DNA from: Mobula hypostoma
Taxonomy: Eukaryota
DNA length: 64,000 bases
NCBI RefSeq assembly: GCF_963921235.1
Contig: NC_086097.1
Coordinates: forward strand, 114,144,001-114,208,000
Direction: 5' to 3'
Made by a program: the position numbers and the translations under genes. The notes under the pieces were generated by a model. The model did not search any database. It was not told the DNA's origin and saw only the letters and a list, made by a program, of their open reading frames with translations. Positions 1-64,000 of the stretch are shown here, in pieces. Each line of letters starts with the position of its first letter. The first letter of the stretch is position 1.

Positions 1-505
1 ACCTGTACCTACTTCCAAGCACTTTAAAACTGTGCCCTCTCGTGCTAGCCATTTCAGCCCTGGGAAAAAGCCTCTGACTACCCACGGGATCAATGCCTCT
101 CATTATCTTATACACCTCTATCAGGTCACCTCTCATCCTTCATCGCTCCAAGAAAAAAAGGCCGAGTTCACTCAACCTGTCCTCATAAGTTATGTTCCCT
201 AATCTAGGCAACATCCTTGTAAATCTCCTTTGCACCGTTTCTATGGTTTCCACATCCGTCTCTGTAGTGAGGCGATCAGAACTGAGCACAGTACTCCAAG
301 TGGGATCTGACCAGGGTTCTATATAGCTGTAACATTACCTCTCGGCTCTTAAACTCAATCCCACGATTGATGAAGGCCAATGCACCGTCTGCCTTCTTAA
401 CCACAGAGTCAACCTGTGCAGCAGCTTTGAGTGTCCTATGGACTCGAACCTCAAGATCCCTCTGATCCTCCACACTGCCAAGAGTCTTACCATTAATACT
501 ATATT
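1..505 (-). mobile_element. CR1 LINE fragment (RT C-terminal region), continues off the window start
   Basis: ORF 276..596 QRDLEVRVH...SREVMLQLYRTLVRSHLEYCAQF. Confidence 0.9.
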
Positions 506-739
506 GTGGATGCACAACACGTTGAACTTTGCCGTGGATGAGTATAACAGCAGGTGAGCACAAACATACACTCTGTGATCGCTTCATTAGGTACAAAGGT
601 ATCTAATACATTGTCCACTGAGTTAATACCACTGGTGTATATCACAGTGGCCTGGGCCTAATGACATTATATTAGCATAATCTCATATTCATGTTGTTTG
701 CCCATCAAGTTTAATGCCAGTTCTGAATGCAATCCGATC

Positions 740-1000
740 AGTTTCTTCCCCTACCATCCATTCTATCAACTCCACACTGACGCTCCAATCTGCCACTCAC
801 CCTAAGGGTAATGTACAACTAATTGCTGATTTACCAGCCAAGCAGCAGACCTTTAGAATGAGGGAGGGAAGCACAGCACCTCTGGAAAACCATACCACAA
901 CATGGAGAACGCACAAATTCCACACAGACAGCACCAGAGGTCGAAATCAAACTCTGCTCACTGGAACCACCAGGCAGCAACACTAGATGCTCTGCCACTT
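740..1000 (-). mobile_element. tRNA-derived V-SINE-like element, degraded
   Basis: Reverse complement shows an A/B-box-like head and the GTGTGGAATTTGTGCGTTCTCC core shared with other SINE copies in the window. Confidence 0.6.
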
Positions 1001-1019
1001 AATATCTTTTCAGCCTGCG

Positions 1020-2325
1020 CATAGATTTAAGAGTCAGCAGTTTTAAATTCTTCGGCACGATCATTTCAGAGCATCTGCCCTGGGGCCAGCAGAAAGAAGG
1101 CACGGCATCGCCTCTACTTACGTCGAAGTTTACACAGATTTTTGCACGTCATCTAAAACTTCTCTAGATGTACAGTGGAGAGTATCCTGACTGGATGCAT
1201 CATGACCTGGTATGGAAACACCAATGGTCAAGAATAGAAAAGCTTACAAAAATTAATGAATATAGCCCAGTCCATCACTAGAAAAGCTCTCCATATTGAG
1301 CAAATCTACAAGGAGTGCTACCATAAGAAAATAGTACCTACCATCAAGAATCTCTATCATCCAGACCATGCTCTCTTCGCACTGCTGCTACTAAGGAGGA
1401 GGTACAGGACCCTCACGACCCACCCGCCAGGGTCAGGAACAATTATCGCCTTTCAAACTCAAGCTCCTGAACCAGTATGGATAACCTCACTCAACTCAAC
1501 GCTGAACTGATTCCATACCGATGGACTCACTTTCAAGGGCTCTATAATTCATCTTCTCAGTAATATCTATTTACTATTTATTTACTTTTATTATTGCATT
1601 TTTTTATTCGCACAGTTTTGTCTTCTTTTGCACATTGCCTGTTTGCTAGTCTTTGTTGGAGTGTAGTTTTTCATTGATTCTATTGTGTTTCTTTGTTCTA
1701 GCGTGAATGCCAGCAAGAAAATGAATCTCAGGGTAGTATATGGTGACATATACAGTATGTGTTTTGATAATAAATTTGCCTTGGCAATGAATGCAATCAG
1801 TGTGACTCCCCCATCCAGCTTGCACGTCTTATCCTGAACCTGTTTTCCTGTTATCTTGGAAAGATTAATTAAGACACTCCTTTAACTTTGGTGTACGTGC
1901 ACATACACAAGCTTCGTTTTCATACTGTCTTTAAAATTTCCCTGAAGGCATCTTATGTAGATACTCTAAAGAATCCTTTGGGTTTTACCTGTTAATCAAG
2001 GGCATCTGATATGCACGGTCATTTTTTCCCCCCAATTCATGCTATTTAATGTAATCTAACCTGGGGACTTGTTCATGAACAAGGATAAAGCATCAAATTT
2101 ATGTATTATTATTATGTATTATTATTATTGTTATTATTACTACTGCATTTTTGTATTCGCACAGTTTTGTCTTCTTTTGCACACTGCCTGTTTGTTAGTC
2201 TTTGTTGAAGTGTAGTTTTTCATTGATTCTATTGTATTTTTTGTTCTACTGTGAATGCCCACAAGAAAATGAATTTCAGTTTTGTATATGGTGATATATA
2301 TGTGCTTTGATAATAAGTGTACCTT
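1020..2325 (+). mobile_element. Rex1/Babar-like LINE 3' fragment (1020-1780) plus a second 3' tail (about 2100-2325)
   Basis: Similar to the 3' half of 47717-49080 (HPDHALFALL..RR); recurrent tail AAGAAAATGAATCTCAGGGTAGTATATGGTGAC...TTTGATAATAAA, also at about 12150-12280, 13040-13180, 13750-13925 and 23530-23875. Confidence 0.75.
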
Positions 2326-2334
2326 TTTTTTGCA

Positions 2335-3893
2335 TTAGCATTCAGACCCCAACCCTTTGTTCACAGAAATAAGCATTACAATCAGGGATTTTGATCAATT
2401 TAACCGATAATTTTTATTGCTGAACCACGTGCGACTTTTTTTACAGTGGAGCCCAAAAACAGGGCAAAATTGTAAAGCACGAAATGCTAAAGGCTCAAAA
2501 ACTGTAATGTCAGCATTTTAGAAGTATTCATCCCCCTTTGCTCAGTACCTAGTTGAACCTCCTCTCGCAACTATTACAGCCAGTAGTCTTTTTGGATAAG
2601 TCTCTATTACAGCCGGTAGTCTTTTTGAATAAGTCTCTATTAGCTTTGCACAACATGATGGAGCAAGATTGCCCATTCCTCCTTACAAAATTGCTCAAGC
2701 TGTGCCAGGTTAGTTGAGGAGTGATGGTAGACAGCAGTCTTGAGGTCTTGAGATATTCAGTTGGGTTAAGGCCAGGACTCTGATTGGGCCACTCAAGGAC
2801 ATCAATTTTCTTCATTTGAAGTCACACCATGGTTGCTCTGTCAATGAGCTTTGGGTCATTGTCCTTTTGAAAGGTGAACTTCCTCCCCAGTTTAAGCTTT
2901 CTGGCAGAGGCTAGCAAGTTTTTATCCAGGATCTCTCTGTACTTAGCAATTTTCATCTTCCCATCAATCCTGACCAAATTTCCAGTCCCTGCTGCTTAAC
3001 AGCACCCCCATTGCATGATGCGACCTCTACCACTCTTTGCAGTAGGGAGGGTGGGTGGGTGTTACCGAGCTAATGCACAGTATTAGATTTACTCCACAGA
3101 TACCTCCTAGTGTTGTGGCCAAAAAGTTTCACTTTAGTCTCATCCGGCCACAAGACTTCTTCCACATCTTTACAGAATCTTCTCAGTGACACTTTGCAAA
3201 ATCTTTATGGGCAAAGATATGTTTTTTTTTAGCCAGGGCTTCTTCTTGTCAGTCTTCCATAAATACCCTTTTTGTACAAGGGCTTAGAGATTGTGGATCC
3301 ATGAACTTCATCTCCAGTTGCTGCCACTGACTTCTGTAGCTCACTCAGAGTGATTGTTGATGGCACAAGTTCCATTCTTCTGAACTAAGTTTAGAGAGAT
3401 GGCCGGACCCAGGCAGTGTGGCTGTGGTTTCACAATGGACTGCACTGAGCTCTGAGTTATGTTCAGTGCCTTTGAGATGGTCGTTTACCCTTCCCCAGAT
3501 TTCTGCTTCTCTATTATCATTTCTCCGGCTTGTCTTGAATGTTGTTTTGTCTTCATTTTGGTTTGGTCTGTTGAAAATATATCATTCTGTTGGACCTTAC
3601 AGAGAGGGTGGGTATTTATTCTTATAAATTCATTGAAAACAGCTGATCCTCTAATTTTCTACATCACCAAATTGGGTGACTTGGTAAGGTAATATTATTT
3701 ATTGCCTTTGAGGAAAATTAGTGTGCTAATTAAAAAGGAGATGAATACTTTTTTAGCCTCACAATTTTGGTTTTTAATTTTTAGTAAATTGTTTATTTGA
3801 CATGCTTTGTAGATTAACTCAAAAAAATCCACTTCAATCTATTTTAAATTTAGAAAATGAGAGAGGAAAATGTGAAAATAGCTGTGAGGGCTG
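2335..3893 (-). mobile_element. Tc1/mariner DNA transposon, decayed, IR/DR-type ends
   Basis: ORF 2549..2815 VLEWPNQSPGLNPTEYL corresponds to the Tc1 WPSQSPDLNPIE motif; inverted pair AAGTATTCATCCCCCTT (2522-2538) / AAAGGAGATGAATACTT (3734-3750). Confidence 0.88.
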
Positions 3894-6800
3894 AAGATGG
3901 CACCAGTGAACAATGCTACCAAGGGAGATATTCTCGAGGCAGTTTATGAAACTACTCCTTTCACCACTTTTGTGTCTTCCTTTTATTTCAAATGTGGTTC
4001 TGGTACTGTTGGAGCCCATGATCTACTGTTCAAAACCTGTGATCTACATTCTAGTGCTGTGTTTTCGGGCTGATCGAGTGATCTGGTGCTTTGCTGTCTC
4101 CGAGAGGGTTTTTCCGAGGCGGCGAGCGAAACGTGTGGAGCGAAGGCCCGGAAGCCTGGAGACAGGGTGCAGGCCCACGATCAACTCCATCTCTCACCCA
4201 TCTTGCCGAGTGAAGTGCCGATGAAGACTGAAGTCGTTGAGAAGAGCGTGGAGGACGAGCGAGTGCTTAGCAGCATGCTGCCAGAAGACGGTGTCTACAT
4301 GTGACAGTCCTTCTCTCCTTCTTGCTTGCTGCTCCTGAGGGAAGGTCTCTGCATTCAATAGACAATAGGTGCAGGAGTAGGCCATTCAGCCCTTCGAGCC
4401 AGCACCACCATTCACTGTGATCATGGCTGATCATGCACAATCAGTACCCTTTTCCCACCTTCTCCCTATATCCCTTCACTCCACTATCTTTAAGAGCTCT
4501 ATCTAACTCTTTTTTGAAAGAATCCAGAAAATTGGCCTCCACTGCCTTCTGAGGCAGAGCATTCCACAGAACCACAACCCTCTGTGTGAAAAAGTTTTTC
4601 CTCAACTCCGTTCTAAATTGTCTACACCTTATTCTTAAACTGTGGCCTCTGGTTCTGGACTCCCCCAACATCGGGAACATGTCTCCTGCCCCTAGCATGT
4701 CCAATCCCTTAATAATCTTATATGTTTCAATCAGATTCCCTCTCATCCTTCTAAATTCCAGTGTATACAACCCCAGTCGCTCCAATCTTTCAACATATGA
4801 CAGTCCTGCCATCCCGGGAATTAACCTCGTGATCCTACGCTGCACTCCGTCAATAGCTAGAATGTCCTTTCTCAAATTTGGAGACCAAAACTGTACACAA
4901 TACTCCAGGTGTGGTCTCACCAGGGCCATGTACAACTGCAGAAGGACCTCTTTGCTCCTATACTCAATTCCCCTTGTTATGAAGGCCAATATGCCATTAG
5001 CTTTCCTCACTGCCTGCTGTACCTGCATGCTTACTTTCAGTGACTGATGAACAAGGACACCTAGATCTCGTTGTACTTCCCCTTTTCCTAAATTGACACC
5101 ACTCAGATAGTAATCTGCCTTCCTGTTCTTGCCACCAAAGTGGATAACCTCACATTTATCCACATTAAACTGCATCTACCATGCATCTGCCCACTCACCC
5201 AACCTGTCCAAGTCACCCTGCATTCTCATAACATCCTCCTCATATTTCACACTGCCACCCAGCTTTGTGTCATCTGCAAATTTGCTAATGTTACTTTTAA
5301 TCCCTTCATCTAAATCATTAATGTCTCTTGTAAATAGCTGCGGTCCCAGCACTGAGCCTTGCGGTACCCCACTAGTCACTGCCTGCCATTCTGAAAAGGA
5401 CCCATTAATCCCTACTCTTTGTTTCCTGTCTGCCAACCAATTTTCTATCCATGTCAGTACCCTACCCCCAATACCATTTGCTCCAATTTTGCCCACTAAC
5501 CTCCTATGTGGGACCTTATCAAAGGCTTTCTGAAAGTCCAGGTACACCACATCCACTGGCTCTCCCTTGTCCATTTTCATAGTTACATTCTCAAAAAATT
5601 CCAGAAGATTAGTCAAGCATGATTTCCCTTTCATAAATCCATGCTGACTCGGACCTATCCTGCCACTGCTATCCAAATATGCCGCTATTTCATCTTTCAT
5701 AATTGATTCCAGCATCTTCCCCACCACTGATGTCAGACTAACTGGTCTATAATTTCCTGTTTTCTCTCTCCCTCCTTTCTTAAAAAGTGGGATAACATTA
5801 GCTACCCTCCAATCTGCAGGAACTGATCCTGAATCTATAGAACATTGGAAAATGATTACCAATGCGTCTATGCTTTCTAGAGCCACCTCCTTAAGTACCC
5901 TGGGATGCAGACCATCAGGCCCTGGGGATTTATCAACCTTCAGTCCCATCAGTTTACCTAACACCATTTTGTGCCTGATGCGAATTTCCTTCAGTTCCTC
6001 TGTTACCCTAGGTCCTCTGGCCACTATTACATTTGGGAGATTGTTTGTGTCTTCCCTAGTGAAGACAGATCCAAAGTACCTGTTCAGCTCATCTGCCATT
6101 TCCTTGTTCCCCATAATAATTTCACCCATTTCTGTCTTCAAGGGCCCAACTTTGGTCTAACTAATTTTTTTCCTCTTCACATACCTAAAGAAGCTTTTAC
6201 TATCCTCCTTTATATTCTTGGCTAGCTTACCTTCGTACCTCATCTTTTCCCCCGTGTTGCCTTTTTAGTTATCTTCTGTTGCTCCTTAAAAGTCTCCCAA
6301 TCCTCTGGCTTCCCATTCATCCTTGCTATGTTATACTTCCTCACTTTTATTTTTATACTGTCTTTGATTTCCCTTGTCGTCCACGGTTGCCCCTTACTCC
6401 CCTTAGAACCTTTCTTCCTCTTTGGAATGAACTGATCCTGCATCTCTGTATTATTCCCAGAAATACCTGCCATTGTTGTTCCACAGTCATCCCTTCTAGG
6501 GTATCCCTCCAGTCAACTTTGGCCAGCTCCTCCCTCATTTGTCCATAGTCCCCTTTGCTCAACTGTAATACTGACATTTCCAATCATCCCTTCTCCCTCT
6601 CAAATTGTAGATTAAAACTTATCATATTATGGTCACTACCTCCTAATGGCTCCTTTACCTCAAGTTCCCTTATCAAATCTGGCTCATTACACAACACTAA
6701 ATCCAGAATTGCCTTTTTCCTGGTAGGCTCTAATACAAGCTGCCCTTTCTTGGGGTCTAGTACCAATTTGATTTTCCCAGTCTACCTGCATGTTAAAATC

Positions 6801-8555
6801 CCCCATAACAACCGTAGAATTACCTTTGCGACATGCCAATTTTAACTCTTGATTTAACTTGCACCCTATATCCAGGCTACTGTTTGGAGGCCTGTAGATG
6901 ACTCCCATCAGGGGCTTTTTACCCTTACAGTTTCTTAGTTCTATCCATACTGACTCTACATCTCCTGATTCTATGTCCCCCCTCGCAAGTGACTGAATTT
7001 CATTCCTCACCAATAGAGCCACCCCACCTCCTCTGCCAGCCTGCCTGTCCTTTGATAGGATGTATGTTCTGAATATTCATTTCCCAGCCCTGGTCCTCTT
7101 GCAGCCATGTCTCTGTTATCTCCACAACGTCATACTTGCCAATTTCCAACTGAGCCTCAAGCTCATCCACTTTATTTCTTATACTCCATGCATTCATATG
7201 TAATATTTTTAATCCTTTTAAAGTAATACTTTTACTCCCCTCACCTTTCACATCGATTCCTATTGCACTTGGCCATACTCTCCAATCCCTTCCTGATCTT
7301 TCTGCCCCTTTAATTCTGTTGTCTTTCTTAACTTTTCTTATTCTCTCATTCCCTTTAACTCCATTCTTACATTTCCAGTTCGTCCCCTCCCCTCCCCCTC
7401 TCCCCCCCCCGCCACTACTTAGTTTAAACACACCCGTGTAGCAGTGGAAAACCTGCCTGCCAGAATGCCGGTCTCCCCTCTGTTAAGGTGCAACTCGTCC
7501 CTTCTGTACAATTCATCCTTACCCCAAAACAGATCCCAGTGGTCCAAGAATCTAAATCCCTGCTTCCTGCACCAACTCCTCAGCCACACGTTCAGATCCC
7601 CTATCTCCCTGTTCCTGCCCTCTCCAGCACAAGGAACTGGAAGCAAACCGGAGATAACCACCCTTGAGGTCCTGCTTTTCAGCCTTCTTCCGAGTTCTCT
7701 GAAATCACGTTGCAAAATGTGTCTTATCTTCTTCCCGACGGCATTTGTGCCGACATGCACCACCACCTCCGGCTGATCACCTTCTCCCTGAGGACGCCCT
7801 GCAATTGGTCTGTGACATCCTGGATCCTGGCACCAGGGAGGCAACACACCATCCTTAAATCCCGCCTGTTGCCGCAGAAGCCCCTATCTGTACCTCTCAC
7901 TATGGAGTCCCCTACTACCATGACTCTGCCTGACATCTGTTTCCTTGGCTTTATTTCAGCGCCAATTTTTGACTTGCAGACCCGTCCACCTCTCGCAGTG
8001 TCTTCTGTCCTGACAGCTTCCAAGAGGCTGAACCTGTTTTCAAGAAGCACATCCCCCAGGGTCTCCTGTACTCCAAGCATCCATCCCTTCCTCATCGTCA
8101 CCCCCCCCCCCGCCTTCTCTCTTCTGCTATCTTTGGTGTAACGATCTCGCTGCAGGTCCTGTCCAGAAAACTCTCGGTTTCCCGGATGAACCTGAGGTTA
8201 TCCAGTTGCCTCTCCAGTGCCTCAATCTGGTCCTTCAGGAGCTGAACCTGGACACACTTTCCATATTTGTAGCAGGCATTCAACTGGTCGCTCTCTCTCT
8301 CTTGATGTTAACGGAGGAAGGTGCCGGAGCAAGGTTTAATCGCAGTGGTTTATGGGTTGGACTCTAATTCATGGAAGATATTTCTAGTTTTTCTGGTTGC
8401 TTCTCTTTTCGGTTCCTAGTTTGGGAGATTTTGAATTGGGGCGACCTTTCTATTCGACCATGTTCCATAGTTTTCTTTGCTTCCTGGCTGTCTGCATCTC
8501 AGGGTTCTATGCTACATAATAATGAATAATGAATGTACTTTGAATCCTTTGAATA
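3894..8555 (+). mobile_element. Non-coding retroposon with Rex1-like tail, split by a CR1 into 3894-4358 and 8284-8555
   Basis: The joined halves align by eye with the uninterrupted relative at about 14950-15545; ends in ...GAATGTACTTTGAATCCTTTGAAT. Confidence 0.6.
4359..8275 (-). mobile_element. Near full-length CR1 LINE (5'-truncated ORF1 with zipper and SGNH esterase; ORF2 APE endonuclease and RT), inactivated
   Basis: VVGDSIVRG and VVVHVGTN (esterase); IYRPPN, MGDFN, GSDHN (APE); YLDFQKAFDKVPH, GVPQGSVLGP, KFADD (RT). In-frame stop at 5176-5178 and several frameshifts; 8-bp TSD GCATTCAA at 4351-4358 and 8276-8283. Confidence 0.97.
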
Positions 8556-8999
8556 GTTTTTCAAGACTGTAGTTTTCACAACTACAAGAAACCATTATAC
8601 AGTATCTCCAAATATATTGGATGTACTATTGATTTATTAGGCAAGTTGCATCCATTATAAACCAGAAACACTTGACAAACATGGCAATCACTCTTTATTC
8701 CTAAAAGCCCCAGGAGCAGTGTAGACTGTAGCACAAGTCTCTATTCCCCCTGCTATGTCCTGTTTACTGCCAGTTCGCTTCCTACTGCCCCCGCTTATTT
8801 GCTCTCTCTCACTTTCCCTCTAAACCTTCTACCTGATATGATTTTTCCCTTTGATCTTATTTTCCAGCTATCAATTCCCAGAGCTATCTTAGCCAGTTCC
8901 TTTCAAAAATACATTTCTAGCCCCTTTTTTTGCGAACATGTCCAATGCTTATCATTTTGCTTAGTTTCCGGAGAAAACAACAAAAGATGAAAATTTCCC

Positions 9000-9770
9000 T
9001 GCAGAGTACTACAGGGCATTGCTGGAGCAGCACACCCACCGACTCTCTAACTGGGTACTCCACTGGGCCGTTGTAGGTTCCATGGCTCTCTTTCTGACTT
9101 CACTCTGATGTACTTGGGAGAGAGGAGAGCAGGAGTCAAAGGGCAAGGAATGAGGAGAATGTTCATACGCCCCAAGTTTGGTCCCGTCTTTGCGGTCACC
9201 ATCCTGATTGTAGAATATTGACAGTGGTTTGAAACTGTCTGCTCAGAGATTCAACACAAAGGCTTTCAATTCCATTGATGCGGTTCATATTTCTAAATAA
9301 ACAACTGTAACCAAGTTTTCTGCAGTTTAGGTCTCACCAGAACCCCAGCAGGTAAGCGTGACTTTTCTTTGTGATTCTCCGGAGCATCCACCAGGACAGC
9401 CTTGGCATCAGGCATTCCGGATTTGGGAATTCCCGTCACTCCAGCTACTTCCCCAGGTTGTAACACAACAGGTTGGGACTGGGTGTACTACACAGTTCTT
9501 CGTTTGTGCTCATCGACCTGCTTAGGAGAAGGCTCACGAGCCTTCTCACAATGGGAGTGTTTGTTCTCACAATAATGGAAGCTTCACCTTTTTCAACCGG
9601 CTCTGGACAGGACAACACTAATGCATCAAGGGGCTCAGCTACTCCATTATCTGCTTCCGCAAACTCCAGCTTCAATGACAAGTTACCATCCTGTGGGTAA
9701 TCATCAGTACTACCATCCCAACTTTCTAGAGCACTGAGCGGCCTCTGCTTAGCACATCCTACCGGTGGGT
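9000..9770 (-). mobile_element. Ty3/Gypsy LTR-retrotransposon remnant (protease-downstream region)
   Basis: ORF 9445..9807 DDYPQDGNLSLKLEF...LDALVLSCPEP...IIVRTN resembles Gypsy pol N-terminal segments. Confidence 0.6.
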
Positions 9771-10899
9771 CTGGTGTCCTATCGGACGTCACACTGGGTG
9801 GCAGCACTAGCTGACATCAACCGAGATACCTTGACTTGCAGGTTTCTCACTACATCCTGCAAAACACTCTCACCGGGCTCGTATGCAAACTTGGCTCGAT
9901 AGCTAACTCTGCTAACAGTCCCGTGACTCAACGGTGAGAAGGCCACCTTTACAATAATATATGCCTAGGGTCGGTATGATTTGTGGTTCAACCAAACAGG
10001 AAAGTTGGGATTTTCCAATTAATGGAATCCGGATTTGAGCAAACACTGTGTAATTACTGCCCATACAGGATTACCGGTCGTCAGGTCACTCGTCTGAGTG
10101 CTACTGGTACCATGTAACCCAGTACTACCTGTCGCATGGTTGGGTGGTCGACCACTAAACCAGCTCCCCCACCAGGCTTGCCTGGTGAGGAGGGTGGCTA
10201 GACACACTGCAGGACGAGAAACAAGACTTGTAAAAGGGCAGATGAACCCTCTTGTAGGGTCAGCGGCCATCTAGCAAACACGTGCCGTGAAGCGCAGAAA
10301 GGGCATCCCTTGCATTGGAGCTTGGTCTGGCCATTCACTGCAACAGAACTTCCCCCAGCCGTCTTGGACCCCACCATGCTGTTGGATCCGGGAGGGGATG
10401 TGGAGAGGGTGGGTCTGGACCTGTGCAACCCCCTACTCACCTAAAATCCATTGATGCACGCGCTGTTCCTTTCTGAGGAATGGGGTATCCTCCCCATTAA
10501 CTAACTGAAAGGATCCATCATCATCCTATGGGATGGATAGCCAGAGAGAGAGAGAGAGACCGGTTGCCAAGAAATGACAAATCATACACCAGCATAAAAT
10601 CCTAAAGGCAGTGCATTTACCAATTTCAGTTTTATCAAAGAGTTATTAAGAGAAAGAAAAGAAAGAAACAGTTAAAATGGTCCATTACAGTTAGACCAGC
10701 CTAAATGTGCATATGACCACTGGAGAACAACTTCAGATATGTCACTACTAGTCTGAACTACTTGCCGATTGATCAAAACGCTGTTCAACCTGCATAACTT
10801 TCCCCAGTACTTTTACAGAACTCAGCACTCTAATTTACAGGTAAGGACCTACCACCTTATGAGCCTCTATCACTGAGGAATTCTATCACTGTTGTGCCA

Positions 10900-11290
10900 G
10901 TGGGAAGGTGGGGTGAGCACGTATGTCTGGGAAATGGAGAAGTGTGTGAGGTCAGTATCAAGGAAGGAGGAAGGGAAACCTAGTTCTTTGAAGAAGGCAC
11001 ACATCTCTAATGTCCTGGAAAGGAAAGCCTAGGAACAGATGTGGTGTAGATGAAGGAACTGAGAAAGGGAACAGCATTTTTACAGGAGACAGCGTGAGAC
11101 GAGGTATAGTTGAGATAACTGCGGGAATCAATAGGTTTATAAAAGATGCTGGTTGACAGTTTGTCTCTAGAGATGGAGGTAGAGAGATCAAGAAATGGAC
11201 CAAGTGAATTGAATTTAAGGGCAGGGTGGAATTTCAAGACAATGTTAATAAAACTGTCAAGCTGAGCATCGGTGCATGAAGCAGTAATAG
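10900..11290 (-). mobile_element. Penelope-like RT fragment
   Basis: ORF 11007..11237 FHPALKF...PFLDL...FYKPIDSRSYLNYTSSH, homologous to ORF 54519..55355. Confidence 0.88.
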
Positions 11291-11585
11291 AAATTACTCA
11301 CATTAAAGGCAGCAGGGAGTTGCCGTGGTGTTATAATTATCAAGTTTAGCTCTGTTTACAGCAGCACATTCATGACTATTATTGGATCTAACCAACATGA
11401 AGTGGTAGGTCCTTAAAATTCTCCATCCTAATTGAGAACAAAGTCCAGCGTAAATGCCAAGAAATAATGGAGCAGCTCATTTTGGATCTGGTCTGCAGTC
11501 TGGATTCACACCCCAGGATTGCCATCTGTCTAGACTACATTGGTAGGATGCAAAGTAACAAGTGAGCTGGTCTGTTGAAAGCTGA

Positions 11586-11749
11586 CAACACACATAAAAG
11601 TTGCTGGTGAACGCAGCAGGCCAGGCAGCATCTCTAGGAAGAGGTGCAGTCGACGCTTTGGGCTGAGACCCTTCGTCTGCTGCGTTCACCAGCAACTTTT
11701 ATGTGTGTTGCTTGAATTTCCAGCATCTGCAGAATTCCTGTTGTTTGCG
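11586..11749. mobile_element. Penelope-derived fold-back mini-insertion
   Basis: Perfect 34-bp inverted repeat 11586-11619 / 11677-11710; 14-bp TSD CTGTTGAAAGCTGA at 11572-11585 and 11750-11763; sequence matches the terminal repeat of 53815-56020. Confidence 0.92.
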
Positions 11750-14464
11750 CTGTTGAAAGCTGAGGTGTCTTGTGAGTTAGAACAGAACAAATTCCAGAAC
11801 ACCAGGAATCATTAAAAAAAAATTCAAGTAGATTCAAGTAGTGAAGATTTTCGAAATAAAAGCATATTAACAAAAATTATAACATATACTGAAAAACATT
11901 AAATAGTTTATTGTTGGCATGGTAGCATAATGGTTAGTGTTATGCTGTTACATCATCACTGCCTCTGGGAAGGGAGTACGGCAAACGTCCTACACCATCA
12001 GGCTCAGGAACAGTTATTATGCTTCAACCATCAGGTTCCTGAAACAGTGAGGATAACTTTTCTCATATCAACACTGAACTGATGGATTCAGTTTCAAGGA
12101 TTCTACAACTTACGTTCTCAGTATTAATTAATCAATTAAATCATTGTCTTATTTCTGTTTCCACAGTTTATCTTCTTTTGCACATTGGTTGTTTGTCAGT
12201 CTTTGTTTGCGCGTAGTATTTCTTCAGTTCTGTTGTATTTCTTTGTTCTACTGTGAACGTCTGCAAGAAAATGAAATAAAATATGAAATAAAGCTCATCT
12301 TTAATGTTCATCCAGCCTCTGACTTTCCCCACAAGGACAGCAACTCCCATCCTGCTGAATGTCTCTCGGCTAAACCAGACGAGACAGATACAAAGTGCAA
12401 ACTGCGCAAATTGTTGAACTGTTGGGCGCAATGATGAACCCAGAGGCAGAGACAGTGGTGGTACAGATGAACTAGCAGTTCCAAGCGCACTATTTTCCAG
12501 CCCTGATGGTGTGGATCAGAGCCCTGATCCTGAAACAGGGCTCTGCTGGTTGTGTCTGCCCCCAAGCTTCAGTGATGGATTTCTTCAGGGATAATAACAG
12601 AACAGTGTGATCTGCTGAAATCTTCCAGCCCTCCAGCTGGTTGCTCTATCCCTGAGCATGTTCTGGGTTAATCCTAATCAAGTGCAGTGGCCGCTGCTCA
12701 CCTGAATGGAACAAAATTATCCTGGGAGAACGGTAAGTATGATTGTAGAATTTATTTTAAATGGTCTCAATGATTTCTTTTGATTTTTAGCATGGACATG
12801 TACTTACAGCTTTATCAATGCAAAGTGATTTTTAAATCAGAGTTTCACAATTTTACACTTTCAGATACGAGCATGAAAGATGCTTGCAAGGTTGCATTGA
12901 CAGCTTTAACAGCCCCATGAAAGAGGGGGTTCTCGCTGGCCCTAAAGGAGTTCTGAGAGTCCAGCCGAGTGCCTGTGCTGAGACAATCTCTCTGCCATGC
13001 TGTGGACGGCTGTGCCAGCGACTAAGCATTTGCTCATTGGTTATTTGTCAGTCTGTGTGTCTAGTTTTTCACTGATTCTATTGTTTCTTTGTTCTACTGT
13101 GAATGCCTAAAAGAAAGCGAATCTCAGGGTGGTATTTGGTGACCTATATGTACATTGATAATACATGTACTTAGAACTTTTTGAAAATCAGAAACTTTCT
13201 GAGTGACACACAATAAGCCAACACATCTTTTGTGCCTGGATTTCCTGCAGCAATCAATATCCTGTTGCACAAAACAAGCAGGAAACAGATCACAGGGAGA
13301 GGCTCCAAGGGAGGGGGCAGGGAAAGCCAAAACTTCAATCAGGGTAGAGGAGGTCAGGCTGAGAAAGGATGTAGATCCCGGATGATGAAACAGTATCGAT
13401 AGGTGACAGGGGAGTTGAGTTCCAGTCAAGGGATTCAGAAGGGGACTAACTGCAGGGATAAAGTGGCATCAAGGTCTGAATGCAATAGTTAAAAAGGACC
13501 TACCTTTTTGAGGATGCAAGGGTAGATTTCCTTGCCAGAGACTGGTTAGGAAAGTTCCCTATGAAGTTGGGCAGCAACATGCCTCATTTGCCTTATGAAG
13601 GCCGACCTTTACACGAGCGGCTTAAACTGCTCACATCTGGGCCAAGGAATGTGGCAGAACATGAGCTGAATGATCGTTGATCCCATTGTGCAGGTCCTGA
13701 TCCCCCTCATGTGAACTAAAGCCTTTAACGAAACCGGCATCCTGCAAAAATCCTGCTTTTATTGTTTGCATGATCTGTGTTTTTTTTCTCTTTCTGTGCA
13801 TTGGGTGTTTGTTAGTCTTCTTTTAATGGGTTCTTTCAAGTTCTTGTTTTGTGGCTGCCTGTAAGGAGATGAATCTCAAGGTTGTATATTTTATATATAC
13901 TTTGATAATAAATGTACTTTGAACTTCAAAAATCATCGTTAAGCTCCAATCAGCTTTCATGATCAGCTTTCAGTTACATTTCTTTGCATTAGGTACCAAA
14001 CAATAGCACTATATCATGGAATTTCCAAACCAGGGTTACTTTTTTTCATGAGACCAAAGCAATTTAGAGGCTCTATTTTGCCTGGCTGGGAGGACTCCTG
14101 GTGTAAACTTCGTTGGTTCCTTGTGGTGTGGGAGCAGCTGGGAGACTGTTCAGGAGCTCCCTCTAGTGTTGGCTTGCTATTGGTGACATGGTAATAATCT
14201 TTACTATTACTCTGTTTGGGAACAAGCTCTTTAAATAGCAATAATAAAATTCATGCCAAATACAAATTACAAATTATTAACAATTAGATTCACAAATTTA
14301 TCAGAGCTCTTAAGAACATTTTTCAGCATTGTAGATTAATATTCTGTATTGGCAGAGACACTGCAGCTTTGGAGATATCTGTTTGGAATTTCTATGAAGT
14401 TTCATCACACTTATATTATTTGTCCAGTATTTACATTGATCTTCCTGAGTTCAGTTTTACATTG

Positions 14465-14945
14465 AACATAGAACATTACAGCACAGTACAGATTCTTCAG
14501 CCCATGATGTTGTGTCGACCTTTTAACCTATTCTAAGATCAGTCTAATCCTCCCCTGTTTCATAGCCCTCCATTTTTCTATCATCCATGTGCCTATCTAA
14601 GAGTTCGTTAAATGCCCCTAATGTATCTGCCTGTACCCCACCACCCCGGCAGGATGTTCCATGTATCCATTACTTTCTGTGTAAAGAACTTACAGTACCT
14701 CCATTATCTCCCTTATACTTTCCTCCAATCACTTACAATGATTCCCCCTTGTATTAGCCATTTCCACCCTGGGAAGTAGTCTCTGGCTGCCACTCAATCT
14801 ATGCCTCTTATCATATTGTACATCTCCATCAAGTCACCTCCTATCCACCTTCGCTCCAAAGAGAAAATCCCCAGTTCGTCTAATTTATCTTCACAAGACA
14901 TGATTTCTGGTCCAGGCAGCACCCTGGTAAATCGACTCCATTTCT
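14465..14945 (-). mobile_element. CR1 3' fragment
   Basis: ORF 14794..14991 LGIFSLERRWIGGDLMEMYNMIRGID; GAACATA-type tail. Confidence 0.88.
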
Positions 14946-14949
14946 CGCT

Positions 14950-15545
14950 AATCTTGGCAACTAATACGTCAAGGAAGATTGAAGTCAACAAGGATTCGTG
15001 TTTGTTTCCATTGGCCCATAAGTGACCAGTCTCTCTCTCTCGCTGCTCCTGGAAGAAGGTGCCTGCATTTGATCAATTTCTCTCTCCCTCTCGCTCATTG
15101 CTCTTGGAGGATGGTGCCGGCATCTTGTGTCTTGGACAAGGTTTAATCAATGGGGTTTGTGGCTTGGACTCTGCAGTTCATGCTGTGATATGTTTCTGGT
15201 TTCTGATTGCTCCCTTTTTTGTTGCTATTTTGTGTGATTTTGATCGGGGCAGACTGGCTTTGCAGCCTGCAGTCAACGAGCAACACCACGTTAGATTGAA
15301 CTGAACTGAACTGAGCTGGAACTGAACATTCCTGGATTGTTTTGTGACTTTGTGGTTTGATGGTTTGTATTCTGCGTTTTTCACTCTTTTTTGCCATTTG
15401 CACAATTTGATCTATTTTTGCGTGTTGAGGGTTTGATGCTTTTCTTTGAACAGGTTCCATGGTTTTCTTTGTTTCATGGCTGTCTGTAGGAAGATGAATC
15501 TCGGGGTTAGATACATACTTTGATCACAGATGTACTTTGAATCTA
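14950..15545 (+). mobile_element. Non-coding retroposon with Rex1-like tail and internal (CTGAA)n
   Basis: Related to the split copy 3894-8555; tail ATGAATCTCGGGGTT...TGTACTTTGAATCT. Confidence 0.55.
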
Positions 15546-17369
15546 AATCTCCTCTGTATCCTTTCTAGAGCCTTTTGTTGCATCTATCTGTGTGAATTGT
15601 TCTACTACCAGTACATCCAGTCTAAAACTGTTCTCCTTGTTTCTGTAATTAGGGAAAGCCCCTACTGCAGACTCAGATTTATTTGTCACATGTACATTGA
15701 AACATATAGTGAAATGCATCATTAGCATTAACAACCAATACACCCAAGAATATGCTGGGGCATCCCACATGTGTCGCCACACATTCAGGCACCAACGTAG
15801 CATGCCCACAGTGTTTAGCAGACACACACACAAGAACAAGGACAAACCAAACAACAATAGCAAAACAAGTTCCTTTGCCATTCCTCCTACCCACCCACCC
15901 ACTCAAACACACAAACAGGCCTGTGGGTTTGCTGTCCTTGGCTTCGGATTCTCAGACTTATAGGCATCAAGCCTTAACCGTCTGACTTCACCCTAGAGTT
16001 TGCTGATGACAGGATTAACCTTCGGATACACATAGATTTTTGACCCCAATGACCTGGGTCCTCATGACATTTGGTCTTCTATTGTTGTAACTGTGAACAA
16101 AATCACCAGAGAGAAGCAGCTAGTGGATAGAAAAGTCTTAAAAGTCTTTAGTTTGGACACACACACACAAGCTGGCAGCCTTTGGAGTCGAGAGAGAGAG
16201 AGAGATGACAGCACATTTTTATATGTTAAAGAACAAAGTTAACAGGACCATTGCTGTAGTTACAATGTCCTCATAATGTTTTTTTTAAGTTACATGCCTT
16301 TTTTTCCACCATCTCATACAAAATGAATGTTAATTACCGTGGTCTTGTATTCATGCAATGGGGTATTAATTGCATTAATCTCTATGCAGATATCTCAAGT
16401 CAATTGAATATCTCCTGTTCTGAGCTGCATTTTGAATTCAATCTACAATCCATATTTAGGTCTGAAGGCTGGTTGCTGTCAAAGTAGAATTAATATTTCC
16501 TATATTGCATCTCCAAAATATGCCCCAACAGTAGTTAAGGTTTCTACTGCCGGATTCGCCATTCTCTGGCCTTTGACCTTTGATCTCTGGCCTTCACAGG
16601 GTTTGATCGTTGAGTCTCAACTCTGACCCTGATAACCTTGGGGGGGGGGGGGAAGATGTGATCAGTGTTCCTCGTGCCTTATGCCCATATCTGTGACTCG
16701 CCGCACATACAGATCTCCAAACTGGGACCGGTCTCCGACCTGGGAAATGCTGGTGTCCTCAGCACGTGCCAACAAGACTTCTGGGATTGCTGATGGTTTG
16801 ACCACGGAGTACTTTGACCTGGACTCAAAGTCCTGACAAATTCTTCATTTTCTATCCCTGACATCTAACACCCCAGATTAACTAGCAATACAACCGACCG
16901 ATGAAATATTATAAAGAAATTGAAAAACAAATCAGCTCTTCACAACCAGCTTCAATAGGGTAGATTCTAAACAATATGTGGATGTTGGCTTAAGATTAGG
17001 TAGGGGTTTTTAAACGATGGAAATTGAAAGCACAACAGCAACAGCTCAAATTCATTGAGTTCGCAAATTTGCAACAGGTTTGTATCTGCATAGGTAAATT
17101 GCTCAATAGAATTGGGCTGCTGATTTACGTATATTAACAATTCAGTTATTAACATGGCTTGTTAATTATAGTTCTTGCTCCACCCATATCCCTGCAATGA
17201 TTGAGGAGTTGAAACCATGATGGGGAAATATGCTCATAAGTGTCAGTAATGGCGGCACATGGATACTGCAGGGATAAGGATTAGTACACAATACCCATGC
17301 TGAGAGCCCATTTTGCCCATTTTGATGGCATTACCTCCACTATAGAAATTTGGTAGTCATTGTCAGTTC

Positions 17370-17660
17370 ATAAATCTGATGGTGGAGGGGAAGAAGCTGT
17401 TCCTAAAATATTGGTCTAAAACAGGAGTCTTCAGGCTCCAGTACCTCCTCTCTGATGGTTGTCATAAGAAGATGTCATGGCCTGGGTGGTAGAAGTCCTT
17501 AATTATAGATGCCAACTTTTTGAGGATCACCTTTTAAAGATGTCCTTGATGGTGGGGTGGGGTGATGGAGCTGGCTGAATTTACAACCCTCTGCAACTTT
17601 ATTTCAATCCTGTGCAGTGGCCCCTGCATACCAGGCAGTGAAGCAACCAGTTAGATTACT
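17370..17660 (-). mobile_element. Rex1-like LINE 3' fragment (another at about 20750-21150)
   Basis: Reverse complement matches 48560-48830 (AACAGCTTCTTCCCCTCCACCATCAGATT). Confidence 0.7.
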
Positions 17661-19284
17661 CAGGTGGCATGGATGCTACTTGTACTGAACTACACTGGAC
17701 ATCAGATAAAGATCAGAAGAAGGAACAACCTGAGCTCACGGACCTGTAACCCCACAGGGCATGGAGAGGAGCAGCAGAGAAACTTACCTGCAGCAGCGTC
17801 ACACTCATATGCTGTAGCATCAGAAACACGACATTCACAAAGAAGCATAGATTAAATTAAAATTATTCACAGTTTTAGGGCTAAGGACATCATCATTGAT
17901 TTTCTGGGCTAGAATGCTTGACCCCTACCAACCACAGTGCACACGCACACCAATTGTAGCCAACACCCCCACCCCAACCGCATCCCCCCCATCTCAAAGC
18001 AATCCCCTATCAACCCCGGGCAATATCCCCATTAACAGTAAGTATCCCCACCAAACACATCCACTACATTCCCACATATTCACAATTCTAAACAAGCCCC
18101 TTACCCCAAAGCTCCTGCCCATTTCACCACCCTCCCCAACCTTGCACACACAAACATATAACAGTACCTGGCACCGCCACCCACTCTTAATAAGATAGAT
18201 GATTAATTAACATAGATTCCAAGAAGGCAAGTGGAATGGGACCAGGCTAATCAAGGCATTGGCCAGGTCAAAGTGGCAGGGTCCAGCAATTTTGTAGTCA
18301 TAGTTACATGGTGATCCTCTGGCAACAATTCCAAAACATTGTAGCTCACAAATTCTGAATAATGATTAGTTGTTTGCTAAGCCCCTAGTTATGCTAGGGT
18401 CTCAGGTTTGTGGCACTGGCTGGTTTTCCACAGGCTTAGGATGTTTGACATCACTAGAATATAAATAAATGGCAATTAAGGCACCATAGATGCCCCAGGA
18501 ATGATTGTTAATTGCAAAGACCTCCACTCAATCGATGTGCACTGCAACTGACAACAAATTTACATATTCAGGAACTCTGAACGGAGTATAATCTGGGTGT
18601 TGTATCACCACCAGAAATATCATTGCACAAGACAACAGCAAACTAAAGATATATTTCAGGTGGCTGGATAGACTGAGAGATTCTTGGCAGTATGTATCAG
18701 GCATTTTTTTTTCTGTGCATTACCCATGCGCAAGGTTTTGCCCTGCAGGAGGACAAACATACAGAGCATTGAGTTTCTGCACAAAATGATTCAAAATGAT
18801 TGTGCTCGATGTTGCTCATAACAGAGAGAAACACAAACTGACATTAACATTCTAGACTTGAGTAAGACTGACTTTAAGGCAGCTGTAGAAAATTCAGGAG
18901 GAGGAGGATGAGAGCAGTTCTGGAAGTAACTACTAAGCACTGGAAAGCTGCATCATGTTCAACACAGTGTAAACCCAGTAACTACAAACCAACCATTTTA
19001 ACCTTGCTGATGGGTATAGTTGAATAAACAATAATGGGAACAGAATTAAAGCACTCCCCTGGGCAAGTGTGCATTGAAATGGAAAACCAAGCAGGGAATT
19101 GTTAAAGTGAGATCTTGCTTCGCTAACTCGATAGAGATTTTTGATGAAGTTATAGTCTAGGAAATGCACTTGGTGAGGAATATATTCACTTCCAAAGGAG
19201 ATTTGATAAGGTGCCCCTTCATTAGCCTTGTCATCGAGATTGAAAGACAACAGAATTACAGAAGCTGTAACAGGATGGTTAAAA

Positions 19285-19555
19285 TGGCACAGTAGTGTAG
19301 TGATTAGTCCAAGGCTCTACCATACAGGCAACGTGGGTTCAGTTCCCACCGCTGCTTGTAAGAAGCATGGACATTCTCCCCATGACCATGTGGGTTTCCT
19401 CCAGGTGCCCCAGTTTCTTCCCACAGTCCAAAGACCTACCTACTGGCTTGTAGGTTTATTGGTCATTGTAAATTTTGCTGTGGTTAGGCCAGGATTAAAT
19501 TGGAGGATTGCTGGTCAGCATGGCTTGAAGGGCTGGAAGGGCCTATTGACTGACT
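19285..19555 (+). mobile_element. tRNA-derived V-SINE-like element
   Basis: GGCACAGTAGTGTAGTG head, GGTTCAGTTCC B-box, core GGGTTTCCTCCAGGTGCCCCAGTTTCTTCCCACAGTCCAAAGAC; relatives at 51250-51500 and 61190-61450. Confidence 0.8.
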
Positions 19556-19719
19556 GTGGGGTTTCCTAGGAATCTATTCTAGCACCCGATGCTAATGAAG
19601 AGAGAAAAAGAGTCAATATTACAGATGAATGACCTACACCTATTGGAATTGGCCAGTTCTATTACAAACAGTGAGGGAAACCTGAAGTTTTTGAAATCGG
19701 TGCTAAATCCTGCGTCGAT

Positions 19720-19910
19720 TATTATTATTATTCCTCTCCACGCCTTGTGGCGCATCAGGCATCAACCTTGTCGTTGCTAAGCATTTTGTCTGTTTTTTTT
19801 TTACGAGGCCAAATTGCTAGTTCGATGCTCAATCCAGCATGGCCAGATTCGAACCCGGGACCCCTTGCCTTGAAGTCCAGTGCTGATGCCACTACACCAC
19901 TGGTTGGCTA
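19720..19910 (-). mobile_element. tRNA-derived SINE with (AAT)n tail
   Basis: Reverse complement reads GGTGTAGTGG (A box)...GGTTCGAATC (B box)...GGCGTGGAGAGGAATAATAATAAT. Confidence 0.75.
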
Positions 19911-20122
19911 AGTCCTCTCTTGAATATGACAAAACAAATGATGAGGTGCCATAACTAGACTTCCACTGGACTTGGTTATAATGGAGTCGTCGGCAAAGAC
20001 CTCATTTTTATCTCTCTAACGTTCTTTAACTTCCCTCGTTATCATCCAGATCGTTTAATTAACTGCTTGGCACCACAACAACCCTAGTCTCACACTATCA
20101 GGAATATTCCCTTTGTTCCATC

Positions 20123-20478
20123 CTAGGAGTGGCAAATCTTTGTGAAAGCATATGCCCAAATTGGAGATAATCTTCTGAAAGCTTCTCTCATGTGCCATTG
20201 AGAGTTAGAGCTGAGATTATTAATGAATTACTAACAATAATTATGGACTTTTATTTAAAGGAGAAAGGACAAGCCCCATTTTACTATTCGTACATCTCAC
20301 TGCTCCTGGGTTGTTAAAAAAATCATTTGCTGATTCATTTGGCATTAATGATAATCATTATGTATCTTTTTATTTTGGGTGGGGTTTAAAGAATCGAGAG
20401 GTGGCACTGCATGCCACATGCCAGCAAAGATTTTGCATGTACTATCTTGGGCACACATGCCATAGGTTCACCAAACAT
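20123..20478. mobile_element. Possible hAT-type non-autonomous DNA transposon
   Basis: Ends TAGGAGTGGCAAATC...TGCCCAAA and GGGCACACATGCCATAGGTTCACCAA form degenerate inverted termini of hAT/Charlie style. Confidence 0.45.
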
Positions 20479-21869
20479 TTTGTGTCCAATGCCCCTTTTC
20501 CTTTCTGCAACTTAAAACCAATCTATCTTCTCACTTCCCAGACCTGACCAAAAAATTTGATCTGTTTCTTTCCGCATAAATGCTCCTCAATTTGCTTTTT
20601 CCAGCATTTTCAGTTTTTATTTCAGATTTCCAACCTTTTGATTTTTTTTACAAAGATCTAAGAATTGTAAAACTTCTTTGTATCTCTTTTCTAGTCTTTG
20701 CTTCCTCTGATTTACACATGTATTGGTTTGCATTTCTATAGTTATAACAAATCCAAGTTTATGGTCATAGACATACATAAAAATGTCATGAAAATTAGCT
20801 TTTCACAACAGCAGCACATTACAAATATAACAGACATAAACTTAAATTAACATAAAATGCACAAAACTTAAATGACAAAATAAATGTAATGACATTATTT
20901 CAAGGTGAGTAGAGAAAAAAATATATGGTCCAAGGTAGTATTAGAGCTTTTTAGGTCAGTTCAAGAGCCTGGTGCATTTTGGAAGAAGCTGTTGTTGAAT
21001 TTTGAAGTCTGGATCTTAGGACGTCTGTACCTCCTCTTGATGGCAGCATTGAGAAGAAGGCTTAGCCCAGATGATAGGGGCTCTTAATCATGGAGATTGC
21101 CTTCCTGAGATATCACCTCGTAGATTCTTCAATGGTGGAGAGAGATGACAGAAATAGCCAAGTCCAATTTTCTTTTATTTATAAAACTCTCAACTTTCAC
21201 ATTAAATTTTTTCCCTTTTGAAATTGCTGGCAGTTTCTTATCCCTTGTTTAAGCTTTCTCTAATGGCACTAGAAAACCTTTTAGCTAGAATATTGTTCTT
21301 AGGACTGCAGAGGTGGTGTAATCTATTTAGTGTATGTAGGTCTCACTTTCCACCTCATTTGTAGAAGGATCGACAGATATTGACTGGTATTTTTTAAATC
21401 ATTTAATGATATCATTGACGCTGGAACCAGGGAGGCCACATACCATCCTGGCTTCCTGTCTTTAGCCATTGAAGCACCTGTGTAACATCCTAACCATTGC
21501 TTCCCCTATTACTGTAGCTATGATTTCACAACCTCTTCATAAGTGCACAGACTAGCTGGATTTTCCTGTCACTTTGTCCAAAAATAAGTATATTCACTTA
21601 GACTTCAGTTTCTGCCCCACCTCATACCCCTCCCACACCACCCTCACTCCTTGTTCTGCCTCGTTGGCATCTATTCGCCCTCTGTTTTCAAGTTCTTAAT
21701 TACAAAAGGTTTTCATCCTGAGACATACTCTCCATGTAAACTCAGTGTCTCAAGTACACAGGCAATGGCTGGTCAATCCTGAACTCTTGTAGTTAGCAAA
21801 ATTTTCGGAATGTGTGGAAGTCAAGAATGTAAAAAGTAATAAGAACGTAAAAAAGATCTCATCATTTTT

Positions 21870-22005
21870 TTCTTCAGTCCTGAGGAAGGGTCTCGGCCCG
21901 AAATGACAACTGTACTCCTTTCCATAGATGCTGCCCGGCCTGCTGATTTCCTCCAGCACTTAGTATGTGTTGCTTGGATTTCCAGCATGTGCAGATTTTC
22001 TCTTG
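21870..22005 (+). mobile_element. Solo Penelope terminal repeat with degenerate hammerhead
   Basis: CAGTC-CTGAGGA-AGGGTCTCGGCCC-GAAA-TGAC-AACTG followed by the family 3' tail; cleavage region mutated. Confidence 0.85.
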
Positions 22006-25000
22006 TATGTAATAAGTATTCTCCATTTTCCACACAGCATAAGATGCATTCTTTCATTCTCCCCTAACTTCAAGCAATCTCCTGATCACCAACCAATCCT
22101 GTACCATCCAATATTCTTTAACTCACTCCCAGTCACCATCTCACTCTTCTCTCTTCCATCATCCATTTAGACTCTCATCCGGCAGATCCTCAGCCAAATC
22201 TCTATCAGCTATTCCAGACTTCAGTCACCATCACTCTAGGTGTCAATCTCGCTGATGGCGATGGTTGGTGTTTCCAAGTCAAAGGTTCCTTTTTAAGAAG
22301 ACAGCGTGGCAATACTTGGGGTATTGGCAAGAGGGGTCCTGATAAAGTGATAAATTTTAAAGACAGTTTGGTTTATTCAATGAAATTTCTAAACATGACT
22401 AGCAGAATTTCGAGATGAATTTTCTACTCCCTACAAGCATTATCACCATAGAGGCATCTTCCCTCATCAATGTCATATTAGCAATATAGTGGAAAAGACT
22501 TTCTCTCTAAAAATGAAGAAAATTCAACATCCAGAACCTTGTGATTTTATACTGGATAATTGAGAAATTATTCCAATATTCCTTTTTTAAAATGAATTAA
22601 TTATCAGAAACTTTTGTGAGCGTGCCTGTGATTTTCCGATAAAAAGCTCTCAGTGGCTATAACTTTTACCCCACTTTACAGTCATGAAGAGTAAATGCAA
22701 AACTTGAAGCAACTTCAATCTTATTTTTATCAATGGATTAGATTTAAAACAGATAATTAGAGGTATCAACAAATTTCCACAGGCATTTTTTAAACTTTGT
22801 GCTCTAGTCAACAGTGAAAGCCATGAGACTAAAATAAGAGAACAATTAATTGATTCCAAATGGTTTCAGACAAGGAAAAACTGATGCCAAAGAATTATCT
22901 CTAACTAAAGTAAATGCAAGAACAGCTGCTAAAAGGGGGATCCCTATCAATAAATTAAGGTGATCACAGATTATAAACCCCTTTTTGTACTGATTACTAT
23001 ACACATAAACTGAGCTTTAATGTATTTCTGCACCACAGGTATAACAAACATAAATGGCTCCCTGTTGCTCAGCATGAGAAATTTAGATTGAACTTGCTAA
23101 GATCTTCCAAAAGCAAATATTCCACTCTACCCTTTTCTCCCTTTGAAGTGTTATGGTGGTTCAGATGTAGCAACCTCAATCTCCAGGTCAAAACTTCCTG
23201 GTTTCAGATTCCTATCCTGAGATTTGAATTTGGTCTGTACCTCACCACAGCACTTTAATGATCTATGTACATAGAACTCTTTGGACCTGCACTGCAACAA
23301 ACATTTTAGCTAGCACTGATATATTTAGGTATAATATGATTGCACTGAAATTTGTTTGCTTCAATTTTTCTGTTCATTCAATGAATTAATGTTAATTTTT
23401 AATATAAAATTTCCATCTGTTCTGTTTACAATTTAACCTCTTGGAATTATCAGCAAAATGAACTAGCCGCATGTTTTTTTACCCTAACATCTATTTCAGA
23501 TCTTGACATCTACAGTGCTTCAGCTTTAGGTTCCACACCACCAAATTCAGCAACAGTTCAACAATTAGGCTCCTGAGCTAGCATGTACTTCCTCAGTACT
23601 GAACTAATCACTGAACACAACCCATGGACTCATTTTCAAGGACTTTACAACTCATATTGAGTATTTTTTTTTACAATTTATTATTATTTGTTTTTGTATT
23701 TGCACAGTTTGTCTTCTTTTGCACATTAGCTGTTTGTCAGCCTTTGTGAATAGTTTTTTTATTGATTCTATAGTATTTCTTTGTTCTATTATGAACGTCT
23801 GCAAGAAAATGAGTGTCAGGGTAGTATATGGTTATATATACATACTTGGATAATAAAATTTCTTGGAACTTCAAACTCTGATTTACCAATAAGTCTTTAT
23901 GTCATTTATCAATAGTGCCCTATGGGTCACATCGTGGCCAGTGGTCTCCTTTGTATCCGTAGCCAGTTTCATTTCATGACCTTCAGCTTAATTCCTCTTT
24001 TATGAAGGACTTGATAAAATGTTAGCTGAGAGGCTACATTAACTTAAATAAGCCTGAAATCTGTGGATTTGAGACACTTGAGGAGAATATTCTCACATAT
24101 GGTAAAGACCGATGAATAACAAGAAATTTCTCTCCCATATTTATAAAATATTTTAAAGCTGAGTTTAATATTGTCTGAGATTTTTCTCTACTCCTATACA
24201 ACTTTTCTTAACTTTCTCCTGTACCTCACATATGTGCAGTCACACAAGTTGATTTACTGGGTTAACAGTCAAAGATCTTGATTCAGAACTCAACTTTGAA
24301 CCCCAGAGAAACAGAGTCAGCATTTAAGAATACTGAAGAAAGACCATCATTGACATTATTTCAATCTACAGATGCTGTCTGACCAGCTGATTTTCTTTTC
24401 CAGCACTTTCTGTTTTTATGTCTGATTTCCAGCATCTGCCTTTTGTTCAGGATTTCAAACACTGACTCATTTCTTGTTGGAATGAAGCCTGAAGTTCTGC
24501 TATTCATGTGTCATTGGTCTCTCCATTTGCCCATCATAACATTAAGATTTTTCAACTTTGCTTTGAAGTAAAATCTACCAATATTTCCCCTGTATTTTTA
24601 TCACTACCTTTGAAATTTTTATCGTTTTCTCACCTAACGTTTCTCAGTGTTTGGAGCTCAACACAATTCCAGTTTAGATGAATACTCCTATACAATGTTT
24701 TTCCAAATGAGGACAGTGTTGAACTTGGAGCAAAATCATGTGTCTGCTGCCTTTATCCTTGATTGTGAGCTAGGCTTCAAATTTTAGAAATGTTTCTGGA
24801 GTAGGCTAGGCAATTAAGACTTCATCTGAATGACTTCACCTCTAACTATGTAGCACTGGAGTATCATCCTAGATGTCCTAATACTGGAGCATGGTAGCAA
24901 CTTCCAGTGGGGCCTGGTAAATAAGTCTCAAGTGCAATCATGTTTGGCCTCTGCCCTCAGAATACTCTTTCAGCTTTAGACAGATAGCCAAGTTAGCAGT

Positions 25001-25167
25001 GCAACATTATCCTCAGTCAAAGACTTTAAGGATTCAAAGAGTTTTCAAATGTATGTAGTAATCAAAACTATTCAATTAGTTATTAAATAATAATAGTTAA
25101 CATTAGATATAATAGATATGAGATTATTTCATATATTTATCAAAATAACAATTACTAAATTCTAATC

Positions 25168-25640
25168 TCACTCAAGTAGTGGAAAAAGTCTGCTTGCATT
25201 TAACCTTTCTATACCCCTCATAATTTTCAATACCTCTAGCAAATCTCCCCTCATTCTCCTATGCTCCAAGGAATAAGGTCCTAATCTATTCAACCTTTCC
25301 TTATAACTCAGGTCCACAAATCCTGGCAACATCCTTGTAAATTTTCTCCGTACTCCTTCAATCTTATTGATGTATTTCCTGTGGGCAGGTGACCAGAACT
25401 GCAAACAATACTTCAATTTAGGGCTTACCAACATCATATACAACTTCAACATAACATTCCAACTCCTGTACTTTGATTTATGAAGGCCAATTTGCTTATC
25501 TACCTGATTAAGAAGCCACTTTCAAGGGATTATGGATCTGTATTCCCAGATCCCTCTGTTCTACTGCACCCCTCAGTGCCCTACCGCTCACTGTGTAAGT
25601 CTTACCCTGGCTTGTCCTTCCAAAGTGCAACACTTCACAT
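25168..25640 (-). mobile_element. CR1 RT C-terminal fragment
   Basis: ORF 25168..25452 LYMMLVSPKLKYCLQFWSP...RRMRGDL. Confidence 0.9.
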
Positions 25641-26129
25641 TAAATTTGCCTTTAAAGAAAAAAACTGGTTTCATTGGATTCTGTTGAGGAATAATTATTA
25701 CAATTTACAATGTGCTGCTGACATTATTATTTCCCAGTGTCAACTTGTTTTATTTTAATAGAATTTAAACTTTTCTCCAGTTTTAGTTGATTCCAAGTGA
25801 CCTGTAAAATTAAAAACATCTGAATTAGTTAAAGCCTTAGTACTGCAGAAATCCAGAAGGAAATTAAACTGCCTGTTCTATTCACAGTAGCTCTTCTTCT
25901 ATTCCAACAGTATTTATATAAATTTGAGTGCAGTTGTTTTTTTTCCTTTTACAAAATATATCTGAAGCACAAAGTGTACACAGTTCTTGTAGCCACATGT
26001 ATCACTTTATTTGCTCACATGTTCAGAAGCTCCACAGTATAAGAATAAGCTTAAAAAGCAAGTAGGATTCATGTGCATTTCACTCAAACAATGTCAATAA
26101 AATTATTTCTCCCTGAAAAAGAGCTCTAA

Positions 26130-26632
26130 AGACCATAAGATTTAGGAGCAGAAGTAGGCCATTCAGCCCATCGAGTCTACTCTACCATTCAATCATGGGC
26201 TGATCCACTTCATCCAGTCATCCCCACTTCCCTGCTTTCACCTCATACCCTTTGATGCCCTGGCTAATCAAGAACCTATTTATCTGTGCCTTAAATACAT
26301 CCAATGACTTGGCCTCCACAGCCACTCATGGCAACAAATTCCACAGATTTACCACCCTCTGACTAAAGTAATTTCTCCACATCTCAGTTCCAAAAGGACG
26401 CCCTTCAATCCTGAAGTCGTGCCCTCTTGTCCTAGAATCCCCTACCATGGGAAATAACTTTGCCATATCTAATCTGTTCAGGCCTTTTAACATTTGTAAT
26501 GTTTCTATGAAATTCCCTCTCATTCTCCTGAACTCCAGGGAATACAGCCCAAGAGATGCCAGACGTGCCTCATACGGTAACCCTCTCATTCCTGGAATCA
26601 TTCTCCTGAATCTTCTCTGAACCCTCTCCAAT
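26130..26632 (-). mobile_element. CR1 3' fragment
   Basis: ORF 26326..26739 LERVQRRF...LEFRRMRGN...QRVVNLWNLLP; AAGACCAT tail. Confidence 0.92.
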
Positions 26633-27879
26633 ATACTGTAGCCAGCAGTTTTCATGAGAAATGGCTGTTTGCAATGTTTTGACTGATAAAAGCAACTACT
26701 AATTTTAACCATGGATATCTTAAGTAGTTCAATGCACACTTCTAATCATTGAATCATACAAGTGTTTGAAGGAATAACTAACAGTATTAAGTCTTAAATG
26801 TGTTCTCATGAAATTAAAATAAGTCTTAGTCTTTCAGATTAATCTACCAAGAAGACATGGTATCCTCTGTACAAAGCTAAGTTACCAATCAATCCGTCAT
26901 TAGATCATGCTTTTCTATATGAGTAGATCTTCCCCTCATAATCTTCTCCAGTAACGTCAATACCTCTGATGTGAGGCTCGCCAGTTTCCTGGTTTGTCTC
27001 TGTTGCTCTTCTTAAATAAAGGAACAACACTGGTTATTCTCAAGTGCGCTGTGGCAAAAAAGGATCTGTGAAAGCCTGACCATTCTCTTCTCTTGCCTCA
27101 GTCAATAATCTGGAATAGATTGCTTCAGGGCCTGGGGACTTTTCCATATTAATGTTCCTCAGCAGATCCTACATGTTCTCCTTAATATCAACATGCCATA
27201 TCTTATCAGCATAACCCTCCATGTTCTCAATATGCTCAATGTCCTTCTCCTTGTGAACACCGATAAGAAGTACTTTGGTATTTTGGCTTCTTTCTCTGTC
27301 TCCAGACATAATTAATTCCCTCCTTTGCAATTCAGTGGTCTGACCTTCTCCCTAGTTATCTTCCTGCTTTTAAGGCATATATGAAATGCCTTAACATTAC
27401 ACTCACCAAGCTACATTTCCACATCACACTAAGTCATTGAACTAAACAAACATAAAATATTGTCTGTATTAAAAGAACTGTAGGAGACCAATGGAATTTT
27501 CTGAGCTTTAGCTTTATGTACATTTTATGTAGCTTTATGTAATTCTGTTCATAGAAGCTCTGTATCGAGGGCAAATATTAATTTCATTCCTAAGTAAATC
27601 CATTTTAAAGGTACATTTTCTATTTTTTGATACTTGTGCTTTTTTGTGACTCAAGTTGGTTTGCTCTGTGAAGTGTAATTATAGCTACTCATTTTTTAAG
27701 GTAGAACAAGCAGTAGTGGAACAAAACAAAGCCTGAGTAACTAAGTTACGTTACAGGACAGCTATCCAAATTATATAAATATGTAATGATGAACATCTTT
27801 GAAGAATGAGAATAGGTTGAAGGTTGATTATGCTGTATGTCAAGCTGATTTGTAGTCAAATCCCAAAACAGGAAATATG

Positions 27880-28372
27880 TAAGTAAAGTTGAAAGAGTAC
27901 AGAGAAAATTTACAAGGATGTTGCCAGGTCTGGAGGACCTGAGTTATAATGAAAGATTGAATAGTTAAGACTTTATTCCTTGGAATGTAGAAGATTGAGA
28001 GGAGATTTTATGGAGGTATACAAAATTATGAGGGGTATAGATAGGGTAAATGCAAACAGGCTTTTTCCACTGAGGTTGGGTGGTACTACAACCAGAGGTC
28101 ATGGGTTAAGGGTGATAGGTGAGAAGTTTAAGGGGAACATGAGTGGAAGCTTCTTCACTCAGAAGGCGTGAGAGTGTGGAACGAGCTGTTAGTACAAATG
28201 GTGTATGTGAGCTAAATTTCAATGTTTAAGAGAAGTTTGGATAGGTACATGGATGGTAGGGGCATGGTGGGCTACAGTCCCACTGCAGGTCGATGGGAGC
28301 GGGCAGTTTAAATGGGTTGGCATGGACTAGATAGGCCGAAGGGCCTGTTTCTGTTCTGTGCTTATCTATGAC
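27880..28372 (+). mobile_element. CR1 3' fragment
   Basis: ORF 27980..28171 RRLRGDFMEVYKIMRGIDRV...TRGH; 3' end GGCCGAAGGGCCTGTTTCTG. Confidence 0.92.
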
Positions 28373-29027
28373 ATGTATTGCACTGCTCATGCCTACCATC
28401 CACAGCTTTATTTATTTTCATCTAATAAATTTCTGGAATCATTTTTATGACCCAAAGGAAGGGAAAACCTAACTGAATGTAAAATGACCTGTCAATTTGT
28501 TTATCGCCTATTTCGATCTAGTGGAACCTGTTAAAATTGACATCAATATTAATTAAATTGTTCATTGTAATTTTGTCTGTGTATATTACATCTTTAATTT
28601 CAGACTATGAAAATAAATGATCAGTAAATAGAAACATGTTAAAATAAATCTTTAATTTAAATTGAATTGAAAACATATCAAATTATACTTACAACCATTT
28701 CTATGTGCATCACTTTAACAATCATAAGTTTATTAATTACTTAATAATATACAGCCTATGAGAGTTTTCACTGGCTTGGCACCATTCCTATTAATCAAAC
28801 TTAACAATAAAGATTAGAGAATGATTACCAATGAATTGCACAACAGTTACCATAACTGGGTACAAAGTCATTGAATAACTTACTGCCAGATAACATTAAT
28901 TTATTAACTACTTTTGTCAAATTCTGAATAAATTTGATGGCAACTGGATATAATAGCCAACAGCAGGACAAGTAGCATATGCTAAAACTTACTGACAGTC
29001 AGAAATGAACAAAATATGTAACTTATA

Positions 29028-29201
29028 CTATTCTACTCTATGTAGAGCATCCACTGGACAGATATTTCCAAATTCATTCTGTGGACCTCTGATGAATTCC
29101 ATAATTTTGGAAACCAGCTGCTCCTTTTTGTCCCTCGTTCTCACAGAAACACCACGACACTTTAGCCAAGATTGGAGAGTGGCACTATTTACTTTAAACA
29201 G
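29028..29201 (-). CDS. C18orf63: Terminal coding exon, SAP/Ku70-C-like helical module: LFKVNSATLQSWLKCRGVSVRTRDKKEQLVSKIMEFIRGPQNEFGNICPVDALHRVE*
   Basis: TTTGTCTCTACAG acceptor, phase 0, stop at 29028; pattern L-x-K-V-x3-T-L-x3-L-K-x-R-G...K-x2-L-V; candidate AATAAA signals on the minus strand near 28900 and 28729. Linkage to the upstream exons is inferred from strand and phase. Confidence 0.8.
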   Translation of the reverse strand: MFKVNSATLQSWLKCRGVSVRTRDKKEQLVSKIMEFIRGPQNEFGNICPVDALHRVE

Positions 29202-30317
29202 CTGTAGAGACAAATAAACTGAGATGACCAAAACTACTTTTCCAGTTTTTAAATCATGATCTAATTGTTCAATTGTATAAGATAATAAAATTTCAGAAAG
29301 GATAAAATAATTTTGCAAAATTTACATTAAGTAGCTTAAAGAACCTTCAGCGCTCATTATTACCACATATTAAATGGACACTCCACAATATCTAACTTGA
29401 AACATCCATTTACCAGAGTAAGTCACTTTTATTTCTCCTCTTTACATTAGTACAGCAAGTTTAAAAGTGTTTTTTCCACATCTAATATTGAATATTGATG
29501 GAAACTCAAGAAGCTTCCATTGATGTTTTGCTGATTTTGTAATAGAAGTTCCACTTTAATATCAAAACTCCTTGCATTCTACAATGACCTTCAATCACAT
29601 CCATCACTCTCCATACAATCCCCTCTCTGACGTACTAGTCATTGTTTCACATTAGAATTATAAAAACATTACTCATCCAAGAAAGCAAAGCAGCTGTAGC
29701 AGCAACAGAAATGAACGAACTTTAACCATGCTTTGCCATCTAACATCTTGTTGTATCATGTGTTCTATGCAGTTTTTCCACACAATTCTCATTCTCTCCA
29801 ATTCCTTCTCAACCCCATTCCCCTGCTTTTTTCCTGTAACCTGTCAATCTCTGCCTTAAATATACCCAATGATTTGACCTTATTGTCCAAAGATGTTTTT
29901 TCCCCACCTTAAATGTACTTTTTATGCTTTAAATCAGACTGGATTTATAAACCGCAATCTTATTCACTTAACACAAGTGAATAAATATATAAACATGCCC
30001 TTGCATAAAATCAGATAGTTTTTACCACAGTTAAATATGAAAAAGAACATGTTTTCCACTGCTTTGATATTTTTACTGAAACAAATCAAAATCAGTAAGC
30101 TAAATAGAACAGATAACCTACTGCCCTTGTAGTGCATATGTACAAGGTTACGCAGTGAGTTAAACTCTTTCTCAAAAAGCACTCAAGACAGAAGCTTTCT
30201 TCACGATTTTTAATGAGATCTATCTTGTGAAACTGCAGAATTCAATATAGGATAGTCACACGCCTGAATATATTAATACTGTTGATTATTCTCACAATTG
30301 GTGTGAACCAAGGTGTT

Positions 30318-30340
30318 ACACACACACACACACACACACA
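30318..30340. repeat. (CA)n microsatellite
   Basis: About 11 CA units read directly. Confidence 0.9.
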
Positions 30341-30489
30341 CTCTTCATAATTATGCTGTGTAAACAAGAGTAAACTAAAAACGCAACAATATCTTAATAA
30401 CAATAAGTAATAAACACAATACTTCCTTCCAAATATATCTACTATATGTTTACTAGTATTAGCAAAGCTTAAGACTCACAGATATTAAC

Positions 30490-31425
30490 TAAGAACATAG
30501 GAAATAGGAGTAGGCCATCTGGCTTGTCAAGTCTGCTTTGCCATTCAATAAGATCATGGCTGATCTGGCGATGGACTCATCTCCACCTACCTTCCTTTTC
30601 CCCATAACTCTTAATAACCCTACTATGCAAAATTCTATCCAACCTTGTCTTAAGTATATTTACTGAGGTAGCCTCCACTGCTTCATTAGGCTGAGAATTC
30701 CACAGATTCACCACTCTCTGGAAAAAGCAGTTCCTCCTCATCTCTGTCCTAAATCTACTCTGCCAAATCTTGAGGCTATGTCCCCTAGTGCTAGTCTCAC
30801 CTACCAGTGTAAACAACTTTGCTGCCTCTAGCTTACCTATCCCTTTCATAATATTATTTGTTTCTATAAGATCTCCTCTCATTCTTCTGAATTCCAGCAA
30901 GTACAGTCCCAGGCAACTCAATCTCTCCTCTTAGTCTAACCCCTTTATCTCTGGAACCATCCAGGTGAACCTCCTCTGCATTGACTCCAAAGCCAGTATA
31001 TCGTTCCTCAAGTATGGAGACCAGAACTGCACACAGTACTCCAGGTGCAGCCTCACCAGTACCCTGTACAGTTGCAGCATAGCCTCCCTGCTCTTAAATT
31101 AAATCACTCTGGCAATGAACATTCCATTTGTCTTCTTGATAGTTGCACTTGAAAACCAGCCTTTTGCGATTCATGCACAATCACTCCCAAGTCCCTCTGC
31201 ACAGCAGCATGCTGCAATTTTGTTACCATTTAAATAATAATCTGCTCTTCCATTTTCCTTCCGAAGTGGATGACTTTGCATTTACCAACATTGTACTCCA
31301 TCTGCCAGACCCTTGCCCACTCACTTAACCTATCTATATCTCTCTTCAGACTCTGTATTTTCTTCACAATTTGCTTTTCCACTCAATTTAGTATCATCAG
31401 CAAACTTCGATACATTACACTCAGT
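30490..31425 (-). mobile_element. CR1 3' fragment (intronic)
   Basis: ORF 30577..30921 LEFRRMRGDLIET...TRGHSLKI...QRVVNLWNS. Confidence 0.92.
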
Positions 31426-31789
31426 CACTATTGGTACACTACTGCTGTTTTAAGGGCAATTGAAGAGAGAATGGAGATCGATGTCTTTCCACCATGTGCT
31501 TCAAAAATTAATCCAAATTAACCTGCGCAGGCAATGATTTTAAAACAGCTTATGTACCAGAAGTGATATTCATACAAAACGAACTGCTCCTCTGGAGGAC
31601 ATAACAACCCCACTTCCCCTCCCCATCTGGCATCCATAGAATGTCAAGCTTAACGACTGAAATATTGAAAGTAAAAGTCAAAGGATCTTTTGATTAAGTC
31701 TTTGATAAAGATGGATAGTTTCAAAGGCTAGCCTTGAAATCAGTCTTACTGCTTAACTGTTTTCACATCGAAAATACCAGCTTTGATGT

Positions 31790-34700
31790 TGTTACTGGTA
31801 GATATCAGCAAGAAATGTGGGGCCAGTTAACCATGAAAAGAGAGTGAGCTGATGAGCCGGGTTGAGATCAGTAGGAACATAGTTTCATTTGCTCTTCTAA
31901 GTTGATCGTCTGATATGTTGGAACTTATTAAGTACATGAACATAGTATCTCCTTGTTTCATTAAGTATATAATCGAGCACAACCTTGTTGTTGGTAAAGA
32001 ACTTGAATTCATCTACTTCTGTGTCCAGATCTTCAGTTATCATCTCTGTCATCTCAACTGCTAGAACAGCAGCACCAAGTTCAAGCCTTGGTTTGAGATC
32101 TGGTTTGGAGCAAGCTTTGCCTTGCCCAGGATCCAACTTAACTATATCCAGCAGCATCTGTGACCTTCAGATGTGCAACAACACTAACAGCTTTAATTGA
32201 TGCATCATAGGAAGTGCTGACCTCTTTCTTTTGAGCCGCAGATAGCAGAATTGTTGTGTAGGTTCTTAGAATCTTCAAGCTTTTAAGATCCTTAAGGGAA
32301 GAACACCACTGCTGCCATCGTTCATGTTTCTCTTTAGGGAGTGGGACATCTCATCCACAAATGTCCAAGGTCAACTCTCTTAACATGAAACATCCCTGGA
32401 TACTGACTGGAGCAGAAACTCCAAAAGGGTCAAATAGATTGTTGGTAGTCGATAGCACACCACAATGCATAAAGAATATTTTAGTATCAGTGACCTTTAA
32501 AGTAAGGGCTTCAGTAATGAGGCCCCATCCAAGGCCCAGACTGTGCCGCATAGGAGGGAGGTACTATTAAAATCAAGATTCTGTAGACTTTTGGCCAGGT
32601 CTTCAGGTGGGAAATATTACATGGTTGGATACAATCTTATACTGCTAAGATCAGACTGCAGCAACATGTTCTGTGCAGCTTTCGGCATACTCACAGCTTC
32701 TTCTGCACTAGAAAATTACTTAAGACCATAAGACCATAAGACAAAGGAGCAGAAGTCGGCCATTCGGCCTATCGAGTCTGCTCCACCATTTTATCACGAG
32801 CTGATCCATTCTCCCATTTAGTCCCACTCCCCCGCCTTCTCACCATAACCTTTGATGCCCTGGCTACTCAGATACCTATCAATCTCTGCCTTAAATACAC
32901 CCAGTGACTTGGCCTCCACTGCTGCCTGTGGCAACAAATTCCATAGATTCACCACCCTCTGACTAAAAAAAATTTCTTCGCATTTCTGTTCTGAATGGGC
33001 GCCCTTCAATCCTTAAGTCATGCCCTCTCGTACTAGACTCCCCCATCATGGGAAACAACTTTGCCACATTCACTCTGTCCATGCCTTTCAACATTCGAAA
33101 TGTTTCTATGAGGTCTCCCCTCATTCTTCTAAACTCCAAGGAATACAGTCCAAGAGCAGACAAACGTTCCTCATATGTTAACCCTCTCATTCCCAGAAAC
33201 ATTCTAGTGAATCTTCTCTGTACCCTCTCCAACGTCAGCACATCCTTTTTTAAATAAGGAGAGCAAAACTGCCCACAGTACTCCAAGTGAGGTCTCACCA
33301 GCGCCTTATAGAGCCTCAACATCACATCCCTGCTCCTATACATCAACATAGAAATGGCTCTCTATGTACCTCCACGCTTCAGTCTTGAACTCTTTATCTT
33401 CCTCGAAAGCTGTCTTAAGGCCATAGCTTGCCACAGATAGTGAGGGAATACATAAACTCTCACGTGATACTGCAGAATCTCGTTACTCAGTTGGTGGTCA
33501 CGAATCCACAAAAACCAGAGGTTGGTTCGCTGATCTTCTCTCACTAGGAAGCTGTGGAACATTTGCTTGATGTCTGCCATTACTGTGATGGACTAAGTTC
33601 TGTTGCGCAAAAGGACCCCAAGCAAACTGTTATTGATGTCTGGACCCTGAAAGTGCATATTTTTCAGTGATACACCTTTGAAATGTTACTTTACTTTACT
33701 GTCGCCAAACAATTGATACTGGAACGATACTGAATCATCACAGCGATATTGGATTCTGCACTTCATGTGTACTTAAATCAAAGACATTTCATATTTGTGC
33801 AGGTTTCTGGGTGTGGTAAACACCAAAGGTGGGCAAATACTAGTTATCTTTACTGGGATCGGGTGGAGGCGCTAACTCTGCTTGATTGAAGGGTCACTCT
33901 ATGAACTCTGCATAATGATCTTCCATTTCTGGTTTCCTTCTCAATGTGTGATTGAGGGACATGAGGGCCTGCTCTCCGTTGTTTCGTTGGAGTGTTGTGG
34001 AAAGCAGAAAGGAAGGGGAACTACCAAACTGTTTGACTTCTTTGCTAAACTCTGTTCATGATTTGAAGGAAGACCTCATTTTCGATGGAAGGTGCCATCT
34101 TAAAATTATCTTCTGAGTGACAGAAGATCAGCTTGGTTGAGCAGAGGCAAGTATATCAGAGCACTTGGCTTGCATATTGACAATCTTCTCTTTCATCCAG
34201 ATTCTATCTTTGCAGGGTTTGAAATGCCCTGTTCTCTGGGACTTTACTCTTAAATGTGCTGACAGCGGGCTGATGGCACCATTGAGGCAGACCACCCACT
34301 ATAACCCAACCCAGGTCATGTCACTGGGCATAAGGTGCACTGTGTCAACCATTGTGCTGTTCACATACCTCATGTGCATGGATGGTGTCTCTGCTAAGTA
34401 ACAGTAGAATCTCACCAAGAGTCAAGTGGGGGAGTCTTGTCAGTTATAGACTTAAGATAGGAATGACCCCATGCAGCTTCAGGAATTGGGATTTCATCCC
34501 TGTTGTTGAGAATATGGTCGCTTTCAATGAGGGATGGCAAGGGTAAGCAGACCTCCCCTCCTGTTGACTTCATGACAAATCCACTGACTTTTCTTCCAGC
34601 ATTTTCAGATATTCCAGAACATCTTTAGATTGTATGGGGAAACAAAATTTTGTTTACCGAATGTCAAAGAACGTTGATGATGGGAACGTTGTGATGGGAA

Positions 34701-34790
34701 CACTTTGCACCTAGTGATGCCATTAGTTTCAATAATCTGGATGATAATGTAGTAAACTGGATCAGCAAGTTTGTGGTTGACACCAGGCTT
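31790..34790 (-). mobile_element. BEL/Pao LTR-retrotransposon pol remnant (RT, RNase H), interrupted by a CR1 and a short LINE tail
   Basis: ADIKQMFHSFLV...FLW (RT), reconstructed HFYVDDGL, LFDPFGVSAPV, PRLELGAAVLAV and KVVLDYI.NETRRY are BEL/Pao hallmarks; many stops. Confidence 0.88.
32730..33340 (-). mobile_element. CR1 3' fragment nested in the BEL RT
   Basis: ORFs 32963..33349 and 32818..33009; (TAAGACCA)n tail. Confidence 0.95.
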
Positions 34791-35192
34791 GGGGGTGTAA
34801 TGGACAGTCAAAGATTGTCAGAGGTGACAGAGAGGCCAAGGAAGCAGATTTGTTCCTTGCTGCTTGCACTCATAAAAATGACAACACGAGGCAACAGTAA
34901 AAGCAATGCTGCTTTAAATCAAATGTAGCAGGCAGCTTTAAGGAATAAGTTAGCATCCTGGCTCACAGCATGATCACTGCACTGTTAAAATATGCTTTAA
35001 CCTTTTTGATTGACCTGATTCTCGATCCCTTATACACAAGAGATATCAATTGTGATTAGAAAATTCTGAGATATTTAATTACTGCATTTGTCTTACTGAT
35101 TATACGCAAAAGTCTCTTCCGATCTACATATACTTTCATATTTGATTAAAGTTTCAATGGAAATTTTAAGTTTCAAAGTATTTCTCAGAAAC

Positions 35193-35282
35193 CTGATCAT
35201 TTTTTGCATGCTTTTCCACATCAACATCCTGGATAACTGGCTTGGTCTTGGGTTTCTTAGGTTTTGAATCGGATGCTTTCTC
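35193..35282 (-). CDS. C18orf63: Probable penultimate C18orf63 exon: EKASDSKPKKPKTKPVIQDVDVEKHAKNDQ
   Basis: Pyrimidine tract plus ACAG acceptor, CAG|GTTTCT donor, 90 bp phase 0-0, inside ORF 35166..35372; runs naturally into the SAP-like last exon. Confidence 0.78.
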
Positions 35283-36707
35283 CTGTTTTTGAGAAGCCAC
35301 AAAGAAGAAAGAGTTTTTTAATGCAGGGGTGGGGGTGAACACATGATGGTTGCTCTGTTTAAAGTTAATCAATACCAGAGCTAACAGAAGTGCTGCTTTA
35401 ATGAGGTTTCAGACTTTATTTCAAGTTAGGACCAACACAAACTATCAGATCGCTAGAATGTAGGTCTGCTAGCCAAAAAAAAAGTTTATTTTCCTATGTT
35501 AGACACAAATTAGATTTGTAGAGCAAGCCAAGCAGAGTTAGGGCTGGGAGCATAAGAGAATCTGGTGGAAACAGAGGAGTCTGGCAACCGACAGTAATCA
35601 GTGCTGCCAGTTTCAGCAGCGTCGTCAGCTCTCTTAGAGTGTGACGGCAGTGTCAGCAATAACAGGAGATGCACGCAGATGATTGAGATGCTTATAGTGA
35701 TGACCTACTATACATTATCCTTTTGTAAATCTAACAATAGGATCAAGTGACACTACGGCAAGTATGAGCTCATAATCATTATCAACACAACATCACGAGT
35801 TGAATGGCTTGTTCAGTGCTGTACTATTTTGTGTTTTATTGTCAGTTGAGATGCTTTTGGAAAAGTAATTTCAATTTTGCAATGACATGCAGGATTGTAA
35901 ACATCAATCCATGCTTCATGTCCACCTACTTGAGAAATGTCTGCCATTCAAAAGATATCGTTGGGATAAGAATTTCATAAGATTAGAGATAGACATATCT
36001 GCTTACCTAGCAGATTGTTACTTAAGTATAATGTACTTTCTTTAATACAGGCTTTGTGTAAACATTATGACTCATATGAGGTATCAAAATTTAATCTTAG
36101 ATTTCTAATTTTACAGACTGATTTTCCAAATGGACTACAATGTTGAGGTTCAATTGCAATTTTAAATTAAACCAATGAGTACATTTCTTCATCATTGACA
36201 TCTACTGCCTAAGTATCCCAAGAAGAGATCTGAAGTGTTCTTCTGACCTAATTGAACAGCCCTGCTATTTCATTTTATTCTGTTCATTAGTATCCACATT
36301 AACTGCATTTGGCAATTAGATGAGCACCTGCAATTTTGCAAATGGGATGAACTGTTTGCCATGAAGGTATTTAGCCCATGAGATGGCATGAAAACAAAAG
36401 TTTTTCACTTATCTCAGAACATGTGACAATGATAAACCAATTACCAAATGTTAATTCAAGCTACGACAAGTGTTTATTTGTCTTGAAAAGTGAAGGCAAT
36501 ACATAGACAATGAGGAATTACATTCATATCTTGGCAAGCCTTGATGTTGATGAAAATCCTGACTAATTATCTGGTTCTAAATAAGCCCTATTTTCAATAT
36601 CTGCCTGACACCGACAACTAAAATGAGAGTTTCAGCCTGCTACAGCGCAGTGTTTGTGGTCATTTTAAACTTAACTTACTTTCAGTAAACAATAATAGTT
36701 TCATTAA

Positions 36708-36797
36708 CACACACAAAATGCTGGAGGAACTCAGCAGGCCAAGCAGCGTCTATGGAAAAGAGTAAACAGTTGACATTTCAGGCTGAGACCCTTCATC
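36708..36797 (-). mobile_element. 90-bp Penelope terminal-repeat insertion with truncated hammerhead
   Basis: 11-bp TSD AGTTTCATTAA at 36697-36707 and 36798-36808; reverse complement contains CTGATGA-AGGGTCTCAGCCT-GAAA-TGTC. Confidence 0.88.
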
Positions 36798-37162
36798 AGT
36801 TTCATTAAGACTGCTCTATAAAGATAAAAAGTAATTAAATTGTATCATATTAACTGAAGACTATGATATTGCAGTGATTTAAATGACTGAACAAGTGTGA
36901 TTGAGTTTAGAATGGATATGCAAAAGTAGGTGGATATTATGGGGCTCAAGTAAAACATCAAAGAAATGAAAACAATTTCTTTTGGATTTAACAGGAAAGG
37001 TTATCTGATATTATGCAAGTGGGTGTCTATTTATATATCCATTTGTGTAATGCAAGAAAATAAAATTAAGGAGAAATATGATACAGAGTGACTTAAAAAC
37101 TGATATGGATGAACATACTCTATGCTGTTGGGCAATAAGGGAATCTTCACAGAATTTAGAAC

Positions 37163-37470
37163 AGCATGGTAATGTAGTGGTTAGCGCACTGCTTCACTGC
37201 GTCAGCGATCACTAATCAGGGTTCAATTCCCGCCACTGCCTGTAAGGAGTTTGTACGTTCTCCCCATGACTACATGAGTTTCCTCTGGGTGTTCCTGTTT
37301 CCTCCCGCATTCCAAAGACATAAGGTTGGGGTAGTGGGCTGTGCGTATGCTCTGTTGGCACTGGAAATCTGGTGACACTTGTGGGCTGCCCATTACAATC
37401 CTCACCGATTTGATTTGATTCAAATTACTCATTTCACACCATGTTTCGATGGACATGTGACAAATAAAGC
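37163..37470 (+). mobile_element. V-SINE-like head with Rex1-like tail
   Basis: GTAGTGGTTAGCGC A box, GGTTCAATTCC B box, SINE core, tail ACATGTGACAAATAAAGC. Confidence 0.8.
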
Positions 37471-37528
37471 CACACTCACAACATGCTGGAGGAACTCAGC
37501 AGGTCAGGCAGCATCCATGGAAACGATG

Positions 37529-37564
37529 AGTCGACGTTTCGGGCCGGAACCCTTCGTCAGGACT
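37529..37564 (-). ncRNA. Minimal type I hammerhead ribozyme motif
   Basis: Reverse complement AGTC-CTGACGA-AGGGTTCCGGCCC-GAAA-CGTC-GACT: helix I AGUC/GACU, conserved core, helix II GGG/CCC, GUC site. Confidence 0.8.
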
Positions 37565-37855
37565 GTAGAGGGAAGGGGCAGAGGCCATATAAAGAAGGAG
37601 GGGGGAGGGTGGGAAGGAGAAGGCTGGTAGGTACCAGGTGAAAAACCAGTAAGGGGAAAGATAAAGGGGTAGGGGAGGGGAAGCAGGGAGATGATAGGCA
37701 GGAAAGGTGAAGAAGGAATAGGGGAAAACACAATGGGTAGTAGAAGGAGGCAGAACCATGAGGGAGGTGATGGGCAGCTGGGGGAGGGGGCAGAGTGAAA
37801 CTGGGATGAGGGAAGGGAAGGGAGGGGGAGGGAATTACCGGAAGTTGGAGAATTC

Positions 37856-37972
37856 GACATAGGGATACAGGAAGGGAGGGGGACATAGGGATAGTGGAAG
37901 GGAGGGGACATAGGGATAGAGGAAGGGAGGGGACATAGGGATAGAGGAAGGGAGGGGACACAGGGATAGAGG
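37856..37972. repeat. G-rich 25-bp minisatellite, about 4.6 copies of GACATAGGGATAGAGGAAGGGAGGG
   Basis: Tandem units read directly, with few substitutions. Confidence 0.92.
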
Positions 37973-38023
37973 CAGCTGCCCATCACCTCCCTCATGGTTC
38001 TGCCTCCTTCTACTACCCATTGT

Positions 38024-41000
38024 ATACCCCTTTGGATACTGTTGAGGAGGATGACCTACCTGGGCAAGGCAGCAGCAGCCAGACCAATAGCACTGTTTTT
38101 GGCTCTGAGCCTCAGAAGGGAAGGGTGAAGTCAGGTGGAGCAATAGTCATAGGGGACTCGATAGTTAGGGGGACAGATAGGAGATTCTGCGGCAGCAAAA
38201 GAGATGCCAAGATTGTGTGTTGCCTCTCGGGTGCTAGGGTCAGGGATGTCTCTGAGCGATTGTAGAATATATTCTTGAGGGGAAAGGTGAGCAGCTGGAG
38301 GTCATGGTACATGTTGATACTAATGCCATAAGGAGGAGAGGTCCGCATAGTAAGTTTAGGGAGTGAGGAAGGAGGCTGAAGAGCAGGACCTCCAGGGAGG
38401 TAATCTCCAGATTACTGCCGGTGCCACGAGCTAGGGAAGGTCAGAACAGTAAGATAGCACAGATGAATAAGTGGCTGAGGAGATGGTGCAGGGGGCAGGG
38501 TTTCAAGTTGTTGGATCATTAGAACCTTCTCTGGGGAAGGGGTGATCTGTACAAGTGGGACAGGTTGCACCTGAACTGGAGGGGAACCAATATCTTAGGA
38601 TGGAGTTTTGCTAATGCTGTTGGGGACTGTTTAAACTATATCTGCAGGGGGGTGGGAACCAAAGTGAAGAGGCAGAGGATGGGGCAGTTGGCACACAAGT
38701 ACAGACAGCTTGTAGGGAGGTTGTGAGGAAGGGTAGGCAAATGATAGAGCAAAGTTGCACTCAGCCTGATGGTTTGAGATGTGTCTATTTTAATGTAATG
38801 AGTATCATAAACAAGGCGGATGAACATAGAGCGTGAATCAATACCTGAAACTATGATGTTGTGGCCATCACAGAGACTAGGATGTCTCAGGAGCAGGAAA
38901 GGCTGCTGAATGTGTCGGGCTTTAGATGTTTCAAAAAGGATAGGGAGGGAGGCAAAAGAGGTGGGGGATTAGCATTGCTAATCAAGGATACTATCAGGGC
39001 TGCAGAAAAGGAGGAAGTCAAGAAGGGATTGTGGGTCATTGTGGGTGGCAGTCAGAAACAAAAAGGGGCAATAACTCTACTAGGTGTTCTTATAGAACCC
39101 CCTCCCCCCCAGAATAGTAATAGAGACATTGAGGAGCAGATAGGGAGGCAGACTCTGGAACGGTGCCATAATAATAGGGTTGTTGTGGTGGGTGATTTTA
39201 ACCTTCCTAATATTGACTGGCATTTCCTTAGAGCAAGGGGTGTAGATGGTGTGGAGTTTGTTAGGTGCGTTCAGGAAGATTTCCTGACATAATATGTAGA
39301 TAAACCAACTAGAGGAGAGGCTGTACTTGATCTGGTATTGGGAAATGAACCTGGTCAGGTGTCAGATCTCTCGGTGCGAGAACATTTTGGAGGTAGTGAT
39401 ATCAACTCTATCGCCTTTACCATAGCGTTAGAGAGGTACAGGAGCAGACAATTTGGGAAAACATTTAATTGGGGTAGGGGGTAATATGATACTATTAGGC
39501 GGGAACATGGGAACAGAAATTGGTAGCAGATGTTCTCTGGGAAATGCACGGCAGAAATGTGGCAAATGTTCAGGGTATACCTGCATAGCATTCTGCATAG
39601 GTATGTTCCATTGAGGCAGGGAAAGAAAGGATGGTAGGGTAAAAGAATAATGGTGTACAAAGGATATAGAAAATCTAGTTAAGAAGAAAAGAAAAGCTTA
39701 CAAAAGGTTCAAGAAACTAGGTACTGTTAGAGCTCGAGAAAATTACAAGGGTGCCAAGAAGGAGCTCAAGAATGAAATTTGGGGAGCTGGAAGGAGCCAT
39801 GAGAAGGCCTTGGTGAGCAGGATTATGGAAAACCCCAAGCAATACTTTGCTTCAATATTTACTAGTGAGAAGAAACTTGGCAATTGTGGGGTAGACCTAC
39901 AACGGACTGAAACGCTCGAGTGTATAGACATTAAGAAAGAGGATGTGCTAGGAACTTTTGACAGGTATTAAGTTAGATAAGTTGCTGGGACTGGACGAGA
40001 TATACCCCTGCAACACACACAAAATGCTGGATGAACTCAGCAGGCCAGGCAACATCTATGGAAAAAAGTACAGCTGACGTTTCAGGCCGTAACATCAACT
40101 GTACTTTTTTTTGCCTGTCCTGATGAGTTTCTCCAGCATTTTGTGTGTGTTGCATGGATTTCCAACATCTTCAGCTTTTCTCTTGTTTGAGATATACCCC
40201 AGGCTACTGTGGGAAATGAGGGAGGAGATTGCCGAGCTTCTGGCGATGATCTTTGCATTATCAATAAGGATGGGAGAAATACCAGAGGATTGGAAGGTTG
40301 AAAACATTGTTCCCCTGTTCATGAAAGGGAGTAGAGATAATCCAAGAAATTATAGACCAGTGAGCCTTACTTCAGTGGTGGGCAAGTTGTTGGAGGAGAT
40401 CCTGAGAGGCAGGATTTATGAGCATTTGGAGAGACATAATCTGATTAGGGACAGTCAGCATGGCTTTTTCAAGGGCAGGTCATGCCTTACAAACCTGATT
40501 GAATTCTTTAAAGATGTAACAAAACACACTGATGAAGGTAGAGCAGTGGATATAGTGTACATGGATTTCAGTAAGCCATTTGATAAGGTTCCCCATGTAA
40601 GGTTCATTCAGAAAGTATTGAGCTTGGGATCCAAGGAGAACATGCTCTGTGGATCCAGAACTGGCTTGCCCACAGAAGGCTAAGGGTGGTCCTAGATGGT
40701 TTGTATTCTGCATGAAGGACGGTGACCAGTGGTATTCCACAGAGATCTGTTCTGGTACACCTCCTGTTTGTGATTTTCATAAATGACCTAGATGAGGAAG
40801 TAAAAGGGTGGATAGGTAAGTTTCCTGATGACTCAAAAGTTGGGGGTGTTGTGGATAGTTTGGAGGGCTGTCAGAGGTTAGGATGCAGAACTGGGCTGAG
40901 AAGTGGCAGATGGAGTTCAAACCGGATAAGTGTGAAGTGGTTCACTTTGGTAGGTCAAATTTGAAGACAGAATATAATATTAATGGTAAGACTCTTGGCA

Positions 41001-41690
41001 GTGTGGAGAATCAGTGAGATCTTGGGATCCATGTCCATAGGACGCTCAAAGCTGCTGTGCAGGTTGACAGTGTTAAGAAGGTGTATGGTGTGTTGGCCTT
41101 CATCAACTGTGGTCCTGAGTTCAAGAGCAGTGAGGTAAAGTTACAGCTATATAACAGCTTAGTCAGAATCCACTTGGAGTACTGTGTTCAGTTCTGGTCA
41201 CCTCACTAAGGAAGGAAGTGGACACTTTAGAGAAAGTGCAGAGGAGATTTACAAGGGGCATGCCTTATGAGAATAGGTTGAGTGAACATGGCCTTTTCTC
41301 CTTGGAGGATGAAGGGTGACCTGATAGAGGTGTATAAGATGAAGAAAGGCATTGATTGTGTGGATAGCTAGAGGATTTTTTCCCAGGGCTGAAATGGCTA
41401 ACATGAGGGAGTATAGTTTTAAGGTGCTTGGAAGTAGGTACAAGGGGATGTCAGAGGTAAGTTTTTCACACAGAGAGTGGTGGGTACGTGGAATGCACTG
41501 CCAGCGATGGTGGTGGAGGCAGAAACAATAGGGTCTTTTAAGAGACTCATAGGTAGGTACTGTACATGGAGCTTAGAAAAAGAGGGCTATGCAGAAGGGA
41601 AATTCTGGTAGTTTCTAGAGTAGGATACATGGTCGATACAACTGTGGGCCGAAGGGCCTGTAATGTACTGTAGATTTCTATGTTTCTATC
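38024..41690 (+). mobile_element. Long decayed CR1 LINE (esterase ORF1, APE, RT, 3' end), antisense in host intron
   Basis: IVIGDSIVRG, AITET, VGDFNLP, NYRPVSLTSVVGK, YMDFSKPFDKVPH, GIPQRSVL; ends GGCCGAAGGGCCTGTAATGTACTGTAGATTTCTATGTTTCTAT. Confidence 0.95.
40009..40188. mobile_element. Penelope-derived palindromic mini-insertion inside the CR1
   Basis: 12-bp TSD GAGATATACCCC at 39997-40008 and 40189-40200; perfect 23-bp inverted repeat 40009-40031 / 40132-40154, continuing imperfectly inward. Confidence 0.92.
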
Positions 41691-41714
41691 TCTTAAAATA
41701 ATAGTGTTCTTGAG

Positions 41715-43340
41715 ACATTTCATCAGAGCTGAGAAGGAAAGGGGAAGATGCCAGAGTAAAAAGGTGGGGAGAAAGGAAGGAGGCTAGCTGGAAGGTGATA
41801 GGTGAAGCCAGATCAGTGGGAAAGGTAAAAAGAGCTGGAGATAAAGGAATCTGATAGGAGAGTGGACAATAGGAGAAAGGGAAGGAGCAGGGGACTCAGA
41901 GGGAGGTGGTAGGCAGGTGAGAAGAGGGAAGAGGCCGGAGTGGGGAATCAAAGATGAGGGGAGAGAGAGAGTTTTTTTTTAAACCAGAAGTAGAAATCAA
42001 TTTTTATGCCATCAGGTTGGAGAAGGAATGTAAGGTGTTGCTCCTCCACACTGAGGGTGGCCTTATTTTGGCACAACAGGAGGTCATGTACTGAGATGTC
42101 AGAATGGGAATAGGAGTCAAAATTAAAATGTTGGGACACTGGGAAGTTCTGCTTTTGGTGGATGGAGTGGCAGTGCTCAACAAAGCAGTCCTCCAAATTA
42201 CATTGGAACTCACCAATGCAGAGGAGGCCACATCGGGAGCATCAGATACAATAGACGAGCCCAGTAGATTAGCAGGTGAAGTGCTGCCTCACCTGGGAGG
42301 ACAGTTTGGGGCTTGGAAGGGAGGAGGTGAATGGGCAGGTGTAGCACTTTGGCTGCTTGCAAAGATTAGTGATGGTAAGGTGATTAGTGGCGACGGAAGA
42401 ATGGATAAGGGAGTCTAGGAGGGAGCAATTCCTATGGAAAACAGAAAGTGGGGGGGGGGGAGGTAAGCATATGTTTGGTGGTAGGATCCCTGTAGAGACA
42501 GTGGAAGTTGCTAAGAATGATGTGTTGGAAGCAGCAGGTTGTAAGGTTGTAGGTAAGGACAATAGGAATTCTATCACTGTTAAGGCAGCATTTTTACAAG
42601 AGACAGGGTGAGAAGAGGTACAGTCAAGATAGCCTTGCGAAATGATAGGTTTATAAAAGATACTGGTCAACAGTTTGTCTGCAAGAAAGGGAAGGGAGGT
42701 GTCAGAAATGGACCAAGTGAATTTAAGGGCAGGGTGGAAGATGGAGGCAAAGTTGATGAAATTGATGAGTTCAGCATGAAGCAGCACAATGCAGTTGTTA
42801 ATATAGCAGAGGAAAAGTTGGGGAGCATTACTGGAGAAGGCTTGGAACATGGACTATTCTATGTAGCCAACAAAAAGGCAGGCATAGCTGGGGTCCATGT
42901 GGGTGCTCATGACCATCTCTCGAGTCTGGAGAAAGTGAGAGGAGCTGAAGGAAACATTGTGGAGGGTGAGGGCTAGTTCTGCCAGACAGAGGACAATGGT
43001 GGTGGAAAGGAACTGACTGATTCTTCTATTGAGAAAAAAATTGAGTTCTTTAAGGCTTTCTTGCTGATGGATAGAAGTGTATAGGGACTGCACATCCATG
43101 GTGAAAATGAGTCATTCAGGACCAGGGAATTGAAAGTTAGTGAGGAGATTGACAGCATGAGTAGTGTCACGGATATACTGTAGGTAGGAAGGGACTGAAT
43201 CAAGGGAGATAGAATGGAATTGAAGTATGAAGACACTAGTTCAATGGAGCAGGCACAGACAGAGACAATAGGCCTACCCGGATAGTTGGGTTTATGGATC
43301 TTGGATAGGATGCAGAAATAAGGGAACTATGAGTTTGGTG
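41715..43340 (-). mobile_element. Decayed Penelope-like element (RT, GIY-YIG remnant, terminal repeat)
   Basis: MDVQSLYTSI, FHPALKFTWSIS, PVSQHFN, EEQHL in broken frames; homologous to 53815-55735. Confidence 0.9.
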
Positions 43341-43419
43341 GTGATGTTAATTTAGTGTTAGTGGTGCCAGTTTAGTTCACTGGCTTTCAGTAGTCATGTG
43401 ACCATCTTTAAAAGTAGGG

Positions 43420-46120
43420 ACATTACCTTTCAAATATAAAGTCGTTGGAGACTTTAAGTATAGTGTACAATTTTGGTTACTGTCATGGCAATAGCTGGAG
43501 AGGGTGCAGAAGAGATTTACAAGGATGCTGCCCGGACTAGAGGACATGAGTTATAGGGCAAGGTTTTCCATGCTGGATCTTTGTTCCCTAAAATGCAGGA
43601 GAATGATGGGCTGCCTCACAGAAGTTTATAAAATCATGAAAGGATATGGATAAGGTCAACTTTCATAGTCTTTTCATAGGGTTGGGGAGTCCAAAACTAG
43701 AATTAGAGGGTTATAGATTGAATGTGGACGATTTAGGACTAGCAGAGACAATGCTGTGGCTGGCACAGGCCAGTTGGGCAAAAGGGCCTGCTTCACGCTG
43801 TATTATTCTTTGACTTTACTAGCTTTTAACTCTCCCTGTATGACTTTTAAAAGCTTCCCATTTGTCAGACATCCCTTTAACTGCTACCAGCCTCTTCCAA
43901 TTTAACTTTTGAAAGTTCTTGTGCAATGCCATCAAAATTAGCCCTGCCACAATGTAGGTCTTTAACTTATGGATCAGTCTGGCCTTTCCCTAACTATTTT
44001 AAAACTAATAGAATTATGGTCACTGGTCCCAAATGGCTATCCCCACTGACATCTCTGCCACTTACCAAACCTGATTTCTGAAAAGCAACTCAAATGTTGC
44101 CTCCTCTGTAGTCAGACCATCTACCTGAGAAAACTTTAATGAACACACTTAAAAAAAAATCTGCCCCATCTAATTCTTCAGCATTATGGCACTTGCAGTC
44201 AATAAAAGGGAAGATAAAGTCACCTACTATTACATACCTATTATTCCTACAGTATTCATAATCCCTTTAAATATTTGTTCTTTTAATTCATGAAGACTTA
44301 CTGAAAGGCCCACAGTACAAACCTATCCAAGTGATCATCCTGTTCTTATTTCTGACTTCCACCCCTATAGCCTGACTGTATGTTTCTCCATGAATATCCC
44401 CTCAAAGTACGAATGTAATGTTCATCTCCTAATTGAAAATGTAATTCCCCATTCTCCTCTCTTTACACGGATTACACCTGCAGCATTTGTACCCCAGAAT
44501 ACTGAGCTGACAGTTCTCTTCATCTCTTAATCATGTTTCTGAACAGCCCTGTAAGGTTACTTGCAACAAAATAAATGCAGTTTAGCCAATCCTCACTCCT
44601 TGTCTTGCCTGTCTGTCCTGTCTCCTATATTTGCTCACTTTAATTTCACTATTTGCCTCAACCTTCTCATTTACTACAATACTACTTTGGATCCCATGAC
44701 TTGCCAAGGCCTGAATAGTTCTAGCAAATTTCCTTGCCAGGGTATTGGACCACCGTTCATCAATCATGCATTCATCTGTCTTTTATCCTTCTATCTTTTA
44801 TCCTCACTGGTGTGTGACATCGGGAACAATGCAGAGATTACACCAGCTGAGGTCCTGCTTTTTAATTTTCTGCCTATCTCCCTATATTGAGCCTGCAAGA
44901 ACCTTGTTGCTTTTTCTTCCATCAGTACCATTCTATATATTGACCTTTAGCTGCTCACCCTCCCCCTTGAGAATGCCACAGATTTCCATGACACTGGAAC
45001 CCTGCAGGCAACATTCACAGCCCAGCAATTTCTGCCTGTCCCCCTAATGGTCAAGTCCCTATTATTACTGCTCTTCTTGAATCCACCCTCTCCAGTTGTG
45101 CATCAGTGCCAGTCATTGTGTCACAGATGTAGTTCTTGCTGCACTTCTGTTACTCAGGGGATTAGTTAGAAGGGAACCCTGAATCCTCTTATACCCTCAA
45201 GCTTTCCTAATCGTCACCTAACTACCTGCTGCCTGGACCACCTCACTAAAGCTCCTTCTATGGTGATCTCAACATCACAGATGCTCCTGAATGAGTTCAA
45301 TTGCAGCTTCAGCCACTCAATCAGAATATACCATTTGAAAATTGAGTAAACAACAAATCACAGGCTCTGTACTTCTCCATGATTACCAAATGCATCTGCA
45401 CTACTACAGCAGGAAACAGTAATGTATGCACATAATGTATGTAATTACAAGATGGTGATAAGGATGCAACAAATGGATTTTGTATTAAATAATAGAATAG
45501 ATATCATGTCAAGTAGAAAGGTTTACTTGCAACAACAGTGATGTTGACCACAATGCCTACCTGAGAAACCTGAAACATTGCTAAGCACAAGGACAGCAAA
45601 CTTTGAATATATATCAGCCAGGTGTGGGCATGGCAAAAAGCAATACTTCAGATTTATTTGGATTGAAAGCCATTTGCCAATCCTCAGCCCATACACTTAG
45701 CTGACCAAGATCTGCTTGTAATTTTTCATGACCCTTAGACACTATCCACAACATCATCTGTTTTACTATCATCCATAAATTTAGGAACTATGCTTGTACA
45801 TTTACATCCAATCATTGATATAAATTAGGGACAACATAGGCTCCTGTGGCACACCACTCAGACACAAGTCTCCAGTCTCAGAAACAACCGTCAACTATCA
45901 GCTTCTGCTTCTTAGAACTGAGCCAATTATGAATCTTGGATCCCATGCAATCTAACTTTCCAGAGTAGCGTGCCATGTGGGACTTGTCAAAGACTTTGCT
46001 AAAATTTATATAGACCAAGTCTACTACTTTGCCCTTGTCAGCCCTCTTGGTTACCTCTTTGAAGAACTCTGAGATCTGTCATACATAATTTCCCACCCAT
46101 AAAGCTATGCTGACTGTCCT
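43420..46120. mobile_element. Cluster of old CR1 fragments (about 43420-43820 plus; 43820-45320 and 45660-46120 minus)
   Basis: Degenerate similarity to RT C-terminal, APE and esterase segments of the CR1s at 4359-8275 and 38024-41690. Confidence 0.65.
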
Positions 46121-46349
46121 AAATCAGACACTGACTCTCCAAGTGTTGGCTGACCCTGTCCTGACACTGAGGTGGGATCGGGAGTGTTAAAAGGATATAA
46201 ATACTGAGAGATATACATACAGATTTGATGACCTGCTGTAAGTGGTGATGACTCATGACCTGGCAAATCAAACAGTATGGCTGTGAACATGGGCAGCTGA
46301 GGTTATCTAGGGAATAAGAAAGCAGTGTTTCTAGTAGGGTGGAGCTTAG

Positions 46350-47155
46350 GAGGACAATGGCACCTAACGGCGACTCCTTTCCTTGCATCTTCAGAAGCAG
46401 CTCTGTTTCTACCTTTGATATCTCTTTTTCTCCTTTTCAAGGATCTTTTGCAGACCCTGACCTGGATTACACGTGGACTTCAGTTCTTTGAGAAAATGGG
46501 ACCCGCCCTTGGGGCCTCACGACTGGCCGCTTTTCGATATTCCAAGGATGCAGGCTGGAAGACTAGCATGCCTTCAGGGTGCCAGATTTTCATGGCTCTG
46601 GAGGCAGGTGGACTGAAGGCCGGTGTCGCTGCCTGATGCATCATGAGAGACGGAAGACCGTAAGCAGTGAGCTGCTGCTGGCTGTATGCCCAGAGACCCA
46701 AGTTCTTTGGGCACAGAGCTCAGAAAAAGCAACACAACAGGCTTTTAACACCATAAATCAATGAGTTGCTTTGTTATGTCTCCCCTCTCGCTGTGACACA
46801 GGGCCACCTCTTCTTCCTTTATTAGGGAGTGGGAGAGCTTGTGGCATGTCGAATACCGGGTGAACGAGTAGTCTTTGGGGTACTGCAAGTCTTGACCTTA
46901 TTGATGCATTGCTGCATGCTTGAGTGCCTAGTGGGGGGTGCTGATTTTTTTTGTTGTGGGGGGAGTCATTGCTTTGCTGCTGCTTATGCGCAGGAGGGGG
47001 AAGCTGGTGGGGGGCTGTGGGGTTCTGACATTTAACTAACATTCATTCTATGGGGCACTCCTCTGTTTTCGTGGATATTTGCGAAGAAAAAGAATTACAG
47101 AATGTTTATTGTATACATTTCTCTGACATTAAATGTACCTATTGAAGCCTATTGA
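46350..47155 (+). mobile_element. Non-coding interspersed element with (CCTATTGA)-type tail
   Basis: Starts ATGGCACC like the element at 3897; ends ATTAAATGTACCTATTGAAGCCTATTGA; no coding motifs. Confidence 0.5.
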
Positions 47156-47716
47156 TGAATTGAGCAGAAGGTTAAATTATAGTTCAGAAACTATGAAGAT
47201 ACCATGGTTAGGAATTTGACTGATAATGGAATGGGAGTTGAACACAAAGATTTAAAAGTAGTGAGAATAATGGAAAACAGTGAGTTGTTCAAATAAGGAA
47301 AAAGAGAAATGGAGGAAATGACCAAGGTTAGATTTGATAATAAGAGTCAATGAACTATCTCAGCAATGTTAACAAAGGTAGCTAGATTCAGATAAGGAGG
47401 CCTCATTGAGGGAAAAGATGTTAGGTGATTCCACTGTATAGACTTGGTGAAATCAGCTACGTCTTCACCAAGTCTATACAGCTGAATCACCTAGAATAAA
47501 CATTTGGTTGTCTAGATATTTTTCACAAATGAACTGACATCTGTAGAGAAGGTGCTGGTAGGACAGTTAGCTAATTCCTTGACTGAATCTACCGAGTCAG
47601 AAAATGAAGAGTTGAATAAATTGAGAAAGAGATCGTCAAGATTTCACAATGAGTAGGAAAAAAAACAATGAAAGAAGGCTTTGCAGCTCATAAAAAGATA
47701 GTTTTTAAAAAAGCTT

Positions 47717-49080
47717 TTGAGCCCACTGGCCTGCTTTGACAGGTTGGTTATGACTAGACTGAACTCCTGCCTCAGCAAGGACCTGGTCCCATTGCAATTT
47801 GCCTATCACCACAATAGGTCAACAGCAAACACAATCTCAATAGCTCTCCACATGACTTTAGATCACCTAGACAACATAAACACCTACGTCAGGATGCTGT
47901 TCATAGACTATAGCTCAGCATTTAATACCATCATTCCCATAATGCTGATTGAGAAGTTGCAGAACCTGGGCCTCTGTACCTCCCTTTGCAATTGGATCCT
48001 CGACTTCCTAACCAGAAGACCACAGTCTTTGTGGATTGGTGGTAACACATCCTCCTCGCTGACGATCAACACTGGTGCACCTCAGGGGTGTGCGCTTAGC
48101 CCACTGCTCTACCCTCTATATACACATGACTGTGTGACTAAGCATAGCTCAAATACCATCTATAAATTTGCTGACGACACAACCATTGTTGGTGGCATCT
48201 CAGGTGGTGATGAGAGGGTGTACAGGAGTGAGATATGCTAAATGGTGGAATGGTGCTGCAGCAACAACAACCTGGCACTTAATGTCAGTGAGACGAAAGA
48301 GCTGATTGTGGACTTCAGGAAGGGTAAGACGAAGGAACACATCCCAATCCTCATAGAGGGATCAGAAGTGGAGAAAGTGAGCAGTTTCAATTTCCTGGGT
48401 GTCAAGATCTCTGAGGATCTAACCTGGTCCCAACATATCGATGTAGTTATAAAGAAGGCAAAACAGTGGCTATGCTTTGTTAAGAGTTTGAAGAAATTTG
48501 GCATGTCAACAAATACTCTCAAAAAGTTGTATCGTGGAGAGCATTCTAACAGGCTGTGTCACTGTCTGGTAATGGAGGGGCTAAAACACAGGACCGAAAG
48601 AAGCTGCAGATGGTTGTAAATTTAGTCGGCTCCATCTTGGGCACTAGCCTACAAAGTACCCAGGACATCTTTGGGGAGCAGTGTCTCAGAAAGGCAGCGT
48701 CCATTATTAAGGACCTCCAGCACCCAGGGCATGCCCTTTTCTCACTGTTACCATCAGGTAGGAGGTAGAAAAGGCTGAAGGCACACACTCAGTGATTCAG
48801 GAACAGCTCCTTGCCCTCTGCCATCTGATTCCTAAATGGATATTGAAGCTTTGGACACTACCTCACTTTTTTTCCCCAAATATACAGTATTTTTATGCAC
48901 TTTTTAAATCTATTCAATATATGTAATTGATTTACTTGTTTATTTATTATTATGATCTTTTATTTTATTTATTATTATTATTATTTTTCTCTCTGCTAGA
49001 TTATGTATTACATTGAACAGCTGTTGCTAAGTTAATAAATTTCACGTCACATGCCGGTGATAATAAACCTGATTCTGATC
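47717..49080 (+). mobile_element. Rex1/Babar-type LINE, 5'-truncated RT plus 3' UTR
   Basis: [62 protein letters not shown]; tail AATAAACCTGATTCTGA. Confidence 0.93.
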
Positions 49081-49574
49081 ACATCTTTCCCCATATTTTC
49101 AGATTCAATGAGAACTACATGCAATCATGTTACCCAAAACACCAACTATTTATTCCCCTCTATAGATGCTGCCTGACTTGCTGAGTTTCTCCAGCATTTT
49201 GTGTATGCTGCAGTTACAGTCTTACTGTCATTTAATTTAGGAGGCAATATAATGAATGGGAGGGGTATGAAGGACAATGGTCCAGGTGCAGGTCGATGGG
49301 ACTTGGCATTTTAAATGGTTTGGTACAAACTGGATGGAGCAATGACTCTATAAAATGGAAATTGCCTTGCTGCATCCTCACACAGTTTCTCTACTTTACC
49401 AGCCTTCATAGCATTTTATAATGTCAAAGAATATCCATAGTTTTCATTTCCTACATCATATATGTTTGTTATTGAGTGTTTATGACTGTGCCTTCATCTG
49501 ATCCTTTGGAAAATAATTTGATACAACATGCATTCTTCTACTTTGGATAACTCTTTGGAGAGTCTAATACAAAG

Positions 49575-50280
49575 ACATAAGAAAATAGGAGCCATAATAG
49601 GCTATTAAGGCCCCCCAAGATTGCCCTGCAATTCAAAATGATGATGGCTGATTTATGCTGTGCCAGTTCATCTCCTCTGTGCCAGTTCTCCATAACCCTT
49701 AATTATTTGATATTCCATCTTAAATATATCTAATGACCTGACCACAACCACCTGTGGAGCAGAATAATCCAGATTCACTACCCTCTGAGCGAAGAAATTT
49801 CTGTGCTCCTCAGTTTTAAATAACTGGCCTCTTAGTTATCTCTCACTAATGAAAACATCTTAACATATTCTGTGTCAAGACCCTTAGGGTCATATATGTT
49901 TGAATAAGGTCGGTCCTCATTCATCTTACCTCCAAAAGAACATGTGAACAAACAGTCTAATCTTCTTTGATTGGGCAATCCTCTCATCTATGAATTAGCT
50001 TCTGGAGCTCTTTTATCTTGCCTCCTATGCATCAATTTTCTTTTTTTAAGGTAAAGGATTACAACTATGTGCAGTATTCCAATTGTGGCATCACCAAAAC
50101 TCTGTACAACACTAATAAGCCACCCCCTCCCCATTCTTAAATACCAACATTTTGCAATAAAAGAGACCATGCTGCTCGCCTGAACAACTTGGTTGGATCT
50201 ACATGCTAACCTTTTGTGATACATGTGCTAGAACTTCCAGATCCCTCTAATCTTCACTCTTTGCAGATTCACTCCATTAA
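49575..50280 (-). mobile_element. Old CR1 3' fragment
   Basis: Degenerate match to the 3' end of 30490-31425. Confidence 0.7.
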
Positions 50281-50456
50281 CAGTAACTTGCCACAAATGT
50301 GAAATGTGAGTTAACTCCCAAGATTCAGTAGGTTGGCTAATGTCTACATTGGAAAGCACAAACTTGATGACATATCAGTCTCATAGTCCAAAAATTGGAA
50401 AAACAACGTAATATTCTAAAATTAAATACAAACATCGTTCAAAGAATGGAGCTTAC

Positions 50457-50576
50457 TTCACATTTCCTTTTTTCTGTTCCTTTATCAGAATAATTCAGTC
50501 CCGTCAGAGACTTTGAACTGAGCTGTTGAAAATTAGTTTGCTTTTCTTGCTTCTTTATATCAAACACACCAGATAC
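50457..50576 (-). CDS. C18orf63: Probable C18orf63 exon: VSGVFDIKKQEKQTNFQQLSSKSLTGLNYSDKGTEKRKCE
   Basis: TTTTGTGCTTCAG acceptor, GTAAGC donor, exactly 120 bp open frame, phase 0-0, non-repetitive. Supported by splice signals and frame only. Confidence 0.72.
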
Positions 50577-50827
50577 CTGAAGCACAAAATACAAATAAGT
50601 AATAATACATGCTATAAATATTACTTGTAAATTTAAAATTGTGGAGTAAGATAGTTGGTGGATCCATATTCAGGAACTATTTGATACTGATTGCCTAATT
50701 AAGCTTATGCTTTGTTTTTATTAATTTCTATTTGTCTCTCTCATTTTGCTTCATTTGTGCTTAGTATGAAGATAGGTACATCAAGTAAAATTGGGCTAAT
50801 AAATTAAAATGGTGTTGATACAAAAAG

Positions 50828-51500
50828 TCGGCACAATGGTGCAACTAGTACAGCAGCACCCTCATTGCACCAGCAGTGAGTTCAGTGCTGATCTCAGGTG
50901 TTGACTGTATGGAATTTTCTCCCTGTGACCGAGTGAGTTTATCTCTGGTGATCTCATTTTTCCCACATCTTAAAAGTATATGGCTTAGTAGGTCACCTGT
51001 CTACTGAAGAGTGGCTGTGGTAAGGGGAGGGTAACCTGATGAAAATACAGGTAAAATTAAAAAATGGGTTAATGTAGGATCAGTGTAAATGGGTGGCTGA
51101 TGGTAGGCAGAGATTCAGTGGGCCAAATGGCCTGTTTCAGTGCTGGATGTCTCTATGTCACTATAAACAGGTATGAAGAACCAAATTGCTATAATTTGCT
51201 TCCCTTTCTTAGATTACAGTTTGGTCGTCTTTGATTCATAAGTTGGAGGTCACATGTTGGCATTGGAGTTCGGAGTTCAATTTCGGTGTCATCTGTAAGG
51301 AGTCTGTATGTTCTCCCTGTGGAATATGTGTGTTTTCCCCTAGCATTCCAGTTTCCTCCCACAGTCCAACAATGTACCAGTTAGTAGGGTAACTGGTCAT
51401 TGTAAATTGTCCTATGATTAGGCTAGGGTTAAATCAGGGGTTGCTGGGCAGCACGGCTCGAAAAGCCCAAAGGGCTTCATCTGCACTGTATCTCAATAAA
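50828..51500 (+). mobile_element. Two V-SINE-like copies (about 50828-51165 and 51250-51500)
   Basis: SINE core GTTCTCCCTGTG...TTTCCTCCCACAGTCCAA; CR1-like tail GGGCCAAATGGCCTGTTTC. Confidence 0.75.
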
Positions 51501-51907
51501 TAATTTTTTTTTTAAATGTTCCATGCAAAACAACTAATTACTAAGTCCATATAAAATTTGGGACACTAACAAGTATATCCAGAAAATGAAATAGTATATG
51601 TTTCATCAGTTTGTGTTTTGTATGTCATGCATTATTTCTTTTAAGCTGACATAATAAATTAAATGATTAATTTTTTCATATCACACATTTCATGCAACAT
51701 AATGTCCAATAAGGACTCTATTACTAAGTGGCCTGCATTCGGCCAATAAATCTAACTGTTGTAAGCATTGCCTGAGTTTAGTCAGAATTCAATTTACTCA
51801 CAGATTACAATATGTTGGCCAGTTTAAAATGGTATGTAGAATCAGTATGAATTTTCAGGTTGTTTTGTTCATGTAATGTACATTTTTAATATACTAAATT
51901 AAATAAA

Positions 51908-52469
51908 TGTAACGCACTGTAAGGTTTCACTGCTAATGTAATGGTTTCTCTGTAGCAGCAGTGTTTGGGTTATGACTAGAGATAATGGGGGCTTAGGAAT
52001 GTGCGCCATCCAATGAGAGACGTGTTGTTTCTTTCTTGTGTGTCTGAGAGAAGGTAGTCACGGTCTTTTGTTGGCGAGAGAAGAAGAGAGAAGATGCAAG
52101 TGGAGAGAGTTGGTAGACTGCACAACTGTGCGGGCTTGGAATGAGGGTCCAGGGGTCGATGACACTCAGAAGAAGTTGATGGGGAACGAATGGATGGAAA
52201 ATCATGAGCTCCAATGTGCATTTTAGACTGTTTAATTAAAATGGGCCCTTTTTCTTTTTGTTTTCTTTACTAACCCTATCGTCAAATTAAGAATTATAAA
52301 GCTCAATCATTTAATTGCATACGGTGTACTGTCTGATATTTTGTGGTACGAATTTTCAACTGAGCCACATATCGTGCAGCATCCACACAAACAAGACTTC
52401 TCAAGTTTGGCTGTGCCAGAGGCTGTCTTCTCCTAGACTAACACAAGCTAGCTGAACCTGGGGGTTACA
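51908..52469. mobile_element. Solo LTR (562 bp)
   Basis: TGTAAC...GTTACA inverted termini flanked by 4-bp TSD TAAA (51904-51907, 52470-52473). Confidence 0.85.
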
Positions 52470-52816
52470 TAAAGAAATAAGAAAATTAAGCTATGGAAAT
52501 GTTCAACTTCACCTGTATCAAGGATTTAAAAATTTACTAACAATTGATGCATGATTTTTAACCATACTGATATTTTTATAATAGGTATATCACCAAATAG
52601 CTGCTTTAAAGTGGTTACTTTCATCTATGAAAAATCTAATTATATGAGGAATTATATGGACAAGAAATTACTTGCATCATAAGTGCATCTATTTTTATAA
52701 TATGTTTAAAATAGCAAGCAAATTCAATGAAAGCAATAGAAAATTCAAATGATTTGAAATAAGAAAATATCTCACTTGTTTCTGTTCATTTCCCAATAGG
52801 TTATGAATCCACTTAC

Positions 52817-53599
52817 GTGATCAAAGGTTGTAGGAACTGTTGTATTTTTATCTCCAAATTGTGTATTTATATTGCTCTGTTCTTGGATATTTTTTAATTC
52901 TTTAAGTGTCGTATCTCCAGACTTCAGCATTCTTGGATTTGACTTGAGAAGCAGAGTATCCTTGCGTATGTTTACCATGGATTCTAAACTTGAATTCTGT
53001 AGCTGTTTAATAGTTGGTGTTGTTACACTTGTATATATATTTGTCTCTTGCTTTTGGGCTTCATCAAACAAGTCGACTTTTTTATTACTGCGTTCCCTCT
53101 CTTGTACATTCATTGGAGTTTTTACATTTATATTAGCATTTGATAAATTTGATGGTTTTTTGGAATTTTCATCTTGCTTAGTTTTCTTCTCATAAATTCT
53201 TGAACTTAAGGAATTACCTTGCTTCAGTAGCCTGCTTTTAAATATGGGTATAATCCTGGAAGCCTGGTTAGTTGAATTAGAATGCATTTCCATCTGATGG
53301 TACGTGCCTGACCCAGCAAACTGGATTGTTCCTTTTTGCAAATTCTGGAAAACCACTTCAGGTTTTTCTGTTGATTCGAATATCCTTTCACATAATCCAG
53401 TAGCACGTATTGGTGCTGCATCTAAATTTGCTTTTCTATCCAATTTCTGCTCATTGTCTAAAACTGTGGTCTTTTGACTTCCATTAATTGAACAAATAGA
53501 AGAGGTTTCACTGATAGTTATTTTGGCAGTTGGAATTTGTATTAAGTTATTCTTGAAGATAGGATTAGTTGTCAGATTTGGAGGCCTTGCCTGAACTGC
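52817..53599 (-). CDS. C18orf63: C18orf63 homologue large exon, 261 aa, S/T/K/N/Q-rich: AVQARPPNLTT...IIPIFKSRLL...PTTFDH
   Basis: Lies within stop-free ORF 52772..53614; TAAG acceptor (an in-frame CAG 9 nt further in is an alternative) and GTAAGT donor; 783 bp, phase 0-0. PPNLTT and PIFKSRLL match recalled human PPNLTT and PVFKNRLL. Confidence 0.88.
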
Positions 53600-53874
53600 C
53601 TTATTTAAAAACACAAAGAAAGAGAAATATCATCATGTTAGCCAACAGGTAGACACTATACAAGTATTTATATTTATTGAAATGATTCACCAGATGAAAA
53701 TCTATTTGAAGGAAAAGTTGGACGAAAGAATGACAATGTTGTTGTAAGCTAAATTGCCACTCCCAGCGAGTAACTATTGATCCCTTCAGTTTAACAAAAC
53801 TTTTAAAATCGATTAACACATATCAAAGTTGCTGGTGAACGCAGCAGGCCAGGCAGCATCTCTAGGAAGAGGTA

Positions 53875-53912
53875 CAGTCGACGTTTCAGGCCGAGACCCT
53901 TCGTCAGGACTA
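53875..53912 (-). ncRNA. Minimal type I hammerhead ribozyme motif, sense to the host pre-mRNA
   Basis: Reverse complement TAGTC-CTGACGA-AGG-GTCTCGG-CCT-GAAA-CGTC-GACTG. Confidence 0.82.
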
Positions 53913-55881
53913 ACCGAAGGATGAGTTAGTAAGAGATTTGAAAGTGGGAGGGGGAGGGGGAGATCCAAAATGATAGGAGAAGACAGGAGGGGGAGGGATG
54001 GAGCCAGGAGCTGTACAGGTGATTGGCAAAAGGGATATGGGAGGATCATGGGACAGGAGGTCCGGGGAGAAAGACGGGGGGGGGGGACCCAGAGGATGGG
54101 CAAGGGGTATAGTCAGAGGGACAGAGGGAGAAAAAGGAGAGTGAGAGAAAAAATGTGTGTATAAAAATAAATAACAGATGGGGTACAAGGGGGAGGTGAG
54201 GCATTAGCGGAAGTTAGAGAAGTCAATGTTCAGGTTGGAGGCTACCCAGATGGAATATAAGGTGTTGTTCCTCCAACCTGAGTGTGGCTTCATCTTTACA
54301 GTAGAGGAGGCCGTGGATAGACATGCCAGAATGGGAATAGGATGTGGAATTAAAATGTGTGGCCACTGGGAGATCCTGCTTTCTCTGGCGGACAGAGCGT
54401 AGGTGTTCAGCAAAGCGGTCTCCCAGTCTGTGTCGGGTCTCGCCAATATATAGAAGGCCACATCGGAAGCACCGGACGCAGTATATCACCCCAGCCGACT
54501 CACAGGTGAAGTGTCGCCTCACCTGGAAGGACTGTCTGGGGCCCTGAATGGTGGTAAGGGAGGAAGTGTAAGGGCATGTGTAGCACTTGTTCCGCTTCCA
54601 AGGATAAGTGCCAGGAGGGAGATCAGTGGGGAGGGATGGGGGGGGGAACGAATGGACAAGGGAGTCACGTAGGGAGCGATCCCTGCGGAAAGCGGGGGGG
54701 GGGAGGGAAAGATGTGCTTAGTGGTGGGATCCCTTTGGAGGTGGCAGAAGTTACGGAGAATAATATGTTGGACCCGGAGGCTGGTGGGGTGGTAGGTGAG
54801 GACCAGGGGAACCCTATTCCTAGTGGGGTGGCGGGAGGATGGAGTGAGAGCAGATGTGCATGAAATGGGGGAGTTGCGTTTGATAGCAGAGTTGATAGTG
54901 GAGGAAGGGAAGCCCCTTTCTTTAAAAAAGGAGGACATCTCCCTCGTCCTGGAATGAAAAGCCTCATCCTGAGAGCAGATAAGGAGGAGACGGAGGAATT
55001 GCGAGAAGTGGATGGCATTTTTGCAAGGGACAGGGTGAGAAGAGGAATAGTCCAGATAGCTGTGAAAGTCAGTAGGCTTATAGTAGAAATCAGTAGATAA
55101 GCTGTCTCCAGAGACAGAGACAGAAAGATCTAGAAAGGGGAAGGAGGTGTTGGAAATGGACCAGGTAAACTTGAGGGCAGGGTGAAAGTTGGAGGCAAAG
55201 TTAATAAAGTCAATGAGCTCAGCATGCGTGCAGGATGCAGCACCAATGCAGTCGTCGATGTAGCGAAGGAAAAGTGGGGGACAGATACCAGAATAGGCAC
55301 GGAACATAGGTTGTTCCACAAAGCCAACAAAAAGGCAGGCATAGCTAGGACCCATACGGGCACACCTTTAGTTTGGAGGAAGTGGGAGGAGCCAAATGAG
55401 AAATTATTAAGAGTAAGGACTAATTCCGCTAGACGGAGCAGAGTGATGGTAGAGGGGAACTGATTAGGTCTGGAATCCAAAAAGAAGCAGAGAGCTTTGA
55501 GACCTTCCTGATGGGGGATGGAAGTATATAGGGACTGGACATCCATGGTGAAAATAAAGCGGTGGGGGCCAGGGAACTTAAAATCATCGAAAAGTTTAAG
55601 AGCGTGAGAAGTGTCACGAACATAGGTAGGAAGGGATTGAACAAGGGGGGATAAAACCGTGTCGAGGTATGCAGAAATGAATTCGGTGGGGCAGGAGCAA
55701 GCTGAGACAATAGGTCTGCCAGATCTTCCCGGTCAGGGAATTAAAATATCCTCTCATATCCCCTTTGCCAATCACCTGTCCAGCCCTTGGCTCCATCCCT
55801 CCCCCTCCTGTTTTCTCCTATCATTTTGGATCTCCCCCTCCCCCTCCCACTTTCAAATCTCTTACTAACTCTTCCTTCAGT

Positions 55882-55919
55882 TAGTCCTGACGAAGGGTCT
55901 TGGCCTGAAACGTCGACTG
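55882..55919 (+). ncRNA. Minimal type I hammerhead ribozyme motif; predicted cut after C55914
   Basis: TAGTC(55882)-CTGACGA(55887)-AGG-GTCTTGG-CCT-GAAA(55907)-CGTC-GACTG. Confidence 0.82.
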
Positions 55920-56354
55920 TACCTCTTCCTAGAGATGCTGCCTGGCCTGCTGCGTTCACCAGCAACTTTGATGTGTGTTGCTTGAATTTCCAGCCTCTGC
56001 AGAATTCCTGTTGTTTGCATTTTTAAAATCGATTCATTGTACTGGGGGAAAGTAACTTCAATAAGAAAAAGTGATATGCTGACCTGTTCAGAAAATGAAG
56101 AACATAGGCAGGACACACCAGAAATTCAAATGGCAAATATATGTATATAGAGTGAAATGCCATGAGTACATTGTATAGTTAGTTAGAAGCACAACATAAT
56201 GGAGTGACCGAACCAAACATTAAGCTCTTTGTTTCCTGTTAGAGTGTCCAAGAAATAACTTCATACATACATATTTTTGGTCCTGGTATAACTATTTTGG
56301 CAATGATATTGCAAGGGGCCTCCTGATGTAGAAAAAGCATATTTCTAGTCTTAC

Positions 56355-56532
56355 CTGAGAAACACTGAATTCATTGGTAGCATAGTAGGGTTTGCTGGTT
56401 ATTTTTATTGGTAATCCACAGAGACTAGAGAATGTTATTTTTAGGTCAGAAAAGAAAGATGTTAGTACTGATTCCAAGTCCACTCTCGGGTAAAACTGAA
56501 CAGGTTCACTTCTAATACAACAAAAAGGGTAA
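56355..56532 (-). CDS. C18orf63: C18orf63 homologue exon: (T)YPFCCIRSEPVQFYPRVDLESVLTSFFSDLKITFSSLCGLPIKITSKPYYATNEFSVSQ
   Basis: TTCAG acceptor, GTAAGA donor, 178 bp (phase 2 to 0); overlaps ORF 56292..56483; resembles recalled human YPLSCIRSQPMQFFPRVD...CGFPIKMTSKP. Confidence 0.92.
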
Positions 56533-58047
56533 CTGAATTATTATGTTAAGGATGTTCACTGTGATAGTATTTAGCACATATTTACGAATCAGATATATAA
56601 AGACTCCAAATTTTTTTTTAACTTCTTTATGTCCACTGATATAATACTTTCAATAAATATGCTGTACTACTCTTCAGTCCATAAATTAACCTACCAGTTC
56701 AAATCAGTTTTCTTCTTTTTAGCAGAACTGAATATCATCCTAAGTAGGACATCATTGAAGATCATCTATGTCAAGAAGGAAACTTACCGTCCAATGTATC
56801 ACCAGAGTACTACAGCCTCATGAAAATACTAGTTAGCAAATCAATAATAGTAATCTGAAAGTTTACGTAAACTAATTACACCACTGTTTATGCTTAACGG
56901 AAGTAATTATGAAATATACATGGCTCTTCATAAACAAAATATTTTTGCTTTCATTTCTTCATACTCGTTAGCTACAGATGTCTGACAGGTCATGATATCA
57001 TACTCTTCTGTACAGTATAGTAGAAGGATTCTATAGGCTCTGAAAACTATGCTAATGAGAATGGAGAGAATACCTAATAAATGAGCTCACCTCCCTAATA
57101 TCAACACAAAACTCTGAGCTAGAAAATTCTGGAGCTGGGGTTCAAACTTCCTAACAGTATTGCCACAGGACTGAAGTCAATTGTCAGTAAACATCTAAAG
57201 TAAGAACAATTAATACTGGAAGCAGTTAGGTCTAATGGAGTATGCGGAGGCAAGAAGTTACAGTTAATCAGTCAGATCTTTTGATGATTGGCAAAACACC
57301 GAAGGTCACTGGTCACCCAGGCACACTCTTCTGTTGAAAAACTGGATCCCAGCAGATCAGCAAGTCATGGGACAACTTTCTGGATGATATTTCACTTCAC
57401 TACGTTTGTTGTAACAGTGTAACTATGGCAGTTGCAAGGGTCCTGATGGAGTCTCAGAGGAGGCCAGGAGGGAAAATTAAGAAAAAGAGATGAAGAGAAC
57501 ATGAAGGATTGGAGCAATTGAAAATGCTCCAGTGAAGGGGAGGGGGGAGGAAATTGTTTGAATATGGAATTCAGGAAACTGAATTGCTTCCATTCATAGT
57601 AAGTTCTTGGTCTTCTTTGTTGCAACTAATCCTGAAGTCTGACTTCTATAAACTCAGACCACCATGGGTCTTTATAAATGGATAAAGAATGCCTCTTGTT
57701 TATCATTACCTAAAATGCCAGATGATGCAATGCTGGCCAGCAAAGAATGCACACATCTTTGCTATGATGCCGGTGCCTCGTTAATGTAGATAATGGCCTA
57801 ACCAAAATTGTGCAGACCATTTGGCACTTCTACATAGGCTGTGCTCTACTAAATATCTTTCAGCATGAACATTATTTGGTTAAAATCCCACAAATCAGCA
57901 CCTTAAAGAATACTGAACTGGACAATTTTGATTACTTTCCTTGAAGGAGTTTGTTTTATACTTTATAATTTAACAAATAAGTTTTGCATGGATTTGAAAT
58001 ATAAAACTGTCTATAATTTTAATATAATCTTTTTACATCAAGGATAC

Positions 58048-58133
58048 GTAAACAGCTTCTCTCCAATTAACTTGAAGTACACAGTATAGTAAAGAGCCAT
58101 GTCACTATTAATCTCTGGGAGATTATAACCATA
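58048..58133 (-). CDS. C18orf63: C18orf63 homologue exon: YGYNLPEINSDMALYYTVYFKLIGEKLF(T)
   Basis: TTTGCAG acceptor, GTATCC donor, 86 bp (phase 0 to 2), in frame with both neighbours; resembles recalled human YGYKLP...YFKMLGERTFT. Confidence 0.9.
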
Positions 58134-59579
58134 CTGCAAATAGAAAGAATAATTAGTACCATTCACTATTTTTAGTCAATTTAGAATAAATTTATTATTA
58201 AATAAAGTGATCATTTTTGACTTGATATTTCAGCCTTATTTTGTTGGTTAAGGTAATTTGCAGAAAAATGAAAATAAGAAAGACACCTCTTTCAAGACAC
58301 ATAAATGTAGTTTTTGCTTCCCATTAATAAAGGTAAGGAATCCTTTGCTGCATTACTGTTTATTACTATCGACCATACAAGTCTCTTACAATGGAGTTCT
58401 TTGAAAAGGCATTCACTTATGACAGTTAGGAATCGGAAAAATCATTGCTTGGAATAAGTCTTTGTACGAATATGAAAAAACATATTAAACATTGTTAAAA
58501 GTGAATTCACGTTACTACTGCCTATTATCTAGAAGATGGCCCTCTACTTTGGTAGATCTGAACTGACTCAAGTTGTAAATTGTTCAAGAATGGAATCGGT
58601 ACTGAAATAGCTCCTCTTCATTAGTGCAGTCATGGCAACACAACCTATTTACACAAGACAGTTCTTGTAACAAAAGTTGAGTAGAGCTGTTTTTGGAATC
58701 AGATGCTAACAATGAAGAGCTGCATTCCTAGGTGCACTAGTTAAGATAACTTAAGCCAATGATCAATGACACTTTCATTTTCTATCGATGAAAATCAGGA
58801 AGTGTAGGTCTCAATTTCTTTATGATTTAGGTGATAATCTTTCCATGTCGGCAACCACTATGTCGAGAATAAGCAATTTATAAACTTAAAGTTACTGTTT
58901 TGATTACAAAGAATAAACTCAATTGATTTCCAAAAATGCGACCAAAAGCATAATGAATTAATACAAGAAAATTTAGCTAGACTGATGTTCAAAAAGAGGT
59001 TTTGAAAACATAAGTATCTAAGTGGAGGTTGGAGAGGATATTTCAGAGAGAACATTGCACCAAAGAGGAAAGAAATTGCAAATGAGGTTGGCTGCATGAA
59101 TATTGTACGTAGACACTTAAGATGCAGGAGCAGCAAACAATGGAAAACTATCAAGCCATAAAAACAATGTACAAGCAGGTATTTTAGTTGGGATTGTAGA
59201 TGGATAGAAATTTGTAAACAATTGTGTTGTAACATTTAACATACGAGGTGCAAATAGATGTTTAGTACACTGCAGGCCTGTAAAGAGGAACACAGGGGTT
59301 CAACATCAGAGTGTTCTGATGGATGTAATGTGTATTTAATGTCATCAGGAGGGGTGAGGGCTCTTTGCTTCTGCCTTTAATAGAGGCCTAACAAGTTTCT
59401 CTCCACCAACACACTAATTTACCTGGCTGAACTCATGATGATATTGAATATATTCTCCTTCAACTCCATTCACTTTCTCTAAATCAAATATACTGCTATA
59501 GATTCAACCTACAAGTGTTGTCTTGTGTAACACATGCAATAACATTTACTTCAGTCCCTCTTGGTGTCCACTCTTTCCT

Positions 59580-60725
59580 AAATTTGTGAAGAAGTAGAAC
59601 ATTTTATTGTTTTAGCTGCTAATTTCTACTTGCCGTCACATGACACTTCTGACGCTTTCTTCCCCATCCTGGACCTGTCTACACCTCAAGGGAGAGGGTA
59701 GCCACAAACATCCGTTACAAGCTCACAGACTCCCACAGCTTTCTTGACTATACAATACTTCCTCATACCCCTTTCCTTGTAAGGACTCCATCCATTCTCC
59801 CAGTATTTGGTCTCCATCACACTTGCTGAAATAATGATACATTCTGCATAGATGCCTCTGAAATGTGTTCCCTATTGCGAACTTCCATTGTGGATGGAGA
59901 CCTTAACTGCAACTCATCTATTTCCTGCGCCTCTGCTTTTGTCCGTCTTCTCCTGATGTTCTGTTCACAATTCACTGGTCCACACTTCCATCCCTGTCTT
60001 TTGGCACTTTCCCAAACAATCACAGGAGATGCAACATCTGTCCTTTCACCTCTTCCTTTCCGACCATTCAGGGACTGAAGCAGACTTTCCAGATGAATCA
60101 GAAATTCTCTTGCACTCCTTCCAAACTACTGTATTGCATTTTCTGTTCACAATATGGTCTCAACGCTGGAGAAACCAAATGAAAAGTGGGTGATTAATCT
60201 CTGGAGTGATGCTCAATTTCCAGTTGCCTACCACTTTAATTCCTCACCCACTCTCACTGACCTGTCTGTGGTCGTTTGCACAATTACAATGAACAATGCC
60301 TCATCTTCTCTTTGGGCACGTTGCAGCATTCTGGATTGACTATCAAATTCACGCTACAATTAACTTGTGCTTCCTTTCTATTTTAGAACTGAGCATTTCG
60401 TGTGCTATTTATCTATGAATTTAGTTCTTTTTCCTGTTTCTATTTGTAATGTCTAATCTTATTAGCAATGCATCACACAGACAATTAAGTACAATATTAT
60501 TCTAATTGCAGCATTAACTCTTTTGCCCTCACACTATCAGAGGCATTCACTTTGTAAATCCATCCTTCCCCCACCTTCTCTGCTTCTTGTACCTAATTTA
60601 TTTTCTCTCTTACCCACTTCCGAAGGTCTCAACCTTAAACATCAACAGTTTTTCCTTCCACATACACTACCTGACATGTACCTGTAAGACTGTTTCTTTT
60701 TTAATTTTACATTTCAAACATCAGT
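59580..60725 (+). mobile_element. Old, heavily decayed Penelope-like element
   Basis: Nucleotide similarity to the RT, GIY-YIG and terminal repeat (TCCCACAGCTTTCTTGACTATAC; FPVAYHFNS in ORF 60154..60339). Confidence 0.75.
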
Positions 60726-61189
60726 AGTTTTTCATTCAAATTTAACATCTCTATATGTTAATCAGATATAATCGATAACCTGAAATGCTTGGATGCTTGG
60801 ATAAATATCTACTTCAATAGCAACATTTATAATTCTAATCATATCAAACACTTGGCCAGTTTTTCATAGATTTTGAGAAAAAATACTTGGAGTTAAAATT
60901 TTTCAGAGGGACAAGTACCACTCACTTCTTTGCACCTCACATCATGTCATTTTAGAAACTTGACCAGGTGTTTTACGAGTCAGAAGCTCTGGGCAGGTCA
61001 AGAAGGGTACCTTGAGCAGTTTGAGGAATGCCAACAAAGACAAAGAGGGGAGCTGTATGCTTGCTTAAGGGAGTGTCATGGAGAAGAAGTGATAGGAGAG
61101 TAAGAAAATCAATGAATACTGAAGAGTTGGGACAATGATTTGGTTGGGCAGATCTAGAAAGCATAAAATGAAAAGAAAAACAAAATAGA

Positions 61190-61450
61190 AGCCACAGCAG
61201 TATAGTGGTTAACACAACACTATTATAGCTCCAGGTGTCGGAATTTGGAGCTCAACTCTGGTATCCTCTGTAAGAAAGTCTGTACGTTCTACCCACAAGC
61301 ATGTAGGTTTCCTCCCACAGTCTAAAGGCCTACTGACTGGTGGATTAATTGGTCATTGTAAATTGTCCTGTGATTAAGCTAGGGTTAAATAGAGGGGTTG
61401 CTGGGCAGGGTGGCTTGTTGAGCCAGAAGGGCCTGTTCTGCTAAATAAAT
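61190..61450 (+). mobile_element. V-SINE-like element
   Basis: Same family as 19285-19555 and 51250-51500. Confidence 0.75.
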
Positions 61451-61724
61451 GACCAAACAAACAAACAAACAAATAAATAACTAGATAAATGATTAAATAA
61501 ATAAATATATTTTGGAAAAGATAAGGCTCAATTTCAGAGAAGCAATCAAAACGTGCAAGGAAATAGACAAGAAATAAAGTCAAGTTACATACTGTAGTAA
61601 TTATGAGGGCAGGTACTGTTTGGTAATAAAAGGGAAAAGGAGGCCATCAGATTTCTGAGAAATATTCATTCCACAAATTTCCTCCTGACAAAAATAAAGT
61701 TAGTTTTGTATGGTTTAAAGTTGT

Positions 61725-62219
61725 GATATTATGGCCTGTTTAGACCTCGAAAAGATTAATTATTCACTTCTTAATTCGGACATAAAGTTTCCTAAGGTGT
61801 GGGGACCTTTTCCTGAATATTTCCATAGTTCTTCTTTAGGGTAAGTATATCCTTTTTTTTAGTATGCTTTCAGCTTTTTATTCCTTGTAAGTTATACGTT
61901 TTTTTGTTATGAATTATATTATACTTTTGGTAGTCCGCATTATATTATTTTTTCCTTTATATATTTACAGTTCTCTGGGGTTGAATGTTCTGATTGATTT
62001 TTTTTCATATGTAAAGTGGTTGGCCTGGGTTTTTCTTTTTTCAGTGGGAGGTTGGAGTGGATATTAATTTTACATAATTCTCTTTTGGGTGCTTTTTTTT
62101 ACTGTTATGAATGATATATATTGGATTTGTTTGTTTTGCACTGTATAAATCTCTGTTTTGTTGTTGGGTTCCTCTTTGTAGTTTCACTGTAGAAATGCAT
62201 AAAAAATTAATTTAAAAAA
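61725..62219 (+). mobile_element. L1-clade LINE 3' end
   Basis: Translates IMACLDLEKINYSLLNSDIKFPKVWGPF (L1 ORF2 C-terminus style), then a T-rich 3' UTR and A-rich tail; 9-bp TSD TAAAGTTGT at 61716-61724 and 62220-62228. Confidence 0.8.
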
Positions 62220-62723
62220 TAAAGTTGTAGAATGAAATTAATAAACTCAATGGGATAAACATTACATTTACTACAGGAATATTGAAGAAGCCCTGAGAAT
62301 TATTGACAAATTGTTTTCCATGGAAATAAAAATAAGGTAGCTGTTACCATGAACAATTAACTCACGAGTAACAAATAGATAGATGACTCCACTCTTCTTA
62401 AGCAAAAATAATTCATTTTCCTAACGTTTCTATCATTGTCAAATAAAATAATGCCTACCAGTTATTCAAAATATGTAGCTCAGGAAAACATCAGTTCCAT
62501 TGTATTTTGTTAACTTATAGCTGCTTTTACAGATAATTCTGTACTATTCTGTACTAGTTGTTGATCATCAATGCATATAATGTGGCACGGAATCTTTTCC
62601 AAGGTAAATCAGCACAATTAGCTTTAGGACATATCTCCAGAAGAATGTTGCTCAAAATTATTTTAATTTTATGCAATAAATAAATGAATAAAATCAAGTA
62701 AGAATTTCTATGAAATAATGTTA

Positions 62724-62837
<114 letters not shown>

Positions 62838-64000
62838 TCATTTAGAAAAAAGAAATTTGATGTCCAAAATAATCTCATTACTTTCTGAGACATTTCAGTA
62901 AGTACTGACACCTGAGAGAAAAGGCAACTCTGCCTAAACATTCTACTGCACCACTTTGGGACTGGAGAAATAAAAAAGGCTGCGGTTAAGAGGTTCAGCC
63001 CTCAGGATCATGATTAGTGGGTTGCTGTGATAGGATCGTTCAAATGATCAAGGGTAGCTCCTAACTTACATGCATTCTGATCTGAGCTGCTTTACTAATA
63101 CATGACATGTGAATAATGATAGTCACTTCTAAGACAACTTGGTCTTAGATCAATCCCATCCTCCACACCACCCAACATTATCCTGAGAAAAGAAAAAAAA
63201 GGTTAAGTAATTGAATCTCCAGCAGGCATATTTCAATGCTGATCATTCTGAAGTCCACTGATCTTACAGAAATTTCTATCTTTAAATATTTGTTTTCCAG
63301 TAATATAAATGGGTTTAATTTTTTTCCAAGGATGAGGGAGAAGTACTTAAGAAATTGGAAAGAAATGGAGCTTCGGTTAAAGTAAGTCAGACTGATATTA
63401 CAACTCAGATTGTAGCTTAATCAGATAATAGTTCAGTAGGTGTGGTGACAACAAAGCAACTTTATTTCAGATTGTTGATGAAGAATGTATTCGACTGCCT
63501 TACTATCTGAAGTCAAGTTTGGTGAAATCAACTTTTATTTAAACAAAGCATCATCTATTGCATATCTATAGCCACAAGAAATAGCTCACAAGAAACATAG
63601 AAGCCAACTTTAAAAGCTTCTGCATGTATATAAAAATGTGCCTTTGATAGCCTACATTCAGTGCAGTAAAAATCTGGTAATATGTTACCTCACTTTTTGG
63701 GAATCCCAATGGTTTATCTTCTTGATCACTCCCGCTCACCCTCAGACTCACTGGGGCTCCATTTTCTGTTCCCACTCTGATGCATCTGGCTCCAGTTTCC
63801 ATACTCGCTCTAACCCAATTGCGGCTTTGCTAGCTACAGTCCGTCTGACATGTCCTAGTTTGGGTGTCATGCCTCAAAGCTTACATAGTGCTGTTTCCCA
63901 CTCTCCAATGAAACCTACTGTATTCTGTTTCCTGTGCTACCTTGAAATTTACAAGTTTCTCTGGAAAATGTGGTATTCCACTTTATGGAGAGCTTTCCAG

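Follow-up and report, generated by a model that had tools for sequence, protein, structure and literature searches.

C18orf63 proteins are predicted to combine an N-terminal DUF4708 region that folds as an Argonaute N-lobe (N-L1-PAZ-L2) with a small C-terminal module, and to lack the MID-PIWI half. The family is single-copy in eumetazoans, with a layout that would read Argonaute N-lobe, about 300 disordered residues, basic patch and three-helix SAP/HeH module. The N-terminal region, the predicted fold of which was missed in the initial annotation of this DNA, is the stronger functional clue of the two. With this assignment, a conserved but unstudied human meiotic-entry gene would gain a concrete, testable identity, the front half of an Argonaute without the half that binds the guide and cuts. 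So far, an Argonaute front half on its own is described from prokaryotic split systems (PMC10954474).

Neither the Argonaute-like N-lobe nor the module and its loss was found in print. By titles and the beginnings of abstracts, the C18orf63 literature offers nothing mechanistic; a search under DUF4708 retrieved no papers; the Argonaute/MED13 papers found deal with MED13/MedPIWI or Argonaute-DNA binding, with no link to C18orf63; and the family is not mentioned in the ECOD human-proteome paper (main text and supplements) or in the supplements of the 48-proteome paper. The ECOD, InterPro and AlphaFold databases may already record the fold.

Gene structure in the devil ray

The window, i.e. the whole 64-kb stretch of Mobula hypostoma DNA analyzed, contains seven coding exons of C18orf63, listed here with one intron and the 3' end:

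62739..62835, minus strand: coding exon, start of the PAZ-like region in the predicted Argonaute-type N-lobe (tblastn, 100% to residues 206-238 of P0003)
58048..58133, minus strand: coding exon, PAZ-like core with the conserved Y-G-Y-x-L-P ... F-T
56533..58047, minus strand: U12-type (minor spliceosome) GT-AG intron within the PAZ-like region
56355..56532, minus strand: coding exon that completes both the PAZ-like region (Y-P-x-x-C) and DUF4708 and carries the L2-like helix (DUF4708 match)
52817..53599, minus strand: large exon, disordered, poorly conserved linker with one conserved short motif, P-x-F-K
50457..50576, minus strand: linker exon with a terminal basic K-R-K patch
35193..35282, minus strand: exon with the basic K-P-K-K patch and the first (Ku70-like extra) helix of the module (90 nt, flanked by AG and GT, phase 0/0)
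29028..29201, minus strand: final coding exon (174 nt, ending with the TAG stop), which encodes the helix-extended loop-helix core of the SAP/HeH-like module
28688..29027, minus strand: probable 3' UTR, continuous with the last exon on one contig of run X1

Joined by their coordinates, the seven exons give a single open frame of 509 residues and a stop, which is identical, letter for letter, to the RefSeq devil ray protein "C18orf63-like isoform X2 [Mobula hypostoma]" (NCBI name; here P0003) from residue 206 on. The last two exons (35282-35193 and 29201-29028, minus strand) are in frame with the DUF4708 exons and, as the initial annotation had it, splice to give the module. Exons for residues 1-205 were not found in the 64-kb window and must therefore sit beyond its end. 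P0003 belongs to DUF4708 (PF15813) with 352 bits against a cut-off of 27, and orthology is given by the N-lobe tree. The exon 62739..62835 corresponds approximately to residues 201-233 of the stingray orthologue (P0004); its assignment to the start of the PAZ-like region, with putative domain boundaries, comes from the model, the fold matches and the language-model features. The intron 56533..58047 has the donor GTATCCTT and carries TCCTTAAC 9-16 nt ahead of the AG, which we take to be the U12-type consensus. The K-R-K patch of the exon 50457..50576, an exon omitted from some shark models, may represent the first part of a bipartite nuclear localisation signal.

In run X1, which is taken as RNA by a guess of the tool, a 544-letter contig (depth 22.5) matches 28688-29201 without difference and extends 30 letters past the acceptor, and a second contig (depth 4.3), which enters the intron, starts at 35222, exactly 30 bases ahead of the donor. 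Two such contigs would be expected from a spliced 35193/29201 joint and give indirect support to that junction, which had been proposed for checking; the 15 joints listed, out of 434, do not include it, and runs X3 and X4 have no piece on the last exon among those listed. For the junction 50457/35282, the placement comes from the splice sites, the phase and orthologue models alone. The probable 3' UTR, the extent of which is read from a contig end that does not mark the end of the RNA, contains AATAAA at 28905 and 28734. A search for a neighbor gene among 90 of the window ORFs of at least 62 aa yields retroelement domains only.

The DUF4708 region as a predicted Argonaute N-lobe

The model of the N-lobe has a pLDDT of 94-98 over residues 11-310, and the N, L1, PAZ and L2 elements of the Argonaute superfamily are recognized in it, at the level of predicted structure only. 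All 42 matches listed in a Foldseek search started with the N-lobe are either Argonaute/PIWI proteins or chains of the CDK8 kinase module, presumably its MED13 subunit (best E-value 1.3e-7). PMC7810384 supports this chain assignment. In an unbiased VIA search, the 12 best matches all belong to the Argonaute superfamily (Z from 13.5 to 7.9), and the first unrelated match (Z 7.8) covers only 71 residues. The superposition includes 269 residues for MED13 (Z 13.6, rmsd 4.8) and 271 for MILI (Z 11.4, rmsd 4.6); overall, MED13 and MILI align over 254-278 residues, compared with 162-182 for the PAZ-less prokaryotic partner subunits. By a separate method, language-model features, a PAZ cluster comes first, with a score (0.89, 144 shared features) that is under the tool's own thresholds, and PAZ, ArgoL1 or ArgoN sets account for 7 of the 10 matches listed. 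Dicer platform-PAZ entries are absent among the 50 fold matches listed, although absence from the list is not exclusion.

Identity to Argonaute superfamily structures is 4-14%, with rmsd of 4-7 Å. The N-domain profile (A4) has no matches among PDB sequences, the full-length profile (A2) retrieves low-complexity matches only, and Pfam detects no PAZ, ArgoN or Med13 in 22 rows of A4. Given that no SAP or Argonaute match emerges from the PDB sequence searches, the links are structural only. A pattern search of prokaryotic genomes gave 30 matches, none of them a relative.

The most conserved block of the family consists of F220, Y223, W230, Y234, Y236, F253, Y263, P264 and C267 (stingray numbering), with conservation of 89-97% in 101 non-amniote rows and 86-100% in 14 amniote rows. 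As in long Argonautes, the conserved aromatic residues are concentrated in the PAZ-like region, and a similar aromatic set is altered in the PAZ10 mutant of AGO2 (PMC11240694). In kind and order, these residues resemble those of a PAZ 3'-end pocket, to which they may correspond; W230, Y234 and Y263 are candidates for mutation.

Beyond the N-lobe, residues 340-655 have no secondary structure, a pLDDT mostly below 50 and low conservation, and no Piwi or MID match is found by Pfam in 39 proteins. Thus, C18orf63 has neither the 5'-end pocket nor the RNase H domain of the long Argonautes (the PIWI clade, including MILI and SIWI, the AGO clade and long pAgos), the N-lobes of which superpose as a whole (Z 8.5-11.4), and could neither hold a 5'-anchored guide nor perform guide-directed slicing.

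The C-terminal module and its loss in amniotes

The module (pLDDT 90-98 in the full-length model) is confidently predicted to fold as three helices of the SAP/HeH kind, an extra N-terminal one (660-665) followed by helices 674-683 and 694-706, the latter two forming the helix-extended loop-helix of about 35 residues typical of the fold group. The initial annotation had compared the module to the C-terminus of Ku70 and proposed a flexible tether; the model and the fold searches agree with the former, and the linker is indeed predicted to be disordered. Like the Ku70 SAP domain (PDB 1jjr), the module is C-terminal, lies behind a flexible basic linker and has a short helix ahead of the helix-extended loop-helix (Z 5.5, rmsd 2.2, 51 of the 54 Ku70-C residues aligned). 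In a VIA search started with the module, SAP, LEM, Rho-N and EndoVII-C domains make up most of the top 16 matches, the compact ones with rmsd of 1.5-2.3 over 40-51 residues. Residues 46-104 of RESC-A chain 2 rank highest among the folds (Z 6.8), and Z-scores of 4-7 are modest given that small helical bundles can reach such values by chance. The profile and structure searches once suggested for this region thus support a SAP-group fold by structure, but not at the level of a Foldseek match at E<=0.001 or a Pfam cut-off. The last exon matches SAP with an E-value of 0.003 (17.6 bits) and HeH with 0.045; among 39 proteins, the best scores are 19.6 for SAP (PF02037, gathering threshold 23.9), and 27.2 for HeH/LEM (PF12949, cut-off 28.9) and 22.6 for Ish1 (PF10281, cut-off 26.6), both in the jellyfish protein P0230. 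At E<=0.1, matches to SAP, HeH or Ish1 are found in 18 of 31 non-amniote and in none of 8 amniote proteins. Language-model features of the module score no higher than 0.78 and are a lead only. An HMM built from 15 named invertebrates alone retrieves the last exon with an E-value of 1.7e-13 among 2109 window ORFs, the next-best having 1.1, so that the match to the module is not due to chance.

Direct comparison of the last exon with PDB chain sequences gave two matches, both rejected as chance, and profile A3 retrieves low-complexity PDB sequences only.

The module has a basic surface and, in most rows, the loop-start glycine of the SAP/HeH/LEM group, at only 12-16% identity and below the Pfam SAP and HeH cut-offs; where it matches the SAP profile, it exceeds it in length by two residues, and it aligns without gaps to HeH. 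SAP/HeH loops have conserved glycines at both ends, according to the SDE2 preprint (10.1101/2022.05.09.490802). In the module, the first of these (G685) is present in 74% of 101 rows, some of which lack the module, whereas the loop ends in D/E-K-K, where SAP domains have glycine. Conservation of the module (0.49-0.57) is on par with that of the N-lobe, compared with 0.10-0.17 for most linker blocks. The net charge of +1 to +7 (median +4, 89 rows) and the conserved K/R residues would suit a putative nucleic-acid binder. In MANF/CDNF and in LEM domains, the ligands of this fold are proteins.

Of the proteins compared, the module is present in 51 of 53 from non-amniotes and in none of 78 from amniotes; human C18orf63 (P0087) lacks it, as had been noted. 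It is also found in cnidarians, molluscs, an annelid and arthropods. From this distribution, the module is ancestral to cnidarians plus bilaterians, far older than the vertebrate ancestor to which it had been traced; within vertebrates, its loss concerns one clade, the amniotes, and mostly one codon. Most animals appear to keep the module, and reptiles, birds and mammals to have lost it, in what looks like one event. In the protein alignment, the stop column shared by most amniote proteins falls on the Q codon of I-Q-D-V-D in the exon 35193..35282, suggesting a single nonsense mutation in the amniote stem. Turtles, crocodilians, rhea, lizard, snake, four marsupials and many placentals share this column. 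Some mammals read through it into a decayed remnant of the module; the residues they have there (Y, S and R) are encoded by codons that a single base change would turn into a stop, and N-M/V-D-V/A/M comes next (five cases match this pattern, and the alignment shows a sixth). The N-lobe tree (48 rows) agrees with the vertebrate species tree, with an amniote branch at 94/91, short of the tool's starred level.

That branch support is among the points that could favor several losses or an annotation artefact, along with the fact that only 38 of the 78 amniote proteins end 7-9 residues past the basic patch, the rest ending elsewhere; the platypus model lacks the exon, sauropsids require a one-residue gap, a gecko stop lies one codon later, and the stops were read from proteins. 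Given the shared stop column, the one-base read-through codons with their common continuation and the complete absence of the module from amniote proteins, this explanation appears improbable. The loss by a premature stop would be a clean, datable one that left a fossil reading frame re-opened by some mammals.

Possible functions

Perhaps with even chances, C18orf63 acts at meiotic entry by binding nucleic-acid ends without a guide, with an accessory module that tethers it to chromatin. The PAZ-like pocket would grip the 3' end of single-stranded RNA or DNA, and the tethered basic SAP module would bind duplex DNA or chromatin with no sequence preference and speed loading, as the SAP domain of Ku70 does; the latter aids loading, yet is dispensable in plants (PMC10681742). 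The site of action would be germ-cell nuclei, a nuclear site and a meiotic role in the ray being likewise conjectural. Expression at meiotic entry is described for the testis in human and for oocytes in both human and chicken (PMC9792524, PMC12081002, PMC9570461 and PMC12055976); these data all come from amniotes, i.e. animals without the module. The tether may be accessory, since the amniote stem would have lost it by a nonsense change at one Q codon and yet kept a conserved N-lobe. Against this reading, the nearest structural match is MED13, for which a preprint (bioRxiv 10.1101/2024.10.10.617571) argues against an Argonaute-like mode of nucleic-acid binding. Male mice without Gm17266 are reported fertile, second-hand, in PMC12653000, which counts against importance. 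Given that mouse and human carry the truncated form, the mild phenotype of the mouse knockout may fall short of what the ancestral gene did, which would be better tested in fish, frogs or invertebrates.

A lesser but real possibility is a scaffold resembling the front half of a MED13-type protein, in which the Argonaute fold serves protein-protein contacts. Such a protein might, e.g., modulate the CDK8 kinase module in the germline, its SAP/HeH domain binding chromatin or a partner protein; SAP/LEM folds bind proteins in CDNF/MANF-BiP and emerin-BAF. MED13/MedPIWI (8tqc_D, 7kpv_D) is the best structural match and likewise has a long disordered stretch behind its N-L1-PAZ-L2 lobe. Each of the three fold searches places CDK8-module chains, from human and yeast, at the top (Z 13.6 and 12.3 compared with 11.4 for MILI; 11-14% identity compared with 4-11%), and a large disordered region follows PAZ/L2-N in Med13 as well (PMC7810384). 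However, the match is confined to the N-lobe; C18orf63 has a SAP-like module in place of the MID-PIWI half, germ-cell expression and no sequence-level similarity, the Med13 family of Pfam having no match in 39 proteins, nor in 22. The atlas features favor canonical PAZ clusters over MED13, and the Med12-binding insertions of Med13 lie mostly in MID/PIWI or within PAZ, the former being absent here.

It is unlikely that C18orf63 is an accessory of small-RNA pathways, i.e. a PAZ lobe on its own that would bind the 3' ends of piRNA/siRNA precursors, pass them on or act as a competitor of PIWI proteins, with RNA binding by the SAP module as in ERI1/3'hExo. PIWI proteins (MILI, SIWI, EfPiwi) are the next-best folds, a Dicer-like PAZ cluster ranks first by features, 3'hExo SAP entries are among the fold matches of the module, and the germline expression, known from amniotes, fits. 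Males with knockouts of core piRNA factors are not normally fertile, in contrast to those reported for this gene; moreover, the co-expressed genes named in the sources are meiotic-recombination and synaptonemal genes.

Quite speculative is the proposal that C18orf63 represents an unrecognised animal branch of the Argonaute superfamily. It would then be a eukaryotic split Argonaute, its free N-lobe joining in trans with a MID-PIWI-type protein as cells enter meiosis, and would have dropped its SAP tether to chromatin in the amniote ancestor. Very unlikely, finally, is a split Argonaute in the style of AfAgo-N/AfAgo or APAZ/short pAgo, with the SAP module placed where prokaryotes fuse an effector: the architecture ends where the prokaryotic stand-alone N-lobe subunits end (SiAga1, Z 9.5-10.0; HNH-, TIR- and DREN-APAZ, Z 7.2-7.9), but the eukaryotic N-lobe is predicted at pLDDT >94 alone, apparently keeps PAZ, and we know of no conserved MID-PIWI-only partner in vertebrates. 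In prokaryotes, where Argonautes were split repeatedly, PAZ is reduced in these subunits or missing from them, and their MID-PIWI partner is operon-linked (PMC10954474).

Atlas rank 24 is taken by a 534-aa plant cluster that combines a similar N-domain with SAP; if the similarity is genuine, the architecture would be older than animals.

The C18orf63 gene and its C-terminal module

The DNA of the window is animal and rich in repeats, and the C18orf63-like gene lies on its minus strand.

C18orf63 features in the window
62835-62739, 58133-58048, 56532-56355, 53599-52817, 50576-50457, 35282-35193, 29201-29028; minus strand; C18orf63 exons, joined by coordinates
56533-58047; minus strand; U12-type intron (donor GTATCCTT, branch TCCTTAAC) interrupting the PAZ-like region

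The seven joined exons form a single open frame identical in every letter to residues 206-714 of the devil-ray protein P0003 (C18orf63-like isoform X2, Mobula hypostoma, as named by NCBI), which bears out the initial annotation in joining the last two exons in frame to the DUF4708 exons. Pfam matches DUF4708 at exon 56355-56532, and all of the last three exon junctions show GT-AG and phase 0. In sequencing run X1, taken for RNA by a guess of the tool, one contig, at depth 22.5, is identical to 28688-29201 and extends 30 letters beyond the acceptor, and a second contig (depth 4.3) begins 30 bases upstream of the donor and continues into the intron, the pattern expected from a spliced 35193/29201 joint plus minor unspliced sequence. 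The exons on both sides of the U12-type intron are skipped in models P0001 and P0007, so that the PAZ core and the L2 helix would be deleted. At 52772-52816, the frame of the large exon stays open for 45 bases beyond the donor used by P0003, and the stingray orthologue P0004 (the source of residue numbering) and P0005 have about 14 additional residues where this exon ends in P0003; no later in-frame GT donor was found.

The AlphaFold2 model of full-length P0004 (115-row alignment) is folded up to about residue 336 (pLDDT 94-98 across 11-310, with one block at 87). About 300 residues for which no secondary structure is predicted separate this region from three helices, 660-665, 674-683 and 694-706 (pLDDT 90-98), which are also obtained when the module is modelled in isolation. 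An unbiased search of 48,161 chains started with the module returns RESC-A chain 2 first (residues 46-104, Z 6.8, rmsd 1.9, 54 aligned); Ku70-C (Z 5.5, rmsd 2.2, 51 of 54 residues) and Rho-N (Z 5.3) rank next, ahead of T4 EndoVII, CARP2 and domains of the SAP or LEM type from SF3B2, E1B-AP5, emerin, Hcc-1, SLX4 and PIAS1. A Foldseek search of the module gave no match at E<=0.001. In Pfam, the last exon matches SAP (E 0.003) and HeH (E 0.045), each below its own cut-off, and weak SAP/HeH/Ish1 matches occur in 18 of 31 non-amniote but in 0 of 8 amniote proteins; atlas language-model features point to a SAP cluster (0.78). Despite the modest Z values, the coherent fold list agrees with the weak matches and the atlas cluster, so that the module, as modelled, is structurally SAP/HeH-like, though not a Pfam-level member. 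The SAP/Ku70-C-like fold proposed initially is thus upheld at the level of prediction. Compared with the SAP loop features given in the SDE2 preprint (10.1101/2022.05.09.490802), the loop ends in D-K-K and the second glycine is absent. The module matches the N-terminal domain in conservation and is basic (median charge +4, 89 rows); in CDNF/MANF-BiP and emerin-BAF this type of fold also binds proteins, an alternative to nucleic acid. An extension of about 15 residues C-terminal to the module (29028-29080) is batoid-specific, being present in Mobula, Hypanus, Hemitrygon and Rhinoraja but not in sharks or Narcine.

A predicted Argonaute-type N-terminal lobe

A Foldseek search with the P0004 model is headed by chain D of the human CDK8 kinase module (E 1.3e-7), and every other match among the 42 shown is an Argonaute, a PIWI or a yeast kinase-module chain. 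In the VIA fold search, two kinase-module chains, which we take to be MED13 (PMC7810384), lead (Z 13.5 and 12.3), and ten chains from Argonautes or their partner subunits (Z 9.6-7.9) come next, ahead of the first unrelated chain; a second fold search aligns MILI over 271 residues (Z 11.4). The match is limited to residues 7-337. For residues 1-335, the top atlas match is a PAZ cluster (0.89, which counts as a lead on the tool's scale), and 7 of the 10 rows shown carry PAZ/ArgoL1/ArgoN sets. Together, the fold searches and atlas features indicate that DUF4708 is, at the predicted-structure level, an N-L1-PAZ-L2 lobe. No link to Argonaute emerged from sequence or profile searches of PDB chains or Pfam, and Pfam, predicted structure and conservation gave no candidate MID or PIWI region. 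The alignments are longer for MED13 and MILI (254-278 residues) than for PAZ-less prokaryotic partner subunits (162-182), which fits retention of PAZ, although human AGO2 also aligns over only about 175 residues. The most conserved residues of the family, amniotes included, are aromatics of the PAZ-like region; residues of a similar kind are reported to be altered in the AGO2 PAZ10 mutant (PMC11240694), and we infer that the two sets are equivalent.

Midway along the disordered linker between the two folded parts is a short conserved P-x-F-K motif (exon 52817-53599), with P439 of P0004 kept in 90% or more of the 115 rows; block conservation there is 0.31 vs about 0.14, and the motif is a candidate partner-binding site. 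A Streptophyta atlas cluster (rank 24; 534 aa, 74 members, SAP in 64%) matched the N-lobe (0.77, 122 of 256 features) although the SAP module was left out of the query, and is a possible plant counterpart of the same architecture. A 360-aa Bacillota cluster with no Pfam family (rank 2, 0.87) is possibly a stand-alone prokaryotic Argonaute N-lobe.

Distribution of the module and its loss in amniotes

Distribution was examined in the best 120 of 253 matches and the best 150 of 530 representatives, with 30 of 134 new ones named; the units are protein clusters, some of them isoforms from one species. Of the 19 chondrichthyan proteins, 17 carry the module (the two others look like truncated models), as do all 20 from ray-finned fish, the single one from coelacanth and all 13 from amphibians; it is in none of 78 from amniotes (12 turtle, 3 crocodilian, 5 squamate, 3 monotreme, 4 marsupial, 50 placental and, birds being thinly sampled, 1 bird). 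Its occurrence in 15 of 20 named invertebrates (jellyfish, soft coral, three bivalves, leech, tick and eight insects) implies that it is older than vertebrates. An HMM of the module trained solely on 15 named invertebrates recognizes the last exon at E 1.7e-13 (runner-up E 1.1 among 2109 window ORFs). The earlier proposal of an ancestral vertebrate module lost in some lineages holds for the loss (0/78 amniotes vs 51/53 non-amniote vertebrates), but the origin has to be moved back. The N-lobe tree (48 chosen rows) matches the vertebrate species tree, with 14 amniotes in one branch (support 94/91), and four label changes are enough, one each for the amniotes, a pair of clams, a wasp and a tick; some of the invertebrate cases may be incomplete models. 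In metagenome loci L001:1-2300 and L002:1-2300, a 697-residue C18orf63 frame ends past a basic patch with no module; clam proteins P0171 and P0181 also terminate in basic tails, and these losses are probably independent.

In an alignment anchored on the basic patch (three rows have no anchor), turtle, crocodilian, rhea, lizard, snake, marsupial and placental proteins share a stop column at the Q of I-Q-D-V-D. By simple pattern, 38 of the 78 amniote proteins end there, the remainder having other model ends; the gecko stop lies one codon later, and the platypus model omits the exon holding this column. Read-through occurs in horse, rhinoceros, Myotis, Pteropus and meerkat by pattern (the meerkat row is mis-anchored in the alignment) and in Miniopterus from the alignment, with Y, R or S in the Q column followed by N-M/V-D-V/A/M, a stretch that is, judging by sequence, the first helix in decayed form. 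A single base change separates codons of glutamine, Y, S and R from a stop. Accordingly, the simplest history suggested by the proteins would be a single Q-to-stop mutation in the amniote stem, reopened in some mammals.

Predicted function and neighboring repeats

For C18orf63/DUF4708, the literature searched, with the supplements of two ECOD papers, yielded no account of a SAP module, of its loss in amniotes or of an Argonaute-type fold; the fold may nonetheless be listed in structure databases or subscription journals. Each part is of a known kind, but no description was found of the combination, in which a eukaryotic protein has an Argonaute N-lobe standing alone and a SAP module on a tether. 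We are confident of this anatomy taken alone. In human testis, C18orf63 is reported to belong, as an uncharacterised and highly specific gene, to a meiosis component (PMC9792524); it is also reported to be up in pre-leptotene cells (PMC12081002) and oocyte-enriched in chicken and human fetal ovary (PMC9570461, PMC12055976). Expression at meiotic entry favours a reader of ends that works without a guide in the nuclei of germ cells: its PAZ-like pocket would take a 3' end, and the putative SAP module, on its loose tether, would aid loading; we put the chances of this model at about even. The Ku70 SAP domain, described as speeding loading yet removable (PMC10681742), is a precedent for such an aid. 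A MED13-like scaffold is rather unlikely; Med13 is also disordered where C18orf63 has its linker (PMC7810384), and it has been argued not to bind nucleic acid in the Argonaute manner (bioRxiv 10.1101/2024.10.10.617571). We regard a small-RNA accessory as improbable, and one half of a split Argonaute, for which the prokaryotic split systems offer a comparison (PMC10954474), as very improbable. Male mice lacking Gm17266, the name carried by a rodent orthologue in the relatives search, are reported fertile (as cited in PMC12653000), which counts against a vital role in mammals.

Repeats in the window
4441-7883; minus strand; CR1-like LINE, fragmented, near-complete, with SGNH/GDSL-like ORF1, endonuclease and RT pieces
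40093-40683 and 47702-48241; more RT fragments

Besides these, the piece at 54223-55732 is presumably Penelope-like.
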